NCBI GenBank assembly: GCA_963819655.1
Contig: CAWFXA010000002.1
Location: forward strand, 1,504,001 to 1,568,000
Origin: an uncultured Chloroflexia bacterium
GTDB lineage: Bacteria; Chloroflexota; Limnocylindria; Limnocylindrales; CSP1-4
Reading direction: 5' to 3'
DNA length: 64,000 bases
The notes under the pieces are model-generated. The model saw nothing but the letters and a program-made list of their open reading frames with translations. It was not told the origin of the DNA and made no database searches. A program made the translations under genes and the position numbers. Below, one piece after another: positions 1-64,000 of the stretch. The first letter of the stretch is position 1, and every line of letters begins with the position of its first letter.

Positions 1-96
1 CGCATCCGGGCCGCCGGCCTTGAGCGACAGCAGCCCGGTCGTCGCGATGCCGAGGACAAGGAGCGCAAGCACTCGGTCGAGCGTCGCCAGACTCAT
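1..96 (-). CDS. N-terminal fragment of a membrane protein running off the window edge
   Basis: ATG at 96..94 gives MSLATLDRVLALLVLGIATTGLLSLKAGGPDA, hydrophobic and open to position 1; divergent from the eis-like gene. Confidence 0.5.
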   Translation of the reverse strand, partial: MSLATLDRVLALLVLGIATTGLLSLKAGGPDA

Positions 97-159
97 GACG
101 TGACCCAGTCTGCGCCTCGCGTCTGCGACAGGTCGATGACACGTGGCACGATTCACGGC

Positions 160-1398
160 ATGACCAACGAGATCACGTTGCGCAGCCCGCGGCCCGACGA
201 GCTGCACGAGTTCTGGCGACCGCTCGCGGACGCGTTCGCCGAGAGTCTGACCAAGGAGGAGATCGAGGCGGAGCGTCCGCTGCTCGACTTCGACCGATTG
301 ATCGGCGCATTCGACGGAGAGATACGAGTCGGGACAGCGGGTGCCTACACCTTCCGGCTGACCGTTCCGGGCGGCGAGGTCGGCGCCGGGGGCATCACCG
401 GGGTCGCCGTGCGGCCCGACTACCGGCGCCGCGGGATCCTGCGCCAGATGATGGACTGGCTGCTGGAGGACGCCCGGACGCGCGGCGAGCCGGTCGCGGT
501 CCTGACAGCCTCCGAGGCGGCCATCTACCAGCGGTTCGGGTTCGGCCAGGCATCGACTGCGTCGTCGTTCACGCTCGACGCGGCGCTAGCGGAGTTCGGC
601 GAGCCCGTGGATCTCGGTGACGGGGCGCAGATCCGCATGGTCGACACGGACGAGGCGACGGAGCTATTCGCCGCGGTCTACGACCGCGTCCGGCCGGGGA
701 TCCCGGGAGCGCTCGATCGGATCGAGCCGAAATGGCGGCTGTCACTCGTCGCCGACGCCGAGTGGATGCGACGCGGCGGCCAGGGCATCAAGTACCAGGC
801 GGTGATCGAGATCGATGGCGAGCCGCGCGGCTACGCGATCTATCGCATCGAGCACAGCTGGGGGCCGACCGGCCCGGCGTCGACGATGAACGTCCTCGAG
901 GTCACCGGCGTCGACCCGGCCGCGGAACAAGCGCTCTGGCAGTGGCTGTTGTCGATGGATCTCGTGCGCACGGTCGTCGGCCGCCGTGGGCCAGTGCCGC
1001 ATCCGCTCCAGCACTGGCTCCTCGAGCCGCGGCGGTTGAGCTTGACGATCACCGACGGGCTGTGGCTGCGAATCCTGGATCTGCCCGAAGCGCTCTCGGC
1101 GCGACGGTACATGGGCTCCGGCTCGCTCGTGCTCGACGTCGCTGACGACATGTTCGACTCGAACGCGGGCCGCTGGCAGCTGAACATCAACGACGGTCGA
1201 GCCGAGGTCGCGCGGACGAAGTCGGCGCCCGACCTGGAGCTCGACATCGGAACGCTGGCGGCGGCCTACCTGGGCGGCTTCCGGTTCGTCGACCTGGGAG
1301 TGGCGGGCCGCGTTCGCGAGTGCCAGCCCGGCGTCCTCCAGGCCGCGGACGCGCTGTTCACACCACCGCGAGCCCCCTGGAATTCGACGCCGTTCTGA
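160..1398 (+). CDS. Eis-family GNAT acetyltransferase with C-terminal SCP2-like domain
   Basis: GITGVAVRPDYRRRGILRQMM acetyl-CoA motif, LTASEAAIYQRFGFG, LWLRILDLPEALSARRY and C-terminal PW..PF typical of Eis; ATG 160 preferred as start. Confidence 0.9.
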   Translation: MTNEITLRSPRPDELHEFWRPLADAFAESLTKEEIEAERPLLDFDRLIGAFDGEIRVGTAGAYTFRLTVPGGEVGAGGITGVAVRPDYRRRGILRQMMDWLLEDARTRGEPVAVLTASEAAIYQRFGFGQASTASSFTLDAALAEFGEPVDLGDGAQIRMVDTDEATELFAAVYDRVRPGIPGALDRIEPKWRLSLVADAEWMRRGGQGIKYQAVIEIDGEPRGYAIYRIEHSWGPTGPASTMNVLEVTGVDPAAEQALWQWLLSMDLVRTVVGRRGPVPHPLQHWLLEPRRLSLTITDGLWLRILDLPEALSARRYMGSGSLVLDVADDMFDSNAGRWQLNINDGRAEVARTKSAPDLELDIGTLAAAYLGGFRFVDLGVAGRVRECQPGVLQAADALFTPPRAPWNSTPF

Positions 1399-1411
1399 TA
1401 GGAATTGCTGC

Positions 1412-2066
1412 ATGAACTACCAGTACTACGACTTCCGGAATGCGTTGGTAATCCTCCGGTCTCGCGCGAGCTTCGGAGAATTGGAAAGTGCGCTTCATTC
1501 GATCGAAGCCGAGCATGTCCTGGGAGCCTATTCAGCGATGTCGGAAGCGCGGGCAGGACGTAGGTCACGGCCGCCGGCAGGGGGCCAGGGCGCCCTGAAC
1601 CGAGTGATCGATGACCTTCTCTCGCGTGCCGGGTGGGAGTCGCAGCCGCCATTGTTTCGTGACCGGACCCTCGAGAAGTGGAAGATGGACTTTCGGAAGG
1701 AAGGCATCGGCGTCGAGGTGTCGTTCAACCACGCGGAGGCTATTCCGTGGCAATTCACGCGGCTCAACATCGCTGGCGAGTCTGATCGTGTCCTTGAGGA
1801 CAATCGGATTGACGTCTGGCGTTGTCGTGTGTGCCGCTCCGAGCCTCAAAGCATGGGCGCGGATGGACAGTGCCGTAGGTACCTTCGACCAATTCAAGGC
1901 GTGGCTCCGCGAGATGCGGCCGATCCTGCCGGTTCCGCTTCTACTTATCGGCCTCGAAACGGATGGTTGGCCGGCTGGGACGTTCCGAGGAACTGATACG
2001 GGGTCTCGGACCCGGATCGAGGCGACTGGTTTCGCCGCTGAATCTGGCCACCTGCTTCGACGATGA
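1412..2066 (+). CDS. BglII/BstYI-family type II restriction endonuclease, frameshifted near 1817
   Basis: MDFRKEGIGVEVSFNH (D..EV.F core), then IDV|GVVVCA...MDSAVGTFDQF...LPVPLLLIGLE in the next frame (extra T in GACGTC-T-GGC); visibly more AT-rich than flanks; next to vsr and a methyltransferase. Confidence 0.75.
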
Positions 2067-2460
2067 CGGAGACGTCAGCGACTAGCTCGTGCTCCCATGC
2101 TTCCAGAACTACCCAGCCGCTTGCCTCGAGGCGACCCCTCTTTCGCGCATCCCGCTCGCGATTGAGCTCGAACTTACGAGCCCAGAAGTCGGGGTTCGAC
2201 TTCGGCAGGATCGGGTAGCAGCGCGGGCAGTGGTGCCAGAAGCAGCCATGGACGAAGATCGCGACCTTGCGGCCGGGATAGGCGATGTCTGGCCGGCCCG
2301 GCGCCTTGCGCCAGTTGAGTCGATAGCCACCTAGCCCAGCTGCGCGTAGCGCCTCCCGAAGGCGCCGCTCAGGGCCCGTGTCCCGCGCCCGATTGGCGCG
2401 CATCACGTTTCGGACCGCCGGGCTCGTCGGCGGTGGATTCGGAAGCTGGAGGCCAGCCAT
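1945..2460 (-). CDS. vsr: very short patch repair endonuclease Vsr
   Basis: MRANRARDTGPE, PGRPDIAY, VAIFVHGCFWH, FWARKFELNRERD, GWVVLEAWEHEL; directly downstream of the C5 methyltransferase; 3' tail overlapping the REase is uncertain. Confidence 0.92.
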   Translation of the reverse strand: MAGLQLPNPPPTSPAVRNVMRANRARDTGPERRLREALRAAGLGGYRLNWRKAPGRPDIAYPGRKVAIFVHGCFWHHCPRCYPILPKSNPDFWARKFELNRERDARKRGRLEASGWVVLEAWEHELVADVSVIVEAGGQIQRRNQSPRSGSETPYQFLGTSQPANHPFRGR

Positions 2461-2462
2461 CG

Positions 2463-3887
2463 CTAGGAGGCAGCCGCCCGCTCCGTCTCGGAGACGGGCA
2501 CGGCCATCTCCATGATCAGCTCGTCGGCGATGCGCTCGACCAGGCCGACGACCAGGGCGTTGCCCATCATGAAGGCCCGCTTACCGTCAGACATCCCGGT
2601 CGTCCAGTCGCCGGGGAAACCGTCCAGCCGCTCCAGCTCGCGCGGCGTCAGGCGTCGATACCGGCCGTCCTCGGTCTGGATCAGGTGCTTGAAGCGCGAT
2701 GGTGTCGCGCCGCCCTCGCCGGTGAGGATCGTCCGCGACGGGCCGTCGATGTGGTCGGGGAAGGGGATCGAGCCCTCGTCGTACGTGTACTCATGCCCGT
2801 CGCGCGGCTGATCCTCGTCAGGCTCTTGGCGCCCTTGAGGAACCGCCACTTCTCGAGGTCCTCGCCCTCGACGAAGAACTGTGCCGGGACGTCCTCGGCG
2901 GGTTCGAGGATGTCGGCAAGGAGCGTCCGCTCGCCGACCCAAGCTGGACGGACGTCGTCGTCCAGACCGCCGCCCCACGACCGCCGAGCTGATTCGCATG
3001 ACACCGGCGTTGCCGAATGGCGTTCGCTTCGGCCCGACGTTGAAGGTGTCGCTGACGACCTTGACGTCACGGTCGAGCGAGACGGGCGTCCAGTCGAATG
3101 GCTCCTTGGCTCGCGAAGCGGCAAGGCCCGTGCGAGGACCCCGGACTGAGTCAGCTGGTCGTACGGACTGCCTTCGGCTCGCCCGAGCCGACCGATGATG
3201 AAGACTCGCCGCCGCTTCTGCGGGAAGCCGTAGTCGGCGGCGTTGACGACCCGCCACTCGACCTCGTAGCCGAGGTCCGCGAGCGACGCGAGCATCACGG
3301 CGAAGTCTCGACCGCGCTGGCCGCTCGGCGACTTGATCAGTCGGTCGACGTTCTCGAGGAACAGGTACTTGACCGGACGGCCCGCGGCGAGCTTCAGCCG
3401 AAGCAGTCGGTGGATCTCCCACCAGAGCACACCCTTCTTGCCGACGAGACCGTGCGCCTGTCGGAGGGTCTCTGGCGACCGAGTAGTCCTGGCAAGGGAA
3501 GCCGCCGACCACGAGGTCGACATCCGGGATGGTCTGGAAGGCGGCCCGTCGACCGACCGCGTTGACCTCTGACTCGTACTGGTCGAGGACCGTCGGCGAT
3601 GTCCTCGTTGACCGCCTCGTGCTCGGCCAGACCGAGGTCGGTCGACCTGGTGCGCGACGTCCGCGCAGCCCCCGACCGTGCGTCTGGAAGTCGCCGTCGC
3701 GGACATGTCGGACGTAGCAGTCGAAGGCGTGCTGGGCCCTCGTCGCTGGCTCCCACTGATTGCTCCAGACGACGTCAAAACCGGCGCGATCGAGTGCGAG
3801 ATGGAAGCCCCCGACCCCGGCGAATAGCTCGGCGACGGTCGGTCGGCGACCGGTCTCACCACCGGTCTCGAGGTCGGTATTGGTCAT
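2463..3887 (-). CDS. dcm: DNA (cytosine-5)-methyltransferase, M.Sau3AI-like, several frameshifts
   Basis: Motif I ELFAGVGG, SNQWEP...QHAFDCY, motif IV GGFPCQDYS, GKKGVLWW, motif VI LENVDRL.KSP..QRGRDF, motif VIII QKRRRVF, motifs IX-X RRLTPRELERLDGFP and MGNALV, spread over ORFs 2463..4622 and 2681..3862. Confidence 0.88.
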   Translation of the reverse strand: MTNTDLETGGETGRRPTVAELFAGVGGFHLALDRAGFDVVWSNQWEPATRAQHAFDCYVRHVRDGDFQTHGRGLRGRRAPGRPTSVWPSTRRSTRTSPTVLDQYESEVNAVGRRAAFQTIPDVDLVVGGFPCQDYSVARDPPTGARSRRQEGCALVGDPPTASAEARRGPSGQVPVPRERRPTDQVAERPARSRLRRDARVARGPRLRGRVAGRQRRRLRLPAEAAASLHHRSARASRRQSVRPADSVRGPRTGLAASRAKEPFDWTPVSLDRDVKVVSDTFNVGPKRTPFGNAGVMRISSAVVGRRSGRRRPSSLGRRADAPCRHPRTRRGRPGTVLRRGRGPREVAVPQGRQEPDEDQPRDGHEYTYDEGSIPFPDHIDGPSRTILTGEGGATPSRFKHLIQTEDGRYRRLTPRELERLDGFPGDWTTGMSDGKRAFMMGNALVVGLVERIADELIMEMAVPVSETERAAAS

Positions 3888-3985
3888 GCGGAGCCCTTCG
3901 TAGTCGGGGGGCGGGATGTCTGGAGTGTAGCCGATCCAGTTCATGGGATCAAGTTCGGACCCGTTTGCGACAGGTCCGATGTCGC

Positions 3986-4610
3986 TCACGTCAGCGCGAT
4001 CAACCCGTAGAGCTGCTCGCCCGTCGACTGCAGGAAGCCGCCGTTGAGCAGCGTGACAGACACGTCGTCGCGGTTCGGCCAGTTCGGGTCGTACAGGCGG
4101 ATCGTGGTCGGGCCGTCGGGGCCGGCTGTGTCGTAGCCGAACGCCAGCACCTGGTGATCCTTCGTCAGGTGGAACGGGTTCCAGCCGTGGTGCCGCACGA
4201 GGCCGACCATCGGCAGCCGGCCGGCGTCGATCGCGGCCCGGATCCTGCGGCCACTCGACGTGGAGCGTCCGGCGCCGCAGCCGTTCCGGCGAGGTGCCGG
4301 CCGACAGCCAGAACCGCAGCGGCCCGCGCATCCAGTCGAGGGACATGACCTGCCGGCGCACGATCGCCCGGAACAGCGGCGAGCCGTTGTCGGGCGCCGA
4401 CGTATCGGCCGGCATGGGGAGCCCGGTCTCGAAGCGTTCCCGCACGAACCAGCTCATCCCGCCGCACAGCCCCGCCTCGGCGTCGCCGACCCCGACCCAG
4501 CGCGGATCGATGAAGCCGAGGCGCACGGTCGGCCCCGGCGGGAAGCGGTTCGAGAAGTGCAGGCCATGGACCGACGGCAGGAAGCCCGGGACGGCCTTCG
4601 AATTCGGCAT
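3986..4610 (-). CDS. putative papain-fold cysteine hydrolase, frameshifted near 4245
   Basis: GLCGGMS (Cys), DHQVLAFGY (His) and IRLYDPN (Asp/Asn) in papain-like order; joins the start of ORF 2463..4622 to ORF 3986..4210. Confidence 0.6.
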
Positions 4611-4630
4611 GTCGTCGCGCATCCTACGCC

Positions 4631-4666
4631 TTGACCGACCATCACAGTCGATTATGATGATCGACT
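4631..4666 (+). promoter_or_regulatory. toxin-antitoxin promoter with palindromic operator
   Basis: TTGACC (4631-36), 16 bp spacer, TATGAT (4653-58); perfect inverted repeat AGTCGAT-N7-ATCGACT (4646-4666) straddles the -10 and abuts the antitoxin ATG. Confidence 0.7.
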
Positions 4667-5002
4667 ATGAGAATCGTGACGGCGATGGACCTGCGAAAGC
4701 GGCTCGGCGAGATCCTGGATGCGGCCTCCGCTGGCGAGCGCATCCTCATCGAGCGTGACCGCAAGCCGCTGGCTTACCTGGTTTCGGTCGAGGATGCCGA
4801 GCGCCTCGAGCCCGACAGGGGTGAGGTGACGCGCCGCCGACTGGAGGCGCTCGACCGACTCGTCGCGTTCGGCAAGGAGATGCGCGCGAAGTACCCGGAG
4901 CCGGACGACGGGCTGACCTATACGGAATGGCGGCGCCGGGACCTTGAACGACGAACGGATCAGATCATTCGCGCGTCGAAGAGCGGCAGATCCGGTACGT
5001 GA
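4667..5002 (+). CDS. Phd/YefM-family antitoxin
   Basis: VTAMDLRKRLGEILDAASAGERILIERDRKPLAYLV, the Phd N-terminal signature; GTGA overlap with the PIN gene. Confidence 0.88.
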   Translation: MRIVTAMDLRKRLGEILDAASAGERILIERDRKPLAYLVSVEDAERLEPDRGEVTRRRLEALDRLVAFGKEMRAKYPEPDDGLTYTEWRRRDLERRTDQIIRASKSGRSGT

Positions 5003-5532
5003 CGACGATGCCACCGCTCGTCGTCGATACCTCGGCGGCTATCGCGATCATCCGGGAGGAGCCGGCGGGCGCCGCTGCCGCGCGGATCACCAGGACCGCG
5101 GAGACCGCCGGCACGCGCGTGGTCGTGCCATCGCACTTCTGGCTCGAACTGATGAACCCGCTGCTGACGCGCTACCGATTCGGAGGCGTGGACGTGATCC
5201 AGGCGATCCACGAACTCGACCGACTTGGTTTGGAGACGATTGAGATCGACCGATCCTTGGTGTTCTCGACGCTGGACCTGGCCGAGCGTCATGGCCTGAC
5301 GGCGTACGACGCCATGTACCTTGCCCTCGCGATCTCCCTCGACGGTCGCCTGCTCACCTTCGATGAGCAGCTGTACTTGGCATCCGGCGCACGAGCCATC
5401 GCGATCGACGATGGACACCGCAGCGGCGAAACCACTGCAACGTACGAGCACGAGGTGACCTGGCCGAACTACAAGGAAGCATCGGCGTATCTCGCGCGGT
5501 TACGAGCGGATGCCCTCGAAGGCCGCGGCTGA
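4999..5532 (+). CDS. vapC: VapC-family PIN-domain toxin
   Basis: LVVDTSA, W.ELMN, HGLTAYDAMYLALA, LLTFDEQL acidic PIN tetrad. Confidence 0.9.
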   Translation: MTTMPPLVVDTSAAIAIIREEPAGAAAARITRTAETAGTRVVVPSHFWLELMNPLLTRYRFGGVDVIQAIHELDRLGLETIEIDRSLVFSTLDLAERHGLTAYDAMYLALAISLDGRLLTFDEQLYLASGARAIAIDDGHRSGETTATYEHEVTWPNYKEASAYLARLRADALEGRG

Positions 5533-5538
5533 TCCGGT

Positions 5539-7305
5539 CTAGGAGCCCTGGCCGACGGCTTGCGTTTGGGTCGACGTCTCGGGCTCCGCAGGCTCGGCGA
5601 CGGGGACCGCGACGTGAACGCGGACGATGGTCGGGTCGACGCCCTGGGCGGCAAGTGAGCCGATCTCAGGCGTCACGATGTCGACGACGAGCAGATAGTC
5701 GCCGGGTGCACTCGGCGCGAAGATCACGACCTCGGTCTTGGTGACGGCTCGAGGAGCGAAACCGGGTGGGAGTGCGGCCGCCCTCACGGATGCGGCGGCC
5801 GCTGCCTCGGTCTGGACCGGATCGTCGCCGCCGCCGAGCGACACCCACGTCCCGACGAGACGGGCATGGGTCGCCTTGGCGGAGCCGGTCGGGTTACGTG
5901 AGTTGTCGGCGGTCTTCGCGCCCGGGACGGCCTTCTGGCCCCATTCCTGGTGGCCGAGGTTCGTGACCCACAGCGTGAGCTCGTGGGCCGCGCCCGGGGC
6001 GATCTCGAGCACCTGGGGGCCGACGACGCCCGCGTCGTGCGGACCGGTCAGGCGCACGATCAGCGACGGCAGCATGGCCTGGCTCGTGGCGTCATAGGCG
6101 ACCCCCTCCTTGTCGTGGAGGCTCACCGACAGCCGATAGCGACCCGGCGCCGCCGGCGCGGTCACCCGGATGGACAGGTTCTTCCTGTCGATCCGAAGCG
6201 CGCTCGGCGCGACCACGTCGCCGATCCGTTCCGGGGTGACGAGGCCGAAATCGGGTGCGACCTCGGGGTCGGCCGCCGCTGACGCTGCGGGGTCGAGGGG
6301 ATCCCAGCGGACGCTCGCCTGGATGTCATCGGGCAGCTGGTCGCGGGACCGGATGGCGTACGGGATGCGGTACCACAGCGTCCCGCCCGCGACGGTCGAC
6401 CGGAGGGTCGGCATCTTGATCGTCAGGCCCGTCCCAGCGAGGCTCGGGACGAGCGACGCGGGATCGACGGTCGGGCGGCTGCCGGCGGCTCGACCGCGGG
6501 CGTGGCTGAGGACGTCCTTCGAGGCAAGGCCGCGCTTGAGGACGATCGAGCGCGTGAAGCCCGAGTCGCCGTGCTCCGGGTCCATCTCGGCGACGTACCC
6601 GTCGCTTCGAACGCTCTCGAAGCCGAACGTGTTGCCGTTCGCGCTCGGCGCATGGCGCCACGCGGATTCGATCCCGCCACGCCCCGCCAGTACGGACCGG
6701 ACCATGTGATTCGGGCTGGTGTACGCCTCGGCGACGACCGCCGCGGCGCCGGATCGGATGAACCCCGCGGCGAAGTTGTCGACGCGCTGCTTGGCCATCT
6801 TCAGCGTGCCCTCGGGCAGGCCCGGCTCGGAGTTCCCCGAGGCGTAGCAGAGATGGTTCAGCAGCACGACCGCATTGGGCGCCAGCCGGATGCTCTCGGC
6901 GATCCTGGACTCACCGAAGTACTGGTGGGTGCTGTCGCCGCTGCCGGCCGATGGGTTCAGGCCGAAGCCGTTCTGGCTGGGCGGGTAGAGCTCGTCCCGG
7001 TACCTGCTCGGCCAGCCGTTGCCGTGGCCCATGTAGATGACGAGGCTCGCTCCCTGGAGCGCCTGCTCCACGGCCGGCCAGGTCGCGTTCGGGGAGTAGA
7101 TCTCTGTGACGTCGGGCGTGTACCTGCGGGCCAGCGCGGCGGCCTTGCGCGCCTCGGCTCGGTAGCGGTCTGTTGCGCCGCCCGACGGTCCGACGACGAG
7201 GACGACCTTCGGGACACCGGTGGTCGACGGCGCGGCGAGAACGCCAGGCGCGACCAGACCTGCGCCTAGCAGAGCGGCGAGGAGTCCGACGATCAGCCGT
7301 CTCAC
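5539..7305 (-). CDS. secreted protein with caspase/gingipain-like (clan CD) domain and C-terminal Ig-like domains
   Basis: Signal peptide VRRLIVGLLAALLGAGLVAPGVLA; LVIYMGHGNG and VVLLNHLCYASG His-Cys dyad; beta-rich repeats ending APAAPGRYRL and APSAPGDYLL; GTG at 7305 with GGAG upstream. Confidence 0.6.
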   Translation of the reverse strand: MRRLIVGLLAALLGAGLVAPGVLAAPSTTGVPKVVLVVGPSGGATDRYRAEARKAAALARRYTPDVTEIYSPNATWPAVEQALQGASLVIYMGHGNGWPSRYRDELYPPSQNGFGLNPSAGSGDSTHQYFGESRIAESIRLAPNAVVLLNHLCYASGNSEPGLPEGTLKMAKQRVDNFAAGFIRSGAAAVVAEAYTSPNHMVRSVLAGRGGIESAWRHAPSANGNTFGFESVRSDGYVAEMDPEHGDSGFTRSIVLKRGLASKDVLSHARGRAAGSRPTVDPASLVPSLAGTGLTIKMPTLRSTVAGGTLWYRIPYAIRSRDQLPDDIQASVRWDPLDPAASAAADPEVAPDFGLVTPERIGDVVAPSALRIDRKNLSIRVTAPAAPGRYRLSVSLHDKEGVAYDATSQAMLPSLIVRLTGPHDAGVVGPQVLEIAPGAAHELTLWVTNLGHQEWGQKAVPGAKTADNSRNPTGSAKATHARLVGTWVSLGGGDDPVQTEAAAAASVRAAALPPGFAPRAVTKTEVVIFAPSAPGDYLLVVDIVTPEIGSLAAQGVDPTIVRVHVAVPVAEPAEPETSTQTQAVGQGS

Positions 7306-7505
7306 GACGGGCCGTGCTCCACGACAGGCACCCCCCAACGACCGGCGGTCACTCAAGACTCCGCCAGGCGATGAGCCTAGTCCAATCGGAGTCGACGACA
7401 CCATACTCATAGGGCGTTATCTGGCCCTTATCAGTTCGAAATCGAACACTAACGGTGCGCCCTGGCACCAAAGAGTCCACGCAGAGTCCGGCGTACCATC
7501 GGGCC

Positions 7506-9571
<2,066 letters not shown>

Positions 9572-9575
<4 letters not shown>

Positions 9576-10504
9576 CCCTGCGTCGAGCCGCCGGCCAAAG
9601 CTCCGGCGATCCCCGCCGCGAATCGATTCAACGCCGCGCCCATGGAGTCCGCGTGGTCGGGGTTGATCTCGGTGATAACCAGTCCACCGAACCGGGAGCT
9701 GCCCGCGAACACGGCGAGGCATTTCATCGCCTCATCGAGCAGCAGCCCTCGATCCTCCGGCTGGTCGGCGAGCGGGCAGTCCAGGAAGTCGAGCACGTCG
9801 ACATCGAAATGCACGAGGAACGGCCCGCCCTCGCGCTCGATCGCGACGCGAGCCTCGGTGGCAGCTTCGACAGGGCGACCGGCGACGACCTCGAGCGGGT
9901 AGCTGCGGAAGTCGTGCCTAGCGAACACGACCCCCTCGACATCCCGGGGATCCTCCGACGGCCGCACCGACACCGCGCTCTGACCGAAGAACATGACCTT
10001 GCCCGTCTCGAGCATCGGTGTGGTGGGGCCGAGGCCGGCGAGCTCGCGAGCGGCACCCGGCTCGTCCAGGAGGTGCGCCACGCCCATCGAGTCCATGTGG
10101 CCGGCGGGTTGCGTCTCGGGCACGTAGAGATCGACACCGCCGTCGACGTAGAGCAGGCTCGGATCGAGTCCGGCTCGCAGCATCCCAGCGACCACGCCGA
10201 CGGTGATCGTGCAGTCACCACCGACGACGAGCGGGATCTCGCCGGCCCGGACCACCGCGGCGATCGACCCGGCCACTTCCGAGGCGACAGACACGACCGC
10301 CGCAAGGTTCTGCGGGGTGCGCGTGGCGTGATCGGGACGCCAGCGAAACAGCGGCAGATCACCATGGTCACGCACCTCCAGGCGGTTCGCGTCGAGAAGC
10401 TCGAGCAGACCGGCGGCGCGCAGGGCGGCGGGGCCTTTCTCCTGCCCTGGAGTCCGGGCACCGGCACTCGATGGAACGCCAAGGAGCCCGAATGTCCGCG
10501 CCAT
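9572..10504 (-). CDS. arginase/ureohydrolase-family protein with atypical metal motifs
   Basis: GQEKGPAALR, GGDCTI, YVDGGVD, VHFDVDVLD, ITEINPD. Confidence 0.85.
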
Positions 10505-10521
10505 GCTCCTAGGATGGCGAT

Positions 10522-11787
10522 GTGTCGACGCCCCTGCCTGCCGCGACCGTCGTCTTGCTCCGACCCGGTTCGGCCGGCCTGGAGGTGCTGCTGACGCGTC
10601 GGCCGGTGTCGATGGCCTTCGCGCCGGACATGCATGTGTTCCCGGGCGGACGGGTCGACGCCGCCGACGCGGACCCGCGGCTGCTCGCGCGATCCGTCGT
10701 CACCGGTGAGGAGGCCGCGGCGGCGCTCGGCGGGGACCTGTCGCCGACCGAGGCGTTGGCCGCGTACGTGGCGGCCATCCGTGAGGCGTTCGAGGAGGTC
10801 GGCGTGCTGCTGGCGGACTGCCCGGCAGGCGTGGACCTCGCGGCGCCGCGCCGTCGATTGCTGGCGTCTGCAGACATCTTCCCCGCGATCGCCGAGGAGT
10901 TCGACCTGCGCTTGCGCACGGATCGACTCGTGCCACTGTCGCGCTGGGTGACGCCGCCGATCATGGAGCGCCGATTCGACGCGCGGTTCTTTGCGGCAGA
11001 CCTGCCCGAGGCCGCGGAGGCGACGCTGGTCGGCGAGGAGGTCGTCGAGCACGGCTGGCATCGACCGGTCGACGCGCTGGAGTCGATGGCGCGAGGCGAG
11101 CTCGGCATGTGGCTGCCGACGTCGACGACGCTGACGCAACTGCTCCACGTCTCGTCGATCGACGAGATCCGGTCGCGCCTGGCGCCGGGGCGGTTGGGGG
11201 AGGTCAGTGTCGAGCAGATCGGGGAGGACATCGTTCGCATCGAGATGCCCGCCGGTGGCGGCGTCGCCGGTCAGCCGGTCAACGCATACCTCGCCGGTCG
11301 CGAACGTTTCCTCTTGATCGACCCGGGAGACCCGACCGGACCCGGCCTGGACCGGGCGCTCGAGGAGGCCGCACGTCGCGGGGGCCGGATCGCGGCGATC
11401 GCGCTGACACATGCCGATCCGGATCACGCCGGTGGCGCCGAGGGGCTTCGGGAGCAGCTCGGCATCGAGGTCCTCGTCGGTTCGGGTGGCGGTCGGCACC
11501 TGCCGTACCCCGTCGTGGAGGTCGTTGACGGGACCTACATCCCGGCCGGCGACGTGCCGCTGCAGGTTGTGGCGACGCCGGGGTTGTCCCCGGATCACCT
11601 CGCGTTCGTCGTCGGGGAGCGCCAGTTTGCCATCACGGGCGATCTGGACGGCACGCGTGGCGCCCGCATGATCCCTGGCCCGATCGACCACGAGGCGTGG
11701 CGTGCGTCGGTGGCACGCCTCTACGCGTCCGCGCCGGCAGCGCGATGGCTTGGTGGACACCCGCGACCTGTGGACGCCCCGCACTAG
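10522..11787 (+). CDS. NUDIX hydrolase / metallo-beta-lactamase-fold fusion
   Basis: VFPGGRVD...AAIREAFEEVG NUDIX box and WVTP...RRFDARFF; then LIDPG, LTHADPDH, TPGLSPDH, TGD. Confidence 0.85.
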   Translation: MSTPLPAATVVLLRPGSAGLEVLLTRRPVSMAFAPDMHVFPGGRVDAADADPRLLARSVVTGEEAAAALGGDLSPTEALAAYVAAIREAFEEVGVLLADCPAGVDLAAPRRRLLASADIFPAIAEEFDLRLRTDRLVPLSRWVTPPIMERRFDARFFAADLPEAAEATLVGEEVVEHGWHRPVDALESMARGELGMWLPTSTTLTQLLHVSSIDEIRSRLAPGRLGEVSVEQIGEDIVRIEMPAGGGVAGQPVNAYLAGRERFLLIDPGDPTGPGLDRALEEAARRGGRIAAIALTHADPDHAGGAEGLREQLGIEVLVGSGGGRHLPYPVVEVVDGTYIPAGDVPLQVVATPGLSPDHLAFVVGERQFAITGDLDGTRGARMIPGPIDHEAWRASVARLYASAPAARWLGGHPRPVDAPH

Positions 11788-11797
11788 ACTGGCCCGC

Positions 11798-12766
11798 ATG
11801 AACGACGGCGTGACTGATTCGCCGATCCCGGAAGCACGCGGTCCGCACCTGCCCGACGTGCTGACTCGGCAGTCCATCTGGGTGTTCGTGTTCGGTCTCG
11901 CCGCGGTGTTCATCCTGTGGAGCGTCTGGCGACGGTGGACGGCGGAGTACACGATCGTGGACCTGAACGCCGTGTCGGCACTCCTGTTCGGACTCATCCC
12001 GGGCGTGGTGGCGCCGCTCTTCGGGGTCGCGCTCTTCGCCCGCCATCCGGATGCGCGACGGACCATGCCGTTGCTCGTCTTCGGCCTCGTCCTCTTTGCG
12101 TTCGCCGAGCTCCTGGAGACATTCGACCGCGCCATCTTCGAGGCGCTTGTCGCCTTCACGCCGGAGGACACCGGCCCGGTCACGCCGGCGGTCGTCGCGT
12201 TCGGCGTGTTCACGGCGCTGCTCGGGATGTTCGCCGCGCTCTACACGGGAGCGGGCTTGTCGAGCGCGCGCCGCCTTGAGCGCAGCGCCGCGGAGCGCCC
12301 GCTGATGATCTGGCTCGTTGCCCTCGGGGTCGTCAGCGCGGTCGTGTCGATCGCGTCCATCGTGCCGTTGCTGAGTGGAACACCCGCTCCGGGAGATCTC
12401 CTCCAGCTCGCCGTCAGCTTGGTCGTGAGCTTGCTCGTGACGCTGGCGTGGGCCTATCTCGTGACGGTCACGGTCGGCGGCTGGCTGTCGGGCGACGTGC
12501 CTCGACGGGCCTGGGCTCTGGCCGCAGTCGCCACCACCGTGCTGTTCGCGGTGCGGCTGACGATCGGGGCCGTACTCGGGACCGGGGAGCCGTGGATCAC
12601 GATCGTGATCGTCGCGGGCTACGCATCGCTGGTCGCATGGGTGCTGCTGCTGGTCGCGTTCTGGCTCGGTCTGCCGTCGCCGCGCGATCCTGTCGCGGAA
12701 CCGTCCGCGGACGAGCCTACGGTCGATCCACAGGAAGCGACGCTGCCAGGTTCCGCAGCAGGTTGA
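11798..12766 (+). CDS. hypothetical multi-pass membrane protein
   Basis: About 8 hydrophobic segments; ATG 11798 follows TAGACT. Confidence 0.7.
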   Translation: MNDGVTDSPIPEARGPHLPDVLTRQSIWVFVFGLAAVFILWSVWRRWTAEYTIVDLNAVSALLFGLIPGVVAPLFGVALFARHPDARRTMPLLVFGLVLFAFAELLETFDRAIFEALVAFTPEDTGPVTPAVVAFGVFTALLGMFAALYTGAGLSSARRLERSAAERPLMIWLVALGVVSAVVSIASIVPLLSGTPAPGDLLQLAVSLVVSLLVTLAWAYLVTVTVGGWLSGDVPRRAWALAAVATTVLFAVRLTIGAVLGTGEPWITIVIVAGYASLVAWVLLLVAFWLGLPSPRDPVAEPSADEPTVDPQEATLPGSAAG

Positions 12767-13319
12767 GGCCTTCGTCGACCTGCTCGGTCGTCGCGTACGG
12801 ACCGGGCATGAGGAAGCACGGCCGACCGGCCAGCGCGACGCCCTTCAGCTGACCCCACGGCTCGTCCAGCTCGCGGCCAGCGGCGGTCTGGGCCACACGC
12901 TTGTAGATGAACACGACCGCGCCCGGTCGCCAGAGCGCGATCTTCTGCCAGAGCGGGCCCACGCCTTCACGCAGCTGTTCGTCCGTGGCCTCGTCTCGTG
13001 CCGTCGGGCGCTTGATCAGGTCGGTGATCCCGTGGCCGGCCAAGACGAGGGCGTCGTCCGCCGCGGTGACGTCGGTGCGGAGCGGGATGATGCCCGTATG
13101 CATCAGCCGCTGCCAGAATTGCTGCCCGAGACGCCCTTGGTGGTAATGGCCGGCCGCGACGCTGACCGGCGATGGGTTCAGGCCGACGAACAGCAGGCCG
13201 TCACGTCTGGGTGGCAGGTCGGCGAGCGTCTCGGTCGGGACGCCGTCGATCTCGATCGTCGTTCGATGCGGACCCGGGTCGGGTCGCCGGATGAGAGCCT
13301 CGAGTTCGTCCGGGGTCAC
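12717..13319 (-). CDS. uracil-DNA glycosylase superfamily protein, Mug/TDG-like
   Basis: LLFVGLNPSPVSVAAGHY...FWQRL and GITDLIKRPT. Confidence 0.85.
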   Translation of the reverse strand: MTPDELEALIRRPDPGPHRTTIEIDGVPTETLADLPPRRDGLLFVGLNPSPVSVAAGHYHQGRLGQQFWQRLMHTGIIPLRTDVTAADDALVLAGHGITDLIKRPTARDEATDEQLREGVGPLWQKIALWRPGAVVFIYKRVAQTAAGRELDEPWGQLKGVALAGRPCFLMPGPYATTEQVDEGLNLLRNLAASLPVDRP

Positions 13320-13609
13320 GCCGTGTCGGGCGGCCTGCGGTCGGCCGGTGGGGTGTCCGTCTCCGCGTCCGCCGGGGTCTCCGCCGGCGCGTCTGCCGGT
13401 CCGTCAGCCGGTGCTCGGTCCGTCTCGCCGGTGGACGTCGACTCGTCCGACGCGCGCGCCTGGATCTCGGCCTGCGCCTTCGATGCCTCATCGCGCGCTT
13501 CGCGCACACCCCGCCCGAGCGCCTGCCCCAGCTTGGGCAGCGTCTTTGGCCCGCGCCACAGCAGCACGAGCGCGAGGATCACGATGAGCACGAGACCGAT
13601 GTCCTGCAT
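13316..13609 (-). CDS. tatA: twin-arginine translocase TatA/E subunit
   Basis: IGLVLIVILALVLLWRGPKTLPKLGQALGRGVREAR followed by an acidic tail. Confidence 0.88.
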   Translation of the reverse strand: MQDIGLVLIVILALVLLWRGPKTLPKLGQALGRGVREARDEASKAQAEIQARASDESTSTGETDRAPADGPADAPAETPADAETDTPPADRRPPDTA

Positions 13610-13650
13610 CCGCGGATGGTAGCGCGGCGGCACCCGCTATCGTGCCGGTC

Positions 13651-15342
13651 ATGCTGCTCGTCTTCGGGCCACGCTCCACCGACTACGATTTCGGGGCCGA
13701 CCATCCCCTGACGCCTCGCCGTTTCGGGCCTGGGATCGATCTCCTCCGCTCGGTCGGGGCCGAGCCGGGTCTGGCGCCCGAGCCGGCGCCCGACGCCGAC
13801 CTGTTGCTGTGCCACGCGGCCGAGTACCTCGAGGTCGTGAAGCGGTTCTCCGTGGATCCGTTCGGGTTCCCAGAGGCAGGGATCGGCATCTCCGACAACC
13901 CGCCGTTCCCGGGCATGCACGACGCCGCCGCAGCGGTGGCCGGTGGCTCGTTGCGCGCGATGGAGGCGATCCTCGACGGCGATGTCGAGCATGCCTTCCA
14001 CCCGGGTGGCGGCCTGCACCACGCGATGCGCGCGCGGGCGTCCGGTTTCTGCATCTTCAACGACCCGGCACTGGCGATCGCGCGTGCGCGCCGGGACGGG
14101 TTGCGGGTGCTGTACATCGACCTCGACGTCCATCACGGCGACGGTGTCCAGGCGCTGTTCTGGGACGACCCGGGCGTGCTGACGTTCTCGATCCACGAGA
14201 GTGGTCATTACCTGTTTCCGGGCACAGGCGATGTCGCGGAGGTGGGGGAAGGCGTCGCCGCGGGGACCGCTGTCAACGTCCCGCTCCTGCCAGGGACCGG
14301 GGATCGGGCCTGGGTGGCCATCCTGGAGATGCTGCTCCCCGAATTGGCCGCCGCGTTCGGGCCGGACCTGATCGTGTCGCAGCACGGGGCAGACTCGCAT
14401 GCATGGGATCCGCTCGCGCATCTCGACGTCACGACGACGGGCCACGGACGGGCGGCGCGGCTGGTCGACCAGCTGGCGCATCGATTCGGGCGTGGTCGAT
14501 GGCTCGCGACAGGCGGCGGCGGGTACGACGCATATCGGGTGGTGCCCCGGACCTGGTCCCTGACCTGGCTGGCCGGGGCGCATCTCGAGGTGCCGGCTTC
14601 GATGCCGGGGGAGTGGCGCGAACGGTGGACGGCCGAGGCGACACGGTACGGGCAGGTGCCGCTCCCCGCGACGTTCGACGACGGCGTGATCGCCGACGAC
14701 GACCTTGACCCGGAACAGGCCGCTCTCTACCTCGCGGCGCTCGAGGTGGCCGGCCTCGCCCGCTGGGCCACGATCCCGCGGCTCGTCAGCGAGGCCGTGG
14801 ACCGTGGGTGGTGGAACCCGATGGTGCCCGCATCCGGGTTGATGCCCGCGACAGCGGACGAGATGGCGGGAACCCCGACCATCGTCCGGTCGGTGGACGC
14901 CACCACCTGGGCGCGGCTCACGTTGCAGCCTGGCGTCGTCGCGCCGGCCGATCCCGCCAGCGCGCATGACCTGATCGCGGCGGGCCTCTTGTCGGCTGAT
15001 CCGGCTCGCGTCTCTGCGGCGGTCGTCGGGTCCAGCGTTGTCGGACTCGTCGTGTCGGCGCCGGCGGATCCGCGGGACGGGGAGATGGAGATGCTGGGGC
15101 TTGGCGTCGCCCCCGCGTTTCGTCGGCTGGGTCTCGCCGGCCGGTTGCTCGCGGAGCACGCCGAGTCAGGCACGCTCGCGAGCGTGACGCTGGCCGAGCG
15201 AGACGTCGTCGAACCGCTCGATCGCGGACTTCGAGCGTCGATCGCGCGTCGCCTTCTCGAAGGCGCCGGGTTCGAACTGAAGGCCGCCGACGGAGCCATC
15301 CGTGGCGTCGACCCGCTGGCGTTCACCGCTTGGCTGCCCTGA
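13651..15342 (+). CDS. acuC: AcuC-like Zn-dependent deacetylase fused to a C-terminal GNAT-like domain
   Basis: YDFGADHPL.P.R, GGLHHA...ASGFC, YIDLDVHHGDGVQ, SIHESG.YLFPGTG, QHGADSH..DPL, GGGGY; C-terminal LGVAPAFRRLGLAGRLL; ATG 13651 follows TATCGT. Confidence 0.88.
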   Translation: MLLVFGPRSTDYDFGADHPLTPRRFGPGIDLLRSVGAEPGLAPEPAPDADLLLCHAAEYLEVVKRFSVDPFGFPEAGIGISDNPPFPGMHDAAAAVAGGSLRAMEAILDGDVEHAFHPGGGLHHAMRARASGFCIFNDPALAIARARRDGLRVLYIDLDVHHGDGVQALFWDDPGVLTFSIHESGHYLFPGTGDVAEVGEGVAAGTAVNVPLLPGTGDRAWVAILEMLLPELAAAFGPDLIVSQHGADSHAWDPLAHLDVTTTGHGRAARLVDQLAHRFGRGRWLATGGGGYDAYRVVPRTWSLTWLAGAHLEVPASMPGEWRERWTAEATRYGQVPLPATFDDGVIADDDLDPEQAALYLAALEVAGLARWATIPRLVSEAVDRGWWNPMVPASGLMPATADEMAGTPTIVRSVDATTWARLTLQPGVVAPADPASAHDLIAAGLLSADPARVSAAVVGSSVVGLVVSAPADPRDGEMEMLGLGVAPAFRRLGLAGRLLAEHAESGTLASVTLAERDVVEPLDRGLRASIARRLLEGAGFELKAADGAIRGVDPLAFTAWLP

Positions 15343-15723
15343 CCCAGGCTGTGCCGGGTCGGCTCGGAGATCGAACGTCCCGAGCCAGGTCGGGCCGCCC
15401 GACGCGATCACCGGCTCGTCGCCGGCCGGCATATGCCCGATGACGTAGCGCTCCAGGCCCGCCGCATCATCGAAGAACGTCACGATCACGCGAGCGTGCG
15501 GTCGCGCCCGGCGGAGCTCCTGCGCGATGGCCGGCAGCCGTCGGCGGTCGGTGCCGGCCGCGACGACCACGTTGAGCGCGAGGACCGATCCGTCGTCGGC
15601 CACCCACCGCGCCGTGACAGCGACCTCCGCAGCCGGCGCAGGCGGCTGGGTCGATGGCGGCGGGGCCGCGCAGGCCAACGCCGCCATGACGACCAAGCCG
15701 ACGACGGCCGTCCTCAGCACCAC
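15166..15723 (-). CDS. putative lipoprotein
   Basis: VLRTAVVGLVVMAALA-C lipobox; start overlaps the stop of the upstream secreted gene; 3' end uncertain because it overlaps acuC. Confidence 0.5.
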   Translation of the reverse strand: MVLRTAVVGLVVMAALACAAPPPSTQPPAPAAEVAVTARWVADDGSVLALNVVVAAGTDRRRLPAIAQELRRARPHARVIVTFFDDAAGLERYVIGHMPAGDEPVIASGGPTWLGTFDLRADPAQPGSGQPSGERQRVDATDGSVGGLQFEPGAFEKATRDRRSKSAIERFDDVSLGQRHARERA

Positions 15724-16301
15724 TTCGTCAGGCGGAACTCGATGCCCTGGAAGTTACGCGCGGTGCCGATCCCGATCTTCCTGTCCGAACCGATGAACGG
15801 CTCCTGCCAGACCTCGAAGCTGTACTCGAAGAAGACGTTGTAGGCGCGGATCGTCCAGCACGCGCCATTCGGCACAGTGGTGCTGGAGCGATATGCCACG
15901 GATTCGGATCGCTCCACGTTGAAGCCGACGCCGGCGGTCACGACCTCGGCGCTCACGCTGACGTTCGCCGAGAAGCTGTTCTTGACGGTCCGCGTGATAT
16001 CGATGCCGATCGTGGTCGGGCCGTTGCCCTGGACCATCGTCACGAACGGCTTGATCGTTCGCACGTACCGCCGGTTCTTGACATAGATGCAGTCCCAGAC
16101 GCACAGGGCCTGGGTCCCGGCCGTGCTGCTACCCGTCGCGGGCACGATGAGGCCCTTCGCGATCAGCTCGGCGCGGCTCACGAAGGTGACGACTTCCTTC
16201 CGGGAGCTTTCAGGGCTTCCGGCCGCGGCCGAGGCCGGAGCGACGAGCCCGACGGCGACCACGATGGCCAGGACGAGCGGGAACTTGAGCGAGCGACGCA
16301 T
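15714..16301 (-). CDS. secreted beta-rich protein, possibly aerolysin/ETX-MTX2-like
   Basis: Signal peptide ending ASA-AA; Ser/Thr-rich alternating stretch ITRTVKNSFSANVSVSAEVVTAGVGFNVERSESVAYRSSTTVP; four Cys; GAGG RBS. Confidence 0.7.
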   Translation of the reverse strand: MRRSLKFPLVLAIVVAVGLVAPASAAAGSPESSRKEVVTFVSRAELIAKGLIVPATGSSTAGTQALCVWDCIYVKNRRYVRTIKPFVTMVQGNGPTTIGIDITRTVKNSFSANVSVSAEVVTAGVGFNVERSESVAYRSSTTVPNGACWTIRAYNVFFEYSFEVWQEPFIGSDRKIGIGTARNFQGIEFRLTKWC

Positions 16302-16306
16302 GCCAC

Positions 16307-16340
16307 CTACCTCATGTGGCGGGCTACCTCACGTGGCGGG
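16307..16340. repeat. 17-bp tandem duplication CTACCTCAYGTGGCGGG x2
   Basis: 16307-16323 and 16324-16340 differ at one base; contains the minus-strand RBS of the secreted-protein gene. Confidence 0.85.
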
Positions 16341-16452
16341 CGACGGCTGTCCGGCGTCGGGAGCACCCTAGCGGGCCGCGCTCACCTCTCGCGTATCTGC
16401 CGCTCTACTGGCGCGTAGCTGTGCCGAACGTGGCCGACTTCGTCTCGCCGTA

Positions 16453-17163
16453 TCAGCCGGGTGCAGCGTTAGTCGCTCGCGGACCGACCAGGCGGTAGCC
16501 CAAGCCGTACTCCGTCGCGATCATCGACTCGCCGGGCGCCACCGCGTCCAGCTTGAGGCGCAGGTTGCGAACCGTCATGCGCAGCAGGTGCACGTCCCGG
16601 TCGTACCCGGCGCCCCAGACTCCGCCGAGCATCTGGCGATGGGTCACCAGCTGACCGCCGTGCTCGACGAGGAAGGCGAGCAGGCGGAATTCGGTCGGCG
16701 TGAGGCCGATCTCCACGCCTCGCAGGTGCGCACGATGCTCGTCGAGGTCGACCGCGAGCTCGCCGTGTCGGAGCCGTCGCGGTCGCTCCGGCGAGCTGGT
16801 CCCCGCCCGTCGCAACGCGGCCTCCACGCGGGCGAGGAGCTCCGGGAAGGACACCGGCTTCGTGATGTAGTCGTCCGCCCCGAGCTTCAGGCCACGGATC
16901 TTCTCCGCCTCCGAGCCGCGGGCGGTGACCATAAGGATCGGCACGCGGCTGAACTCGCGAAGGCGCTCGAGCAATTGCCAGCCGTCCAGGCCGGGCAGCG
17001 CGACGTCGAGGACGACGAGGTCGGGGCGTTCATCGTGGAAGCGGCGCAGGGCGTCGGGTCCGGTACGTGCCGTGACGGTTCGGTAGCCGGCCTGCCCGAC
17101 CCACAGTTCGACGAGCGCTGCGAACTCGGGCTCGTCCTCGACGATCAGCACGGTCTCAGCCAT
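16453..17163 (-). CDS. OmpR/PhoB-family response regulator
   Basis: VLIVEDE, LVVLDVALPGLDG, GADDYITKP, winged helix LTPTEFRLL...TEYGLGYRL. Confidence 0.95.
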   Translation of the reverse strand: MAETVLIVEDEPEFAALVELWVGQAGYRTVTARTGPDALRRFHDERPDLVVLDVALPGLDGWQLLERLREFSRVPILMVTARGSEAEKIRGLKLGADDYITKPVSFPELLARVEAALRRAGTSSPERPRRLRHGELAVDLDEHRAHLRGVEIGLTPTEFRLLAFLVEHGGQLVTHRQMLGGVWGAGYDRDVHLLRMTVRNLRLKLDAVAPGESMIATEYGLGYRLVGPRATNAAPG

Positions 17164-18757
17164 CGGCGTCCCCTGATCGCGCAAGTGGGAGCGTGATCCG
17201 GACCCTCGTTCCGGATCGGCCGTCGGCTCGATCGCCGACAGTCAGCTCCCCGCCATGCGCCTCGACCAGGCGCCGGCAGATGAAGAGCCCCAGGCCGGTC
17301 CCCGGGATTCGCGATTCGCGCACGTTCCAGGCGCGATGGAACGGCTCGGTAACGAGCACGCGGTCCGCCTCGGGGATGCCAATGCCTTCGTCGTCGACGG
17401 TGATAACAAGCCATGGCCTGGCGACCATCGCCCCAACGACCACAGGACTGCCGTCGGGCGCGTATTTGAGGGCGTTGCCGACCAGGTTTGCGAGGATCTG
17501 GCCCACCCGCGCGATGTCGACCTCGATCGTGGGCAGGTCATCGGCGGCGTCGACGACGAGACGCTCCTCCTGGCGCGTCATCGTGAGGTCTCCGCGCAGA
17601 CGGGCGACCAGCGCATCGAAAGTCGTGGCCCGGCGCTCGAGGATGAGCGGATCGGCTTGCAGGTGGGTCACGTCGAGGACCTGGTCGACGAGGGCGGCCA
17701 GCCGGGTTGTCGCGTCGTCGATCCGCTCGACGTAGGCGCGCTGTTGCTCGGGCTCGAGCGGTAGGTGGAGTAGCGTCTCCGCGTAGCCGCGGATGAGGGC
17801 GAGCGGCGTCCGCAGCTCATGGCTGACGGTCGCCACGAACCCTTCCCGGAGCTCCTCGAGGGCCTGCACGGCGCTCATGTCGCGAAGGATCGCGGTGGCC
17901 CGCGTGTCGCCCCCGTCGCTCGCGCCGGAGACCGTGACGGCATAGCTGCCCGCCACCCGGACGGGCGAGCCGGCCTGACCACGGACGGCGGATTCACGGT
18001 AGGCGATGGGGTCGCCACCGCGGCGCACCTCGGCAAGCGGGCAGTCGGCAAGCGTGTGCCCACCGGCGATCTCGCAGCCGAGGACGTCCCCGCAGCTCCG
18101 CCCGATGGCCGCCTCGGTTGTGGTGCCGAGCAGCCGCTCGCCGGCCGGGTTGAGTCGCACGACGCAGCCCTCCGCGTCGACCTGCAGGATGAGATCGGTG
18201 GCCCCTTCGACGATGGCGCCGAGCTCGTGGCGTTCGCGTTCGAGCGCCTGTCGCAACCGGGCGCCCTCGAACGCCACCACCAATTCGTGCCGGGCGAGGA
18301 GGGCGATCCGGAGGCCGTCCTCGTCGAGCTGCCGCCCAGCCGTTGGCCAGACAGCGAATGCCGCGCGCAGTGCCCCATCGCCGAGCGTGACGCCTCGCGC
18401 GCCCGGCCACGTGGCAGTCCAGGCCTGCAGCGCGTCGACGTCCGGGAAATCCGTCGGGACCGGGTTGCCGTTCGGAGCCCCCGTCACGGACACCAGGGTG
18501 ACGGAGCGCTCATCGGGGCCGCCGATCCACAACGCTCCGCCTGCGGCGTCCGCGAGCCGGATGAGCTCGAGCAGGACCGAACCGGAAAGCTCCCCGAGCG
18601 TCCCGCCGGTCGCGATCAGCTGGCTCAGCTGGTATTGCGCGAAGAGGGCGTCCGCCTCCCGCTGGGCGTCATCGAAGGCGCGTCGTCGGTCGCGCTCGAG
18701 TGCATCGATGCGGGCCAGGAGTCCGGCCGCGCCCGGCCGGGCCGTCGGGTCACCCAT
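17156..18757 (-). CDS. soluble GAF-like/PAS sensor histidine kinase
   Basis: PAS (LNPAGERLLG, CGDVLGC...CPL), H-box VSHELRTPL, NLVGNALKY, DEGIGI, GTGLGL; no transmembrane segment; overlaps both neighbours. Confidence 0.92.
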   Translation of the reverse strand: MGDPTARPGAAGLLARIDALERDRRRAFDDAQREADALFAQYQLSQLIATGGTLGELSGSVLLELIRLADAAGGALWIGGPDERSVTLVSVTGAPNGNPVPTDFPDVDALQAWTATWPGARGVTLGDGALRAAFAVWPTAGRQLDEDGLRIALLARHELVVAFEGARLRQALERERHELGAIVEGATDLILQVDAEGCVVRLNPAGERLLGTTTEAAIGRSCGDVLGCEIAGGHTLADCPLAEVRRGGDPIAYRESAVRGQAGSPVRVAGSYAVTVSGASDGGDTRATAILRDMSAVQALEELREGFVATVSHELRTPLALIRGYAETLLHLPLEPEQQRAYVERIDDATTRLAALVDQVLDVTHLQADPLILERRATTFDALVARLRGDLTMTRQEERLVVDAADDLPTIEVDIARVGQILANLVGNALKYAPDGSPVVVGAMVARPWLVITVDDEGIGIPEADRVLVTEPFHRAWNVRESRIPGTGLGLFICRRLVEAHGGELTVGDRADGRSGTRVRITLPLARSGDADG

Positions 18758-19406
18758 CGGCGATCGCCCGCAGGAGAAGCGCACATGAGACGGCGCCGGG
18801 GTCGAGATGACCGATCGACCGATCGCCGAGGCGGAGCGCCAGACCGCGCCGGGCGACGAGTGACCGCGTGGATCTCATCCCCCTCGCTGCCGACCACACG
18901 GCGGCGGCCGTGGCGTGACCCGGGGATTCGCCGCGTGACGTCGCATCGACAAACGTGTCCGCTGCCGGCCGCAGCGCGTCGAGGATCGTCTTGTCGCCCA
19001 CCGTGCAGCGTCCACGGCGCGCCAGGCCCTCGGCGGCCGCCACGAGCATCGGCCCGAGCGCGGCCGGGTCGAGCGAAGGTGCATCGCCGGCGGTGACGCC
19101 CGCCTCGAGGAACGCGGTGCCATACAGCGGCCCGGACGCTCCGCCGACGGCCGCCACCAGTCGATGGCCGACGGCCCGGAGCAGCTCGCCGGGCGGCGTC
19201 TCTAGCGGCATGTCGTCGAGCATCGCCTCGACGGCCCGGAACCCGATGACGAGGTTGTCGCCGTGGTCGCCATCGCCCAGCACCGTGTCGAGCCGCGTCA
19301 GGTAGTCGGCGTGGCGTTCGACGACGACCCGGCATCGTCGGAGGGCCGCCCGGACAGCAGCCGCATCGATCACGTCGCGGGGCGTGGCGGATGGCGATGC
19401 GGACAC
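18750..19406 (-). CDS. DhaL (DAK2-domain) paralogue, probably regulatory
   Basis: LDTVLGDGDHG, GGASGPLYG, GDKTILDAL, RGLALRLGDRSIGHLDPGA; GTG 19406 follows TATCGT. Confidence 0.85.
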   Translation of the reverse strand: MSASPSATPRDVIDAAAVRAALRRCRVVVERHADYLTRLDTVLGDGDHGDNLVIGFRAVEAMLDDMPLETPPGELLRAVGHRLVAAVGGASGPLYGTAFLEAGVTAGDAPSLDPAALGPMLVAAAEGLARRGRCTVGDKTILDALRPAADTFVDATSRGESPGHATAAAVWSAARGMRSTRSLVARRGLALRLGDRSIGHLDPGAVSCALLLRAIADG

Positions 19407-19501
19407 GGTCGGCCGACGATAGTCGGTCCGCTGGGCTCGGGCAACGCGACCACCGGGCCACACCAGCCTGCCCGCGCTCGCGTGGCGCCGTTCTGCGGAC
19501 C

Positions 19502-19531
19502 TCTTGATGCCATCTTGCTTTCTTCTTGATG
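19502..19531. promoter_or_regulatory. three TCTTG direct repeats at 11-bp period, putative OmpR/PhoB-type boxes
   Basis: TCTTGATG at 19502, TCTTGCTT at 19513, TCTTGATG at 19524, in an AT-rich patch between the divergent regulatory and dha operons. Confidence 0.7.
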
Positions 19532-19602
19532 ACCTCCGGCAGAGCATCGCCTCCAACCAGCAACCCGGGTGCAACCCACCCAGCAGATGAAAGGAGGCGC
19601 GC

Positions 19603-20007
19603 TTGGTGGGCCTGATCCTCGTCTCCCACAGCGGCATGCTCGTCGACGGTCTGCGCGACATGGTCGCCCAGGTGGCCGGCGCCGACGTCCCCGTGGCGAC
19701 CGCCGGTGGGACCGAGGATGGACGCCTCGGCACCAGCGCTCCACGTATCGCCGAGGCCGTCCGCTTCGTCCTCGACCGCGCCGACGATGCAGTGGTGCTG
19801 CTCGACCTGGGCAGCGCCGCCTTGAGCCTCGAGCTTGCGCTCGAGGACCTGACCAGCACCGATCGACAACGGATCCGCGTCACTGAGGCGCCGCTCGTCG
19901 AGGGCGCGGTCCTCGCCGCGGTCCAGGCCAGCGTCGGCGCCACGATCGACGAAGTCGTTGCGGCGGCCGAGTCGGCCGCGACGATGCCCAAGCTGCCACG
20001 GACGTGA
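19603..20007 (+). CDS. dhaM: dihydroxyacetone kinase phosphotransfer subunit DhaM (EIIA-Man-like)
   Basis: VGLILVSHS, AGGTEDGRLGTS, LLDLGSA, APLVEGA; AAAGGAGG RBS. Confidence 0.93.
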   Translation: MVGLILVSHSGMLVDGLRDMVAQVAGADVPVATAGGTEDGRLGTSAPRIAEAVRFVLDRADDAVVLLDLGSAALSLELALEDLTSTDRQRIRVTEAPLVEGAVLAAVQASVGATIDEVVAAAESAATMPKLPRT

Positions 20008-20279
20008 CGATGTCGGAGATCCGCCTCGTCGTCATCGACCCCGCCGGGCTCCACGCCCGGCCTGCCGCGCGGTTCGTCCAGGCGGCGACGCGTTTCACGA
20101 GTCGGATCGTCCTCCGTCAGGACGGTCGGGAAGCCGACGCGAAGAGCCTCATCGCCCTACTCGGGCTGACGATCCGACCGTCGTCCGAGATCACCCTCAC
20201 GGCCGATGGCCCTGATGCCGACGCCGCCCTGGCCGCCCTGCAGGCGGAGCTCGCCCCGTACGTCAGCCAGGCCGGCTGA
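20004..20279 (+). CDS. ptsH: HPr phosphocarrier protein
   Basis: GLHARPAA (His15) and ADAKSLIALL (Ser46). Confidence 0.93.
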   Translation: MTMSEIRLVVIDPAGLHARPAARFVQAATRFTSRIVLRQDGREADAKSLIALLGLTIRPSSEITLTADGPDADAALAALQAELAPYVSQAG

Positions 20280-20308
20280 CCCACCAGACTCCGAGGAGGT
20301 AGCACCGG

Positions 20309-21085
20309 ATGTCCCCGACCCTGCCCCAGAAGTTGACCGCCGAAGCCATCGGCACTGCGATCCTCGTCTTCATCGGCGCGGGCTCCGTGCCGCTCACCGT
20401 ATTCCTGACCGCTGGCGCCGGCGGCACCGGCATCGATGGCACCGCTGGTCTGTCGACCATCTCGTTCGCGTTCGCGTTCGCCATCTTCGCCGCGATCTAC
20501 TCGGTCGGCCACATCAGCGGATGCCACATCAACCCGGCCGTCACGATCGCGCTGCTGGCGACACGCAAGATCGACGCCGCGACCGCGGCCTCGTACATCG
20601 CTGCTCAGCTCGTCGGCGCGTTCATCGGTGCAGGGCTGACGTTCATCATCCTGACCGGCAACGACCCGCAGACCCTTGGGCTCGGCGCGGTCGGCGTCAA
20701 TGTGAATGCGGGCCTGCTCGTGGGATTCGCGGCCGAGGTCATCGGCACGGCGATCCTCGTGTTCACGGTCTTCGGGGCCGCAGTCAGCGGCAAGGCGCCG
20801 TCCGGTTTCGCCGGCCTCGCCATCGGGTTCATCGTGTACGGGATCATCATCCTCGTCGGCCCGATCACCGGTGCGGCGCTCAACCCGGCCCGCCAGATCG
20901 GACCCGACATCCTCGAGATGCTCATCGGCGGCGCAGCCCCGGCGTGGGATGCGCTGGCCCTCGTGTATATCGCCGGGCCGATCGTCGGCGGTCTTGTCGG
21001 CGGCTTCCTGTACGAGTTCATCGGACGCGAAGTGACCGCACCCGCTCGCTCGACGACCGTCGCTGAGGCCCGTGCCGAGGGGTAG
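20309..21085 (+). CDS. MIP-family channel (aquaporin/glycerol facilitator)
   Basis: [10 protein letters not shown] and [11 protein letters not shown] boxes; six transmembrane segments. Confidence 0.95.
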
Positions 21086-21144
21086 CCCCGACGCCCTGCC
21101 GATCGTTCGCGACTCCACAAACTGACCCGAGGAGGATCCATCCG

Positions 21145-22167
21145 ATGGCGACCAACACACCCACCCGGGTGAAGAAGCTCTTCAACGCGATCGAGGACAT
21201 CGTCCCTGAGAGCCTCCGTGGCCTCGAGGCGGCGCATCCCGACCTGGTCAAGGTGGACCTGAGCCAGAACCTCGTCCTCCGCGCCGGAGGGCCGAAGCAA
21301 GGCAAGGTCGCCCTGATCTCGGGCGGTGGGTCCGGTCACGAACCGATGCATGGCGGCTTCGTCGGCCTGGGCATGCTGGACGCGGCCGCAGCCGGCAATG
21401 TCTTCACGTCGCCCGTGCCGGACCAGATGGAGGCTGCGACCCGCGCCGTCGACGGCGGCGCTGGCGTGCTGCACATCGTCAAGAACTACACCGGCGACGT
21501 CCTGAACTTCCAGCTCGCGGCCGAGCTCGTCGGCGGCGACATCGAGGTGGCGACCGTCGTCACCAACGATGACGTCGCCGTCCAGGACTCGCTGTACACG
21601 GCCGGACGCCGTGGCGTCGGGGTCACGGTCCTCCTCGAGAAGATCGCCGGCGCCCATGCCGAGGCCGGCGGGTCGCTCGCCGACGTGGCGGCGACGGCCA
21701 CCAAGGTCAACGACCAGGGCAAGTCGATGGGTCTCGCGCTGACATCGTGCGTCGTCCCCGCCGCGGGCACGCCGACGTTCGACCTGCCCGACGACGAGGT
21801 CGAGGTCGGTATCGGCATCCACGGCGAGCCGGGCCGCCGCCGCGAGAAGCTGGCGCCCGTCGATGACATGGCCGAGTGGCTGGTCGCGCCGATCGTCTCC
21901 GATCTTGGACTCAGCCGCGGCGATACGGTGCTTGCATTCGTCAACGGCATGGGCGGCACGCCGCTCATCGAGCTCTACGTGGCGTTCAACAGCGTCGCGA
22001 AGATCCTCGGCGGGCAGGGCATCTCGATCGGGCGCTCGCTCGTCGGGAACTACATCACCAGCCTCGAGATGGCCGGGTTCTCGGTGACCCTGCTGCGGCT
22101 CGACGATGAGCTCACCCGATGGTGGGATGCCCCGGTGCACACACCGGCCCTACGCTGGAAGGTCTGA
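21145..22167 (+). CDS. dhaK: dihydroxyacetone kinase subunit DhaK
   Basis: [41 protein letters not shown]. Confidence 0.96.
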
Positions 22168-22185
22168 CAGACCCGCTCGACGCGA

Positions 22186-22224
22186 GCGGCCGCCGCACCG
22201 TCCTCCCTCAGGTGCGGCGGCCGC
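22186..22224 (+). terminator. 14-bp perfect GC stem-loop after dhaK (terminator or mRNA stabiliser)
   Basis: GCGGCCGCCGCACC-N11-GGTGCGGCGGCCGC; no U-tract; possible internal promoter TTTCAC-17-TAGACT at 22242-22270 follows. Confidence 0.55.
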
Positions 22225-22303
22225 CGCCAAACCCGCATACCTTTCACGCGTTCGCGCCGCCTTCTAGACTCGGGCGCGACCGCCGCCGTCAAGGGATCCA
22301 TCC

Positions 22304-22954
22304 ATGATCGACGTCATCGATGCCTGGCTCCGCCTGGCCGCCACTCGCCTGCACGATCAGGCAGCGATCCTGACCAAGCTCGATCAGGCCATCGGCGATG
22401 GGGACCACGGCACCAACATGGACCGCGGGTTTAGCGCGATCGTCACGATGCTCGACAGCGAACCGCCTGCGGGCGACGGCCAACTGGCCGTCGGCGGCGC
22501 ACGTCTGCGGACTGCCGGGCGGACGCTGATCAGCACCGTCGGCGGCGCCGCCGGACCGCTCTATGGCACCGCGTTCATGCGCGCCGGCGGGGCCATCGCC
22601 GCCTTGCCCGAAAAAACGCCCGGCAGCGTGGCCCTGGTCGCCGGTCTCGATGCGGCGATCGGCGGGGTCCAGTCGCTCGGCAAGGGCGTGGCCGGCGAGA
22701 AGACCATGCTCGATGCATTGCTGCCCGCCCTCGCTGCCGGACGCGAGGCGTCCGACGCGGGCGACGACCCAGGCGCCCTGGTCCATTCCATGGCGGATGC
22801 CGCCGAAGCCGGGGCGGCCGCCACGATCCCGATGCTCGCCACCAAGGGTCGCGCGTCCTACCTGGGCGAGCGTTCGATCGGGCATCAGGACCCGGGAGCC
22901 ACCTCTGCCGCGCTCCTGTTGCGGGCGTTGGCCGATGTCGCCGGGGGCGAGTGA
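22304..22954 (+). CDS. dhaL: dihydroxyacetone kinase subunit DhaL
   Basis: LDQAIGDGDHGTNM, GGAAGPLYG, EKTMLDAL, KGRASYLGERSIGHQDPGA. Confidence 0.96.
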   Translation: MIDVIDAWLRLAATRLHDQAAILTKLDQAIGDGDHGTNMDRGFSAIVTMLDSEPPAGDGQLAVGGARLRTAGRTLISTVGGAAGPLYGTAFMRAGGAIAALPEKTPGSVALVAGLDAAIGGVQSLGKGVAGEKTMLDALLPALAAGREASDAGDDPGALVHSMADAAEAGAAATIPMLATKGRASYLGERSIGHQDPGATSAALLLRALADVAGGE

Positions 22955-22958
22955 TCCG

Positions 22959-24758
22959 ATGGAGCGAACGGTGGCGCGGACCGTGGCCCGAGCCCGAGCC
23001 CGAGCCGCGACCGGGGCCTGGACGCCTGGCCCGGTGCTCGTCGGTCGGCCCGGTGCGCCGGGTGTCGGGGTCGGGCGTGCCCTGGTCGTCGAGCCGCCTG
23101 GTGGCGGGGGCTCAGGCGCGGCCGGGGTGGGCGCGAGCCCGATCGGCGCGGACGCCGTGGGCGTGCCCGCCGTGGGCGTGCCCGCCGATCCCGCAGCGGA
23201 GGCCGACCGACTCCGGGCGGCGCTCGAGAGGGCCGCCACAGAGCTGACGGACCTCGCCGATGAGACGACGACGCGTGCCGGTGAGGACGTCGGGGCGATC
23301 TTCGTGGCGCAAGCCCTGTTCGCGCGTGATCCGGGAATCGTGGATCCGACGCTCGACGAGATCTCGGCCGGCATCCCGGCCGCGGACGCGATCATCAGCG
23401 TGACGGCCCGGCATGCCGACAGCCTGGCCGGTGTCGACGACGACTACTTTCGGGAGCGCGCCGCCGACGTGCGCGACATCGGCCGACGGGTCGCCGCGCT
23501 CCTTCGCGGTGAACGACGTCCGGACCTGTGGCACGCGGACGGTCATCCGGCAGTGCTGATCGCCGCCGACCTCGATCCATCGGTGGTCGCGTCCCTGCGT
23601 CGAGAGCTTGTCGCAGGCATCGCGACGGCGGGTGGGACATCGACCGGCCATGCGGCGATCGTCGCGCGTGCACTCGGCATCCCGCTCGTCCTCGGGCTCG
23701 GCGAAGGGATCTCGGCCGTGTCGAATGGCATCGAAGTGGCGGTCGAAGGATCGACCGGCCGACTTCTCGTTGATCCCGGGCCGGAAACCCTGGCAGCGCT
23801 CCGATCGGCTGCGACCTCAGCGCCGGTGGCCGGCGCAGACCGCGCGTCCACGCACGGCGTGGCGGTCATGGCCAACGTCTCGTCGCCCCTCGAGGCGGCG
23901 GCCGCCGGCCAGGCCGAGGCAGACGGCATCGGACTCGTCCGGACAGAGCTCCTGTTCCTGGGTCGACACACGCCCCCGACCGTCGATGAACAGCGAGCGA
24001 CCTACGCGCACATCCGAGCCAAGTTCGGCGATCGGCCGATCGTGTTCCGAACGCTTGACGTCGGTGGCGACAAGCCGGCGTCGTGGCAGCACGGGCCTGC
24101 CGAGACGAATCCCGCCCTGGGAGTGCGAGGCGTCCGACTCGGTCAGCGTCAGCCCGACCTGCTCGACGATCAGCTCCGCGCGCTCGTCGAGGCGGCGAGC
24201 GAGGACGAGCTGCGGGTCATGGTCCCGATGGTCGCGACTCGCGAGGAGCTCGACGATGTGAGATCGCGGCTCGACGCGGTCGTCACAACCGTTTCCGCCT
24301 CGACCGGCGTCCGTCCGCGGGCGATACGGCTCGGGGTCATGATCGAGGTGCCTGCCGCGGCGGTCATGGCTGACGTGTTCGCGGAAGCGGCGGACTTTCT
24401 GTCGATCGGGACCAACGACCTTGTCCAGTACGTGCTCGCGGCCGACCGGACAAATCCCGACCTCGGTGATCTCGCTTCACCCCTGCAACCGGCGATCTTG
24501 CGGCTGATCGACAGCGTGGTCCAGGCGGCGCGCCTCCACGGACGACACGTCGCCGTCTGCGGGGAGGCGGCTGGGGATCCCGCGGTCGTGCCGCTGCTCC
24601 TTGGGCTGGGCGTGGAGGAGCTGAGCGTTACCCCTGCGGCGATCGCATCTGTTCGCAGCACGCTTGCCGGGCTAGACCCATCCGTTTGCGAGGCCCTCGC
24701 CAAGCGTGCCCTGAGCGCCCGGTCGCTGGCCGAGGTGCGGGCGCTGCTCGAGGGCTAG
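22959..24758 (+). CDS. ptsI: PEP-protein phosphotransferase (PTS enzyme I)
   Basis: YFRERAADVRD, GHAAIVARALGIP, GIGLVRTELLF, RTLDVGGDK, NPALGVRGVR, SIGTNDL.QY, VCGE. Confidence 0.93.
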   Translation: MERTVARTVARARARAATGAWTPGPVLVGRPGAPGVGVGRALVVEPPGGGGSGAAGVGASPIGADAVGVPAVGVPADPAAEADRLRAALERAATELTDLADETTTRAGEDVGAIFVAQALFARDPGIVDPTLDEISAGIPAADAIISVTARHADSLAGVDDDYFRERAADVRDIGRRVAALLRGERRPDLWHADGHPAVLIAADLDPSVVASLRRELVAGIATAGGTSTGHAAIVARALGIPLVLGLGEGISAVSNGIEVAVEGSTGRLLVDPGPETLAALRSAATSAPVAGADRASTHGVAVMANVSSPLEAAAAGQAEADGIGLVRTELLFLGRHTPPTVDEQRATYAHIRAKFGDRPIVFRTLDVGGDKPASWQHGPAETNPALGVRGVRLGQRQPDLLDDQLRALVEAASEDELRVMVPMVATREELDDVRSRLDAVVTTVSASTGVRPRAIRLGVMIEVPAAAVMADVFAEAADFLSIGTNDLVQYVLAADRTNPDLGDLASPLQPAILRLIDSVVQAARLHGRHVAVCGEAAGDPAVVPLLLGLGVEELSVTPAAIASVRSTLAGLDPSVCEALAKRALSARSLAEVRALLEG

Positions 24759-25531
24759 CGTCCGACCGTTACGCCCCGTGGCGGTCGATCGAGGATCGTG
24801 GCGAGGTCGCCGCGGACATCGGCCCAAAGGATTCCGTCGCCGGGCCAGGGCCGATCAGCCTCGGTGATCGCCCGGAAGACGGCGCGGGCGGGTGCCGGAT
24901 AGGCGGCAGCGAGGGTCGCACCAAACCTCGTTGCGATCTCGCGGTTCGAACGGGTCGAGCGGACGACCAGCAGGCGATCGATGCTCGGCGTATCGCCCAT
25001 CCGATCCCAGAACGGCGCTGACGGGAGCGCGAGCGCCTTTTCGTTCGCCCATCGGATGAGCTGTTCGAGCCGTCGCAGCTCCGACTGGATCTCGGTGCAG
25101 ATCGCGACCGTCGGGGGTCGATCGAGCAGCACCAGATCGATGAATCCGCGGGCCGGTCGAACGACGGGAACTTCGAGCATTCGATCCCAGCGTGGGTTCA
25201 GGATGCGTAGCAATGCTTCCCCGATCCGCGCCTGGATCGGATCTCGAAGGCGCGGGCCGGCGCCCGGAAACAGGCGAATGCTGGCGTCAGCTCCGAGCGC
25301 GGTCGCGATTGCCGTCAGTGCAGTGATGCTTGGCTCTCGCAGGCCGCGCTCGATCAGTGAAAGGAAGCCGTGGTCGATACCCGCTGCGACCGACAACTCG
25401 CGCTGTGTGGCGCCCGAGTCTTCGCGCATCTGTCGGATGTCCGCACCGATCCGGATGCGGAGGTCCCTTGCCCGCCGGCCCACAAGCGTCTGCGATGTGC
25501 GGCGCGGTCGAACGATCCGTGGCGTCGACAT
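24755..25531 (-). CDS. XRE-family HTH protein fused to a PD-(D/E)XK-like nuclease domain
   Basis: IRQMREDSGATQRELSVAAGIDHGFLSLIERGLREPS (XRE HTH); LEVP...GFIDLVLLD...ICTEIQSEL (E...D...ExQ core, Q at the usual K position). Confidence 0.75.
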   Translation of the reverse strand: MSTPRIVRPRRTSQTLVGRRARDLRIRIGADIRQMREDSGATQRELSVAAGIDHGFLSLIERGLREPSITALTAIATALGADASIRLFPGAGPRLRDPIQARIGEALLRILNPRWDRMLEVPVVRPARGFIDLVLLDRPPTVAICTEIQSELRRLEQLIRWANEKALALPSAPFWDRMGDTPSIDRLLVVRSTRSNREIATRFGATLAAAYPAPARAVFRAITEADRPWPGDGILWADVRGDLATILDRPPRGVTVGR

Positions 25532-25620
25532 GAGCCTGATTTGATCAGGTGGCGCTCAACGGCGGCTTATCTGACGCGACGAATAGCGCCACGCGGGCTT
25601 GCGGCTGCTGACATTCGGCT

Positions 25621-25938
25621 GCTGACCGTCGGTCAACGTTTCCGGCGTGGAGCGGGTCTTTACGGTGCGAGGTCGCATGTTTGTTGACCGTCAGACACCA
25701 TCGAGCCAGCGACCACCTGCTGTGCTGACCGTCGGTCAACGCGTGAGCGGGGTGAGGCGAGTCGGGCGTCGGGTGCGCACCCACGCGCCGCAAAACGTTG
25801 ACCGTCGGTCAGCAGGGCCGGGAGTAGAGGGCGCTCCTCAGGCCAGACGACGCCAAATCGTTGACCGTCGGTCAGCAGGGTCGGGGCGTAGCACGCGATC
25901 TCGGGGCTGGACGACTCAACCGTTGACCGTCGGTCAAC
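25621..25938. repeat. array of six palindromes, core TGACCGTCGGTCA
   Basis: Cores start at 25623, 25685 (degenerate TGACCGTCAGACA), 25726, 25799, 25862 and 25924; extended consensus GYTGACCGTCGGTCARC. Confidence 0.92.
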
Positions 25939-25991
25939 AGCGCGGCGCAAATGGACTGGTGGCCCTGCGTGCGGCCCCGCCACCGCGGTAC

Positions 25992-26028
25992 CGAACGGAT
26001 GGTCTAAATAGGGCTCACGGCCTATACT
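25992..26028 (+). promoter_or_regulatory. lhr promoter with possible LexA (GAAC-N4-GTTC-type) box
   Basis: CGAAC-GGAT-GGTC at 25992-26004 (one mismatch) overlaps the -35 position of TATACT at 26023-26028. Confidence 0.45.
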
Positions 26029-26037
26029 CGCTTGTCC

Positions 26038-29000
26038 GTGGCAAGCTCCGTCGTCGCCGATCCGCTCGCACCCTTCTCGCCCGCCGTTCGGGCCTGGTTC
26101 GAAGCGAGCTTCGAGGCCCCGACCGAAGCCCAGTCCCGCGGCTGGGCGGCAATCGCCCGCGGCGACCACACCCTGATCCACGCCCCGACCGGCAGCGGCA
26201 AGACCCTCGCCGCCTTCCTGTACGCGCTGGACCGCCTCGCCCGCGACCCGAGCCCGCCGGCAACACGAGAGAACCCGGGCCACGTCCGGGTCCTCTACAT
26301 CTCCCCGTTGAAGGCCCTGACATACGACGTGGAACGCAACCTGAGGGCGCCACTCACCGGCATCGGCCTTGCCGCGCAAAAGCTCGGCGACGAGCCGCCG
26401 CGGATCACCGTTGCGAGCCGGACCGGCGACACCCCCAGTGAGGACCGTCGCGAGATCGCCCGCCGACCGCCCGACATCCTCATCACCACCCCCGAGAGCC
26501 TGTACCTGCTGCTCACGAGCCAGGCACGCGAGATCCTGCGCAACGTCGAACACGTGATCGTCGACGAGGTCCACGCGATCGCCGGCACGAAACGCGGCGC
26601 GCACCTCGCGCTGACCCTGGAACGTCTGGAGCACCTGCGCGACCCGGACCGGACGAAGCCGCCCCAGCGCATCGGCTTGTCAGCCACCCAACGGCCGCTC
26701 GACACGATCGCGCGCTTCCTGGGCGGCATCGGCCCGGACCGAGACGTCTCGATCGTGGACGCCGGCTCGCGGAAGCCGCTCGAGCTCGAGGTCGTCGTCC
26801 CGGTCGACGATATGGCGGCCATCGGCGAGGTGCTCCCGCAGGAGCAGCAGCCCGGTGGCCCGGCGATCAGCCCGGACTTGCGGACGAGCATCTGGCCGTC
26901 GATCCACCCGCGGATCCTCGAACTGATCCGCAGCCACAAGAGCACGATCGTCTTCACGAACAGCCGCCGCCTCAGCGAGCGCCTCGCGCAACGCCTCAAC
27001 GAGCTGGCCGGCGAGGATCTGGTCCGCGCCCACCACGGGAGCATCGCCCGCGAACAGCGCCTCGAGATCGAGGAGGAGCTCAAGGCCGGTCGACTCCCGG
27101 CGTTGGTCGCCACCAGCAGCCTCGAGCTCGGCATCGACATGGGCGCGGTGGACCTCGTCATCCAGGTCGAGAGCCCGACGTCGGTCGCCCGTGGGCTGCA
27201 GCGCGTCGGCCGTGCGGGCCACCAGGTCGGGGCCCCGAGCAAGGGCGTGATCTTCCCGAAGTACCGCGGCGACCTCCTCGAAGTCGCGGTCGTCACCCGG
27301 CGGATGCACGAGGGCCAGATCGAGCAGACCAGGATCCCGCGCAACCCGCTCGATGTCCTCGCCCAACAGATCGTGGCGATGACGGTGATGGACACGTGGA
27401 CCGGCGACGACCTGTTCCGGACAGTGACCAAAGCCTCTCCGTACGAGACCCTCACGCGCGACGTCATGGACGGCGTCCTCGGCATGCTCGCCGGCGCCTA
27501 CCCGTCCGACGAGTTCGCCGAGCTCAAGCCGCGCGTCGTATGGGACCGCGTCACCGACACGATCGAGGGTCGTCGCGACGCGCGCGTCGTTGCGGTGACG
27601 AGCGGCGGCACCATCCCGGACCGCGGCCTGTTCGGCGTCTTCATGGAGGGCGAGGCGGGGACCCCGGGCCGGCGCGTCGGCGAGCTCGACGAGGAGATGG
27701 TCTACGAGCTCCGAGCCGGGATGCACGGCGACGTCATCATCCTCGGGGCGAGCTCGTGGCGGGTCCTGGACATCGGGCACGATCGTGTCACGGTCTCGCC
27801 CGCACCCGGCGTCCCGGGCAAGCTGCCGTTCTGGAAGGGCGACGCCGTCGGTCGCCCGATCGAGCTCGGCCGCGCGCTCGGCGCGTTCATCGGGGAGCTC
27901 GAGGGCGATCTGCACCGTGGACCCAAGGGACGGGAGGCCGCCGCCCAGCGGCTCAAGGACCACCACGACCTCGACGACCGCGCCGCCGAGAACCTGCTCT
28001 CGTATCTCGAGGACGAGCGCGACGCGACCGGCGCCCTGCCGACCGACAAGCGCATCGTGGTCGAGCGGTTCCGCGACGAGCTCGGCGACTGGCGTCTGAC
28101 GCTCCTGTCGCCGTTCGGTGGCGCGGGTCCACGCGCCGTGGTCGCTCGCGATCGAGGCGCGGCTGCGCGACCGCCTCGGCATCGAGGTCCAGACGATCTG
28201 GTCGGACGACGGGATCGCGATCCGGCTGCCCGAAGGGGAGGGGAGCCTCGACGGCATCGAGGAGCTGCTCTTCCCGGCGTCCGAGGACGTCGAGGACCTG
28301 GTCGTCGGCCAGGTCGCCAACTCGGCGCTGTTCGCGAGCAGATTCCGCGAGAACGCCGCGCGGGCCCTGCTTCTGCCGCGCCGTCGGCCTGGGACACGGA
28401 CGCCGCTGTGGCAGCAGCGCCAGCGTGCGGCGGACCTGCTCGCGGTCGCGAGTCGCTACGGCAGCTTCCCGATCCTCGTCGAGACGTACCGCGAATGCCT
28501 GTCCGACGTTTTCGACCTCGACGCGCTGCGCGACATCCTTGGCGGCGTCGCCAGTCGCGAGATCGCGATCCATGGCGTCGAAACGCCGAAGGCCAGCCCG
28601 TTCGCGAGCAGCCTTCTGTTCGACTACGTGGCCGCGTACATGTACGAGGGCGACGCGCCGCTCGCCGAGCGCCGCGCCGGTGCGCTCACGCTCGATCGCG
28701 ACCTGCTGCGCGAGCTGCTCGGCCAGGAGGAGCTGCGCGAGCTGCTCGATCCGGAGGCGCTGGCCGACCTCGAGCTGTCGCTCCAGGCACTGACCGACGA
28801 TCGGCAGGCAACGACTGTCGACCAGGTCCACGACCTCCTTCGCCGGCTGGGCGATCTCTCGACGGATGAGGTGGCTGCGCGCGTCGCGGGCGGTGCGACG
28901 GCCGCCGCGTCCTGGCTCGACGAGCTGGCCGGCGCTCGCAGGGCGGTCAAAGTCCGGATCGCCCGCGACGAGCGCTGGATCGCGATCGAGGACGTCGCCC

Positions 29001-30620
29001 GGTACCGGGATGGCGTCGGTGTGACCGCCCCGGTCGGCGTGCCCGAGGCGTTCCTGGCACCGGCGGTCGCCGCCCTCGACGGCCTGCTTGCCCGCTTCGC
29101 GCGGACCCACGGGCCGTTCCTGACGCCCGAGCCGGCAGCCCGGTGGGGCCTGCCACTCGGCATCGTCGAGGACGCCCTCGAGCGGCTGCTCGCCGCCGGC
29201 ACGATCCTGCGCGGCGAGTTCCGGCCGGGCGGCGCGGAGCGCGAATGGTGCGATCCGGACGTCCTCCGGCTCCTGCGCCGACGCTCGCTGGCGCGTCTGC
29301 GACGAGAAGTGGAGCCGGTCGACCCAGCCGCGCTCGCACGGTTCCTGCCGGCGTGGCATGGGATCGCGCCGGTCGCGGGTCCCGGTGCGGAGCCGTCGCC
29401 CTTCCGCGGTTCGGCCGCCCTGGAGCGGCTGGCCGAGGTCGTCGACCAGCTCGCCGGCGTCGCCATCCCCGCGTCCGTGCTCGAGCGAGACGTGCTCCCG
29501 GCGCGCGTCCCGGGCTACACCGCCCGCCTGCTCGACGAGCTCGGCGCGATGGGCGAGGTGGCATGGGTCGGACGTGGGAGCCTCGGCCGAGACGACGGCC
29601 GCATCGCGCTCTACCGGCCCGGCCGCGACGCCCTGCGTCCGCCCGGCACCCTCGACGCGCAACGACGATCCGACCGCCCGACCCAGCGGCGAGCGCCACG
29701 AGCGGATCAGGCAACACCTTGCCGCGCGCGGTGCCAGCTTCTATCGAGCCATCCACGCCGCGGCCGGCGGCGGCTCGGACCGGGAGATGCTCGACGCGCT
29801 GTGGGACCTGGTCTGGGCGGGCGAGGTCACGAACGACACGTTCGCGCCGCTCCGAGCGCTGCGTTGGAAGCGACCATCCGGATCCGGACCGGGCGCCCGG
29901 CGCGGCCGGCCGGGACGGCTGACCGCTCTTGGCCCGCCAGAGGCAGCGGGCCGCTGGTCGCTGGTCGAACCGGTCGAGGACGTCGCACCGACGGAGCGCC
30001 TCCACGCACAGGCCCTCGCCCTGCTGGAGCGGCACGGGGTGCTGACGCGCGAGGCGGTCGCTGCGGAAGGCGTCGACGGCGGTTTTGCCGGGGTCTACCC
30101 GATCCTTCGGGCGCTCGAGGAGGGAGGCCGGATCAGGCGCGGCTATTTCGTCGATGGGTTGGGCGCCGCGCAGTTCGCGCTGGCCGGCGCTCTGGATCGA
30201 CTGCGCGCCGTGCGCGATGGCGACGAGGGATCGTCCGCACCGACCGTCCACGTTCTGGCCGCGGCCGATCCCGCCAACCCGTACGGGGCGGCTCTGCCAT
30301 GGCCGCGCCGCGGCGACGAGGATCGGCGCCCGTTCCAGCGCGCGGCGGGCGCGTATGTCGTCCTCGTCGACGGGATCGCGGCCCTCTACCTGGAACGCGG
30401 CGCCTCGACGATCCAGACGCTTCCGGCCGCCGACGATCCGGACGTCGCCCTGTCCGCGCTCCGTGGCCTGACTTCCCTGGTCCGCGGCGGACGGATCCGC
30501 GAGCTGGTCATCCGCAAGGTCGACGGCGCAGCCATCGGCGAGTCGCCATGGCGACCGGCCCTGCTTGAAGCCGGCTTCGCCGCCGGCTACCGCGGGCTCA
30601 CCCTGCGCGAGCCGCGCTGA
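26038..30620 (+). CDS. lhr: Lhr-family large DEAD/H helicase, frameshifted near 28120 and 29660
   Basis: APTGSGKT, YISPLKAL, TTPESL, VDEVH, GLSAT, ATSSLELGID, QRVGRAGH; C-terminal LWDLVWAGEVTND, RRGYFVDGLGAAQF, AADPANPYG across three ORFs. Confidence 0.92.
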
Positions 30621-30641
30621 CCACGGTCGTGCGTCACACCG

Positions 30642-31427
30642 ATGCCTGAGGGCGACACGCTCTTCCGGACCGCGGCCGGTCTCCGGCCGTACCTGGTCGG
30701 TCGTGACGTGCTCGCGGCCCGCGCCCAGGGACCCGGTGCGGTCCCGCAGATCCACCGCGTCATCGGCAAGCGCGTCGATGCCGTCGAAGCACACGGCAAG
30801 AACCTCCTGATCCGGTTCGACGGCGGCCTGGAGCTCCGGACGCACCTCCGCATGAACGGGTCGTGGCACCGCTACCGACCGGGTGAACGCTGGCGTCGGC
30901 CGCCGGGTCGCGCCCGGCTCGTGCTCGAGGTCGACGGCGCCGTGGCCGTCTGTTTCGATGCGCCGGTGGTCGAACTGTTCGAGACCCGCGCCGAGCGCGT
31001 CCACGCGTCCCTGTCGCGGTTGGGTCCGGACCTCCTGTCGCCCGACTTCGATGCCGCCGAGGCTCATCGACGACTGCGTTCGCCCGAACGACGATCGATG
31101 GCGATCGGTGGCGCACTGCTCGACCAGCGAGCGCTCGCGGGTCTCGGCAACATCTGGCGCAACGAGACGCTCTTCGCGGAGCGCGTCGACCCGTTCGCGC
31201 CCGTCGAGGACGTCGAAGATGCCGCCCTCGATCGGCTGATCACGACCGGCCGGCGACTGCTGATGGAAAGCGCGCAGGTCGCACCGGGTCGGGGCGCCAC
31301 CCGCGTCTACCGCCGGACCGGGCGTCCGTGCCCGCGCTGCGGGACCCTGATCCGCTCGGCACCGCTGACTGGGGACGTGCCGCGGACGACGTACTGGTGC
31401 CCCACCTGCCAGGGAGGGACTGCATGA
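30642..31427 (+). CDS. nei: Fpg/Nei-family DNA glycosylase/AP lyase
   Basis: N-terminal MPEGD, GKNL, HLRMNGSW, H2TH LLDQRALAGLGNIW, zinc finger CPRC...CPTCQ. Confidence 0.95.
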   Translation: MPEGDTLFRTAAGLRPYLVGRDVLAARAQGPGAVPQIHRVIGKRVDAVEAHGKNLLIRFDGGLELRTHLRMNGSWHRYRPGERWRRPPGRARLVLEVDGAVAVCFDAPVVELFETRAERVHASLSRLGPDLLSPDFDAAEAHRRLRSPERRSMAIGGALLDQRALAGLGNIWRNETLFAERVDPFAPVEDVEDAALDRLITTGRRLLMESAQVAPGRGATRVYRRTGRPCPRCGTLIRSAPLTGDVPRTTYWCPTCQGGTA

Positions 31428-31717
31428 GCGACATCGATGCCCGCTGCCAGCCGGCGCCCGACGGCTGGCGCTGTGCCGTGACCATTCGCGACGACCGCGG
31501 ATCAAGCAGTCACGACGTCACGGTCAGTTCGGCCGATGCCGACGCGCTCGCGGCAGCGAGCGCCGCCGAGGACGTCGAGCGCCTCGTCTACGAGACGTTC
31601 GACTTCCTGCTCGAGCGCGAGCCGAGGGAGTCGATCCTGCGCTCGTTCGACTTGTCGGTCGTCGGGCAGTACTTCCCCGAGTTCGAGCACGAGATCCGGA
31701 GCCGGCTGGCGCCGTAG
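31424..31717 (+). CDS. small hypothetical protein coupled to nei
   Basis: ATGA overlap with nei and GGAGGG RBS; FDFLLEREPRESILRSFDLSVVGQYFPEFE. Confidence 0.75.
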   Translation: MSDIDARCQPAPDGWRCAVTIRDDRGSSSHDVTVSSADADALAAASAAEDVERLVYETFDFLLEREPRESILRSFDLSVVGQYFPEFEHEIRSRLAP

Positions 31718-31739
31718 GCGGCGCGTATCATCGGCGCCC

Positions 31740-32456
31740 ATGTGCGAGCACTACATCGCGCGGGCCGCCGAGCCGTTCCGGCTCGACGAGCTGTGGCCGT
31801 TCACCGAGCGCCTCGAGCGTTTCGGGCTGGCCGGGTTCGGCTGGGGTGCGGCATGGCTCGGGGCCGACGGCCGGCTGGCCATTCATCGCGATGTCCGATC
31901 CTTCTGCGACGATCCCGCCGGAGCTGCGCGGGTCGGTGCGCACGAGACGACCGCGGCGCTGGTCCATCTTCGGCGGCCCTCGCGCCTCTCGACTCTTCAG
32001 CTGCAGGACACCCAGCCCTTCGACGATCCGGCCGGCCGATTCGCGTTCAGCCACAACGGCGACTTTCGAGACTGGCGCCCCGCGCGCGCCCGATACCGCG
32101 ACGCCGGGCGGATCCACGGCCGGGCCGACACCGAGGTCGGCGCCCGCTGGCTCGAGGACGCATGGGCCGGCGACCGGCCCACACACCTGCTGCCGGCCCT
32201 CCACGAGCTGTTCGGCGGCCAGGCGAACCTCGCGGTCCTCGCGGCCGACGGGTCGCCGACTCACTACGCCGGCAACACCGACAACCCGGTCTTCGCGTTC
32301 CGGCTTGGCCGGATCGGCCTCGTGTCGACCGGCATCTATTCGCTCGACCGGTCGTTGTTTCGGCTCGTCGCACCGGGCGCGACGAGCCGGCGGCTGGTCC
32401 GGCTCGGATCCACGGTTTCGCTCGACCGTAACGGACTCGCTACGCACGCGTCTTAG
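31740..32456 (+). CDS. class II glutamine amidotransferase-like (Ntn) protein
   Basis: N-terminal MC, GWG, VHLRR, DTQPF, FSHNG, DTE. Confidence 0.8.
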   Translation: MCEHYIARAAEPFRLDELWPFTERLERFGLAGFGWGAAWLGADGRLAIHRDVRSFCDDPAGAARVGAHETTAALVHLRRPSRLSTLQLQDTQPFDDPAGRFAFSHNGDFRDWRPARARYRDAGRIHGRADTEVGARWLEDAWAGDRPTHLLPALHELFGGQANLAVLAADGSPTHYAGNTDNPVFAFRLGRIGLVSTGIYSLDRSLFRLVAPGATSRRLVRLGSTVSLDRNGLATHAS

Positions 32457-32501
32457 CATTCGACAAACGGGGACCGTCACCTTCAGCCCAAGAGGTGGTC
32501 G

Positions 32502-33827
32502 ATGCACGCTGACCCCGCGATCGCCGACGAGGCGTCCTTCCGACCGACTGCCACGCTCCCCATCGGACACCTTGTCCGGATCTCGCTGTACTGGCTCGGC
32601 CTGACGGCGATCGACGGCGCGGTCGGGCTGTTCATCCAGAACCGCTTGAATTTCGGGCCGTTCGCGCCCGACCCGCTCGAGGTCGGGCGGATCACGTTCC
32701 TGCTGTCGATCCCGGTCGCCGCGATCTCGATCCTCATCCAGCCCACGGTGGGCTCGATCAGCGACTACACCGTGAGTCGCTGGGGCCGGCGGAAGCCGTA
32801 CATCGTGATCGGGTCATTGCTCGATCTCGTGTTCCTGGCGGGCATCGCCTGGTCGAACACGCTTCTAATGCTCGGCGCCTTCACGGCCCTCCTGGCAGTC
32901 AGCACCAACATCGCGCGAGGGCCGTTCCAGGGTTACGTGCCCGACCTCGTGCCGGAGAAGCAGGTCGGCCTGGCGAGCGCCATGGTCGGGCTGATGCAGA
33001 TCCTCGGGAACGTGACCGGCTTCGTGCTGGTGACCGTCGCCGTGCTCCTGGGCCGCATCGAGGTGGCGATCTTCGCCGTCGCGCTCGTCGAGCTGGTGAC
33101 GATGGCGGCGGTGGTCGCGCGGGTCGGCGAAGGCCAGCCGCCAAAGCCTCGCAACGGCAAGTCGTGGGGTGCGATCGTCCGCGAGGTCTGGGGGACCGAC
33201 GTCCTCAAGGAGCGCTCCTACGTGTGGCTGCTCACGTCGCGCTTCTTCTTCCTGATGGGCGGCGCGGTTCTGGTGAACCTCATCCTCACGTACCTCAAGC
33301 AGACGCACGGCCTCGACGAGGACGCGGCCAACTCGACCAACCTCGTGATGCTCGTCACGATCGTGCTGGCCAACGTCCTCGCGATCATCCCGTCGGCGAG
33401 GCTGTCGGATCGGATCGGACGAAAGCCGGTCATCTACGCCAGCTGCGCCATCGGTTTCGTGGGCGTCACGCTGGCCGCACTCGCACCGGCCATCCCGCTC
33501 GCCATCGTCGGAGGCGCGTTGTTCGGGGCGTCGGCCGGCACATTCCTCGCGGTCGACTGGGCGTTGATGACCGACATCATCCCGAAGGCATCGTCGGGTC
33601 GATACATGGGCCTCTCGAACGTCGCCACGACATCATCGACCGTGATCGCGGTGGCGACCGCTGGCCTCCTCCTCGATGTCGTGAACATCGAGTTCGGACT
33701 GGGGTTAGGCCCGCGCGCCGCGTTCCTCCTCGGCGCCATCTACTACGTGATCGCGGCGCTCACGCTTCGGCCGGTCGTGGAGCCGCCGCGCTCCGCGCGT
33801 CGAGCCGCCGGTATGCCCATGGGATGA
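32502..33827 (+). CDS. MFS transporter
   Basis: GSISDYTVSRWGRRKPY and LSDRIGRK motifs; about 12 transmembrane segments. Confidence 0.92.
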   Translation: MHADPAIADEASFRPTATLPIGHLVRISLYWLGLTAIDGAVGLFIQNRLNFGPFAPDPLEVGRITFLLSIPVAAISILIQPTVGSISDYTVSRWGRRKPYIVIGSLLDLVFLAGIAWSNTLLMLGAFTALLAVSTNIARGPFQGYVPDLVPEKQVGLASAMVGLMQILGNVTGFVLVTVAVLLGRIEVAIFAVALVELVTMAAVVARVGEGQPPKPRNGKSWGAIVREVWGTDVLKERSYVWLLTSRFFFLMGGAVLVNLILTYLKQTHGLDEDAANSTNLVMLVTIVLANVLAIIPSARLSDRIGRKPVIYASCAIGFVGVTLAALAPAIPLAIVGGALFGASAGTFLAVDWALMTDIIPKASSGRYMGLSNVATTSSTVIAVATAGLLLDVVNIEFGLGLGPRAAFLLGAIYYVIAALTLRPVVEPPRSARRAAGMPMG

Positions 33828-34644
33828 ACGCCCACAGATAGACGAGGTAGTCGAGCCGGATCGGCCTCGCCCCGAAACCGAACAGGGCCTGGAACTGGAC
33901 GATCGTGAGCGGCAGCAGGACGACGCTGAGCCCCACCGACACCGCCAGCCACACGAGTCCCCAGCGGCGAGTCGCCGGGGCGAGGATCGGCCACACGATC
34001 AGGGGCACCCACTTCATCCACGTCGCGAGCGCCCACAGCGCGCCGCCGAGCCGCGGACCGGTGAACTGTGCGGCCCACAGCATCAGCGTGAGCTGCAGGT
34101 TGATGTTGCCGGTGTCGAGGTTGGCGCCGACCGGGAACGCGAGCAGCACGATGATCACGGCGGTCGTCAGCGGCCGCCGTCGATAAGCCCAGTCGACCGT
34201 CCACAACAGCAGCAGGATCGTCCCGACGCGCCACACGACCCAGGCGACGTCCCAGGGCAGCAGCGCCCAGGGCGCGAACAGCGGCAGCATCCACGGTGCG
34301 TACACATACGGCAGGAACGGGCCGGTCGGGTGGTACGGATCGCCGCCGTTGAGCCAGATCCGGACGCCCGCCCAGTAGGCTCGCGCATCGGCGCCCGCCG
34401 CGTCGCCGCGGCCGATCATCCCCGCCGCGAGCAGCGAGAAGACGAGGCTGATGAGCAGGATCGCGATGACGCGCCGGTGGTCGCGGAGGCGCGAGAACTC
34501 GCGCCTGATCGCTCGGCGGTAGACACCGGCCCGTCGCCGCGTCGGCTGGCCGACCAGGTCGCGCCAATCGATGACGATGCGGCCACGTCCTCGGGCCGTG
34601 CCCGGGACTGGATGGAGCTCCGGTGGTCGCTCGGCGTCGGCCAT
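33760..34644 (-). CDS. GT87/DUF2029-like membrane glycosyltransferase
   Basis: DARAYW, GGDPY, PYVYAPW, GNIN, K..P; multi-pass hydrophobic. Confidence 0.75.
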   Translation of the reverse strand: MADAERPPELHPVPGTARGRGRIVIDWRDLVGQPTRRRAGVYRRAIRREFSRLRDHRRVIAILLISLVFSLLAAGMIGRGDAAGADARAYWAGVRIWLNGGDPYHPTGPFLPYVYAPWMLPLFAPWALLPWDVAWVVWRVGTILLLLWTVDWAYRRRPLTTAVIIVLLAFPVGANLDTGNINLQLTLMLWAAQFTGPRLGGALWALATWMKWVPLIVWPILAPATRRWGLVWLAVSVGLSVVLLPLTIVQFQALFGFGARPIRLDYLVYLWAFIPWAYRRLDARSAAAPRPAEA

Positions 34645-34750
34645 GGCGCCGGCATTCTCGCACGGGCCGGTGCCCGGTCAGTGCCGCGGCGGCCGGGCCC
34701 TGGTCGGTCGCCGCTCGTGCCGCGGCGACCGACCTGACTCGATCTGACCT

Positions 34751-35374
34751 CTACCCGAGGATGTCGCAGGTATCGAAGCCGAGCCCGTCGTGCGGTCCCG
34801 CGACCTCGAATGACACCCCTTCGATGAAGATGCCGCCAGGCGTGCCATCGCCCAGGGTGTCGAAGATGATCGTCTCTCGGATCACGCCCCGGTCGCGCAC
34901 CACGAGGTTGCCGTCCGCGTCGCGGACGATCAGCGGCTGACCTGCGAGCCGCGAGCTGAACGCGAAGCGGTTGTCGCCAAGCGCGACCGCGCGGGTTTCC
35001 TGGAACAGGCCGTTGCCGCTAATGGTGAGGCTCTCGCCGTCCGGGTTGGTGTGGACCTCACTGAACGAAAAGTTGTCGTGCGCGAAGAAGGCCGTCGCGA
35101 ACCGACCCGTTCCGACCCGGTAATGAACGATCCCGTCGACGTGGCCCTCGACGCTGATCTCGACCGTGCCACATAGATACGTGAAGGAAAAATCCTCCGC
35201 GTAGCGTTCGCGCTCGATCGTGGTTGCGGAAGCCGGTCCGACGGCCGCGAGCAGCGCGATCACGACGACCATGATCGCCATCGCGACCGGGCGTTTGGAG
35301 CGATCGCCGATCGCGGCAGGCCGCGACAACCTCGACAGATCGTTCAACGGACGAGTGGACGACGTAGCGCGCAT
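34751..35374 (-). CDS. secreted hypothetical beta-rich protein
   Basis: GAGGAGG RBS; signal-like IMVVVIALLAAVGPASA; Cys near each end of the mature part. Confidence 0.65.
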   Translation of the reverse strand: MRATSSTRPLNDLSRLSRPAAIGDRSKRPVAMAIMVVVIALLAAVGPASATTIERERYAEDFSFTYLCGTVEISVEGHVDGIVHYRVGTGRFATAFFAHDNFSFSEVHTNPDGESLTISGNGLFQETRAVALGDNRFAFSSRLAGQPLIVRDADGNLVVRDRGVIRETIIFDTLGDGTPGGIFIEGVSFEVAGPHDGLGFDTCDILG

Positions 35375-35510
35375 GGTGTCCCTCCTCGATTGCCCGGCGG
35401 CCCGACGAGGATGGCACACGGGTGTCGCCGGGGCGTTGTGTGAGTTGCGCGGTCCGGAGTCCGGGTATCCTGTCGCGAACATCGACGCCCTGGGAGCCCA
35501 GCCAACGCCC

Positions 35511-36347
35511 GTGAGCGACGGACACGTCATCATCATCGGCGGCGCGGAGGACAAGGTCCGCGACCGCGTCATCCTCAGCCGGTTCGCCACCCTCGCCGGC
35601 GGTCGCGACGCGACCGTCGCAGTGATCTCGACCGCGTCGTCCCTCGGCGAGCTCGCAGGTGAGCGCTACAAGCAGGTGCTCGGCGAGCTCGGCGTCAAGA
35701 AGGTTCGCGCGATCCATGCGGTGACCCGCGCGCAGGCCAACGACGACACGGTCGCCCTGGCGCTGCGGGACGCGACCGGCATCTTCATGACCGGCGGGAA
35801 CCAGTTGCGGCTGTCATCGACGATCGGTGGCACGCGACTGGCGGACGCGGTCCTCGAGCAGTTCCGCAAGGGCGCCGTCGTGGCCGGCACGAGCGCCGGT
35901 GCCTCGGCGATGTCGAGTCACATGATCGCGTTCGGCGCGTCGGGCGCGACGCCGAAGCACCGGATGGCCCAGATCGCAGCCGGCCTCGGCGTGCTGCCGG
36001 GCGTGATCATCGACCAGCATTTCCAGCAGCGGAACCGCCTCGGGCGGCTGCTCAGCCTCATCGCCCAGAACCCGAGCCTGCTCGGTCTCGGCGTCGACGA
36101 GGACACGGCCGGCGTCGTCGGGCCCGATCACATCATGGAGGTCATCGGGCGAGGATCGATCACGGTCGTGGATGGTTCCCGCTCGGAGACCGACGCCTGG
36201 GAGGTCAAGGGTCACCGGCCGCTGATGATCAGCGGTGTCGTGCTCCATTCCCTGCCGGCCGGCTACCGGTTCGACCTCCAACGGCGCGAGCGGATCATCG
36301 CGCCGACACTCCACGCGCTCTCCGGCGGCGAGGCGGCGTCGAGCTAA
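35511..36347 (+). CDS. cphB: cyanophycinase
   Basis: IIIGGAEDK, FMTGGNQLRL, GTSAGA (Ser nucleophile), IDQHFQQRNRLGRL, GVDEDT; start approximate. Confidence 0.95.
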   Translation: MSDGHVIIIGGAEDKVRDRVILSRFATLAGGRDATVAVISTASSLGELAGERYKQVLGELGVKKVRAIHAVTRAQANDDTVALALRDATGIFMTGGNQLRLSSTIGGTRLADAVLEQFRKGAVVAGTSAGASAMSSHMIAFGASGATPKHRMAQIAAGLGVLPGVIIDQHFQQRNRLGRLLSLIAQNPSLLGLGVDEDTAGVVGPDHIMEVIGRGSITVVDGSRSETDAWEVKGHRPLMISGVVLHSLPAGYRFDLQRRERIIAPTLHALSGGEAASS

Positions 36348-36382
36348 GTTCGCCGCGCCGGGCCTGGCAAACGAGGCGTGCT

Positions 36383-36669
36383 TTGCATCCGGTGCACGAA
36401 CCGTCGACTGGACGGCGCCATGCACTCGCTCCGTCGAAGATCCGTGCGTCCAGTGCACCAAGCGTCGGTTGGAGGCCGCGCGTTGGGGCCCAGTCGACCG
36501 TTCGTTCACCGGGCGCAAGAGTGCCTGGGCACCAGCGATCTGCCGCGACTGTGAGGCACGAATTCGAGCCGAAGGAGCCTCTCGCGCCGTCCTGGGCCCG
36601 ATAGCGCGACTCACCAGCACAAGATGGTCGCGAGGGGCGAGGTGGGCGCGGTTTCGGCCCGAAAACGTG
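36383..36669. repeat. REP/BIME-like cluster of direct and inverted repeats
   Basis: CCGGTGCACGAACCGTCGACTGG (36389-411), degenerate direct copy at 36450-472, inverted copy at 36490-512 (2 mismatches in 23); second inverted pair 36557-573 / 36653-669 (14 of 17). Confidence 0.65.
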
Positions 36670-36799
36670 ACTGGGAGTCTCGGAAACGTAGAGTGGATAC
36701 GAGTGGGAGCGTAAGAGTGGGGATTGCGGTCGCCATCCGCCGCGTGCAAACCCACCGCCGTACACTGACGGCCCATCCCGAGAGCGCAGGAGGGCGAGC

Positions 36800-39676
36800 G
36801 TGACCGAGACGGCCGAGCCGACCGCGACGACCAGTCCGAAGCGCCTGCGGTCGAAGCGTCCGGCCGCCACGCCCGAGGCCACGGCGGTCCCGACGATCCC
36901 GCTCCCGACGCTGCGGATCCTCGAGACCCGCGTCCTTCGTGGCCCGAACTACTGGGCCCGCGAGCCGGTCATCCGGATGCTGGTCGATCTCGGCAACCTC
37001 GAGGAGTTCCCCTCCAACCGGATCCCCGGATTCAGCGACGCGCTCATCGCGTTGCTGCCGACGCTCGAGGACCACGCCTGCTCGCTCGGTCGTCGGGGCG
37101 GGTTCATCACGCGGCTCCAGGAAGGCACGTGGGCGGGGCACATCGCCGAACACATCGCGCTCGAGTTCCAGAACCTCGCCGGCACCGACGTGCGCCACGG
37201 CAAGACCCGCTCGGCCGGCGTCCACGGGCAGTACAACTGCATCTACGAGTACAACGAGGAGGCGGTCGGGCTCGAAGCCGGCCGCATGGCCGTCGGGCTG
37301 GTCAACCACCTCGTCGCACCGGACGATCCCGACGTCTTCTTCGATTTCGCGCCGAAGCTCGAGAACCTGATCCGTCTGGCCGAGCGGCAGGCTTTCGGGC
37401 CGTCGACCCAGGCGCTGATCGACGAGGCCGTGAGCCGCGACATCCCGTACATCCGCCTCGACCGTCACTCGCTGGTGCAGTTCGGCCACGGCGTCTACCA
37501 GCAGCGGATCCGGGCCACGATGACCTCCAAGACCTCGGCGATCGGCGTCGATGTCGCGTCGGACAAGAGCCTGACCAACCGCCTCCTCGACAGCGCCGGC
37601 CTGCCCGTCCCACGGGCCGACGTCGTCACGACCGAGGACGACGCTGTCTCGGTCGCGATGCGGCTCGGTTTCCCGTGCGTCATCAAGCCGCTCGATGGCA
37701 ACCACGGCCGCGGCGTCCACCTCGACCTGCGGTCGGAGGAGGCGGTCCGTGCCGCCTTCCACGGAGCGCTCGCCCAGAGTCGATCGGGCGACGTCGTCGT
37801 CGAGACGTACGTCTCCGGCAACGACTACCGCTGCCTCGTCATCGGCGGCAAGGTCGCGGCCATCGCGGAGCGCGTTCCCGCGAGCGTCACCGGCGATGGC
37901 GAGCACACGATGCGCCAGCTTGTCGACATCGCGAACAGCGATCCGCGCCGCGGTATCGGACACGAGAAGGTCCTCACCAGGATCAAGGTCGATGAGGCGG
38001 CCGTGGAGCTCGTCCGCGCCCAGGGCTACGAGCTGGACGCGGTCCCGCCGAAGGGCACCTGGGTCAAGCTCGCGCTGACCGGCAACATGTCGACCGGCGG
38101 GACCTCGATCGACCGGACCTTCGAGGCGCACCCCGACAATGTCGAGATCGCCGAGACCGCGGCCCAGATCGTCGGGCTGGACGTGGCCGGCATCGACTTC
38201 ATCTGCCCGGATATCACGACGCCCGTCCGGGAGACCGGCGGAGCGATCGTCGAGGTCAATGCCGCACCCGGCTTCCGGATGCACACACATCCGACCGAAG
38301 GCGAACCGCAATACGTCGCCCGGCCGGTCATCGATTCGCTGTTCCCGGCCGGCGCCAACGCACGCATCCCGATCATCTCGGTGACCGGGACGAACGGCAA
38401 GACGACGACCGTCCGGATGATCGCGCACATCCTGAAGCTCATGGGTCGGCGGGTCGGGATGACCTCGACGGACGGCATCGTCATCGACGGGCGGCTCATC
38501 AAGAAGGGCGACATGTCGGGCCCCAAATCGGCCCAGATGGTCCTCCAGAACCCGACGGTCGACACGGCCGTCTTCGAGGTGGCCCGCGGCGGCATCCTGC
38601 GCGAGGGCCTCGGCTACGACCGCAACGATGTCGCCGTCGTGACCAACGTGACCGGCGACCACCTCGGCCTCGGTGGCATCGACTCGATCGGGCAGCTGGC
38701 CAACGTCAAGGGCGTCGTCGTCGAGGCCGTGCCGCGCTCGGGGACCGCCGTCCTCAACGCCGACGACTCGCATGTCTACCGGATGGGCCGCCACTGCGCG
38801 GGACGCGTCGTGCTGTTCAGCATGGCGACGGAAAAGGGCGAGGACGGCTTCGACCGGATCGACGGGCACACGTCGCGTGGCAACGCCGCGTTCTGCCTCG
38901 AGCCGACGCAGCAGGGCGAGCTCATCGTGCTGCGACTCGGCAGCCGCAAGATGCCGGTGCTCTACACGCACCTCATCCCGGCCACGTTCGGCGGGCGGGC
39001 GCGGATGAATGTCGCGAACGCGCTGGCGGCCGCTGCCGCGGCCTGGGCATCGGGTGCCCACCTGCACGACATCCGCCAGGGACTCCGCACGTTCTCCACG
39101 TCGTTCTTCCAGGCGCCCGGTCGGCTCAACCTGCTGGACGTCGGGGGCGTCCGGGTCGTCATCGACTACTGCCACAACGTCGACGGGATGCGTCATCTGG
39201 CGGACTTCGTCCAACGGATGATGGTCGAGCCGCAGACCAAGGCCGGGAAGTTCGGGACGGCCAAGTCCTCGGCGCGATCCGGCCGCGCGATCGGCGTCCT
39301 TGGAATCCCGGGCGACCGCCGCGACGAGGACCAAAGGCAGTACGGCGCGATCGCCGCGAGCGCGTTCGACGAGGTGATCGTCCGCGAGGACAAGAACCTG
39401 CGGGGTCGCGCTCCGGGGGAGACCGCCACGAACGTGATCGAAGGCGTCCGAGCCGCGAAGACCGACGGCCGTGCTCGCACGACGCGGTCCGAGAAGGTCC
39501 TCGACGAGATGACCGCCGTGCGGACCGCACTTCGCCGCGCAACCCCAGGCGACCTCGTGGTGTGCTGCGTCGACGATGCGATCGGGGTCTACCGGGAGGC
39601 CATGTCGGCGGCCGGCGCGACGCGTGGCGGCACCGCGTTCGCCGACCCGGGAGAGCTCGAGGCGCCCGAGGGATGA
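36800..39676 (+). CDS. cphA: cyanophycin synthetase CphA1
   Basis: LRGPNYW; N-domain CS...GHIAEH; ATP-grasp KPLDGNHGRGV and EVNAAPG; Mur domain GTNGKTT, EVARGG, PGRLN, DYCHN, PGDRRD. Confidence 0.97.
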   Translation: MTETAEPTATTSPKRLRSKRPAATPEATAVPTIPLPTLRILETRVLRGPNYWAREPVIRMLVDLGNLEEFPSNRIPGFSDALIALLPTLEDHACSLGRRGGFITRLQEGTWAGHIAEHIALEFQNLAGTDVRHGKTRSAGVHGQYNCIYEYNEEAVGLEAGRMAVGLVNHLVAPDDPDVFFDFAPKLENLIRLAERQAFGPSTQALIDEAVSRDIPYIRLDRHSLVQFGHGVYQQRIRATMTSKTSAIGVDVASDKSLTNRLLDSAGLPVPRADVVTTEDDAVSVAMRLGFPCVIKPLDGNHGRGVHLDLRSEEAVRAAFHGALAQSRSGDVVVETYVSGNDYRCLVIGGKVAAIAERVPASVTGDGEHTMRQLVDIANSDPRRGIGHEKVLTRIKVDEAAVELVRAQGYELDAVPPKGTWVKLALTGNMSTGGTSIDRTFEAHPDNVEIAETAAQIVGLDVAGIDFICPDITTPVRETGGAIVEVNAAPGFRMHTHPTEGEPQYVARPVIDSLFPAGANARIPIISVTGTNGKTTTVRMIAHILKLMGRRVGMTSTDGIVIDGRLIKKGDMSGPKSAQMVLQNPTVDTAVFEVARGGILREGLGYDRNDVAVVTNVTGDHLGLGGIDSIGQLANVKGVVVEAVPRSGTAVLNADDSHVYRMGRHCAGRVVLFSMATEKGEDGFDRIDGHTSRGNAAFCLEPTQQGELIVLRLGSRKMPVLYTHLIPATFGGRARMNVANALAAAAAAWASGAHLHDIRQGLRTFSTSFFQAPGRLNLLDVGGVRVVIDYCHNVDGMRHLADFVQRMMVEPQTKAGKFGTAKSSARSGRAIGVLGIPGDRRDEDQRQYGAIAASAFDEVIVREDKNLRGRAPGETATNVIEGVRAAKTDGRARTTRSEKVLDEMTAVRTALRRATPGDLVVCCVDDAIGVYREAMSAAGATRGGTAFADPGELEAPEG

Positions 39677-40635
39677 CCCGGTCCGGGCCGCCGCGCTACG
39701 TCCCGGAGGACTCGCTGCAGAGCCCACGGTTCACCGGGCCGTCGACGTTCGCGCGGCTGCCTTATGTCCGCACCCTGGAGGACGTCGACCTCGCCGTCGT
39801 CGGCGTGCCGTTCGACACGGGCGTCACGTACCGCGCCGGCGGCCGGTTCGGCCCGAACGGGGTCCGCGCCGCCAGCGTGATGCTCCGGCAGTACAACACC
39901 AACCTGGACATCAAGCCGTTCGACATCCTGTCGTGCGTCGACTACGGCGATGTCTCGATCGTGCCGGGCTACATCGAGCGCAGCTACGAGGCCATCGAAC
40001 GGACGGTCGCCCCGATCGTCGAGGCCGGCGTCGTGCCGCTCCTCATCGGTGGCGATCACGCCTGCACGCTGCCGCATCTGCGCGCGACCCGCTCGCGCGG
40101 TCCGGTGGCGGTCATCGATTTCGACTCCCATACCGACGCGTGGGACAGCTACTTCGGGGAGAAGTACAACCACGGGACGTGGATGCGCCGCGCGATCGAG
40201 GAGGGCCTCGTCGACGTCGCGCACTCGATCGAGGTGGGCCTGCGCGGGTCCGTGTACGGAGCGGACGACTGGACAGGGCTGCGCGACGAGCTGGGTCTCG
40301 ACTACCTCACGACCGAGGATGTCCTGACGATCGGATCCGAGGCGACGGCGGCACGGATCAGGGAGCGCGTCGGCGACGCGACGGCCTTCATCAGCTTCGA
40401 TATCGACGTCGTCGATCCGGCGTTCGCGCCGGGCACCGGGACACCGGAACCGGGCGGCCTGTCCTCGCATGACGCGCTCGCGATCGTTCGGCTGCTGACC
40501 GGCATCGAGTTCGTCGGCTTCGACGTCGTCGAGGTGATCCCGGCCTACGACCCGGCCGGCCAGACCGCGTTCCTGGCCGCCAACCTCGCCTACGAGATGC
40601 TGTCGCTAGTGGCCGTGCGGCGCTCGGCCGCGTAG
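39673..40635 (+). CDS. speB: agmatinase-family ureohydrolase
   Basis: GVPFD, RFGP, GGDH, DSHTD, SFDIDVVDP.FAPGTGTPEPGG; ATGA overlap with cphA. Confidence 0.9.
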   Translation: MTRSGPPRYVPEDSLQSPRFTGPSTFARLPYVRTLEDVDLAVVGVPFDTGVTYRAGGRFGPNGVRAASVMLRQYNTNLDIKPFDILSCVDYGDVSIVPGYIERSYEAIERTVAPIVEAGVVPLLIGGDHACTLPHLRATRSRGPVAVIDFDSHTDAWDSYFGEKYNHGTWMRRAIEEGLVDVAHSIEVGLRGSVYGADDWTGLRDELGLDYLTTEDVLTIGSEATAARIRERVGDATAFISFDIDVVDPAFAPGTGTPEPGGLSSHDALAIVRLLTGIEFVGFDVVEVIPAYDPAGQTAFLAANLAYEMLSLVAVRRSAA

Positions 40636-42257
40636 GCGATCTCGCCGCCCACGACCGTCATGTGGACCGCCACATCGGCGATGGCGGCGGTCGGTGTCGC
40701 GAACAGATCGGCGTCGAGAACGACGACATCCGCGAGCTTGCCGACCTCCAGCGTGCCGAGGCGGTCGTCCGCGAAATACGAGGCTGCGGCATCGATCGTG
40801 CAGGCGCGGACCGCTTCGTCGACGCTGAGCGCCTGGTCGCCGCCGATGACGTCGCCGGAGACCGTCGTGCGGAGCACGGCCGATGCGATCGTGTCCATCG
40901 GTCGGTGCGATGCGACCGGTGCGTCGCTGGACAGCGCGAACCGGACGCCGGCGTCGATCATCTCGCGGTAGGGCTGCAGCCGATGCGCGCGCTCCGCATC
41001 GAGGACGCGCAGCCAGGCATCGCCGGCATCCCAGAAGTAGCGGGGCTGGCCGACGACCATGACCCCAAGCCGTGCGATCCGCTCGATCTGGTCGGGGCGC
41101 GGGCCGCCGCAATGCTCGATCCGGTGGCGGTGATCGTCACGGGGATGTGCCCGCAGCGCCGCCTCGTACGCGTCGAGCACCCGGTCGATGGCCCGGTCGC
41201 CCTGGGCGTGGACGCCGATCTGCCAGCCCGCCGCGTGCGCTCGCGTGATCGCTTCCCTGAAGTCATCCTCCGAACTCCAGTACAGGGAGCCCGTGAACTC
41301 GCCCTCGGGTCCATACGGCTTCGTGAACGACGCGGTGCCACCGGTCAGGGCCCCATCGGCGTAGAACTTCATCGGTCCTATCGCCAGCCGGTCGTCACCG
41401 AACCGCCCGGCGAGACCGAGCGCCTCGAACGCATCGAGCTGCGACGAGATCGGCATCGCCGTGAGGCGGACGCCGAGGAGCCCGCGTTCGCGGGCGACGC
41501 GGTAGCCGCTCAGCTCTCGCCGCGTGACCTGCGCATCGACGATCGACGTGATGCCCGCGGCGAGCGATGCGCGCACACCGCGATCGATGTCGGCGACGAT
41601 CTCCTCGAGCGGCGCGTCGTCATGGAAGCCCGGTCCGTGATGGCCGATGTCGACCGCAGCCGGGACGACGAGCTGCTGCGCCGCGTCGAGGCAGTAGCCG
41701 GTCAGGCGACCGCGATCGTCGCGGACGAGGTGACCGCCCTCCGGGTCGGCGACCGAGTCGTCCAGCCCGCGTCTCTCGAGCCCCAGGCTGTTCGCCAGCG
41801 CGTGATGTCCGCTCATGTGCTGGACGAGGACCGGGTGGACGCGTGTCGCCTCGTCGATGTCCCAACGGGTCGGCAGCCGCCCGTCGCCGAACATCTCCGG
41901 GTTCATCCCGGCGGCGCGGATCCACGTCCCGTCCGGCGTCCGCTCGGCGGCCTCCGCGAGACGCCCGACGAGATCCGCGATCGATGCCACGCCCGGGTAG
42001 CGCACGTCGACGGCGGCGAGCTCCGCTCCGGTGAAGGCGAGGTGGTGGTGTGCATCGACGAACCCGGGCAGGATCGATCGTCCGTGGACGTCGACCTGCC
42101 GGGCGTCTGGTGGAGCCGCGGCGCGCGCGGCAGCGTCACCGCCGACCGCCACGATCCGCTCGCCGACGATCGCGACGCCTCCGGTGAACGGCGGTTCTCC
42201 GGGCCGTGCCGTGAAGACGCGGCCGTTGAGCAGGACGAGACCGGCCATCGTCGTCAT
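40590..42257 (-). CDS. amidohydrolase, YtcJ-like (Amidohydro_3)
   Basis: PGFVDAHHH, KFYADG, VHAQGD, RIEH, SSDAP, GTLEVGKLADVVVL. Confidence 0.92.
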   Translation of the reverse strand: MTTMAGLVLLNGRVFTARPGEPPFTGGVAIVGERIVAVGGDAAARAAAPPDARQVDVHGRSILPGFVDAHHHLAFTGAELAAVDVRYPGVASIADLVGRLAEAAERTPDGTWIRAAGMNPEMFGDGRLPTRWDIDEATRVHPVLVQHMSGHHALANSLGLERRGLDDSVADPEGGHLVRDDRGRLTGYCLDAAQQLVVPAAVDIGHHGPGFHDDAPLEEIVADIDRGVRASLAAGITSIVDAQVTRRELSGYRVARERGLLGVRLTAMPISSQLDAFEALGLAGRFGDDRLAIGPMKFYADGALTGGTASFTKPYGPEGEFTGSLYWSSEDDFREAITRAHAAGWQIGVHAQGDRAIDRVLDAYEAALRAHPRDDHRHRIEHCGGPRPDQIERIARLGVMVVGQPRYFWDAGDAWLRVLDAERAHRLQPYREMIDAGVRFALSSDAPVASHRPMDTIASAVLRTTVSGDVIGGDQALSVDEAVRACTIDAAASYFADDRLGTLEVGKLADVVVLDADLFATPTAAIADVAVHMTVVGGEIAYAAERRTATSDSIS

Positions 42258-42385
42258 CTTCGCATCTCCGCTCGACCGGTTCGGAACGGATTGGTCGCGC
42301 CTTGCGCCCGGGACTACGATGCATCGGTCCGGTTCGGAGGAGCACGCTGGTCTGGCCGCAGGGCGGCCGAAGAGGAGGTTCGAGC

Positions 42386-43531
42386 ATGCGTCGCTGGACA
42401 ACTGTCGCCGCGTTCCTCGCGGCCATCGCGATCGTCGCCGGGTGTACGGGAGGCGGTGGCGCGGCCACCGGCTCGGTCTCGTCGCCCGCGCCTGCGTCGG
42501 CGCCGGCCAGCGAGCCCGCGGCGAGCGCTTCGGGAAGCGCGGCCGCCGATTCACCGGCGTGCAACCCGCCCCGGCAGGAGGGCGTCACGCTGACGTTCGT
42601 GTCGTTCGGCGGCGTGTACCAGGAAGCCCAGCGCAAGGCTTGGCTGGCGCCCTATACGGAGCTCACCGGCGTCCAATTCACCGAGGATGAGAGCTCCTCG
42701 AACGCGACGATCAAGGCCCAGGTCGAAGCCGGAGAGGTGACCTGGGATGTCGTCGACGTGGGGAACGACTTCGGGCTCGATGTCCACGCGGACCTGCTCG
42801 AGCCGCTCGACTTCTCGCTGATCCCGCGCGACGAGCTGAACGCCGACCTCGGGATCACGGATTACCGGATCCCCGACATCACGTACGGGGTCGTCCTCGC
42901 GTACAACACCGAAGCCACGGCCGGGGCGGTGCCCGAGGGCTGGGCGGACTACTTCGACACCGCCAAGATCCCCGGCAAGCGCGGTGCGTGGGACTACTCC
43001 GAAGGCGGCATGTTCGAGTTCGCCTTGATGGCCGACGGCGTCGCCCCGGCCGACCTGTACCCGCTCGACCTGCCGCGGGCGACCGCCAAGCTGAACACCA
43101 TCAAGGACGACATCGTGTTCTGGGCCTCGGGCGCCGAGTCGCAGGAGCTGATCGGCTCCGGTGAAGTCGCCATGACGATGATCTGGAACGGGCGTGGCTG
43201 GAGCGCGAAGAACATCGACAACAAGCCCGTCGAGATGCAGTGGAACCAGCAGATCGTGACGGCCGACTACCTGGTCGTGCCGAAGGGCTCGCCGAACAAG
43301 GATGCTGCGATGAAGTTCATCGCGTACACGGCCTGCGCGGCGAACAACGCCGGGCCGTCTGAGTTCATCCCGTACGGCCCGACGAACAAGAACTCCACAC
43401 CAAATCCGGCGATGGTCAACGACCTGTCGGTCACCAACGCCGACGAGAACTCGGCTTACTTCGACGACACGTACCTTGCCGAAAAGTTCGACGAGATCGA
43501 CGCCGCGTGGCAGGCCTGGAAGGGGTCCTGA
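42386..43531 (+). CDS. polyamine-type ABC transporter substrate-binding lipoprotein (PotD-like)
   Basis: Lipobox VAG-C; SFGGVYQ, WDVVD, WNGR, VVPKG; GAGGAGG RBS. Confidence 0.88.
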   Translation: MRRWTTVAAFLAAIAIVAGCTGGGGAATGSVSSPAPASAPASEPAASASGSAAADSPACNPPRQEGVTLTFVSFGGVYQEAQRKAWLAPYTELTGVQFTEDESSSNATIKAQVEAGEVTWDVVDVGNDFGLDVHADLLEPLDFSLIPRDELNADLGITDYRIPDITYGVVLAYNTEATAGAVPEGWADYFDTAKIPGKRGAWDYSEGGMFEFALMADGVAPADLYPLDLPRATAKLNTIKDDIVFWASGAESQELIGSGEVAMTMIWNGRGWSAKNIDNKPVEMQWNQQIVTADYLVVPKGSPNKDAAMKFIAYTACAANNAGPSEFIPYGPTNKNSTPNPAMVNDLSVTNADENSAYFDDTYLAEKFDEIDAAWQAWKGS

Positions 43532-43557
43532 CCGTCTTGCCCGCGTGTGACTGACGG

Positions 43558-44448
43558 ATGACGTCCGTCGGCGGGGCTCGCAGACGCCCCTGGCTCGACC
43601 GTGTCCGCCCCCGTGCGGACGGCTGGTCGCTGCTTGCCCTGCCGGCGGTCATCTTCCTCGGTGTCTTCTTCCTCGTCCCGCTCGTGGCGATGAGCGTGCG
43701 CAGCGTCACGGATCCGCCCGGCGCGGGGCTTGCGAATTACGAGCAGTTCTTCGGGCAAGCGGCGTACATCCGCATCCTCATGAACACGTTCTGGATCGCG
43801 CTGCTGGCGACGGTCGCCTGCCTCGTGATCGGCTACCCGTTCGCCTACCTCATGACAATCGTGCCCGGCCGGCTGGCCGGGCTGCTGCTGATCGCGGTCC
43901 TGCTGCCGTTCTGGTCGAGCCTGCTCGTGCGCACGTTCGCGTGGCAGATCCTGCTTCGGGATACGGGCATCATCAACCGGTTCCTGCTCGATCTCGGAGT
44001 GATCAGCGAGCCGCTCACGCTGATCCGCACCACGGGTGGCGTGATCCTCGGCATGTCGCACATCCTGCTGCCGTTCATGGTGCTGCCGCTCTACGCGGTC
44101 ATGCGCCGGATCGACCCGGAATTCGGCCGCGCCGCCGCGAACCTGGGCGCCTCACCGCTGGCGGCTTTCCTCCGCGTCTTCGTCCCGCTCAGCCTGCCCG
44201 GGGTGCTCGCCGGCTGCCTGCTCGTGTTCATCCTGGCACTCGGCTTCTACATCACCCCGGCGCTGCTCGGTGGCCTGCGCGATCAGATGATCAGCCAGCT
44301 CATCGTGCAGCAGATCCAGCAGCGCCTGGACTGGGGCTTCGGCACGGCGATGAGCGTGCTCCTCGTCGGCATCACGCTGGTCATCCTGTTCGTGGCGTCA
44401 CGCGCGATCCGGCTGCGCGACGTGTTCGGCAGCGTGGTCGAGGACTAG
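43558..44448 (+). CDS. ABC permease, PotB-like
   Basis: LPFWSSLLVRTFAW, LPFMVLPLY, AAANLGA, PLSLPG. Confidence 0.92.
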   Translation: MTSVGGARRRPWLDRVRPRADGWSLLALPAVIFLGVFFLVPLVAMSVRSVTDPPGAGLANYEQFFGQAAYIRILMNTFWIALLATVACLVIGYPFAYLMTIVPGRLAGLLLIAVLLPFWSSLLVRTFAWQILLRDTGIINRFLLDLGVISEPLTLIRTTGGVILGMSHILLPFMVLPLYAVMRRIDPEFGRAAANLGASPLAAFLRVFVPLSLPGVLAGCLLVFILALGFYITPALLGGLRDQMISQLIVQQIQQRLDWGFGTAMSVLLVGITLVILFVASRAIRLRDVFGSVVED

Positions 44449-44451
44449 CCC

Positions 44452-45249
44452 GTGAGCAATTCCTGGCGGCAGCCGCGACGGATCCTCATGGCGGCTCTCG
44501 GCGGCCTGACGGTCTTCTACCTGCTGGCGCCCACGCTGGTGATCGTCCCGATGAGCTTCACCGAGGCGCGCATCCTGAGCTTCCCGCCGGAGGGGTTCAG
44601 CCTCCAGTGGTACGAGCGCATGGTCACCGACCGGCAGTGGTCGACCGGCATCGTCAACAGCGCCCAGGTTGCGACTCTGACCGCCATCTTGGCGACGGTC
44701 CTCGGCACGCTGGCGGCGCTCGGTCTGTGTCGGGGACGATTTCCCGGGCGGACCGCGGTCAACGCTCTCACGCTCTCGCCGCTGATCGTGCCGGTCGTGG
44801 TCATCGCGATCGGGATGTTCGGGCTGTTCGTCCAGTGGCGGATCAGCGGCTCGTTGATCGGGCTGGTCGTGGCGCACACCGCGCTCGCCTTGCCGTTCGT
44901 CGCGGTCGCCGTCGGGACATCGCTCCGGACGATGGATCGCAATCTCGAGCTGGCAGCTGCCAACCTGGGCGCGGACCCACGCCGGAGCTTCTTCCACATC
45001 ACGTTCCCGATCATCCTGCCGGGCGTCCTGACCGGCGCGATCTTCGCGTTCATCACGTCGTGGGACGAGGTGGTGGTCGCGATCTTCATGACCTCGGCGC
45101 GCTTCCGCACGTTGCCGGTCGAGATGTGGGAACAGGTCCGCCAGGCGGTCGACCCGACCGTCGCCGCCGTCTCGACCACGCTGCTCGTCGTGACCACGGT
45201 GCTGCTGCTCCTGCTGCTCGTCGTGCGTCGTCAGGCGCCAGCCCAATGA
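44452..45249 (+). CDS. ABC permease, PotC-like
   Basis: FSLQWY, LELAAANLGA, FITSWDEVV, TLP. Confidence 0.92.
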   Translation: MSNSWRQPRRILMAALGGLTVFYLLAPTLVIVPMSFTEARILSFPPEGFSLQWYERMVTDRQWSTGIVNSAQVATLTAILATVLGTLAALGLCRGRFPGRTAVNALTLSPLIVPVVVIAIGMFGLFVQWRISGSLIGLVVAHTALALPFVAVAVGTSLRTMDRNLELAAANLGADPRRSFFHITFPIILPGVLTGAIFAFITSWDEVVVAIFMTSARFRTLPVEMWEQVRQAVDPTVAAVSTTLLVVTTVLLLLLLVVRRQAPAQ

Positions 45250-46406
45250 CCGCTCCCGGCGATCTCGGCGAGGCGCGGATGACGAGCAGCACGTCGGATG
45301 ACCGGCCCGCCCTGGTCCTGCGCGGGCTGCGCAAGTCGTTCGGGAGCGCGGTCGCGGTCGACGGCATCGATCTCGAGGTCCGGCGCGGGGAGTTCGTGAC
45401 GCTGCTCGGCCCGTCCGGATCGGGCAAGACGACGACGCTTCGGATGGTCGCCGGTTTCATGAGCCCGAGCGGAGGCTCGATCGAGATCGACGGCGGCGAC
45501 ATGACGCGCGTCCCGCCCTATCGGCGGGATGTCGGCATGGTCTTCCAGAACTACGCGTTGTTCCCGCACATGACCGCCGCCCAGAACGTCGCGTTCCCAC
45601 TGCGCATGCGCGGGCGGCCGCGGGCCGAGATCGACCGTCGCGTGGCCGACGCGCTCGGCCTGGTGAAGCTCGGCGACCTCGGCGATCGCTACCCACGCCA
45701 GCTGTCGGGTGGGCAGCAACAGCGGATCGCGCTCGCGCGCGCGGTCGTCTTCGAACCGCGCGTCCTGCTGATGGACGAGCCGCTCGGCGCGCTCGACCGC
45801 AAGCTCCGCGAATCGCTCCAGCTCGAGATCATCCGCGTGAGCCGGCAACTCGGGTCGACCGTCCTGTACGTGACGCACGACCAGGAGGAGGCCCTGGTCA
45901 TGAGCGACCGGATCGCGATCTTCAGCGCGGGCCGCATCGAGCAGCTGGGGAGCGGCGAGGACCTCTATGACCGCCCATCGTCGCTGTTCGTGGCCGACTT
46001 CATCGGCGAGTCGAACATCCTGCGCGGCCGGTACGAGGTCGACGGCGCGGACGGCCCGTGGATGACACGCGGCCAGTCGCGCTGGCGGATCGGACGGGCC
46101 GCGGCCGAGCGCGCCGCGCTCGAGGCCGGGTCCGCGGCGGCCCTCGTCGTACGACCCGAGCGGATCCACCTCGTCGATGCGGCGTCCGCTGGCGGGCCGG
46201 GCATGAACGTCGTCGATGCGACCGTCGACGAGGTGCTCTACCTGGGGCCCGACACGAAGTACCAGCTCGCACTGGAGAACGGCCAGCGGATGGTGGTCCG
46301 CGAACCCCGCGAGGGGAGCGGCCGCGAGCTGCAACGCGGCGACGCGGTGCGGTTGGGTTGGTCCGTGGAGGACGGTCTGCTCGTGGCCGACCCGGGGAGC
46401 AGCTAG
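45246..46406 (+). CDS. ABC ATPase, PotA-like
   Basis: GPSGSGKT, VFQNYALFPH, LSGGQQQR, MDEPLGALD, C-terminal TOBE domain. Confidence 0.94.
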   Translation: MTAPGDLGEARMTSSTSDDRPALVLRGLRKSFGSAVAVDGIDLEVRRGEFVTLLGPSGSGKTTTLRMVAGFMSPSGGSIEIDGGDMTRVPPYRRDVGMVFQNYALFPHMTAAQNVAFPLRMRGRPRAEIDRRVADALGLVKLGDLGDRYPRQLSGGQQQRIALARAVVFEPRVLLMDEPLGALDRKLRESLQLEIIRVSRQLGSTVLYVTHDQEEALVMSDRIAIFSAGRIEQLGSGEDLYDRPSSLFVADFIGESNILRGRYEVDGADGPWMTRGQSRWRIGRAAAERAALEAGSAAALVVRPERIHLVDAASAGGPGMNVVDATVDEVLYLGPDTKYQLALENGQRMVVREPREGSGRELQRGDAVRLGWSVEDGLLVADPGSS

Positions 46407-46465
46407 GGCATCGGCTTGACGGGGCCATCGGGGCCTCGTATCGTGCTACTCGTGAGTAGCGCGTT

Positions 46466-47194
46466 ATGAGGCGTTCGGGCCGGCCGTGGGTGATGCGCAT
46501 GCGCTGGTACGACCTGCTCTTCGCGCACTGGCCGGTCGACGCCGATGTCCTGCGACCGCTCGTTCCATCGGCACTGGACATCGACACGTTCGACGGGCGG
46601 GCCTACGTCGGGATCGTCCCGTTCGGGATGGAGGACGTCGCCCCGCGCGGCCTGCCGGCGCTGCCGGGCATCGGCGCGTTCCCGGAGGTCAATGTGCGCA
46701 CCTACGTCCGTCAAGACGGCGTCGACGGGGTGTGGTTCTTCAGCCTCGACGCCGGCAGCCGTGTCGCGGTCGAGGCCGCCCGGGCGGGCTTCCACCTGCC
46801 GTACTACAAGGCCGCCATGGCGATCGAGCGGCAGGACGAGGCGATCGACTTCCGATCAGAACGGTGTGACCGACGCGGCCGTCCAGCCGTCCTCGACGTT
46901 CGGTACAGACCGACCGGCCCGGTCGAACGGGCGGCCCCGGGATCGCTGGAGGCGTGGCTCACGGCACGACTCCGACTCTTCGCGATCGACGGTCGCGGGC
47001 GGCTGACACGGACCGAGATCCGTCACGCGCCGTGGCCGCTCCGCCCCGCGGAGGCCGAATTCAGATCCGAGTCGCTCGCCGCCGCTCAGGGCATCCGCCT
47101 GCCAGACGAGCCTCCCCACCTGCGGTTCGCCGATCGCCTCGATGTGGTCGCCTGGTGGCCGCGCCGTGTCGACGCGGCTCGGGACAGATCCTAG
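46466..47194 (+). CDS. YqjF/DUF2071-family protein
   Basis: W.DLLFAHW, FPEVNVRTYV, GVWFFSLDA, LPYY, H.PWPL. Confidence 0.88.
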   Translation: MRRSGRPWVMRMRWYDLLFAHWPVDADVLRPLVPSALDIDTFDGRAYVGIVPFGMEDVAPRGLPALPGIGAFPEVNVRTYVRQDGVDGVWFFSLDAGSRVAVEAARAGFHLPYYKAAMAIERQDEAIDFRSERCDRRGRPAVLDVRYRPTGPVERAAPGSLEAWLTARLRLFAIDGRGRLTRTEIRHAPWPLRPAEAEFRSESLAAAQGIRLPDEPPHLRFADRLDVVAWWPRRVDAARDRS

Positions 47195-47286
47195 GCGCGC
47201 CCCATGTTCGCCTGCACGGTCCGGATGATGAACCAGATCTCCAGAGCCGCGATCACGATCAGGGCGATGCCGACGACCATCTCCAC
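47191..47286 (-). CDS. 31-aa single-pass small membrane protein (not in ORF track)
   Basis: AAGGGAG RBS, GTG start, MEMVVGIALIVIAALEIWFIIRTVQANMGRA*; stop overlaps the yqjF stop. Confidence 0.55.
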   Translation of the reverse strand: MEMVVGIALIVIAALEIWFIIRTVQANMGRA

Positions 47287-47378
47287 GGGGTCTGCTCCCT
47301 TCGACTCGGCGCGCCGGGCAGTGGCGAGCGCCGAGCGCATCATGCGCCGCCCGCCTGCGGCGCTGCAATGCGTTGCGC

Positions 47379-47879
47379 CTAGTACGGGGGTGGGAGCTCG
47401 AGATCGAACTGACGGGCAAGCACCGCCATGTCCTGGCGATCGATGGGCCGTGGTTCATAGCCCAGGTGGAATGCGATGAGCAGCTCTGGCGTGAGGCAGC
47501 GCACCGTGCGGCCGCCGATGCGGCCGGCCGCATCCGTCGAGCCCGGTGGGTAGACGAAGCGCTCGCCGGCGAACCCATCCTGGATCCCCCTGCCATCGGA
47601 GCCCCAGGCGACCGGGTGGAGGTCGACCGTCCGGCGGCCGTCGCCGAGCGTGAGTCGGGCAGGTCGCTCGTCGAGGTCGACGCGCAGGCCGATCCGGCCG
47701 AGGACGCCGATCGCGCGGTCTATCAGGGTGGTGTCGATGGCGAGATCGAGGTCGCCGTGCTCGCGGGTCACCCGGCCGACCAGGGCATCGACAGCCCAGC
47801 CACCGGCGACCGAAACGGGGATGGCGCGGTCCTCGAGGACGTCCAGGATGGCAAGAACGTCGTCCTCCGTCATCGCCAT
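47379..47879 (-). CDS. nucleotidyltransferase, LnuA/ANT(2'')-like family
   Basis: GGWAVDALVGRVTREHGDLD, VDLHP, FHLGY; ATGA overlap with the upstream gene. Confidence 0.85.
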   Translation of the reverse strand: MAMTEDDVLAILDVLEDRAIPVSVAGGWAVDALVGRVTREHGDLDLAIDTTLIDRAIGVLGRIGLRVDLDERPARLTLGDGRRTVDLHPVAWGSDGRGIQDGFAGERFVYPPGSTDAAGRIGGRTVRCLTPELLIAFHLGYEPRPIDRQDMAVLARQFDLELPPPY

Positions 47880-49654
47880 CAGGCGCGACGCGGGCGATCC
47901 TGCAGACGCGGGATGATGCTCGTCAATTCGGACGCGACGTCCACCGGGCGCGCACCGAGCGACGCCAGGAGCTCGAACACGGCGTCCCGCTCCTCGTGGC
48001 ACATCAGGACGATGACACGGGGAGCGTCGGATCCCCGGCCGTGTCCGTTGGCCGCCGCTCCTGCGCCGGCGGCACCGTTGAGCTCGGCCCGCAACGCGGC
48101 CGTCTCGGAGGCGTAGACCGGCACATCGCCCACGGCCTTGCCCCCGGCCCTCACGCCTGCCATCAGCTCACCGACCACGGACCGCGCGGTGCGCCCGCGC
48201 AGGTACCCCAGCGTCTCCTTGATCGCGACCCGCTGGGCTCGCTGCGCCGCGATCCGGCCGATGCCACGCAGCGTGTCGTCGGGGCGATCGCCGGCGGTCC
48301 CGATGATCGCAGTGATGGGGGCCGCGCGCCCAGCGCCGCCCGCGGCGATCCCCTCGGCCACGTCCAAGACGGCATCGATGCCCGCCTCGTTGTGGGCGAA
48401 GTCGACGATCACGACGCGCGAGCCCAGCCGGAACAGATTGAGCCGGCCCGGCGAATGCGTGGCCGACGGGGCGAAGGCGATGAGCCCGTCCCGGACCTGG
48501 TGGAGCGTGGCGCCCATCCCGCGCGCGCCCCCGGCCGCGGCCAACGCGTTGGCCACGTTGTGCCGCGCCAGCCCGGCGATGGTGATCGGCACGCGCGCGA
48601 TCTCGACGATCCTGGATCCGCGCTCACCTTCGAGCTCCGTGAGCCAGCCATCGCGGACGACGTAGGCCCGTCCCCCGCGCGCGACGTGCCGGCGCACGAC
48701 CGGTGGCAGGGCCGTGGCCGTCGAAAAGAACGCGACGTGTGCGCGCACCCGCCGCGCGATCGCCGCGACGAGCGGGTCGTCGCCGTTGAGCACGACCCAG
48801 CCCGATGCCTTCGTGATGCGACAGACGGTCGACTTGACCTCGGCCAGCTCGGGCAGCGTGTGGATGCCCTGCAGGTCGAGATGGTCGGACGACACGTTGG
48901 TGAGCACCGATCCCTCGTTCGATTCGTAGCCCATGCCGCGTAGCACGATCCCGCCGCGGGCAGTCTCGAGCACGGCGACGTCGATATCCGAGCGGCGCAG
49001 GATCTGCTGCGCTCCGCCTGGGCCTGTCCAGTCGCCCGGCTCGACCAGTCGCTCGTCGACGAGCACGCCGTCGGAGGTCGTGGTTCCGACCCGCCGGCCG
49101 GCCGTGAGGAGGATGTGGGTGATCAGCCGCGAGACGGTCGACTTGCCGTTCGTGCCCGAGATCGAGATCGCCGGCACCCGCCGATCGGCGTTGCGGATCC
49201 AGGGCGGCGGGGTCGTGCGCGCCGCATCGATGCGTTCGACCCAGCGGGTGAGCATCCGTTCCTGGCCGCCGGTCAGCCGCGCGGTCCGCGACGGCGACAC
49301 GTCGCGCTCTGCGAGAGCCAGGGCAGCCTCGGTCAGGATCCGCGATCGCTCCTCGCCTTTCCACGGATAGGTGACGATCCAGTGACCCGGATCGGAGGAG
49401 CGATGGACCCCCAGGCCGCCGCGGCCCTCGTCGTGGTCCGCGCGCAACCGGCGGACCCACGCGACGATCGCGGCGATCGGGTCGGGCCAGTCGCGGGCTG
49501 GGACGGCCGCGCCGAGCTGGACGAGGGCGTGGCGCCCGGGATCGCGCTGGCCGTACCAGGTCCGGCGCCGACCGACCGCGAGCTCCAATTTGACCACCGG
49601 CTCGAGCCGGTAGACGTTGGGTCCCTCCAGCATGCGGATCTCGACCACGCGCAC
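47879..49654 (-). CDS. CphA-like protein: N-domain plus Mur-ligase domain, no ATP-grasp domain
   Basis: LEGPNVYRLEPVVKLEL resembles the CphA N-terminus; GTNGKST, ETARGG, TNVSSDHL, SPGRLN, DFAHN, AGDRPD; about 591 aa. Confidence 0.85.
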   Translation of the reverse strand: MRVVEIRMLEGPNVYRLEPVVKLELAVGRRRTWYGQRDPGRHALVQLGAAVPARDWPDPIAAIVAWVRRLRADHDEGRGGLGVHRSSDPGHWIVTYPWKGEERSRILTEAALALAERDVSPSRTARLTGGQERMLTRWVERIDAARTTPPPWIRNADRRVPAISISGTNGKSTVSRLITHILLTAGRRVGTTTSDGVLVDERLVEPGDWTGPGGAQQILRRSDIDVAVLETARGGIVLRGMGYESNEGSVLTNVSSDHLDLQGIHTLPELAEVKSTVCRITKASGWVVLNGDDPLVAAIARRVRAHVAFFSTATALPPVVRRHVARGGRAYVVRDGWLTELEGERGSRIVEIARVPITIAGLARHNVANALAAAGGARGMGATLHQVRDGLIAFAPSATHSPGRLNLFRLGSRVVIVDFAHNEAGIDAVLDVAEGIAAGGAGRAAPITAIIGTAGDRPDDTLRGIGRIAAQRAQRVAIKETLGYLRGRTARSVVGELMAGVRAGGKAVGDVPVYASETAALRAELNGAAGAGAAANGHGRGSDAPRVIVLMCHEERDAVFELLASLGARPVDVASELTSIIPRLQDRPRRA

Positions 49655-49699
49655 GGTCCCGGCAGGATAGCAACCAGAGGGGTCGGTAGACTGCCCCCG

Positions 49700-50941
49700 A
49701 TGGCGACCCAGACGACCGGATCGACCGCCGATCTCGAGCTCGAAGCTCTTCGGGCGTCCATCGCGGGCGATCTGCGCGGGTATCTCGCCGACCTCGAACG
49801 ACTCGTCAACATCGACTGCGGGTCGTACACGCCCGAGGGCGTGAGCGAGGTGGGCCGCTGGACGGCCCGGTTCCTCGAGGACCTGGGCGCGGACATCGAC
49901 GTCCGGCCGGACCCGACCGGCCGGTTCGCCGAGACGATCGTCGCGACGTTCGAGCGCAAGGCCCACGGCCCGCGCGTGCTGCTCATCGGTCACATGGACA
50001 CGGTGTTCGATCCAGGGACAGCGGCGGCGCGACCGTTCCGCATCGACGACGACACCGCCCGCGGTCCGGGCGTCACCGACATGAAATCCGGGCTGTTGGC
50101 TGGGCTGTATGCACTCAAGGCGATCATCTCCGAGCTCGGGGGACTCCCGTTCGGACGGCTCACGTTCATCGCCAATCCCGACGAGGAGGTCGGCTCGCCG
50201 AGCTCGCGCGAGCACATTCGTGCGGCCGCCGCGGACGTCGATGCGTGCCTCGTCCTCGAGTGTGCCCGCGCCAACGGCGACATCGTCTCGGCACGCAAGG
50301 GCATCCTGGATACGCGTCTGACCGTGCATGGTCGGGCCGCCCACGCCGGGGTCGAACCGGAAAAGGGCCGCAGCGCGATCCTCGAGGCGGCGCGGATCGT
50401 GCAGGACCTCCACGGCCTCAACGGCCGTTGGCCGGGCGTGACCGTCAACGTCGGCAAGATCGCGGGCGGGACGCGCCCGAACGTCGTCGCCGAGCGATGC
50501 GACCTCGAGGTCGACGTGCGCGCGACGACGGCCGACGGCCTGACCGAGGCGGAGGCAGCGGTCCGGGAGATCTCCGAGGCGACCGAGGTGCCCGACACGA
50601 CCGTCGATACGGACATCCTCGTGTCGTGGCTGCCGATGGAGAAGCTGGAGCGTTCGGGTTGGCTCGTCGAGCGCGCCAAGGCGATCGCCGAACGACTGGG
50701 CTTTTCGGTCAACGACACCTCGACCGGTGGCGCGTCCGATGCCAACACCACGTCCGGGATGGGCGTGCCGACGCTCGACGGCCTCGGCCCAGTCGGCGGC
50801 AACGACCATTCGCCGGCCGAATACCTCGACGTGGAATCGATCGTGCCGCGGACGACATTGCTGGCCGGGTTGCTGCTCGCGATCGCGCGGGACCCGGCCG
50901 TGCTGGCGTGGCGCGAGGACGATCCGCGGTTCGCGGGGTGA
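49700..50941 (+). CDS. M20-family metallopeptidase (carboxypeptidase G2-like)
   Basis: GHMDTVF, GPGVTDMKSG, DEEVGS, GRAAHAG, GGASDAN, DHS..E. Confidence 0.93.
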   Translation: MATQTTGSTADLELEALRASIAGDLRGYLADLERLVNIDCGSYTPEGVSEVGRWTARFLEDLGADIDVRPDPTGRFAETIVATFERKAHGPRVLLIGHMDTVFDPGTAAARPFRIDDDTARGPGVTDMKSGLLAGLYALKAIISELGGLPFGRLTFIANPDEEVGSPSSREHIRAAAADVDACLVLECARANGDIVSARKGILDTRLTVHGRAAHAGVEPEKGRSAILEAARIVQDLHGLNGRWPGVTVNVGKIAGGTRPNVVAERCDLEVDVRATTADGLTEAEAAVREISEATEVPDTTVDTDILVSWLPMEKLERSGWLVERAKAIAERLGFSVNDTSTGGASDANTTSGMGVPTLDGLGPVGGNDHSPAEYLDVESIVPRTTLLAGLLLAIARDPAVLAWREDDPRFAG

Positions 50942-51342
50942 CCGCAGCCAGACGCCTGATCTCGTCGGGCGGACCGTGGGAGGAGGTCGCCGGCTACAGC
51001 CGGGCGGTCGTGGTCGGGTACGCGTGCTGGGTCGCCGGCACCACCGACGCCGGCCCGGACGGGGTATCCCGACATCCGGGCGACGTCACCGGCCAGGCCC
51101 GGGCGGTGTTCGGGATCATCGAGGCCGCCCTGGCCGAGGGTGGGTTCAGCCTGCGCGACGTCGTCCGGACCCGGATGTTCGTCGTGGACATGGCCGTCGC
51201 GGACGAGCTGTCGGCCGTCCACGGCGAGGTCTTCGGCGACATCCGGCCCGCGGCCACGATGGTCGCCGTCGCCGGACTGATGCATCCGAGCCTGCTCGTC
51301 GAGATCGAGGCCGACGCGATGAGGGGTCCGTCCGGAGGGTGA
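50938..51342 (+). CDS. RidA/YjgF-family protein
   Basis: SSGGPWEEVAGYSRAV, VVRTRMFV, IRPAATMV, LVEIEA. Confidence 0.9.
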   Translation: MTAARRLISSGGPWEEVAGYSRAVVVGYACWVAGTTDAGPDGVSRHPGDVTGQARAVFGIIEAALAEGGFSLRDVVRTRMFVVDMAVADELSAVHGEVFGDIRPAATMVAVAGLMHPSLLVEIEADAMRGPSGG

Positions 51343-51345
51343 CGG

Positions 51346-51690
51346 TCAGCCGGGGAGCGGCGACAGCCCGGTCGCCCGCGCGACGACGACGATCGCGACG
51401 GAGACCAGAAGACCCAGCAGCAGGTTCCGCCGCCACGCGGTCACGCCGAGGCAGGCCAACACCGCGACCCATTCGATGCCGATGTGGAACGAGGTCGTGC
51501 CGTCTTCGTCGGTGGAGACCATCACCGCGACCGCGGCGAGTGCCGCCAGCACCGCCGGTCCGACCAGCTGGAGGTAGTCGAGCGCCTTGCGCGGCAGCCG
51601 TTCCATCCCTGGCGTCAGCAACCCGACGGCGCGCGTGGGATAGGTCACGAGGAACATCAGGACCGCCAGGGGGATGAGGTCGGTGCTCAT
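51346..51690 (-). CDS. azlD: AzlD-like branched-chain amino acid exporter small subunit
   Basis: VTYPTRA...LQLVGPAVLAAL; ATGA junction with azlC at 51687-51690. Confidence 0.8.
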   Translation of the reverse strand: MSTDLIPLAVLMFLVTYPTRAVGLLTPGMERLPRKALDYLQLVGPAVLAALAAVAVMVSTDEDGTTSFHIGIEWVAVLACLGVTAWRRNLLLGLLVSVAIVVVARATGLSPLPG

Positions 51691-52512
51691 CGGGGCTTCT
51701 CGGCCTCGTCCGAATCCGGTGGTGGCTGGACATGTGCCCCGGGCATGACGAATCGGTCCGCCGATGCGAGCGATCCGAGCGGTGCGGTCTCCCGGGCCAT
51801 GCGCCTCGGGCACGAGCAGCCCGACGGCCGGGCCGACCAGCCCGCCGACGACGATCCCGATCGCCGGGCTCGACAGCAATGCCACGACGACGCCGACGCC
51901 CGCCCCGACGATGGCCGCGACGAGCTCGCGTCGACCGGTGATCAGGCCGACCGCCAGCCCGATCATCGCCGCCGGGAAGATGATGTCGATGCCGAAGCGG
52001 GCCGGGTCGGGGATCTGGCCGCCGAGGAGGGCGCCGGCGAGGGTCGCGAGGTTCCAGGGGATGAACGTGCAGACGACCGCGCCGATCCAGTAGCCCCATT
52101 CGTCGGTCCGCCCGAGCCGCCGGAAGTGACCGATCGACAGCGCGAACGATTCGTCGGTCAGCAGATGGGCCATCACCGCGCGACGCACGAACGGCACCTT
52201 CCGCAGCCACGGCCCGAGGGCAGCCGAGTAGAGCAGATGGCGGGCGTTCAGCAATGCGGTCAGCAGCACGATGCCCGGCCACGCGAGGCCGCTCGCAACG
52301 TAGCCGACCGCCGCGAACTGAGCTGCCCCACCGAACACGATGACACTCATCGCCATCGCCTCGATCGGGGAAAAGCCGGCCTGGCGGGCCGATAAGCCGT
52401 ACACGAACCCGAACCCGAGGGCAGCGACGGCGATCCCGGCTCCGTCGACCAGGACACGGCGCCGGCTTGCGGAGAGGTCCTCTTTGGACTCCGCCGGCCT
52501 GGTGTCGTTCAG
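51687..52512 (-). CDS. azlC: AzlC-family permease, frameshifted near 51795
   Basis: MSVIVFGGAAQFA, NARHLLYSA, LTDESFA; shifted tail ETAPLGS...EKPR* ends in ATGA with azlD; start uncertain. Confidence 0.85.
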
Positions 52513-52781
52513 CGCAGGAAGGTCTTGCCGCAGGTCCCGTCGCAGACGACGAAGACGGCGTGCTTCTCGGCGGCGTAGCCCGCAGCGTGGAGGAGGCCCG
52601 GACAGCCCGGCGTCGGGCACTTCCAGACCCACCACCGTTCGTTCGCGTCGAGCGGAGTCGCTTGGGCGCTCAGCGTGGCGGCCAGACCGTCCCGTTCGGA
52701 GACGAGGCGAGCGACTGTCGCGGCTCGATCGGCTTCGCTCTCGCTCGTGTACGGGTAGTTCTGACCCACGTTCGAGGTCAC
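52509..52781 (-). CDS. small Cys-rich, putative Zn-binding protein
   Basis: GGAGG RBS and GTG start; CPTPGC...H...CDGTC; 90 aa. Confidence 0.7.
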   Translation of the reverse strand: MTSNVGQNYPYTSESEADRAATVARLVSERDGLAATLSAQATPLDANERWWVWKCPTPGCPGLLHAAGYAAEKHAVFVVCDGTCGKTFLR

Positions 52782-52884
52782 GGACGCCTCCGATCGTGCG
52801 CGCTCGGGGACGAAGGGCCGGTGACGGCGTCGTGTGAGCGCTCGCCCGTCACCGGCGCCCGGAGTATCGCATATGGTCGGTCTC

Positions 52885-54552
52885 TCACCAGACGGCCGGC
52901 AGGCCTTCGCTGCGAGGGTCGGTGGTCGCTGCGAGCGAGCCGCCGGCGGCCGGACCGCCATCGACGAGCTCGATCGCATGCTCGTGGCCGAGGCCACTGT
53001 CGAACGCGCCGGTCGGCACCAGGTGGTGACCGGCCGCGCGCAGCGCCTCGGCGATGCCGGGCGCATACCGCGTCTCGAGCGACACCTCGGTCGGCGGTGC
53101 GAGCAGTTCGGGCGGCCCGACGAACCAGCGCGGCGCCGCGACCGCAGTCGCGATATCGAGCCCGCCATCGACCACGCCGCTCACGAACTGGGCATGGATC
53201 TGCGGCTGGGCGTCGCCGCCCATCGAGCCGACGACGATCCACGGACCGGGCTGGCCGTCACGGAACAGCATCCCGGGGAGCAGCGTGTGGAGCGTCCGTT
53301 TGCCCGGAGCGAGCACGTTCGCGTGGCCCGGATCGAGGCTGAAATAGCTGCCCCGGTTCTGGTAGTGGATGCCCGTCTCCCGATCCACCACGCCGGACCC
53401 GAACCCGGCCCAGTTCGATTCGATCAGGCTGACCGCATTGCCCATCGCGTCGACCGTCGCGAGGAAGATCGTCCCGCCACCGGGCGGGTTGGTCGCGGGG
53501 GCCGGGAAGGCGGCACGCTCCTGGTCGATGCGGGCCGCAAGGGAGGCGAGTCGGTTGGCCCCGAGGAGCTCCGCGACCGGGACCTCCCGCGCCTCCGGGT
53601 CCGTGAGGTACGCATCCCGGTCGGCCATGGCGAGCTTCGCGGCTTCGATGCCGACGTGGACCCACCGGGCATCGCCGACGCCGTCAGGCCCGAAATGCGA
53701 CCGACGAGGCGGTTCGAACTGGCGGAGGATCCCGAGGATCTCGAGCGCGACCATCCCCGAGCTGTTCGGCGAGTGCGTGGTGACCCGCACGTCCCGATAG
53801 GTCAGCTCGATCGGCTCGCCCCAGGTCGACGTGTGGGACCGCAGGTCGCCGATGGTGATGGGCGAGCCGGCGGCGGCCAACGCCGCAGCCTGCCTCTCTC
53901 CGAGGTCGCCGTCGTAGAACGCGTCGAACCCCTCGAGGGCCAGCGTCTCGAGCGTCGCCCCGAGAGCCGGCAGGCGCACGCGTTCTCCGGCCCGCCACGC
54001 CCGACCCTCGGGACGGAACACTGCATCGAACCCGCCTTCGCGCCCGACGGCCTGCCGGGCGATCGGCGCCATCGCCTCGACGTCCCCGATGAACGCACCC
54101 GACGCCGCGAACCCGTCGCGTGCCAGCTCGATCGCGGGGGCGAGGACGGCGTCACGCGACAGCAGCCCGTAGCGGCTGTGCGCATCGCCCCACGACCGCA
54201 CGGCACCGGGGACCGTGATGCTCAACGGGCCGCGGAACGGCATCCGCCGATGGCCCGCTTCGCGGAGCGGCGCCGCATCGATCCCTGCCGCGGAACGGCC
54301 CGACCCATTCAGGGCGACCTGCTGCCCCGCCGCGGCGTCCCATATCAGCCAGAACGCGTCGCCACCGATCCCGCAGCTCCCCGGCGCGACGACCGCCAGG
54401 ACGGCGTTCGTCGCGATCGCTGCGTCGACGGCCGAGCCGCCCTGGCGCAGCACGCCGAGCCCGGCCGCGGTCGCCAGGTGATGCGGGGCGACGACCGCCC
54501 CACGCACTCCGCGGGCGAGCGGGACCGGTACCAGCGGCCGGCGGTCCGTCAC
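52885..54552 (-). CDS. ggt: gamma-glutamyltransferase-family protein
   Basis: GGSAVDAAIA, GIGGDAF, TVPGAV, GT nucleophile (GGTIF), PGKRTLHTL, GSMGGDAQPQ, DPRSEG. Confidence 0.93.
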   Translation of the reverse strand: MTDRRPLVPVPLARGVRGAVVAPHHLATAAGLGVLRQGGSAVDAAIATNAVLAVVAPGSCGIGGDAFWLIWDAAAGQQVALNGSGRSAAGIDAAPLREAGHRRMPFRGPLSITVPGAVRSWGDAHSRYGLLSRDAVLAPAIELARDGFAASGAFIGDVEAMAPIARQAVGREGGFDAVFRPEGRAWRAGERVRLPALGATLETLALEGFDAFYDGDLGERQAAALAAAGSPITIGDLRSHTSTWGEPIELTYRDVRVTTHSPNSSGMVALEILGILRQFEPPRRSHFGPDGVGDARWVHVGIEAAKLAMADRDAYLTDPEAREVPVAELLGANRLASLAARIDQERAAFPAPATNPPGGGTIFLATVDAMGNAVSLIESNWAGFGSGVVDRETGIHYQNRGSYFSLDPGHANVLAPGKRTLHTLLPGMLFRDGQPGPWIVVGSMGGDAQPQIHAQFVSGVVDGGLDIATAVAAPRWFVGPPELLAPPTEVSLETRYAPGIAEALRAAGHHLVPTGAFDSGLGHEHAIELVDGGPAAGGSLAATTDPRSEGLPAVW

Positions 54553-55823
54553 GTCTGGGGATCCGCATGGTTCGGGATGACGCCCAGCTCGTCCTCATCG
54601 CGCCGGAGCTGAGCGAGCGGGATCAGGGCGACCCCGAGTAGGACGACGGTGGCGATGAGCATCCCGTCGATGCCCCGCGCGTCGGCCGCGAACCCGCCGA
54701 TCAGCGCCCCGACGATCTGGCCCACCGCGAGGAATACCGAGTACAGGCCCATGATCGCCCCGCGATCGTGCGGGAAGCGCTCCGAGATGTCGGCGAGCAG
54801 GCCGAGCGCGGCCGGTGTCGCGCCGGCCATGACGAAGAGCCCGAACGCGGCGGCCACGGCGGCCCCGAGCAGCACCGCGATCGACAGACCGGCGGAGTGG
54901 TTGACCACGATCCCCGCCCCGACCAGCAACCCTCCACCGAGGATCCCGTACAGGATGATCGTGGTGCGCCGCAGGTTCTTGAAGCGATTGCCCCAATAAA
55001 GCAGGCCGGCGCCGAAGATGATCCCGATGACGACGGCCGCCGCGGAGATCTGCACGGCTGTGAACCCGCTCATGAGGGCCTGGTCGGGGAACTCCGGGTT
55101 CGCTTTGGCGAACTGGAAGAGCGACTGGCTGAACCACAGGCCGATCGACGCGTTGACCGCGATCCACGTCGGAGCGAGCAGCCAGACGTGCGCGCTCCGC
55201 GTCAGCTCGACGTAGCGACGCAGCCCGAGGTGCGGGGCCTTCACGGCCGCCGACTCACCAGCAGGGTCCTTGACGGTCCAGAAGATGAGGAACGACACGC
55301 CGTACACGACGGCATTCAGGAAGAACGCCGTCGGTCCGAACGTCGCGAAGGCGATCGGGGCGACCGCGAACCCGGCTCCAAGTCCCAGCAGCGTGGCTCC
55401 CTCGAATCGAGCCGACATCTTGCCGCGCAAGCCTTCGTCGAGGGCAGTGACGATCGCGATGAAGCCGAGGATCGACGGGATGCTGGCCGCGGTCGAGGCG
55501 CCCTCGAGCCAGCGGGTTCCGCCGAGGACGACGAGGTTGGTCGTCAGCCCGGTCAGGATGACTGCGATCGCGCCGAAGGCAGGTCCGAACAGCATGACCC
55601 TGTGATGGCCGAGCCGGTCGGACATGACGCCGAAGATCGGGGACAGGATGAGCTCGGCGAGGTAGAACGTCGCGGAGAAGATGCCTACCACGATCGGGTC
55701 GACCTCCGGGCCGCCATGCTGTGGGAGCGTCGCGAGGTAGACCGCCAGCATGGCCCCGGTGAGTCCGGTGCTGAAACGCAGCGTGAAAGTGCCGGCCAGC
55801 ACGGCCCACATCGATCGATCCAT
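54549..55823 (-). CDS. MFS transporter
   Basis: GVMSDRLGHHRV motif A; about 12 transmembrane segments. Confidence 0.88.
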   Translation of the reverse strand: MDRSMWAVLAGTFTLRFSTGLTGAMLAVYLATLPQHGGPEVDPIVVGIFSATFYLAELILSPIFGVMSDRLGHHRVMLFGPAFGAIAVILTGLTTNLVVLGGTRWLEGASTAASIPSILGFIAIVTALDEGLRGKMSARFEGATLLGLGAGFAVAPIAFATFGPTAFFLNAVVYGVSFLIFWTVKDPAGESAAVKAPHLGLRRYVELTRSAHVWLLAPTWIAVNASIGLWFSQSLFQFAKANPEFPDQALMSGFTAVQISAAAVVIGIIFGAGLLYWGNRFKNLRRTTIILYGILGGGLLVGAGIVVNHSAGLSIAVLLGAAVAAAFGLFVMAGATPAALGLLADISERFPHDRGAIMGLYSVFLAVGQIVGALIGGFAADARGIDGMLIATVVLLGVALIPLAQLRRDEDELGVIPNHADPQT

Positions 55824-55915
55824 GCCTGGACAGCGTACCGGGAACACGCTGGACGCGGCTCGTATGATGCCCCGAACGACCGGCCGTTCCGGGCCGGCGG
55901 GGAGGAGGGTCACCC

Positions 55916-56767
55916 TTGGCGCGCGTCGCGATCTTCACCGACTCGGCGTCCGACCTCGATCCGGCCGAAGCGTCGGCATCGGGCATCCACATCGTGCCGC
56001 TGCTCGTGAATTTCGGGTCGCAGTCGTTCAGGGCCGGCGTGGATCTGACGGGTCCCGCCTTCTGGGAACGGATGACCGCTCCCGACGCGCCGTTCCCGAC
56101 GACGGCGGCCTCGTCACCCGGCGACTTCAAGGATGCGTACGAGGCGGCCTTCACCGACGGCGCCGAGGCGATCGTCTCGGTCCATGTCGCAGGCTCGCTG
56201 TCAGGCACGATCAAGAGCGCTCAGATCGCGCGCGACATGCTGCCTGACCGTGAGATCCATGTCGTCGATTCGCTGAGTGCGTCGATGGCGATCGGCATCT
56301 TGGCCCGGATGGGGCTGGAGCTCGCCGAGGCGGACGTCCCGGCCGAGGAGATCGCGGCGGCGCTCGAGGAACGCGCCCAGGACCTGCGCATCTATTTCGC
56401 CCTGGACACCCTCGAATACCTGAAGAAGGGCGGTCGCATCAGCGGCGCCCAGGCGGCGATCGGGACGCTGCTCTCGGTGAAGCCTGTGATCATGCTCAAG
56501 CACGGCGAGGTCACCACCGTCGATCGGGTTCGGACACGCTCGAAGGCGCGCGAGCGTCTCATCGAGCTGACGGTCGAGCGCCCGGTCGAGCGGCTGTCGA
56601 TCCTGCACACGGTCACGCCGGACATCGAGGCGTTCCGCACGGACGTCCTGAAGCACCTCCCCGACCTGGATCCTGGGGCCGTGTCGGTCGAGCTCGTCGG
56701 CGCGTCGGTCGGGCCGCACGTCGGCCCGGGCTGCGTGGGCGCGGCGATCCTGTATCGCCCGAACTGA
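55916..56767 (+). CDS. DegV-family fatty-acid-binding protein
   Basis: IFTDSASDL, PTT, SLSGT, VVDS, LEYLKKGGRI, LLSVKP, HVGPG. Confidence 0.93.
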   Translation: MARVAIFTDSASDLDPAEASASGIHIVPLLVNFGSQSFRAGVDLTGPAFWERMTAPDAPFPTTAASSPGDFKDAYEAAFTDGAEAIVSVHVAGSLSGTIKSAQIARDMLPDREIHVVDSLSASMAIGILARMGLELAEADVPAEEIAAALEERAQDLRIYFALDTLEYLKKGGRISGAQAAIGTLLSVKPVIMLKHGEVTTVDRVRTRSKARERLIELTVERPVERLSILHTVTPDIEAFRTDVLKHLPDLDPGAVSVELVGASVGPHVGPGCVGAAILYRPN

Positions 56768-56868
56768 GGTCGCCGCGGGCTGGAAACCCCCAGCCACAGG
56801 TTGCGGCATGGTAGCGACAACCTTGCGGACCGGTACCTTCGGGGAGACGCCAGACGCCGACCTGCGGC

Positions 56869-56874
56869 TATAAT
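56869..56874 (+). promoter_or_regulatory. consensus -10 box upstream of gdh
   Basis: TATAAT about 140 nt before the gdh ATG in very GC-rich DNA. Confidence 0.55.
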
Positions 56875-57016
56875 CCGGGTCGCACATGAGTCGCGCATCG
56901 CACGCCCGGCCAACCCATCCAGGTCCGGTCGATGCGCCCCGTGGGGTCGTCCGGGAGACGACTCACACCTTCGTGGTGGCCGATAGCGGCCGCCCGACAG
57001 AGAGGTTCTTCCTTCG

Positions 57017-58285
57017 ATGACCACCGAGAACGTCGCTGCCCAGATCAACGCCTGGGAAGTCGCCCAGCGACAGTTCGACCTCGCCGCCGACCGCCTCGAC
57101 CTCGACCCCGGGATGCGGCTCGTCCTGCGTGAGCCGCGGCGCGAGTTCACCTGCCACTTCCCGGTCCACATGGACGACGGCACCGTCCAGGTCTTCACCG
57201 GGTACCGCGTCCAGCACAACCTGGGTCGCGGCCCGGCCAAGGGCGGCATCCGCTACCACCAGGACGTCACCCTCGACGAGGTCAAGGCCCTCGCGATGTG
57301 GATGACCTGGAAGTGCGCCGTCGTCGGCATCCCGTACGGCGGCGGCAAGGGCGGCGTCATCGTCGATCCGAAGCAGCTCAGCCAGAAGGAGCTCGAGGGT
57401 CTGACCCGCCGGTTCTTCACCGAGATCGAGGTGCTGGTCGGGCCCGAAAAGGACATCCCGGCGCCGGACGTCAATACCAACGCCCAGATCATGGCCTGGA
57501 TGATGGACACGTACTCGATGCATGCCGGGTACACCGTTCCGGGCGTCGTCACCGGCAAGCCGATCAGCCTCGGCGGCTCGGAAGGGCGCAACGAGGCCAC
57601 GGCCCGTGGCACCGTCTTCTGCATCATCGAGGCGGCTCGCCACCTCGGCATCGAGCTGAACAAGGCGACCGTCTCCGTCCAGGGCTTCGGCAACGCGGGT
57701 TCGATCGCCGCGCGGCTCATCACCGAGGAAGGTGCGACCGTCGTCGCGGTGTCCGATTCGACCGGTGGCATCCACGACCCGAAGGGTCTCGAGATCAGCA
57801 AGGTCATCGCCTGGAAGCAGGAGCACGGTACGGTCCAGGGCTTCCCGGGAGCGACCGACATCAGCAACGCCGAGGTGCTCGAGGTCGACTGCGACATCCT
57901 CATCCCGGCCGCCCTCGAGAACCAGATCACGGCCCGCAACGCCGGCAACATCAAGGCGCGCATGATCGCCGAGGCCGCGAACGGCCCGACCACGCCCGAG
58001 GCCGACGAGATCCTCTTCAAGTCCTGGAAGACGTTCATGATCCCGGACATCCTGTGCAACGCCGGTGGGGTCACGGTCAGCTATTTCGAGTGGGTGCAGG
58101 ACCTCAACCGCGACCACTGGAGCGAGCAGGTCGTCAACGCGAAGCTCAAGGACATCATGGTCAAGGCCTTCCAGGAGGTCCTCGCGGTCGCCCGCCGCGA
58201 GCAGTGCGACATGCGCACCGCTGCCTACCTCCTAGCCGTGCGGCGGGTCGCCGACGCCATGGAACTCCGCGGCCTCTACCCATAG
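57017..58285 (+). CDS. gdhA: Glu/Leu/Phe/Val dehydrogenase (glutamate dehydrogenase)
   Basis: GPAKGGIRY, MTWKC, GGGKGG, PAPDVNT, VTGKP, QGFGNAG, EAANGP, NAGGVTVSYFEW. Confidence 0.96.
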   Translation: MTTENVAAQINAWEVAQRQFDLAADRLDLDPGMRLVLREPRREFTCHFPVHMDDGTVQVFTGYRVQHNLGRGPAKGGIRYHQDVTLDEVKALAMWMTWKCAVVGIPYGGGKGGVIVDPKQLSQKELEGLTRRFFTEIEVLVGPEKDIPAPDVNTNAQIMAWMMDTYSMHAGYTVPGVVTGKPISLGGSEGRNEATARGTVFCIIEAARHLGIELNKATVSVQGFGNAGSIAARLITEEGATVVAVSDSTGGIHDPKGLEISKVIAWKQEHGTVQGFPGATDISNAEVLEVDCDILIPAALENQITARNAGNIKARMIAEAANGPTTPEADEILFKSWKTFMIPDILCNAGGVTVSYFEWVQDLNRDHWSEQVVNAKLKDIMVKAFQEVLAVARREQCDMRTAAYLLAVRRVADAMELRGLYP

Positions 58286-58323
58286 GGGCGCGACGCGGCG
58301 CGGCCCGGCCCGTCCGGCCCCTG

Positions 58324-58902
58324 ATGACGCGCCTCCTCGAGCGGGACACGTCGGTCCTCATTGTCATCGACGCCCAGCCGCGTTTCCTCGCGGGAGACCC
58401 TGCCAGCCCGGTCGATGGGATCGTGGCGCGCATCGCATGGCTCGTCGGCGTCGCTGGCGCTCTTGACGTCCCGATCGTCGTGACCGAGGAGGCACCCGAC
58501 CGCAACGGGTCGACGCACCCGGACATCGCCGCGAGGCTCCCCGCCGGGACCCCGACGCACGTCAAGCCGACCTTCGGCCTGGCCGACGTGCCCGCGATCC
58601 TCGCCGCCGTCGAGGCGACCGGTCGCGACACGGCCGTGCTGGTCGGCATGGAGACGGATGTCTGCGTCGCCCAATCGACCCTCGGCCTGCTCGATCGCGG
58701 GCTCCGCGTAGCGGTCGTCTCGGACGCGACGTACTCCCCAGGGTCCATGCACGAGCACGGGCTACGCCGGGTCGCCGACGCCGGCGGGGTCGTCGTCCAC
58801 GCCAAGGGCGTGTACTACGAGTGGGTCCGCACGGTCGACGCCGCGCTCGCGTTCGAGAGGGCTCATCCCGACCTCGCGGCACCGCCCGGCTTCCGCCTCT
58901 GA
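58324..58902 (+). CDS. isochorismatase-family cysteine hydrolase
   Basis: LIVIDAQ, K.TF, GMETDVCVAQS catalytic D-K-C set. Confidence 0.88.
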   Translation: MTRLLERDTSVLIVIDAQPRFLAGDPASPVDGIVARIAWLVGVAGALDVPIVVTEEAPDRNGSTHPDIAARLPAGTPTHVKPTFGLADVPAILAAVEATGRDTAVLVGMETDVCVAQSTLGLLDRGLRVAVVSDATYSPGSMHEHGLRRVADAGGVVVHAKGVYYEWVRTVDAALAFERAHPDLAAPPGFRL

Positions 58903-58959
58903 GAGGCACCGGCGCATCGGTCGCCGGCTCGCCCAAGGCCCGATGCTAGAGTTGGGCGC

Positions 58960-59564
58960 ATGCTCGATCACGAAGAGAAGTTCCTGTTCAAGGAGGAGAT
59001 CCTCCACCTGTCGAACGCGGTGGCGGAGCCGGGCGGCCTCGACAACGTCGAGGACCTGCTGACCGACGTCATCACGAGCCCGCGTTTCGATTCGGAGGTG
59101 TTCACGCTCGAGCGAAGCCTGCAGGTCATGCTCGGGCCTCGCGCCGGGACGACTCTGGTCGGGCTGCTCACCGTGGCGCCGGAAGTCTTCGACGAGGTCG
59201 CGGAGGTCCGCATCCCGTCCGAGGTCCACGAACGGTTGGTGGCGTGGCGGGCCCGCTTCGGCCTGGCCATCGACAACGCCCTGAACTTCCTGAACAACCC
59301 CGACGGGATCCAGGGCCACAACTTCGCGACGCAGGTCGCCCACGTCGAGGAACGGCGCGTACTGCAGGGTCGACTGACACTGGTCCGCTACAACAACGAG
59401 CCGCAATTCTTCGTGGCCGACGCGAGCGTCTTCTTCGGGCTGGTCACCGACATCCTCGAGCGTCTCGGCCCGTACCTCGAGTCCGACGCGGTCGATGCGG
59501 AGACCGTCGCTCGACTGCGTGACGCGCTGGGGTTGGTCGAGCGCAAGACCGGCCCCGCGGCTAG
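58960..59564 (+). CDS. hypothetical protein of about 200 aa; 3' end uncertain
   Basis: Strong GC3 coding pattern; TGnTAGAGT box 7 nt before the ATG; reading degenerates after ...LGLVERKTG, probably an indel. Confidence 0.7.
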
Positions 59565-59579
59565 CACCCGGCTCGGAGC

Positions 59580-60689
59580 GAGACATCATCTATCTCGCCG
59601 CGACCGGCCAGAACCGTGGCAAGACCACGGTCAGCCTCGGGGTCCTCGACGGGTTCCAGCGCCGTGGCCTCTCGACCGGGTTCATCAAGCCGGTCGGCCA
59701 GCGCACCGTGATCGAGGAGGGCGTCCCGGCCGACGAGGACGCCGTGCTGATGAAGACGGTCTTCGGCCTGCCCGAGCCGCTCGGGCAGATGAGCCCGGTC
59801 CACATCCCGCGGGGGTTCACGCAGTCGTACATCGACGGCAAGGTCGTCGAGGACCTCGGTGCCCGCATCCGTTCCGCGCATGCCACGTTCGCCGCGGAAC
59901 GCGACATCCTCTTGATCGAGGGCACGGGTCACGCCGGGGTCGGGGCGGTCATCGACCTGTCGAACGCGGTCGTGGCGGCCATGCTCGGCGCGCCCGGCCG
60001 TGATCGTGTCGGAGGGCGGTGTCGGTCGCCCGATCGATGAGATCGTCCTCAACAAGGCGTTGTTCGAGCGGTCCGGTGTTCGCGTCGCCGGAGCGATCGT
60101 CAACAAGGTCGACCTCGCCGCGAAGCCCGACCTCGCCCGCACGCTCGAGCGCGGGCTCGCTCGGCACGACATCCCGCTTCTGGGTGTTCTCCCGTACCGG
60201 CCGATCCTGTCCAACCCGACGCTCGCGATGGTCCTCGAAGGCGTCCACGGCGAGACCATCCATCCAGGGCCCGACCTCGACGAGGTGATCGGCGGTGTCG
60301 CGATCGGCGCCATGGAGCCGGTCCATATGCTGCAGCGGATCGGCGAGCGCTCGCTGGTCATCGTGCCGGGTGACCGCGACGACGTCATCGCCGCGATCGT
60401 CCACGCCCACCGGATCAAGGCGCCGGCCGGTGGCGATGCGCTCGGCCTCGTCCTGACCGGCGGCTATCGACCGCGCAAGGCGGTCCTCGACGCCATCCGC
60501 GATGCCGATCTGTTCGCCACGATCGTGCCGGAGGACACGTATGCGGTCGCGTCCGAGATCCACGACCTCCTGGTCAAGACCCACGTCGCCGATCGCGAGA
60601 AGATCGAGGAGATCAAGGCGCTCGTGTGGGAGCACCTGTTCATCGACCGGGTGCTCGCCGTGGCCGCCGAGGTCGAAGCGGCCGCCTAG
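59580..60689 (+). CDS. phosphotransacetylase N-terminal-like protein (AAA_26 plus DRTGG), frameshifted near 59995
   Basis: IYLAATGQNRGKTT, KPVGQ, IEGTGH, IVNKV, PGDRDD, LVLTGG; start codon obscured. Confidence 0.82.
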
Positions 60690-60769
60690 TCCAGCCTGGT
60701 CCGCGTTGCCCGGTCGGTGGCGCGGGCCTGGGCCGAGACCCGCGCCGCCGCCGTCAGTCAGGCCGCCGG

Positions 60770-61354
60770 TCAGCGCCCCGCGGGACCCGTCTCGAGCGTG
60801 CGTCGCCGCCCGAGGAGCAGCGCCGCCAGGGCGCCTGCGACCCCGACGGCCAGGCCGATCGCCACGATCGGGAGGAGCTCGGCGCCTATCGGCGTGGTCG
60901 ACACGGGAGCGACCGCCGGTGCCGCGCCGCTGACCAGCGGGTCGTCGGTCAGCGGGAAGATCATGTCTGACCGCTGGCAGCCATTCGCATCGCACGACTC
61001 ACCGATCATGCCGACGACGATCTCGCCGATGCCGCCCCGTGGCACCTCGATCGACGCCGTGTAATGGCCCGAGCCGGCCGGGGTCTCCGTACCCATGACC
61101 TCCGTCGACGTGGTTCGGTCGCTCGAGACGAGGCGGATGTACACGGGCGAGCCGTAGACCGGCTCCTGCTTCCCGTCGACGTCGTAGAAGACCGACCACC
61201 CGACATCGATCGTCGACCCGGGCCCTGCGTCGCGCGGGATCGCCGTGTCGAGCTTCGCCTCGGCACCTTCCTTTGCCAGGGCGGGTGCCGTGGTCAGCGC
61301 GATGATGCCGATGAGGGCGATGACCGGGCTGAGCGTTCGGGTGTGGCGCGACAT
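60770..61354 (-). CDS. secreted protein with C-terminal membrane anchor
   Basis: Signal peptide ending ALA-K; Ig-like core (GHYTASIEVP); C-terminal TM helix followed by GRRR; GAGG RBS. Confidence 0.7.
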   Translation of the reverse strand: MSRHTRTLSPVIALIGIIALTTAPALAKEGAEAKLDTAIPRDAGPGSTIDVGWSVFYDVDGKQEPVYGSPVYIRLVSSDRTTSTEVMGTETPAGSGHYTASIEVPRGGIGEIVVGMIGESCDANGCQRSDMIFPLTDDPLVSGAAPAVAPVSTTPIGAELLPIVAIGLAVGVAGALAALLLGRRRTLETGPAGR

Positions 61355-61383
61355 GGCGTGGACCTCGCGGCGTGAGTGTGTCG

Positions 61384-62257
61384 TCAGCCTCCGTACACCT
61401 GCGGACGCGCCTCGGTTCCCGCGTCGTCGAGGAGCTCGTTGTCGATCAGCCTGGTCGATCCGAAGCGGACGGCGAGCGAGGCGAGCGCCGGTCCATCGAC
61501 GACCTTGAGCTCGGCGAGCGTACGCCCATCGGCGACCGAGACGTAGTCGACCTCGGCGAGCGGCTCCGACGCGAGCACGTCCCGCATGCGCGCGCGAAGT
61601 GCGTCCCCCGATCGCTCGCCACCCTCCCAGGCCTCGCGGGCCGCGAGCAGTGCGCGGCGCAGGACCGTGGCCGCCTCGCGTTCGGCAGGGGAGAGGTGGA
61701 CGTTGCGCGACGACATCGCGAGGCCGTCGGGCTCGCGGATCGTCGGGCAGGTCACGACCTCGGTGCCGATCGCCAGGTCGTTCGCCATCTGGCGGATGAC
61801 CATGACCTGCTGCGCGTCCTTCTGGCCGAAGTACGCTCGGTCGGCGCCGACCAGCCCGAACAGGATGGCCACGACGGTGGCCACGCCATCGAAATGGCCG
61901 GGTCGCGCCGCGCCCTCGAGCGGCTGGGCGACCGCCCCGACCGACACCCGCGTGTCGAACCCCTCCGGGTAGATCTCCGGGACGTCCGGGCGCGAACACG
62001 AGATCGGCGCCCTCGGATTCGGAGATGGCGACGTCCTTCCCTTCGTTGCGTGGGTACTGCGTGTAATCGGTGGCCTCGTTGAACTGCCGCGGGTTGACGA
62101 AGATCGTGACCACCGTCGTCGCGTTCTCCTGGCGGGCGCGGCGGATGAGCGCGCGGTGGCCGTCGTGCAGCCAGCCCATCGTGGTCACCAGGCCGATCGG
62201 CCGCGGCGCGTCGTCGAGCGCCTCGCGCAGCTCGGCGCGCGTCCGCAGGACCTTCAT
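61384..62257 (-). CDS. panC: pantoate-beta-alanine ligase, frameshifted near 61990
   Basis: TMGWLHDGH, IFVNPRQF, YPR, RPGHFDGV, FGQKDAQQ, GLAMSSRN, RLIDN. Confidence 0.93.
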
Positions 62258-62357
62258 GGCGGGACCGTCAACGGGCAACCGCCATTCGCGCTCCGAGGCC
62301 CGAGGCGGAGCCCCGCGACGCCATCGGCCCCAGGATCCCGGGGAAGCCGGCGAATTC

Positions 62358-63272
62358 TCAGAGGTCGCGGTCGAGGGGGATGCCGGCCACCGGGGCCTCG
62401 CCGGTCGCCCGGTCCGAGGCACCCCGGCCCAGCGCCTCGTCGAGCACCGCGTCGTCCATCCGCACGGTCTCGGCGTCGCCCGGGAACGAACCCACGGCCA
62501 CATCCGCGGCGAAGGCGCGCGCCGCATCGCCGATCGTCTTCCGCAGGTTCGCGTAGGGCCGCGCGTGGCGCGGCAGGAAGTCCCCCAAGCCGAGCAGGTC
62601 GGTGACGACCTGGACCTGGCCGCTGCATAGCGGACCCGCCCCGATCCCGATGGTCGGGATGTTCAGTCGATCTGTGATGGCGCCCGCGAGCTGCTCCGGC
62701 ATGAGCTCAAGAACGATCGAGAAAGCGCCCGCTTCCTGCACGGCAAGCGCATCGGCGAGGAGTGCGCGCGCCTGGGTCCGGTCCTTACCCTGGACCTTGA
62801 CCTTGCCGCCCATCCCGTGCTGCGCCTGCGGCGTCCAGCCGATATGGCCCATGACCGGGATCCCGGCCCTGACCATGGCATCGATGATGCGAGCGGAGCG
62901 GACACCGCCTTCGACCTTGACGGCCTGCGCCCCCGCCTCCTGGAGGAAGCGACCGGCGTTCTCGAGCGCTTCCTCGCTCGACGAGTAGGTCAGGAACGGC
63001 ATGTCGCCGATGACCAGAGCCTGGCGGGTGCCGCGCACGACGGCCTTCGTGTGGTGGAGCATCTCGGCCATCGTCACGCGGACTGTCGATTCGTAGCCGA
63101 GCATGACCTGCCCGACCGAGTCGCCCACGAGGATCAGCGGGACCCCGGCGTCATCGATGATCTGCGCGGTCGGGTAGTCGTAGGCTGTCAGCATCGGCAG
63201 CCGCTCGCCGTTGGCATGACGCTTGGCGATGTCGGCGACGGTCAGGCGACGGGTGGAGTCAGAAGCGCTCAT
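62358..63272 (-). CDS. panB: 3-methyl-2-oxobutanoate hydroxymethyltransferase
   Basis: LTAYD, ILVGDS, DMPF, VKVEGG, GHIG.TPQ, TIGIGAG, GQVQV. Confidence 0.96.
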   Translation of the reverse strand: MSASDSTRRLTVADIAKRHANGERLPMLTAYDYPTAQIIDDAGVPLILVGDSVGQVMLGYESTVRVTMAEMLHHTKAVVRGTRQALVIGDMPFLTYSSSEEALENAGRFLQEAGAQAVKVEGGVRSARIIDAMVRAGIPVMGHIGWTPQAQHGMGGKVKVQGKDRTQARALLADALAVQEAGAFSIVLELMPEQLAGAITDRLNIPTIGIGAGPLCSGQVQVVTDLLGLGDFLPRHARPYANLRKTIGDAARAFAADVAVGSFPGDAETVRMDDAVLDEALGRGASDRATGEAPVAGIPLDRDL

Positions 63273-63273
63273 A

Positions 63274-64000
63274 TCAATCGCCAGTCTGCGCTGCGCTGTC
63301 GCGGTCGTCCAGCGCGCGCGAGACCCGATCCAGGAGGCGATCCGCCACCTCTCGCTTGGACATCAGGGGCAGCTCGTCCCGGCCGCCGTCTGCGTCGAGG
63401 ATCGTGACCTTGTTCGTGTCGGTCCCGAACCCGGAGCCGGGCTCCGAGACGTCGTTCGCGACCATCAGGTCGACACCCTTGCGGCGCAGCTTGCCCGCGG
63501 CCCGATCGAGGGAGCCGGTCTCCGCGGCGAAGCCGACGAGGATCGGGCGCGGGGTCATCGGCTCGTAGGTGGTCTCCCCAGTCCGGTCCGTGCCCCGCGC
63601 AAGCCGCGCGATCTGGGCGAGGACGTCGGGCGTCGGCTCAAGGTCCAGGGTCAGCCCGGCACCGCGTTCGAGCTTGGTCGCCGTGGTGGTCGACGGCCGG
63701 AAGTCGCTGACCGCGGCGGCCATGACCAGGGCGTCGAAGCCCGCCCGTCCGTCGGCGTCGTGCGTCAGGCGATGGAGGGCGGCGCGCAGGTCGGCCGTCG
63801 ACTCGATACGGATCGTCGTCGCGTCGGCCGGCGGCTCGACCTCCATGCTCGCCGCCACGAGGGTCACCCGCGCCCCGCGGGCGAGGGCGGCGGCCGCGAT
63901 CGCGACGCCCATCCGGCCGCTCGAGCGGTTCCCGATGTAGCGCACGGGGTCGATCGCCTCACGGGTGCCGCCGGCACTCACGACGATGTGGCGACCATCC
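63274..64000 (-). CDS. coaBC: CoaBC, C-terminal CoaB part (5' end outside the window)
   Basis: SAGGTREAIDPVRYIGNRSSGRMG, AAAVSDF, VGFAAET, ANDV, FGTDTN. Confidence 0.94.
   Translation of the reverse strand, partial: DGRHIVVSAGGTREAIDPVRYIGNRSSGRMGVAIAAAALARGARVTLVAASMEVEPPADATTIRIESTADLRAALHRLTHDADGRAGFDALVMAAAVSDFRPSTTTATKLERGAGLTLDLEPTPDVLAQIARLARGTDRTGETTYEPMTPRPILVGFAAETGSLDRAAGKLRRKGVDLMVANDVSEPGSGFGTDTNKVTILDADGGRDELPLMSKREVADRLLDRVSRALDDRDSAAQTGD

Follow-up and report, generated by a model that had tools for sequence, protein, structure and literature searches.

Background

In E. coli, the DhaL protein carries the signal for the dha operon: DhaL-ADP is the coactivator and DhaK the corepressor (4LRX, 4LRY, 4LRZ) of DhaR, a single-chain AAA+/HTH activator whose cytoplasmic receiver joins GAF-like and PAS domains through helical linkers and whose gene is divergent from the dha operon. 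It is the catalytic DhaL itself that moonlights there. In Lactococcus lactis a duplicated DHA kinase subunit has become a regulatory cofactor encoded beside its regulator: DhaQ, a DhaK paralogue of the DHA-binding K type (TIGR02362, 'DhaKLM operon coactivator DhaQ'), is the coactivator and works with DhaS, a one-component regulator of the TetR family. Histidine kinases can also be docked by small cytoplasmic signal proteins, as in the pairs PII (GlnB) with NtrB and EIIA-Ntr with KdpD/PhoR, EIIA-Ntr being a further PTS link to two-component systems; in these pairs the ligand or phosphorylation state of a soluble accessory protein reports metabolism and sets histidine kinase activity through the kinase core. 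The DhaL fold has also been reused beyond DHA phosphorylation, binding ADP and two Mg in the N-terminal domain of the fatty acid kinase FakA, as described in the accessible part of PMC9136124.

The locus described here resembles the E. coli system in the divergent placement of its regulator genes and in a cytoplasmic sensor for which the DhaR receiver is, by a small margin, the best fold match. It differs in that a dedicated Arg-less paralogue, DhaL2, would take the place of a moonlighting catalytic DhaL, and in its output, which is a HisKA/HATPase transmitter with an OmpR-type regulator. With L. lactis it shares the duplicated kinase subunit encoded beside a regulator, although the subunit is the nucleotide-binding L rather than the DHA-binding K, and the regulator is a two-component system. 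The role proposed for DhaL2 would be that of PII or EIIA-Ntr, but DhaL2 has a Dak2/DhaL fold derived from an enzyme subunit, and its predicted docking site is the N-terminal helix and GAF domain of the kinase. The FakA domain, lacking the DhaL cap, is still a kinase domain in a three-domain enzyme, whereas DhaL2 is stand-alone and full-length DhaL-like. We found no published description of a switch made of a pseudo-DhaL, a histidine kinase and a regulator.

Organization of the locus

Within the window (the whole 64-kb stretch of DNA analysed, from a soil Chloroflexota bacterium), dhaL2 is followed on the minus strand by genes for a soluble histidine kinase and an OmpR-type regulator, with an 8-nt overlap at each junction by coordinate arithmetic, and dhaM-ptsH-MIP-dhaK-dhaL-ptsI run divergently on the plus strand (Pfam, NCBIfam; Table 1). 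The earlier note had described an overlapping trio divergent from a dha operon, and gene coordinates, Pfam and NCBIfam bear this out; the end coordinate it gave, 19531, falls instead in the intergenic region, the most likely dhaL2 start being the GTG of Table 1. Many orthologues share this start site (for example P0125, 'MSASPS'), and the kinase has the same length as its orthologue P0004 (93% identity).

On the opposite strand, dhaM begins at TTG 19603 or GTG 19606, 3' of AAAGGAGG. Pfam places the PEP-utilizer domains from roughly residue 161 of the ptsI frame onwards, and the 5' end of the frame is not taken as the gene start. A gene for an XRE-type HTH protein (24755-25531, Pfam) is found at the distal end of the operon. 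The DhaK of the window was considered as a DhaQ and rejected (TIGR02362, 249.6 against a cut-off of 413.25), its TIGR02363 score being above cut-off, the enzyme type; Pfam detects neither a second Dak1 gene nor a TetR gene in the region, and hence no DhaS/DhaQ components.

Table 1. Coordinates of genes and sequence features in the window
Feature	Coordinates	Strand	Basis
dhaL2, DhaL paralogue	18750..19406	-	GTG start at 19406, 218 aa; Pfam Dak2 6.2e-46
Histidine kinase, soluble	17156..18757	-	ATG start at 18757, 533 aa; Pfam, AF2 fold
OmpR/PhoB-type response regulator	16453..17163	-	ATG start at 17163, 236 aa; Pfam
Leu codon CTG of dhaL2, site of E. coli DhaL Arg178	18840..18842	-	alignment to 2btd, 3pnl; residue counted by hand
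Candidate dhaL2 promoter	19416..19444	-	-35 TTGCCC 19444-19439, 17 nt, -10 TATCGT 19421-19416; read by eye
Four 11-bp direct repeats, candidate regulator operator	19491..19534	.	box positions, shuffles, relatives
dhaM, EIIA-Man-type phosphoryl donor subunit	19603..20007	+	Pfam EIIA-man; TIGR02364 128.2 bits, cut-off 98.25
ptsH (HPr)	20004..20279	+	Pfam PTS-HPr 6e-26
MIP-family channel, glycerol/DHA facilitator-like	20309..21085	+	Pfam MIP 5.4e-48
dhaK	21145..22167	+	Pfam Dak1 1.3e-124; TIGR02363 452.8 bits, cut-off 406.25
Catalytic dhaL, reads KGRASYLGERSIGHQDPGA	22304..22954	+	TIGR02365 204.8 bits; alignment
ptsI (Enzyme I) reading frame	22563..24758	+	Pfam PEP-utilisers_N, PEP-utilizers, PEP-utilizers_C

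A DhaL family member without the conserved arginine

DhaL2 matches the Dak2 profile over positions 2-173 of 174 (156.9 bits, cut-off 27), exceeds the NCBIfam 'equivalog' cut-off for DhaL (TIGR02365, 180.9 bits against 138.3), aligns to E. coli DhaL with only one gap, of a single residue, and shares 42% identity with the DhaL of the operon. Its gene is not part of the enzyme operon; it heads the kinase-regulator operon, and a separate dhaL lies 3' of dhaK. As had been read from the letters, the motifs GDGDHG (19277-19260), GGASGPLYG (19145-19119) and DPGA (18803-18792) are kept on the minus strand, and alignment places RGLA (18848-18837) where the operon's catalytic copy has KGRA.

When 134 sequences of the DhaL2 group are compared with 169 of the canonical group (E. 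coli numbering), both keep D30, D35, D37, H38, G77-P82, K128, T129, D132 and D191-A194 at a level of at least 95%, and the two are divided by I33L, R44I, M130I, K176R, R178L, S180L and Y181R. The last of these is an invariant arginine gained by DhaL2 three residues after the lost Arg178, which it might replace. The accessible part of PMC13663913 reports the conserved KGRA arginine as required for kinase activity and mutation of Arg543 as abolishing triokinase; in the corresponding part of PMC11506722, Arg543 is essential and contacts ATP. We infer that this arginine corresponds to E. coli Arg178 because DhaL and the Arg543 protein share an Arg-to-Asp spacing of 13 residues (hand count). Since the equivalents of both Arg178 and Arg44 are lost, DhaL2 probably transfers phosphate to DHA barely or not at all, the presumed loss of catalysis being drawn from one residue and the literature on relatives.

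Conservation of the substitution and of the gene trio

The arginine is absent from all 120 of the closest database homologues of DhaL2, which carry Leu in 118 cases, Val in one, and Leu followed by Gly in one. A DhaL2 profile retrieved 80 loci, all the relatives being from uncultured Chloroflexota with several assemblies frameshifted; eight of the loci combine DhaL2, a homologue of the kinase N-terminal region and the regulator (L001-L006, L015 and L079), except that the L002 and L004 sequences stop before the regulator gene. In seven of the eight, dhaM is divergent upstream; in L079 the trio is present and dha genes are absent within the 11 kb examined. The remaining 72 loci are ordinary dhaK-dhaL loci without a homologue of the kinase. 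All eight kinase-linked copies read G-L-A, whereas the matched copy is G-R-A in every non-kinase locus where the motif was read (67/67; the pattern gave nothing in five). The eight Leu rows group together as one clade (SH-aLRT 99) when 88 DhaL sequences are placed on a tree; the clade requires one change and stands apart from the co-resident catalytic copies. Judged from these sequences, loss of the arginine is a family hallmark of kinase-linked DhaL copies. Two surveys proposed in the earlier note, a search for DAK2-HK-RR triplets beside dha operons and a scoring of the Arg-to-Leu change in orthologues, thus both come out as it anticipated.

The histidine kinase and its regulator

The kinase is of the class I type (Pfam HisKA 63.2 bits, HATPase_c 89.1 bits; H-box SHELRTP). 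From the N-terminus it comprises a helix (residues 10-50), a GAF-like domain (54-154), a linker helix (156-186), a PAS domain (189-293), HisKA (304-368) and HATPase_c (414-526), so that its C-terminal half consists of the last two, without the AAA+ central domain and HTH of the DhaR type. No membrane segment was found in it, the highest 19-residue Kyte-Doolittle mean (1.48) lying inside the ATPase domain, in agreement with its earlier description as soluble. The regulator has a Response_reg domain (5.6e-29, 101 bits) followed by Trans_reg_C (3e-18, 66.1 bits) in Pfam; among NCBIfam equivalogs PhoB and MtrA score best for it, every one under its cut-off.

An AF2 model of kinase residues 1-300 (mean pLDDT 87.3) has as its top Foldseek matches in the PDB the E. 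coli DhaR(N) chains 4lry_C and 4lrx_C (E 1.6e-8, 295 columns), at a low TM-score of 0.27 and with other GAF/PAS sensors nearly level. These top matches come from DhaR(N)-DhaK complexes, and DhaR(N)-DhaL appears at rank 21. At the sequence level no homology of the sensor to DhaR(N) could be demonstrated (hhalign probability 3.7%). Of the GAF-PAS architecture originally assigned to the kinase, the PAS part stands; Pfam makes no GAF call in this protein, and we assign the GAF domain because of its fold (AF2, Foldseek) and because the L079 orthologue has a Pfam GAF match. The PAS domain holds an invariant set of cysteines and a histidine (C222, C228, H234 and C239) that could, from its conservation, be the true or a second input.

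Predicted complex of DhaL2 with the kinase sensor

For DhaL2 with the kinase sensor, a pairing that the earlier note suggested modelling, three runs scored 0.89, 0.89 and 0.88, while the highest-scoring of three controls had 0.02; the mark that the predicted complex passes is attained by 116 of 157 solved complexes and by 2 of 215 mismatched pairs. The scores were obtained with our own alignments and riding ligands, outside the calibration of the tool, and the solved DhaR(N)-DhaL structure may have helped them. The runs share at least 93% of contacts, with partner pLDDT of at least 92. On the DhaL2 side the modelled interface consists of R186, R187, G188, L189, L191, R192, R130-R133 and the P-loop, and so includes Leu189, the position of the lost arginine, together with its altered neighbours. 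Invariant residues make up 15 of 17 positions at this interface compared with 77 of 218 in the whole of DhaL2, and 11 of 18 at the kinase interface compared with 70 of 300 in the modelled kinase region, an enrichment that depends in part on the alignments fed to the complex model. Because the leucine and the changed neighbours lie in the modelled kinase-binding surface, the substitution may represent gain of an interface as much as loss of catalysis.

The same surface is the nucleotide/P-loop face, which would also suit a different arrangement, one that we regard as unlikely, in which DhaL2 mainly meets DhaK and/or DhaM through its canonical nucleotide face and the kinase senses free DhaL2. 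DhaL2 would be held in dead-end complexes with DHA-loaded DhaK, or charged by DhaM~P, and the signal would be one of titration and not of direct sensing of nucleotide state. Such an arrangement is in keeping with E. coli, where PDB titles show DhaR(N) in complex with DhaK as well as with DhaL. The ten-residue cap by which canonical DhaL inserts into DhaK and DhaM, in the account given by the accessible part of PMC9136124, is likewise kept in length in DhaL2, as judged from the one single-residue gap in its alignment with E. coli DhaL. However, the surface changes specific to DhaL2 may have abolished docking on DhaK and DhaM, and titration of this kind refines signalling from DhaL2 to the kinase instead of offering an alternative to it.

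Intergenic repeats and promoters

OmpR/PhoB regulators usually bind direct repeats at an 11-bp phase. Between the two operons lie exact TCTTG boxes with first bases at 19502, 19513 and 19524, at the 11-bp period reported earlier; what had been taken as three boxes is, by comparison with relatives, part of a four-repeat array that begins with a degenerate TTCTGC at 19491. The triple-box pattern occurs once in the 64-kb window, and 100 shuffles gave none, even when one mismatch was tolerated, whereas the two-box pattern alone is not rare (at least two matches in 22 of 100 shuffles). The array is kept in five of seven related intergenic regions (L015, L001, L003, L002 and L005) and absent from L004 and L006.

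The consensus promoter scan returned no sites, the candidate dhaL2 promoter (Table 1) being under its threshold. The -10 element of this candidate ends 9 nt before the GTG start and would make the mRNA leaderless; TTGCC and TA(C/G)ACT recur in related loci in an alignment read by eye.

The repeats, here a candidate operator, might instead have a promoter or UP-like function, or might be recognized by a different protein, for instance the XRE-type HTH protein mentioned above; the two-component system would then control other genes. The two trio loci without repeats are compatible with this, as is the last repeat, which by eye holds a -35-like TTGATG or TTGACG. We nevertheless think it improbable: the array is of the usual OmpR/PhoB type, unique in 64 kb and placed between both operons in most of the relatives, and no acceptable -10 was read by eye at 16-18 nt from TTGATG.

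Discussion

We consider it somewhat probable that DhaL2 is a regulatory pseudo-DhaL, a co-sensor that docks on the GAF-PAS kinase, and that the OmpR-type regulator acts through the repeats to control the dha operon; the trio is probably a switch for the DHA pathway. DhaL2 would be a copy of the nucleotide-binding subunit of PTS-dependent DHA kinase that is given over to regulation and keeps ADP/ATP-Mg binding. The cytoplasmic kinase, with a sensor similar to the N-terminal part of E. coli DhaR that binds DhaL and DhaK, would receive DhaL2 at its N-terminal helix and at the first helix of its GAF domain. DhaL2 would dock there by its nucleotide face, made up of the GGASGP P-loop, the RRGR loop and the altered segment RRGLAxR. 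The balance of kinase and phosphatase activities would depend on the nucleotide state or the availability of DhaL2, which DhaM~P or competing DhaK could determine. In response, the OmpR-type regulator would occupy the TCTTG repeats, with their 11-bp phase, and control dhaM-ptsH-MIP-dhaK-dhaL-ptsI, perhaps along with its own operon. The proposal that a pseudo-DhaL serves as sensor subunit of a histidine kinase, made in the earlier note, is supported by every computational test run, the support being computational in kind.

That DhaL2 is instead a second active DhaL isozyme, co-transcribed by chance with a kinase that senses something else (redox or metal, for example, through its Cys/His-rich PAS domain), would accord with its TIGR02365 score, with the retention of all nucleotide and Mg residues and the new arginine at position 181, with the invariant PAS residues and with the L079 trio away from dha genes, yet is very improbable given an arginine that is found in all 67 canonical loci read and that the literature portions cited above report to be necessary for kinase activity, the additional lack of R44, strict linkage to the kinase in 8/8 loci, a single old clade of Leu copies, translational coupling of the trio genes, a predicted complex with the altered residues in its interface, and a catalytic DhaL already inside the operon in each genome.

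A further and more tentative reading of DhaL2 as co-sensor, possible but short of likely, is that the block of changes K176R, R178L, S180L and Y181R with S119R (E. coli numbering) is a re-tooled docking surface, not decay, and that DhaL2 is a nucleotide switch charged by DhaM~P, forming a relay from the PTS to the two-component system. DhaL2 would hold ADP as a coenzyme, like DhaL; DhaM~P would charge it to ATP, with reversible discharge and no flux to DHA, and its nucleotide face would be shown directly to the N-terminal helix and GAF domain of the kinase.

Taken as a whole, the DhaL2-kinase trio appears to be a variation on the co-regulator principle of DhaR/DhaL and DhaS/DhaQ. If the relay reading is true, the phosphorylation state of the PTS would be passed directly to a two-component system by way of a pseudoenzyme, in a system that would be widespread in soil Limnocylindria.

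Gene organization and recurrence of the trio

The window has a G+C content of about 70%, and its nearest protein relatives carry the names Candidatus Limnocylindrales or Limnocylindria, an uncultured class of soil Chloroflexota. Gene calls agree with Pfam and NCBIfam on the arrangement that the earlier note had described: dhaL2, encoding a paralogue of the nucleotide-binding dihydroxyacetone (DHA) kinase subunit DhaL, stands with a soluble histidine kinase and an OmpR-type response regulator in a trio that runs divergently from the dha operon, with 196 bp between dhaL2 and the plus-strand genes. The kinase and regulator start codons each lie 8 nt within the upstream neighbour gene, overlaps that suggest translational coupling. 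Two of the three starts in the trio are backed by orthologues, since many DhaL2 relatives share the first residues M/V-S-A-S-P-S and the database kinase P0004 is 93% identical and also 533 aa long.

Features of the locus and other regions observed in the window
Feature	Position	Strand	Description
dhaL2	19406-18750	minus	GTG start, 218 aa
Histidine kinase	18757-17156	minus	ATG start, 533 aa
OmpR-type response regulator	17163-16453	minus	ATG start, 236 aa
dhaM, HPr, MIP channel, dhaK, normal dhaL, Enzyme I		plus	Six genes in this order (Pfam and NCBIfam)
PAS Cys/His set of the kinase	17990-18094		C-x5-C-x5-H-x4-C, residues about 222-239
Candidate dhaL2 promoter	19406-19444		TTGCCC, 17 nt, TATCGT; by-eye reading of alignment
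TCTTG array	19491-19534		11-bp repeats; candidate operator
GCAACCC pair	19560-19577		Two copies at 11-nt spacing
Cyanophycin-like genes	35205-39676		Peptidase_S51 gene (cyanophycinase family) adjoining a cyanophycin-synthetase-like gene (Cyanophycin_syn, ATP-grasp and Mur-ligase domains)
DegV-family gene	55868-56767		Fatty-acid-binding, FakB-like
AAA_26, first frame	59378-60040		Profile positions 3-130
AAA_26, second frame	59916-60689		Profile positions 130-198 and DRTGG domain

A scan of species-representative genomes, using patterns shared with canonical DhaL and followed by tblastn with the window proteins, listed 80 loci. The triplet that the earlier note had picked out, leucine included, was found again in at least eight of them (L001-L006, L015 and L079), all in Chloroflexota MAGs and all in the order DhaL2, homologue of this kinase's N-terminal region, regulator, where L002 and L004 stop short of the regulator gene. 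dhaM lies divergently upstream in seven of the eight; the remaining 72 listed loci are ordinary dhaK-dhaL(-dhaM) without this kinase. All eight kinase-linked copies read G-L-A, and G-R-A is found in the matched copy of all 67 other loci with a readable motif (five gave no pattern match) as well as in co-resident catalytic copies. In a maximum-likelihood phylogeny of 88 DhaL sequences, from which the frameshifted DhaL2 of L015 was excluded, the eight Leu rows group in one clade with a single change (SH-aLRT 99), apart from the clade (SH-aLRT 96) that holds the catalytic copies of these genomes. The DhaL2 family is abundant in metagenomes of this uncultured soil class: clustering at 90% identity leaves at least 120 clusters, so the design is more than an isolated case. 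The evidence for the trio as a conserved genetic unit is good.

Some loci depart from this layout. A more distant trio (L079:1411-4729), whose DhaL2 reads RCGLALQFG, is flanked by an adenylate-cyclase-domain gene upstream and a GNAT gene downstream, with none of the dha genes found across 11 kb, so the trio can occur unlinked from a dha operon. Three DhaL-like genes lie within L006:4867-9669: a Leu-type copy beside the kinase and two KGRA copies, one directly after dhaM (7848-8480) and one after dhaK (4867-5490). Frameshifts within dhaL2, the kinase or dhaK, seen as split tblastn matches, occur in several long-contig MAGs (L005, L015), and such assembly errors give rise to false "Dak2-histidine kinase fusion" proteins in databases. 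Four single proteins with Dak2 and kinase domains (P0327, P0395, P0403 and P0440) were considered as natural fusions and rejected: in all four, DhaL2 homology ends before the C-terminus and is followed by Arg-rich out-of-frame text. We read them as frameshifted assemblies that lend no Rosetta-stone support.

Elsewhere in the window, the AAA_26 domain at 59378-60689 is split over two overlapping reading frames, which suggests a frameshift in one gene, through sequencing error or in a pseudogene. Judged by its domains, the cyanophycin-like pair is a nitrogen-reserve polymer cluster. FakA, the usual partner of FakB-like DegV proteins, also has a DhaL-fold domain; a tie between the DegV-family gene and the dha locus is not evident.

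DhaL2 as a likely pseudoenzyme

DhaL2 retains the motifs GDGDHG, GGASGPLYG and DPGA and, just as had been noted, reads RGLA (18848-18837, Leu codon CTG at 18842-18840) where the operon's own DhaL reads KGRA. This leucine aligns to Arg178 of E. coli DhaL in the crystal-structure sequences 2btd and 3pnl, the residue being counted by hand. The arginine is absent from all 120 closest DhaL2 homologues listed (70-95% identity; 118 Leu, one Val and one Leu then Gly), and the consensus of these homologues is ARRGLA(L/M)RLGxR(S/A)xGHLDPGAVSC. On these alignments the Arg-to-Leu change is a hallmark of the DhaL2 family. Among the best 150 cluster representatives of all proteins, this position is arginine in 102, leucine in 10, lysine in 3 and threonine in 1; the motif could not be read in the other 34.

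When 134 DhaL2-type and 169 canonical sequences are compared in E. coli numbering, the Mg/nucleotide residues are kept in both groups (D30, D35, D37, H38, G77-P82, K128, T129, D132 and D191-A194). Seven positions tell the groups apart, namely I33L, R44I, M130I, K176R, R178L, S180L and Y181R, of which column 178 is circular because the groups were split by that residue. Through R44I and R178L, two conserved arginines of DhaL are swapped for aliphatic residues, and DhaL2 has further arginines of its own at positions 21, 28, 47, 119 and 170.

For the role of the bacterial arginine we draw on two secondary papers. One, which cites Zurbriggen 2008 and Shi 2011, reports a requirement of the conserved arginine for kinase activity and a loss of triokinase when Arg543 is mutated (PMC13663913); in the other, Arg543 is described as essential and contacting ATP (PMC11506722). 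We equate Arg543 with Arg178 because the Arg-to-Asp spacing is identical (13 residues for both Arg543-Asp556 and Arg178-Asp191), and infer that the two would be counterparts. Zurbriggen 2008 and Shi 2011 are the primary works on the bacterial arginine. DhaL2 continues to score above the cut-off of the NCBIfam equivalog for DhaL; it has likely lost catalysis and looks like a pseudoenzyme that can still bind nucleotide. Separately, four stand-alone DhaL-like representatives (P0265, P0376, P0384 and P0269) have the arginine replaced otherwise (G-K-A, G-K-S or G-T-A) and may be further non-catalytic DhaL lineages.

The kinase sensor and its predicted complex with DhaL2

The kinase has no membrane segment, as the earlier note had observed: over stretches of 19 residues the Kyte-Doolittle mean peaks at 1.48, within the ATPase domain. 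Pfam places PAS (181-295), HisKA and HATPase_c domains in the protein and finds none in residues 1-170. Residues 1-300 were modelled with AlphaFold2 on an alignment with 43 orthologues (mean pLDDT 87.3); in the model a long helix (10-50) leads into an alpha/beta domain (54-154), which a linker helix (156-186) joins to the PAS domain. The top two PDB fold matches of this sensor are the N-terminal sensor region of E. coli DhaR, DhaR(N), from its DhaK complexes (4lry_C and 4lrx_C; E 1.6e-8), with 295 aligned columns of the 294-295-residue chain and TM-scores of just 0.27. DhaR(N) from the DhaL complex (4lrz_H) ranks 21, and near-equal scores go to bacteriophytochromes and to 2ykf, another GAF-PAS kinase sensor. 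A longer kinase orthologue in L079 (629 aa) gives a Pfam GAF match of 33.1 bits. A GAF/PAS sensor of DhaR(N)-like architecture is supported. Sequence homology to DhaR(N) was tried and rejected (hhalign profile-to-sequence probability 3.7% against DhaR 1-318), and a PDB profile search matched kinase cores alone; common descent with DhaR is, on sequence comparison, not supported.

The earlier note had supposed that DhaL2 binds the kinase, and a structure model of kinase residues 1-300 with DhaL2, each given as an alignment, plus ADP and two Mg, predicts such a complex. It scores 0.89, 0.89 and 0.88 in three runs, against 0.02 for the highest-scoring of three controls. Of the solved complexes 116 of 157 reach this mark, as do 2 of 215 mismatched pairs; our own alignments and ligands fall outside this calibration, and a pass can be carried over from a solved complex of like kind, here DhaR(N)-DhaL. 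The runs share at least 93% of contacts, with partner pLDDT of at least 92. On the kinase side, the modelled interface is formed by the N-terminal helix together with the first GAF helix (residues 28, 32, 35-36, 39-40, 42-43, 46-47, 50, 56, 60, 63-64, 67-68 and 70). On DhaL2 it comprises the P-loop region (84, 89-90, 93-94, 97 and 104), the RRGR loop (130-133), in which R130 is the DhaL2-specific S119R, and residues 186-189 and 191-192. The latter, R-R-G-L and L-R, are exactly the changed block K176R, R178L, S180L and Y181R. Invariant residues make up 15 of 17 interface positions in DhaL2 vs 77 of 218 overall, and 11 of 18 in the kinase vs 70 of 300, an enrichment not independent of the alignments fed to the model. 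The reading that we favour takes the Arg-to-Leu change as belonging to a newly formed docking surface on the nucleotide face of DhaL2, through which the kinase could read the state of the bound nucleotide.

The PAS domain also carries C222, C228, H234 and C239, invariant in 43 of 43 orthologues. These residues might form a metal or Fe-S site, through which the kinase would have a second (redox or metal) input, or have a structural role. One rival explanation, which we rate as unlikely, is that DhaL2 is an isozyme that is still active and simply shares a transcript with a kinase that senses something else, perhaps through this Cys/His set. Against that explanation stand the loss of two conserved arginines and the predicted complex.

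The repeat array and candidate promoters

The three TCTTG boxes reported at an exact 11-bp period start at 19502, 19513 and 19524. The triple pattern occurs once in the 64-kb window and in none of 100 shuffles even with one mismatch allowed; the two-box pattern by itself is unremarkable. An intergenic alignment of the window with seven related loci extends the array to four 11-bp repeats, which in the dhaL2 direction read TCAAGAAGCCA / GCAAGnnnGCA / TCAAGAGGTCC / G(C/A)TGAAG, the three boxes of the window being the first three on the opposite strand. The distance from the array downstream to the start codon is 75 nt for dhaM and 96 nt for dhaL2 in the window. The array is recognisable in L015, L001, L003, L002 and L005 and absent from L004 and L006, and its DNA appears in translation where database entries for DhaL2 have a wrongly extended N-terminus (e.g. 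'SSRRKQDGIKR' and 'IKKKARR'). OmpR/PhoB regulators bind direct repeats at 11-bp phase, and by this analogy the array is a candidate operator of the OmpR-type regulator. That the repeats serve another factor, or act as promoter elements, is a competing explanation which we hold less likely; a consensus promoter scan of 16300-19700 returned no sites.

A candidate dhaL2 promoter that recurs in relatives, TTGCC(C/G), 17-18 nt, TA(C/G)ACT, was read from the alignment by eye. In both the window and L015, 9 nt lie between its -10 element and the GTG, a spacing at which the mRNA would be leaderless, and dhaL2 may be translated from such a message; L001 and L003 differ, with a leader of about 36 nt containing GGAGGG. 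The GCAACCC pair lies between the array and the dhaM ribosome-binding site, where GCAAC occurs three times in L015 and not at all in L001. The pair might serve as a second operator or have arisen by chance. Rfam gave no matches at E up to 1 across 16000-25600. Anti-SD pairing in the dhaM leader was rejected as an RNA element, being no better than shuffles (z -0.25) and not kept in L015.

Mechanism and significance

Taking genes and models together, we lean towards DhaL2 as a non-catalytic, nucleotide-loaded co-sensor that binds the kinase and controls the dha operon via the regulator and the repeat array. Loaded with nucleotide, DhaL2 would dock on the N-terminal helix and GAF domain of the kinase, and the signal would pass from kinase to OmpR-type regulator to repeat array to dha operon. 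The input to DhaL2 might be charging by DhaM~P or titration by DhaK, a variant that we count as a rival of lower probability. As a mechanism for the trio, co-sensing is plausible.

DHA-kinase subunits are known to double as transcriptional cofactors in two cases, E. coli DhaR/DhaL/DhaK and Lactococcus DhaS/DhaQ. The trio resembles these in the use of a kinase subunit as a transcriptional cofactor but is a member of neither: here the cofactor would be a dedicated L-subunit paralogue without the family's catalytic arginine, and the receiver a two-component system. Literature searches, assessed from titles and abstracts, brought up no description of a DhaL paralogue coupled to a histidine kinase or two-component system. 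If the co-sensor reading is true, the trio would add a third solution to these two, the first to use a dedicated arginine-less L subunit as a cofactor wired to a histidine kinase. It would also expose a systematic annotation error, for where sources name DhaL2-type proteins they call them 'dihydroxyacetone kinase subunit DhaL' or similar. An enzyme-derived pseudoenzyme would then join the few known accessory proteins of the cytoplasm by which histidine kinases are controlled, and the trio would provide a testable link from the PTS to two-component signalling.
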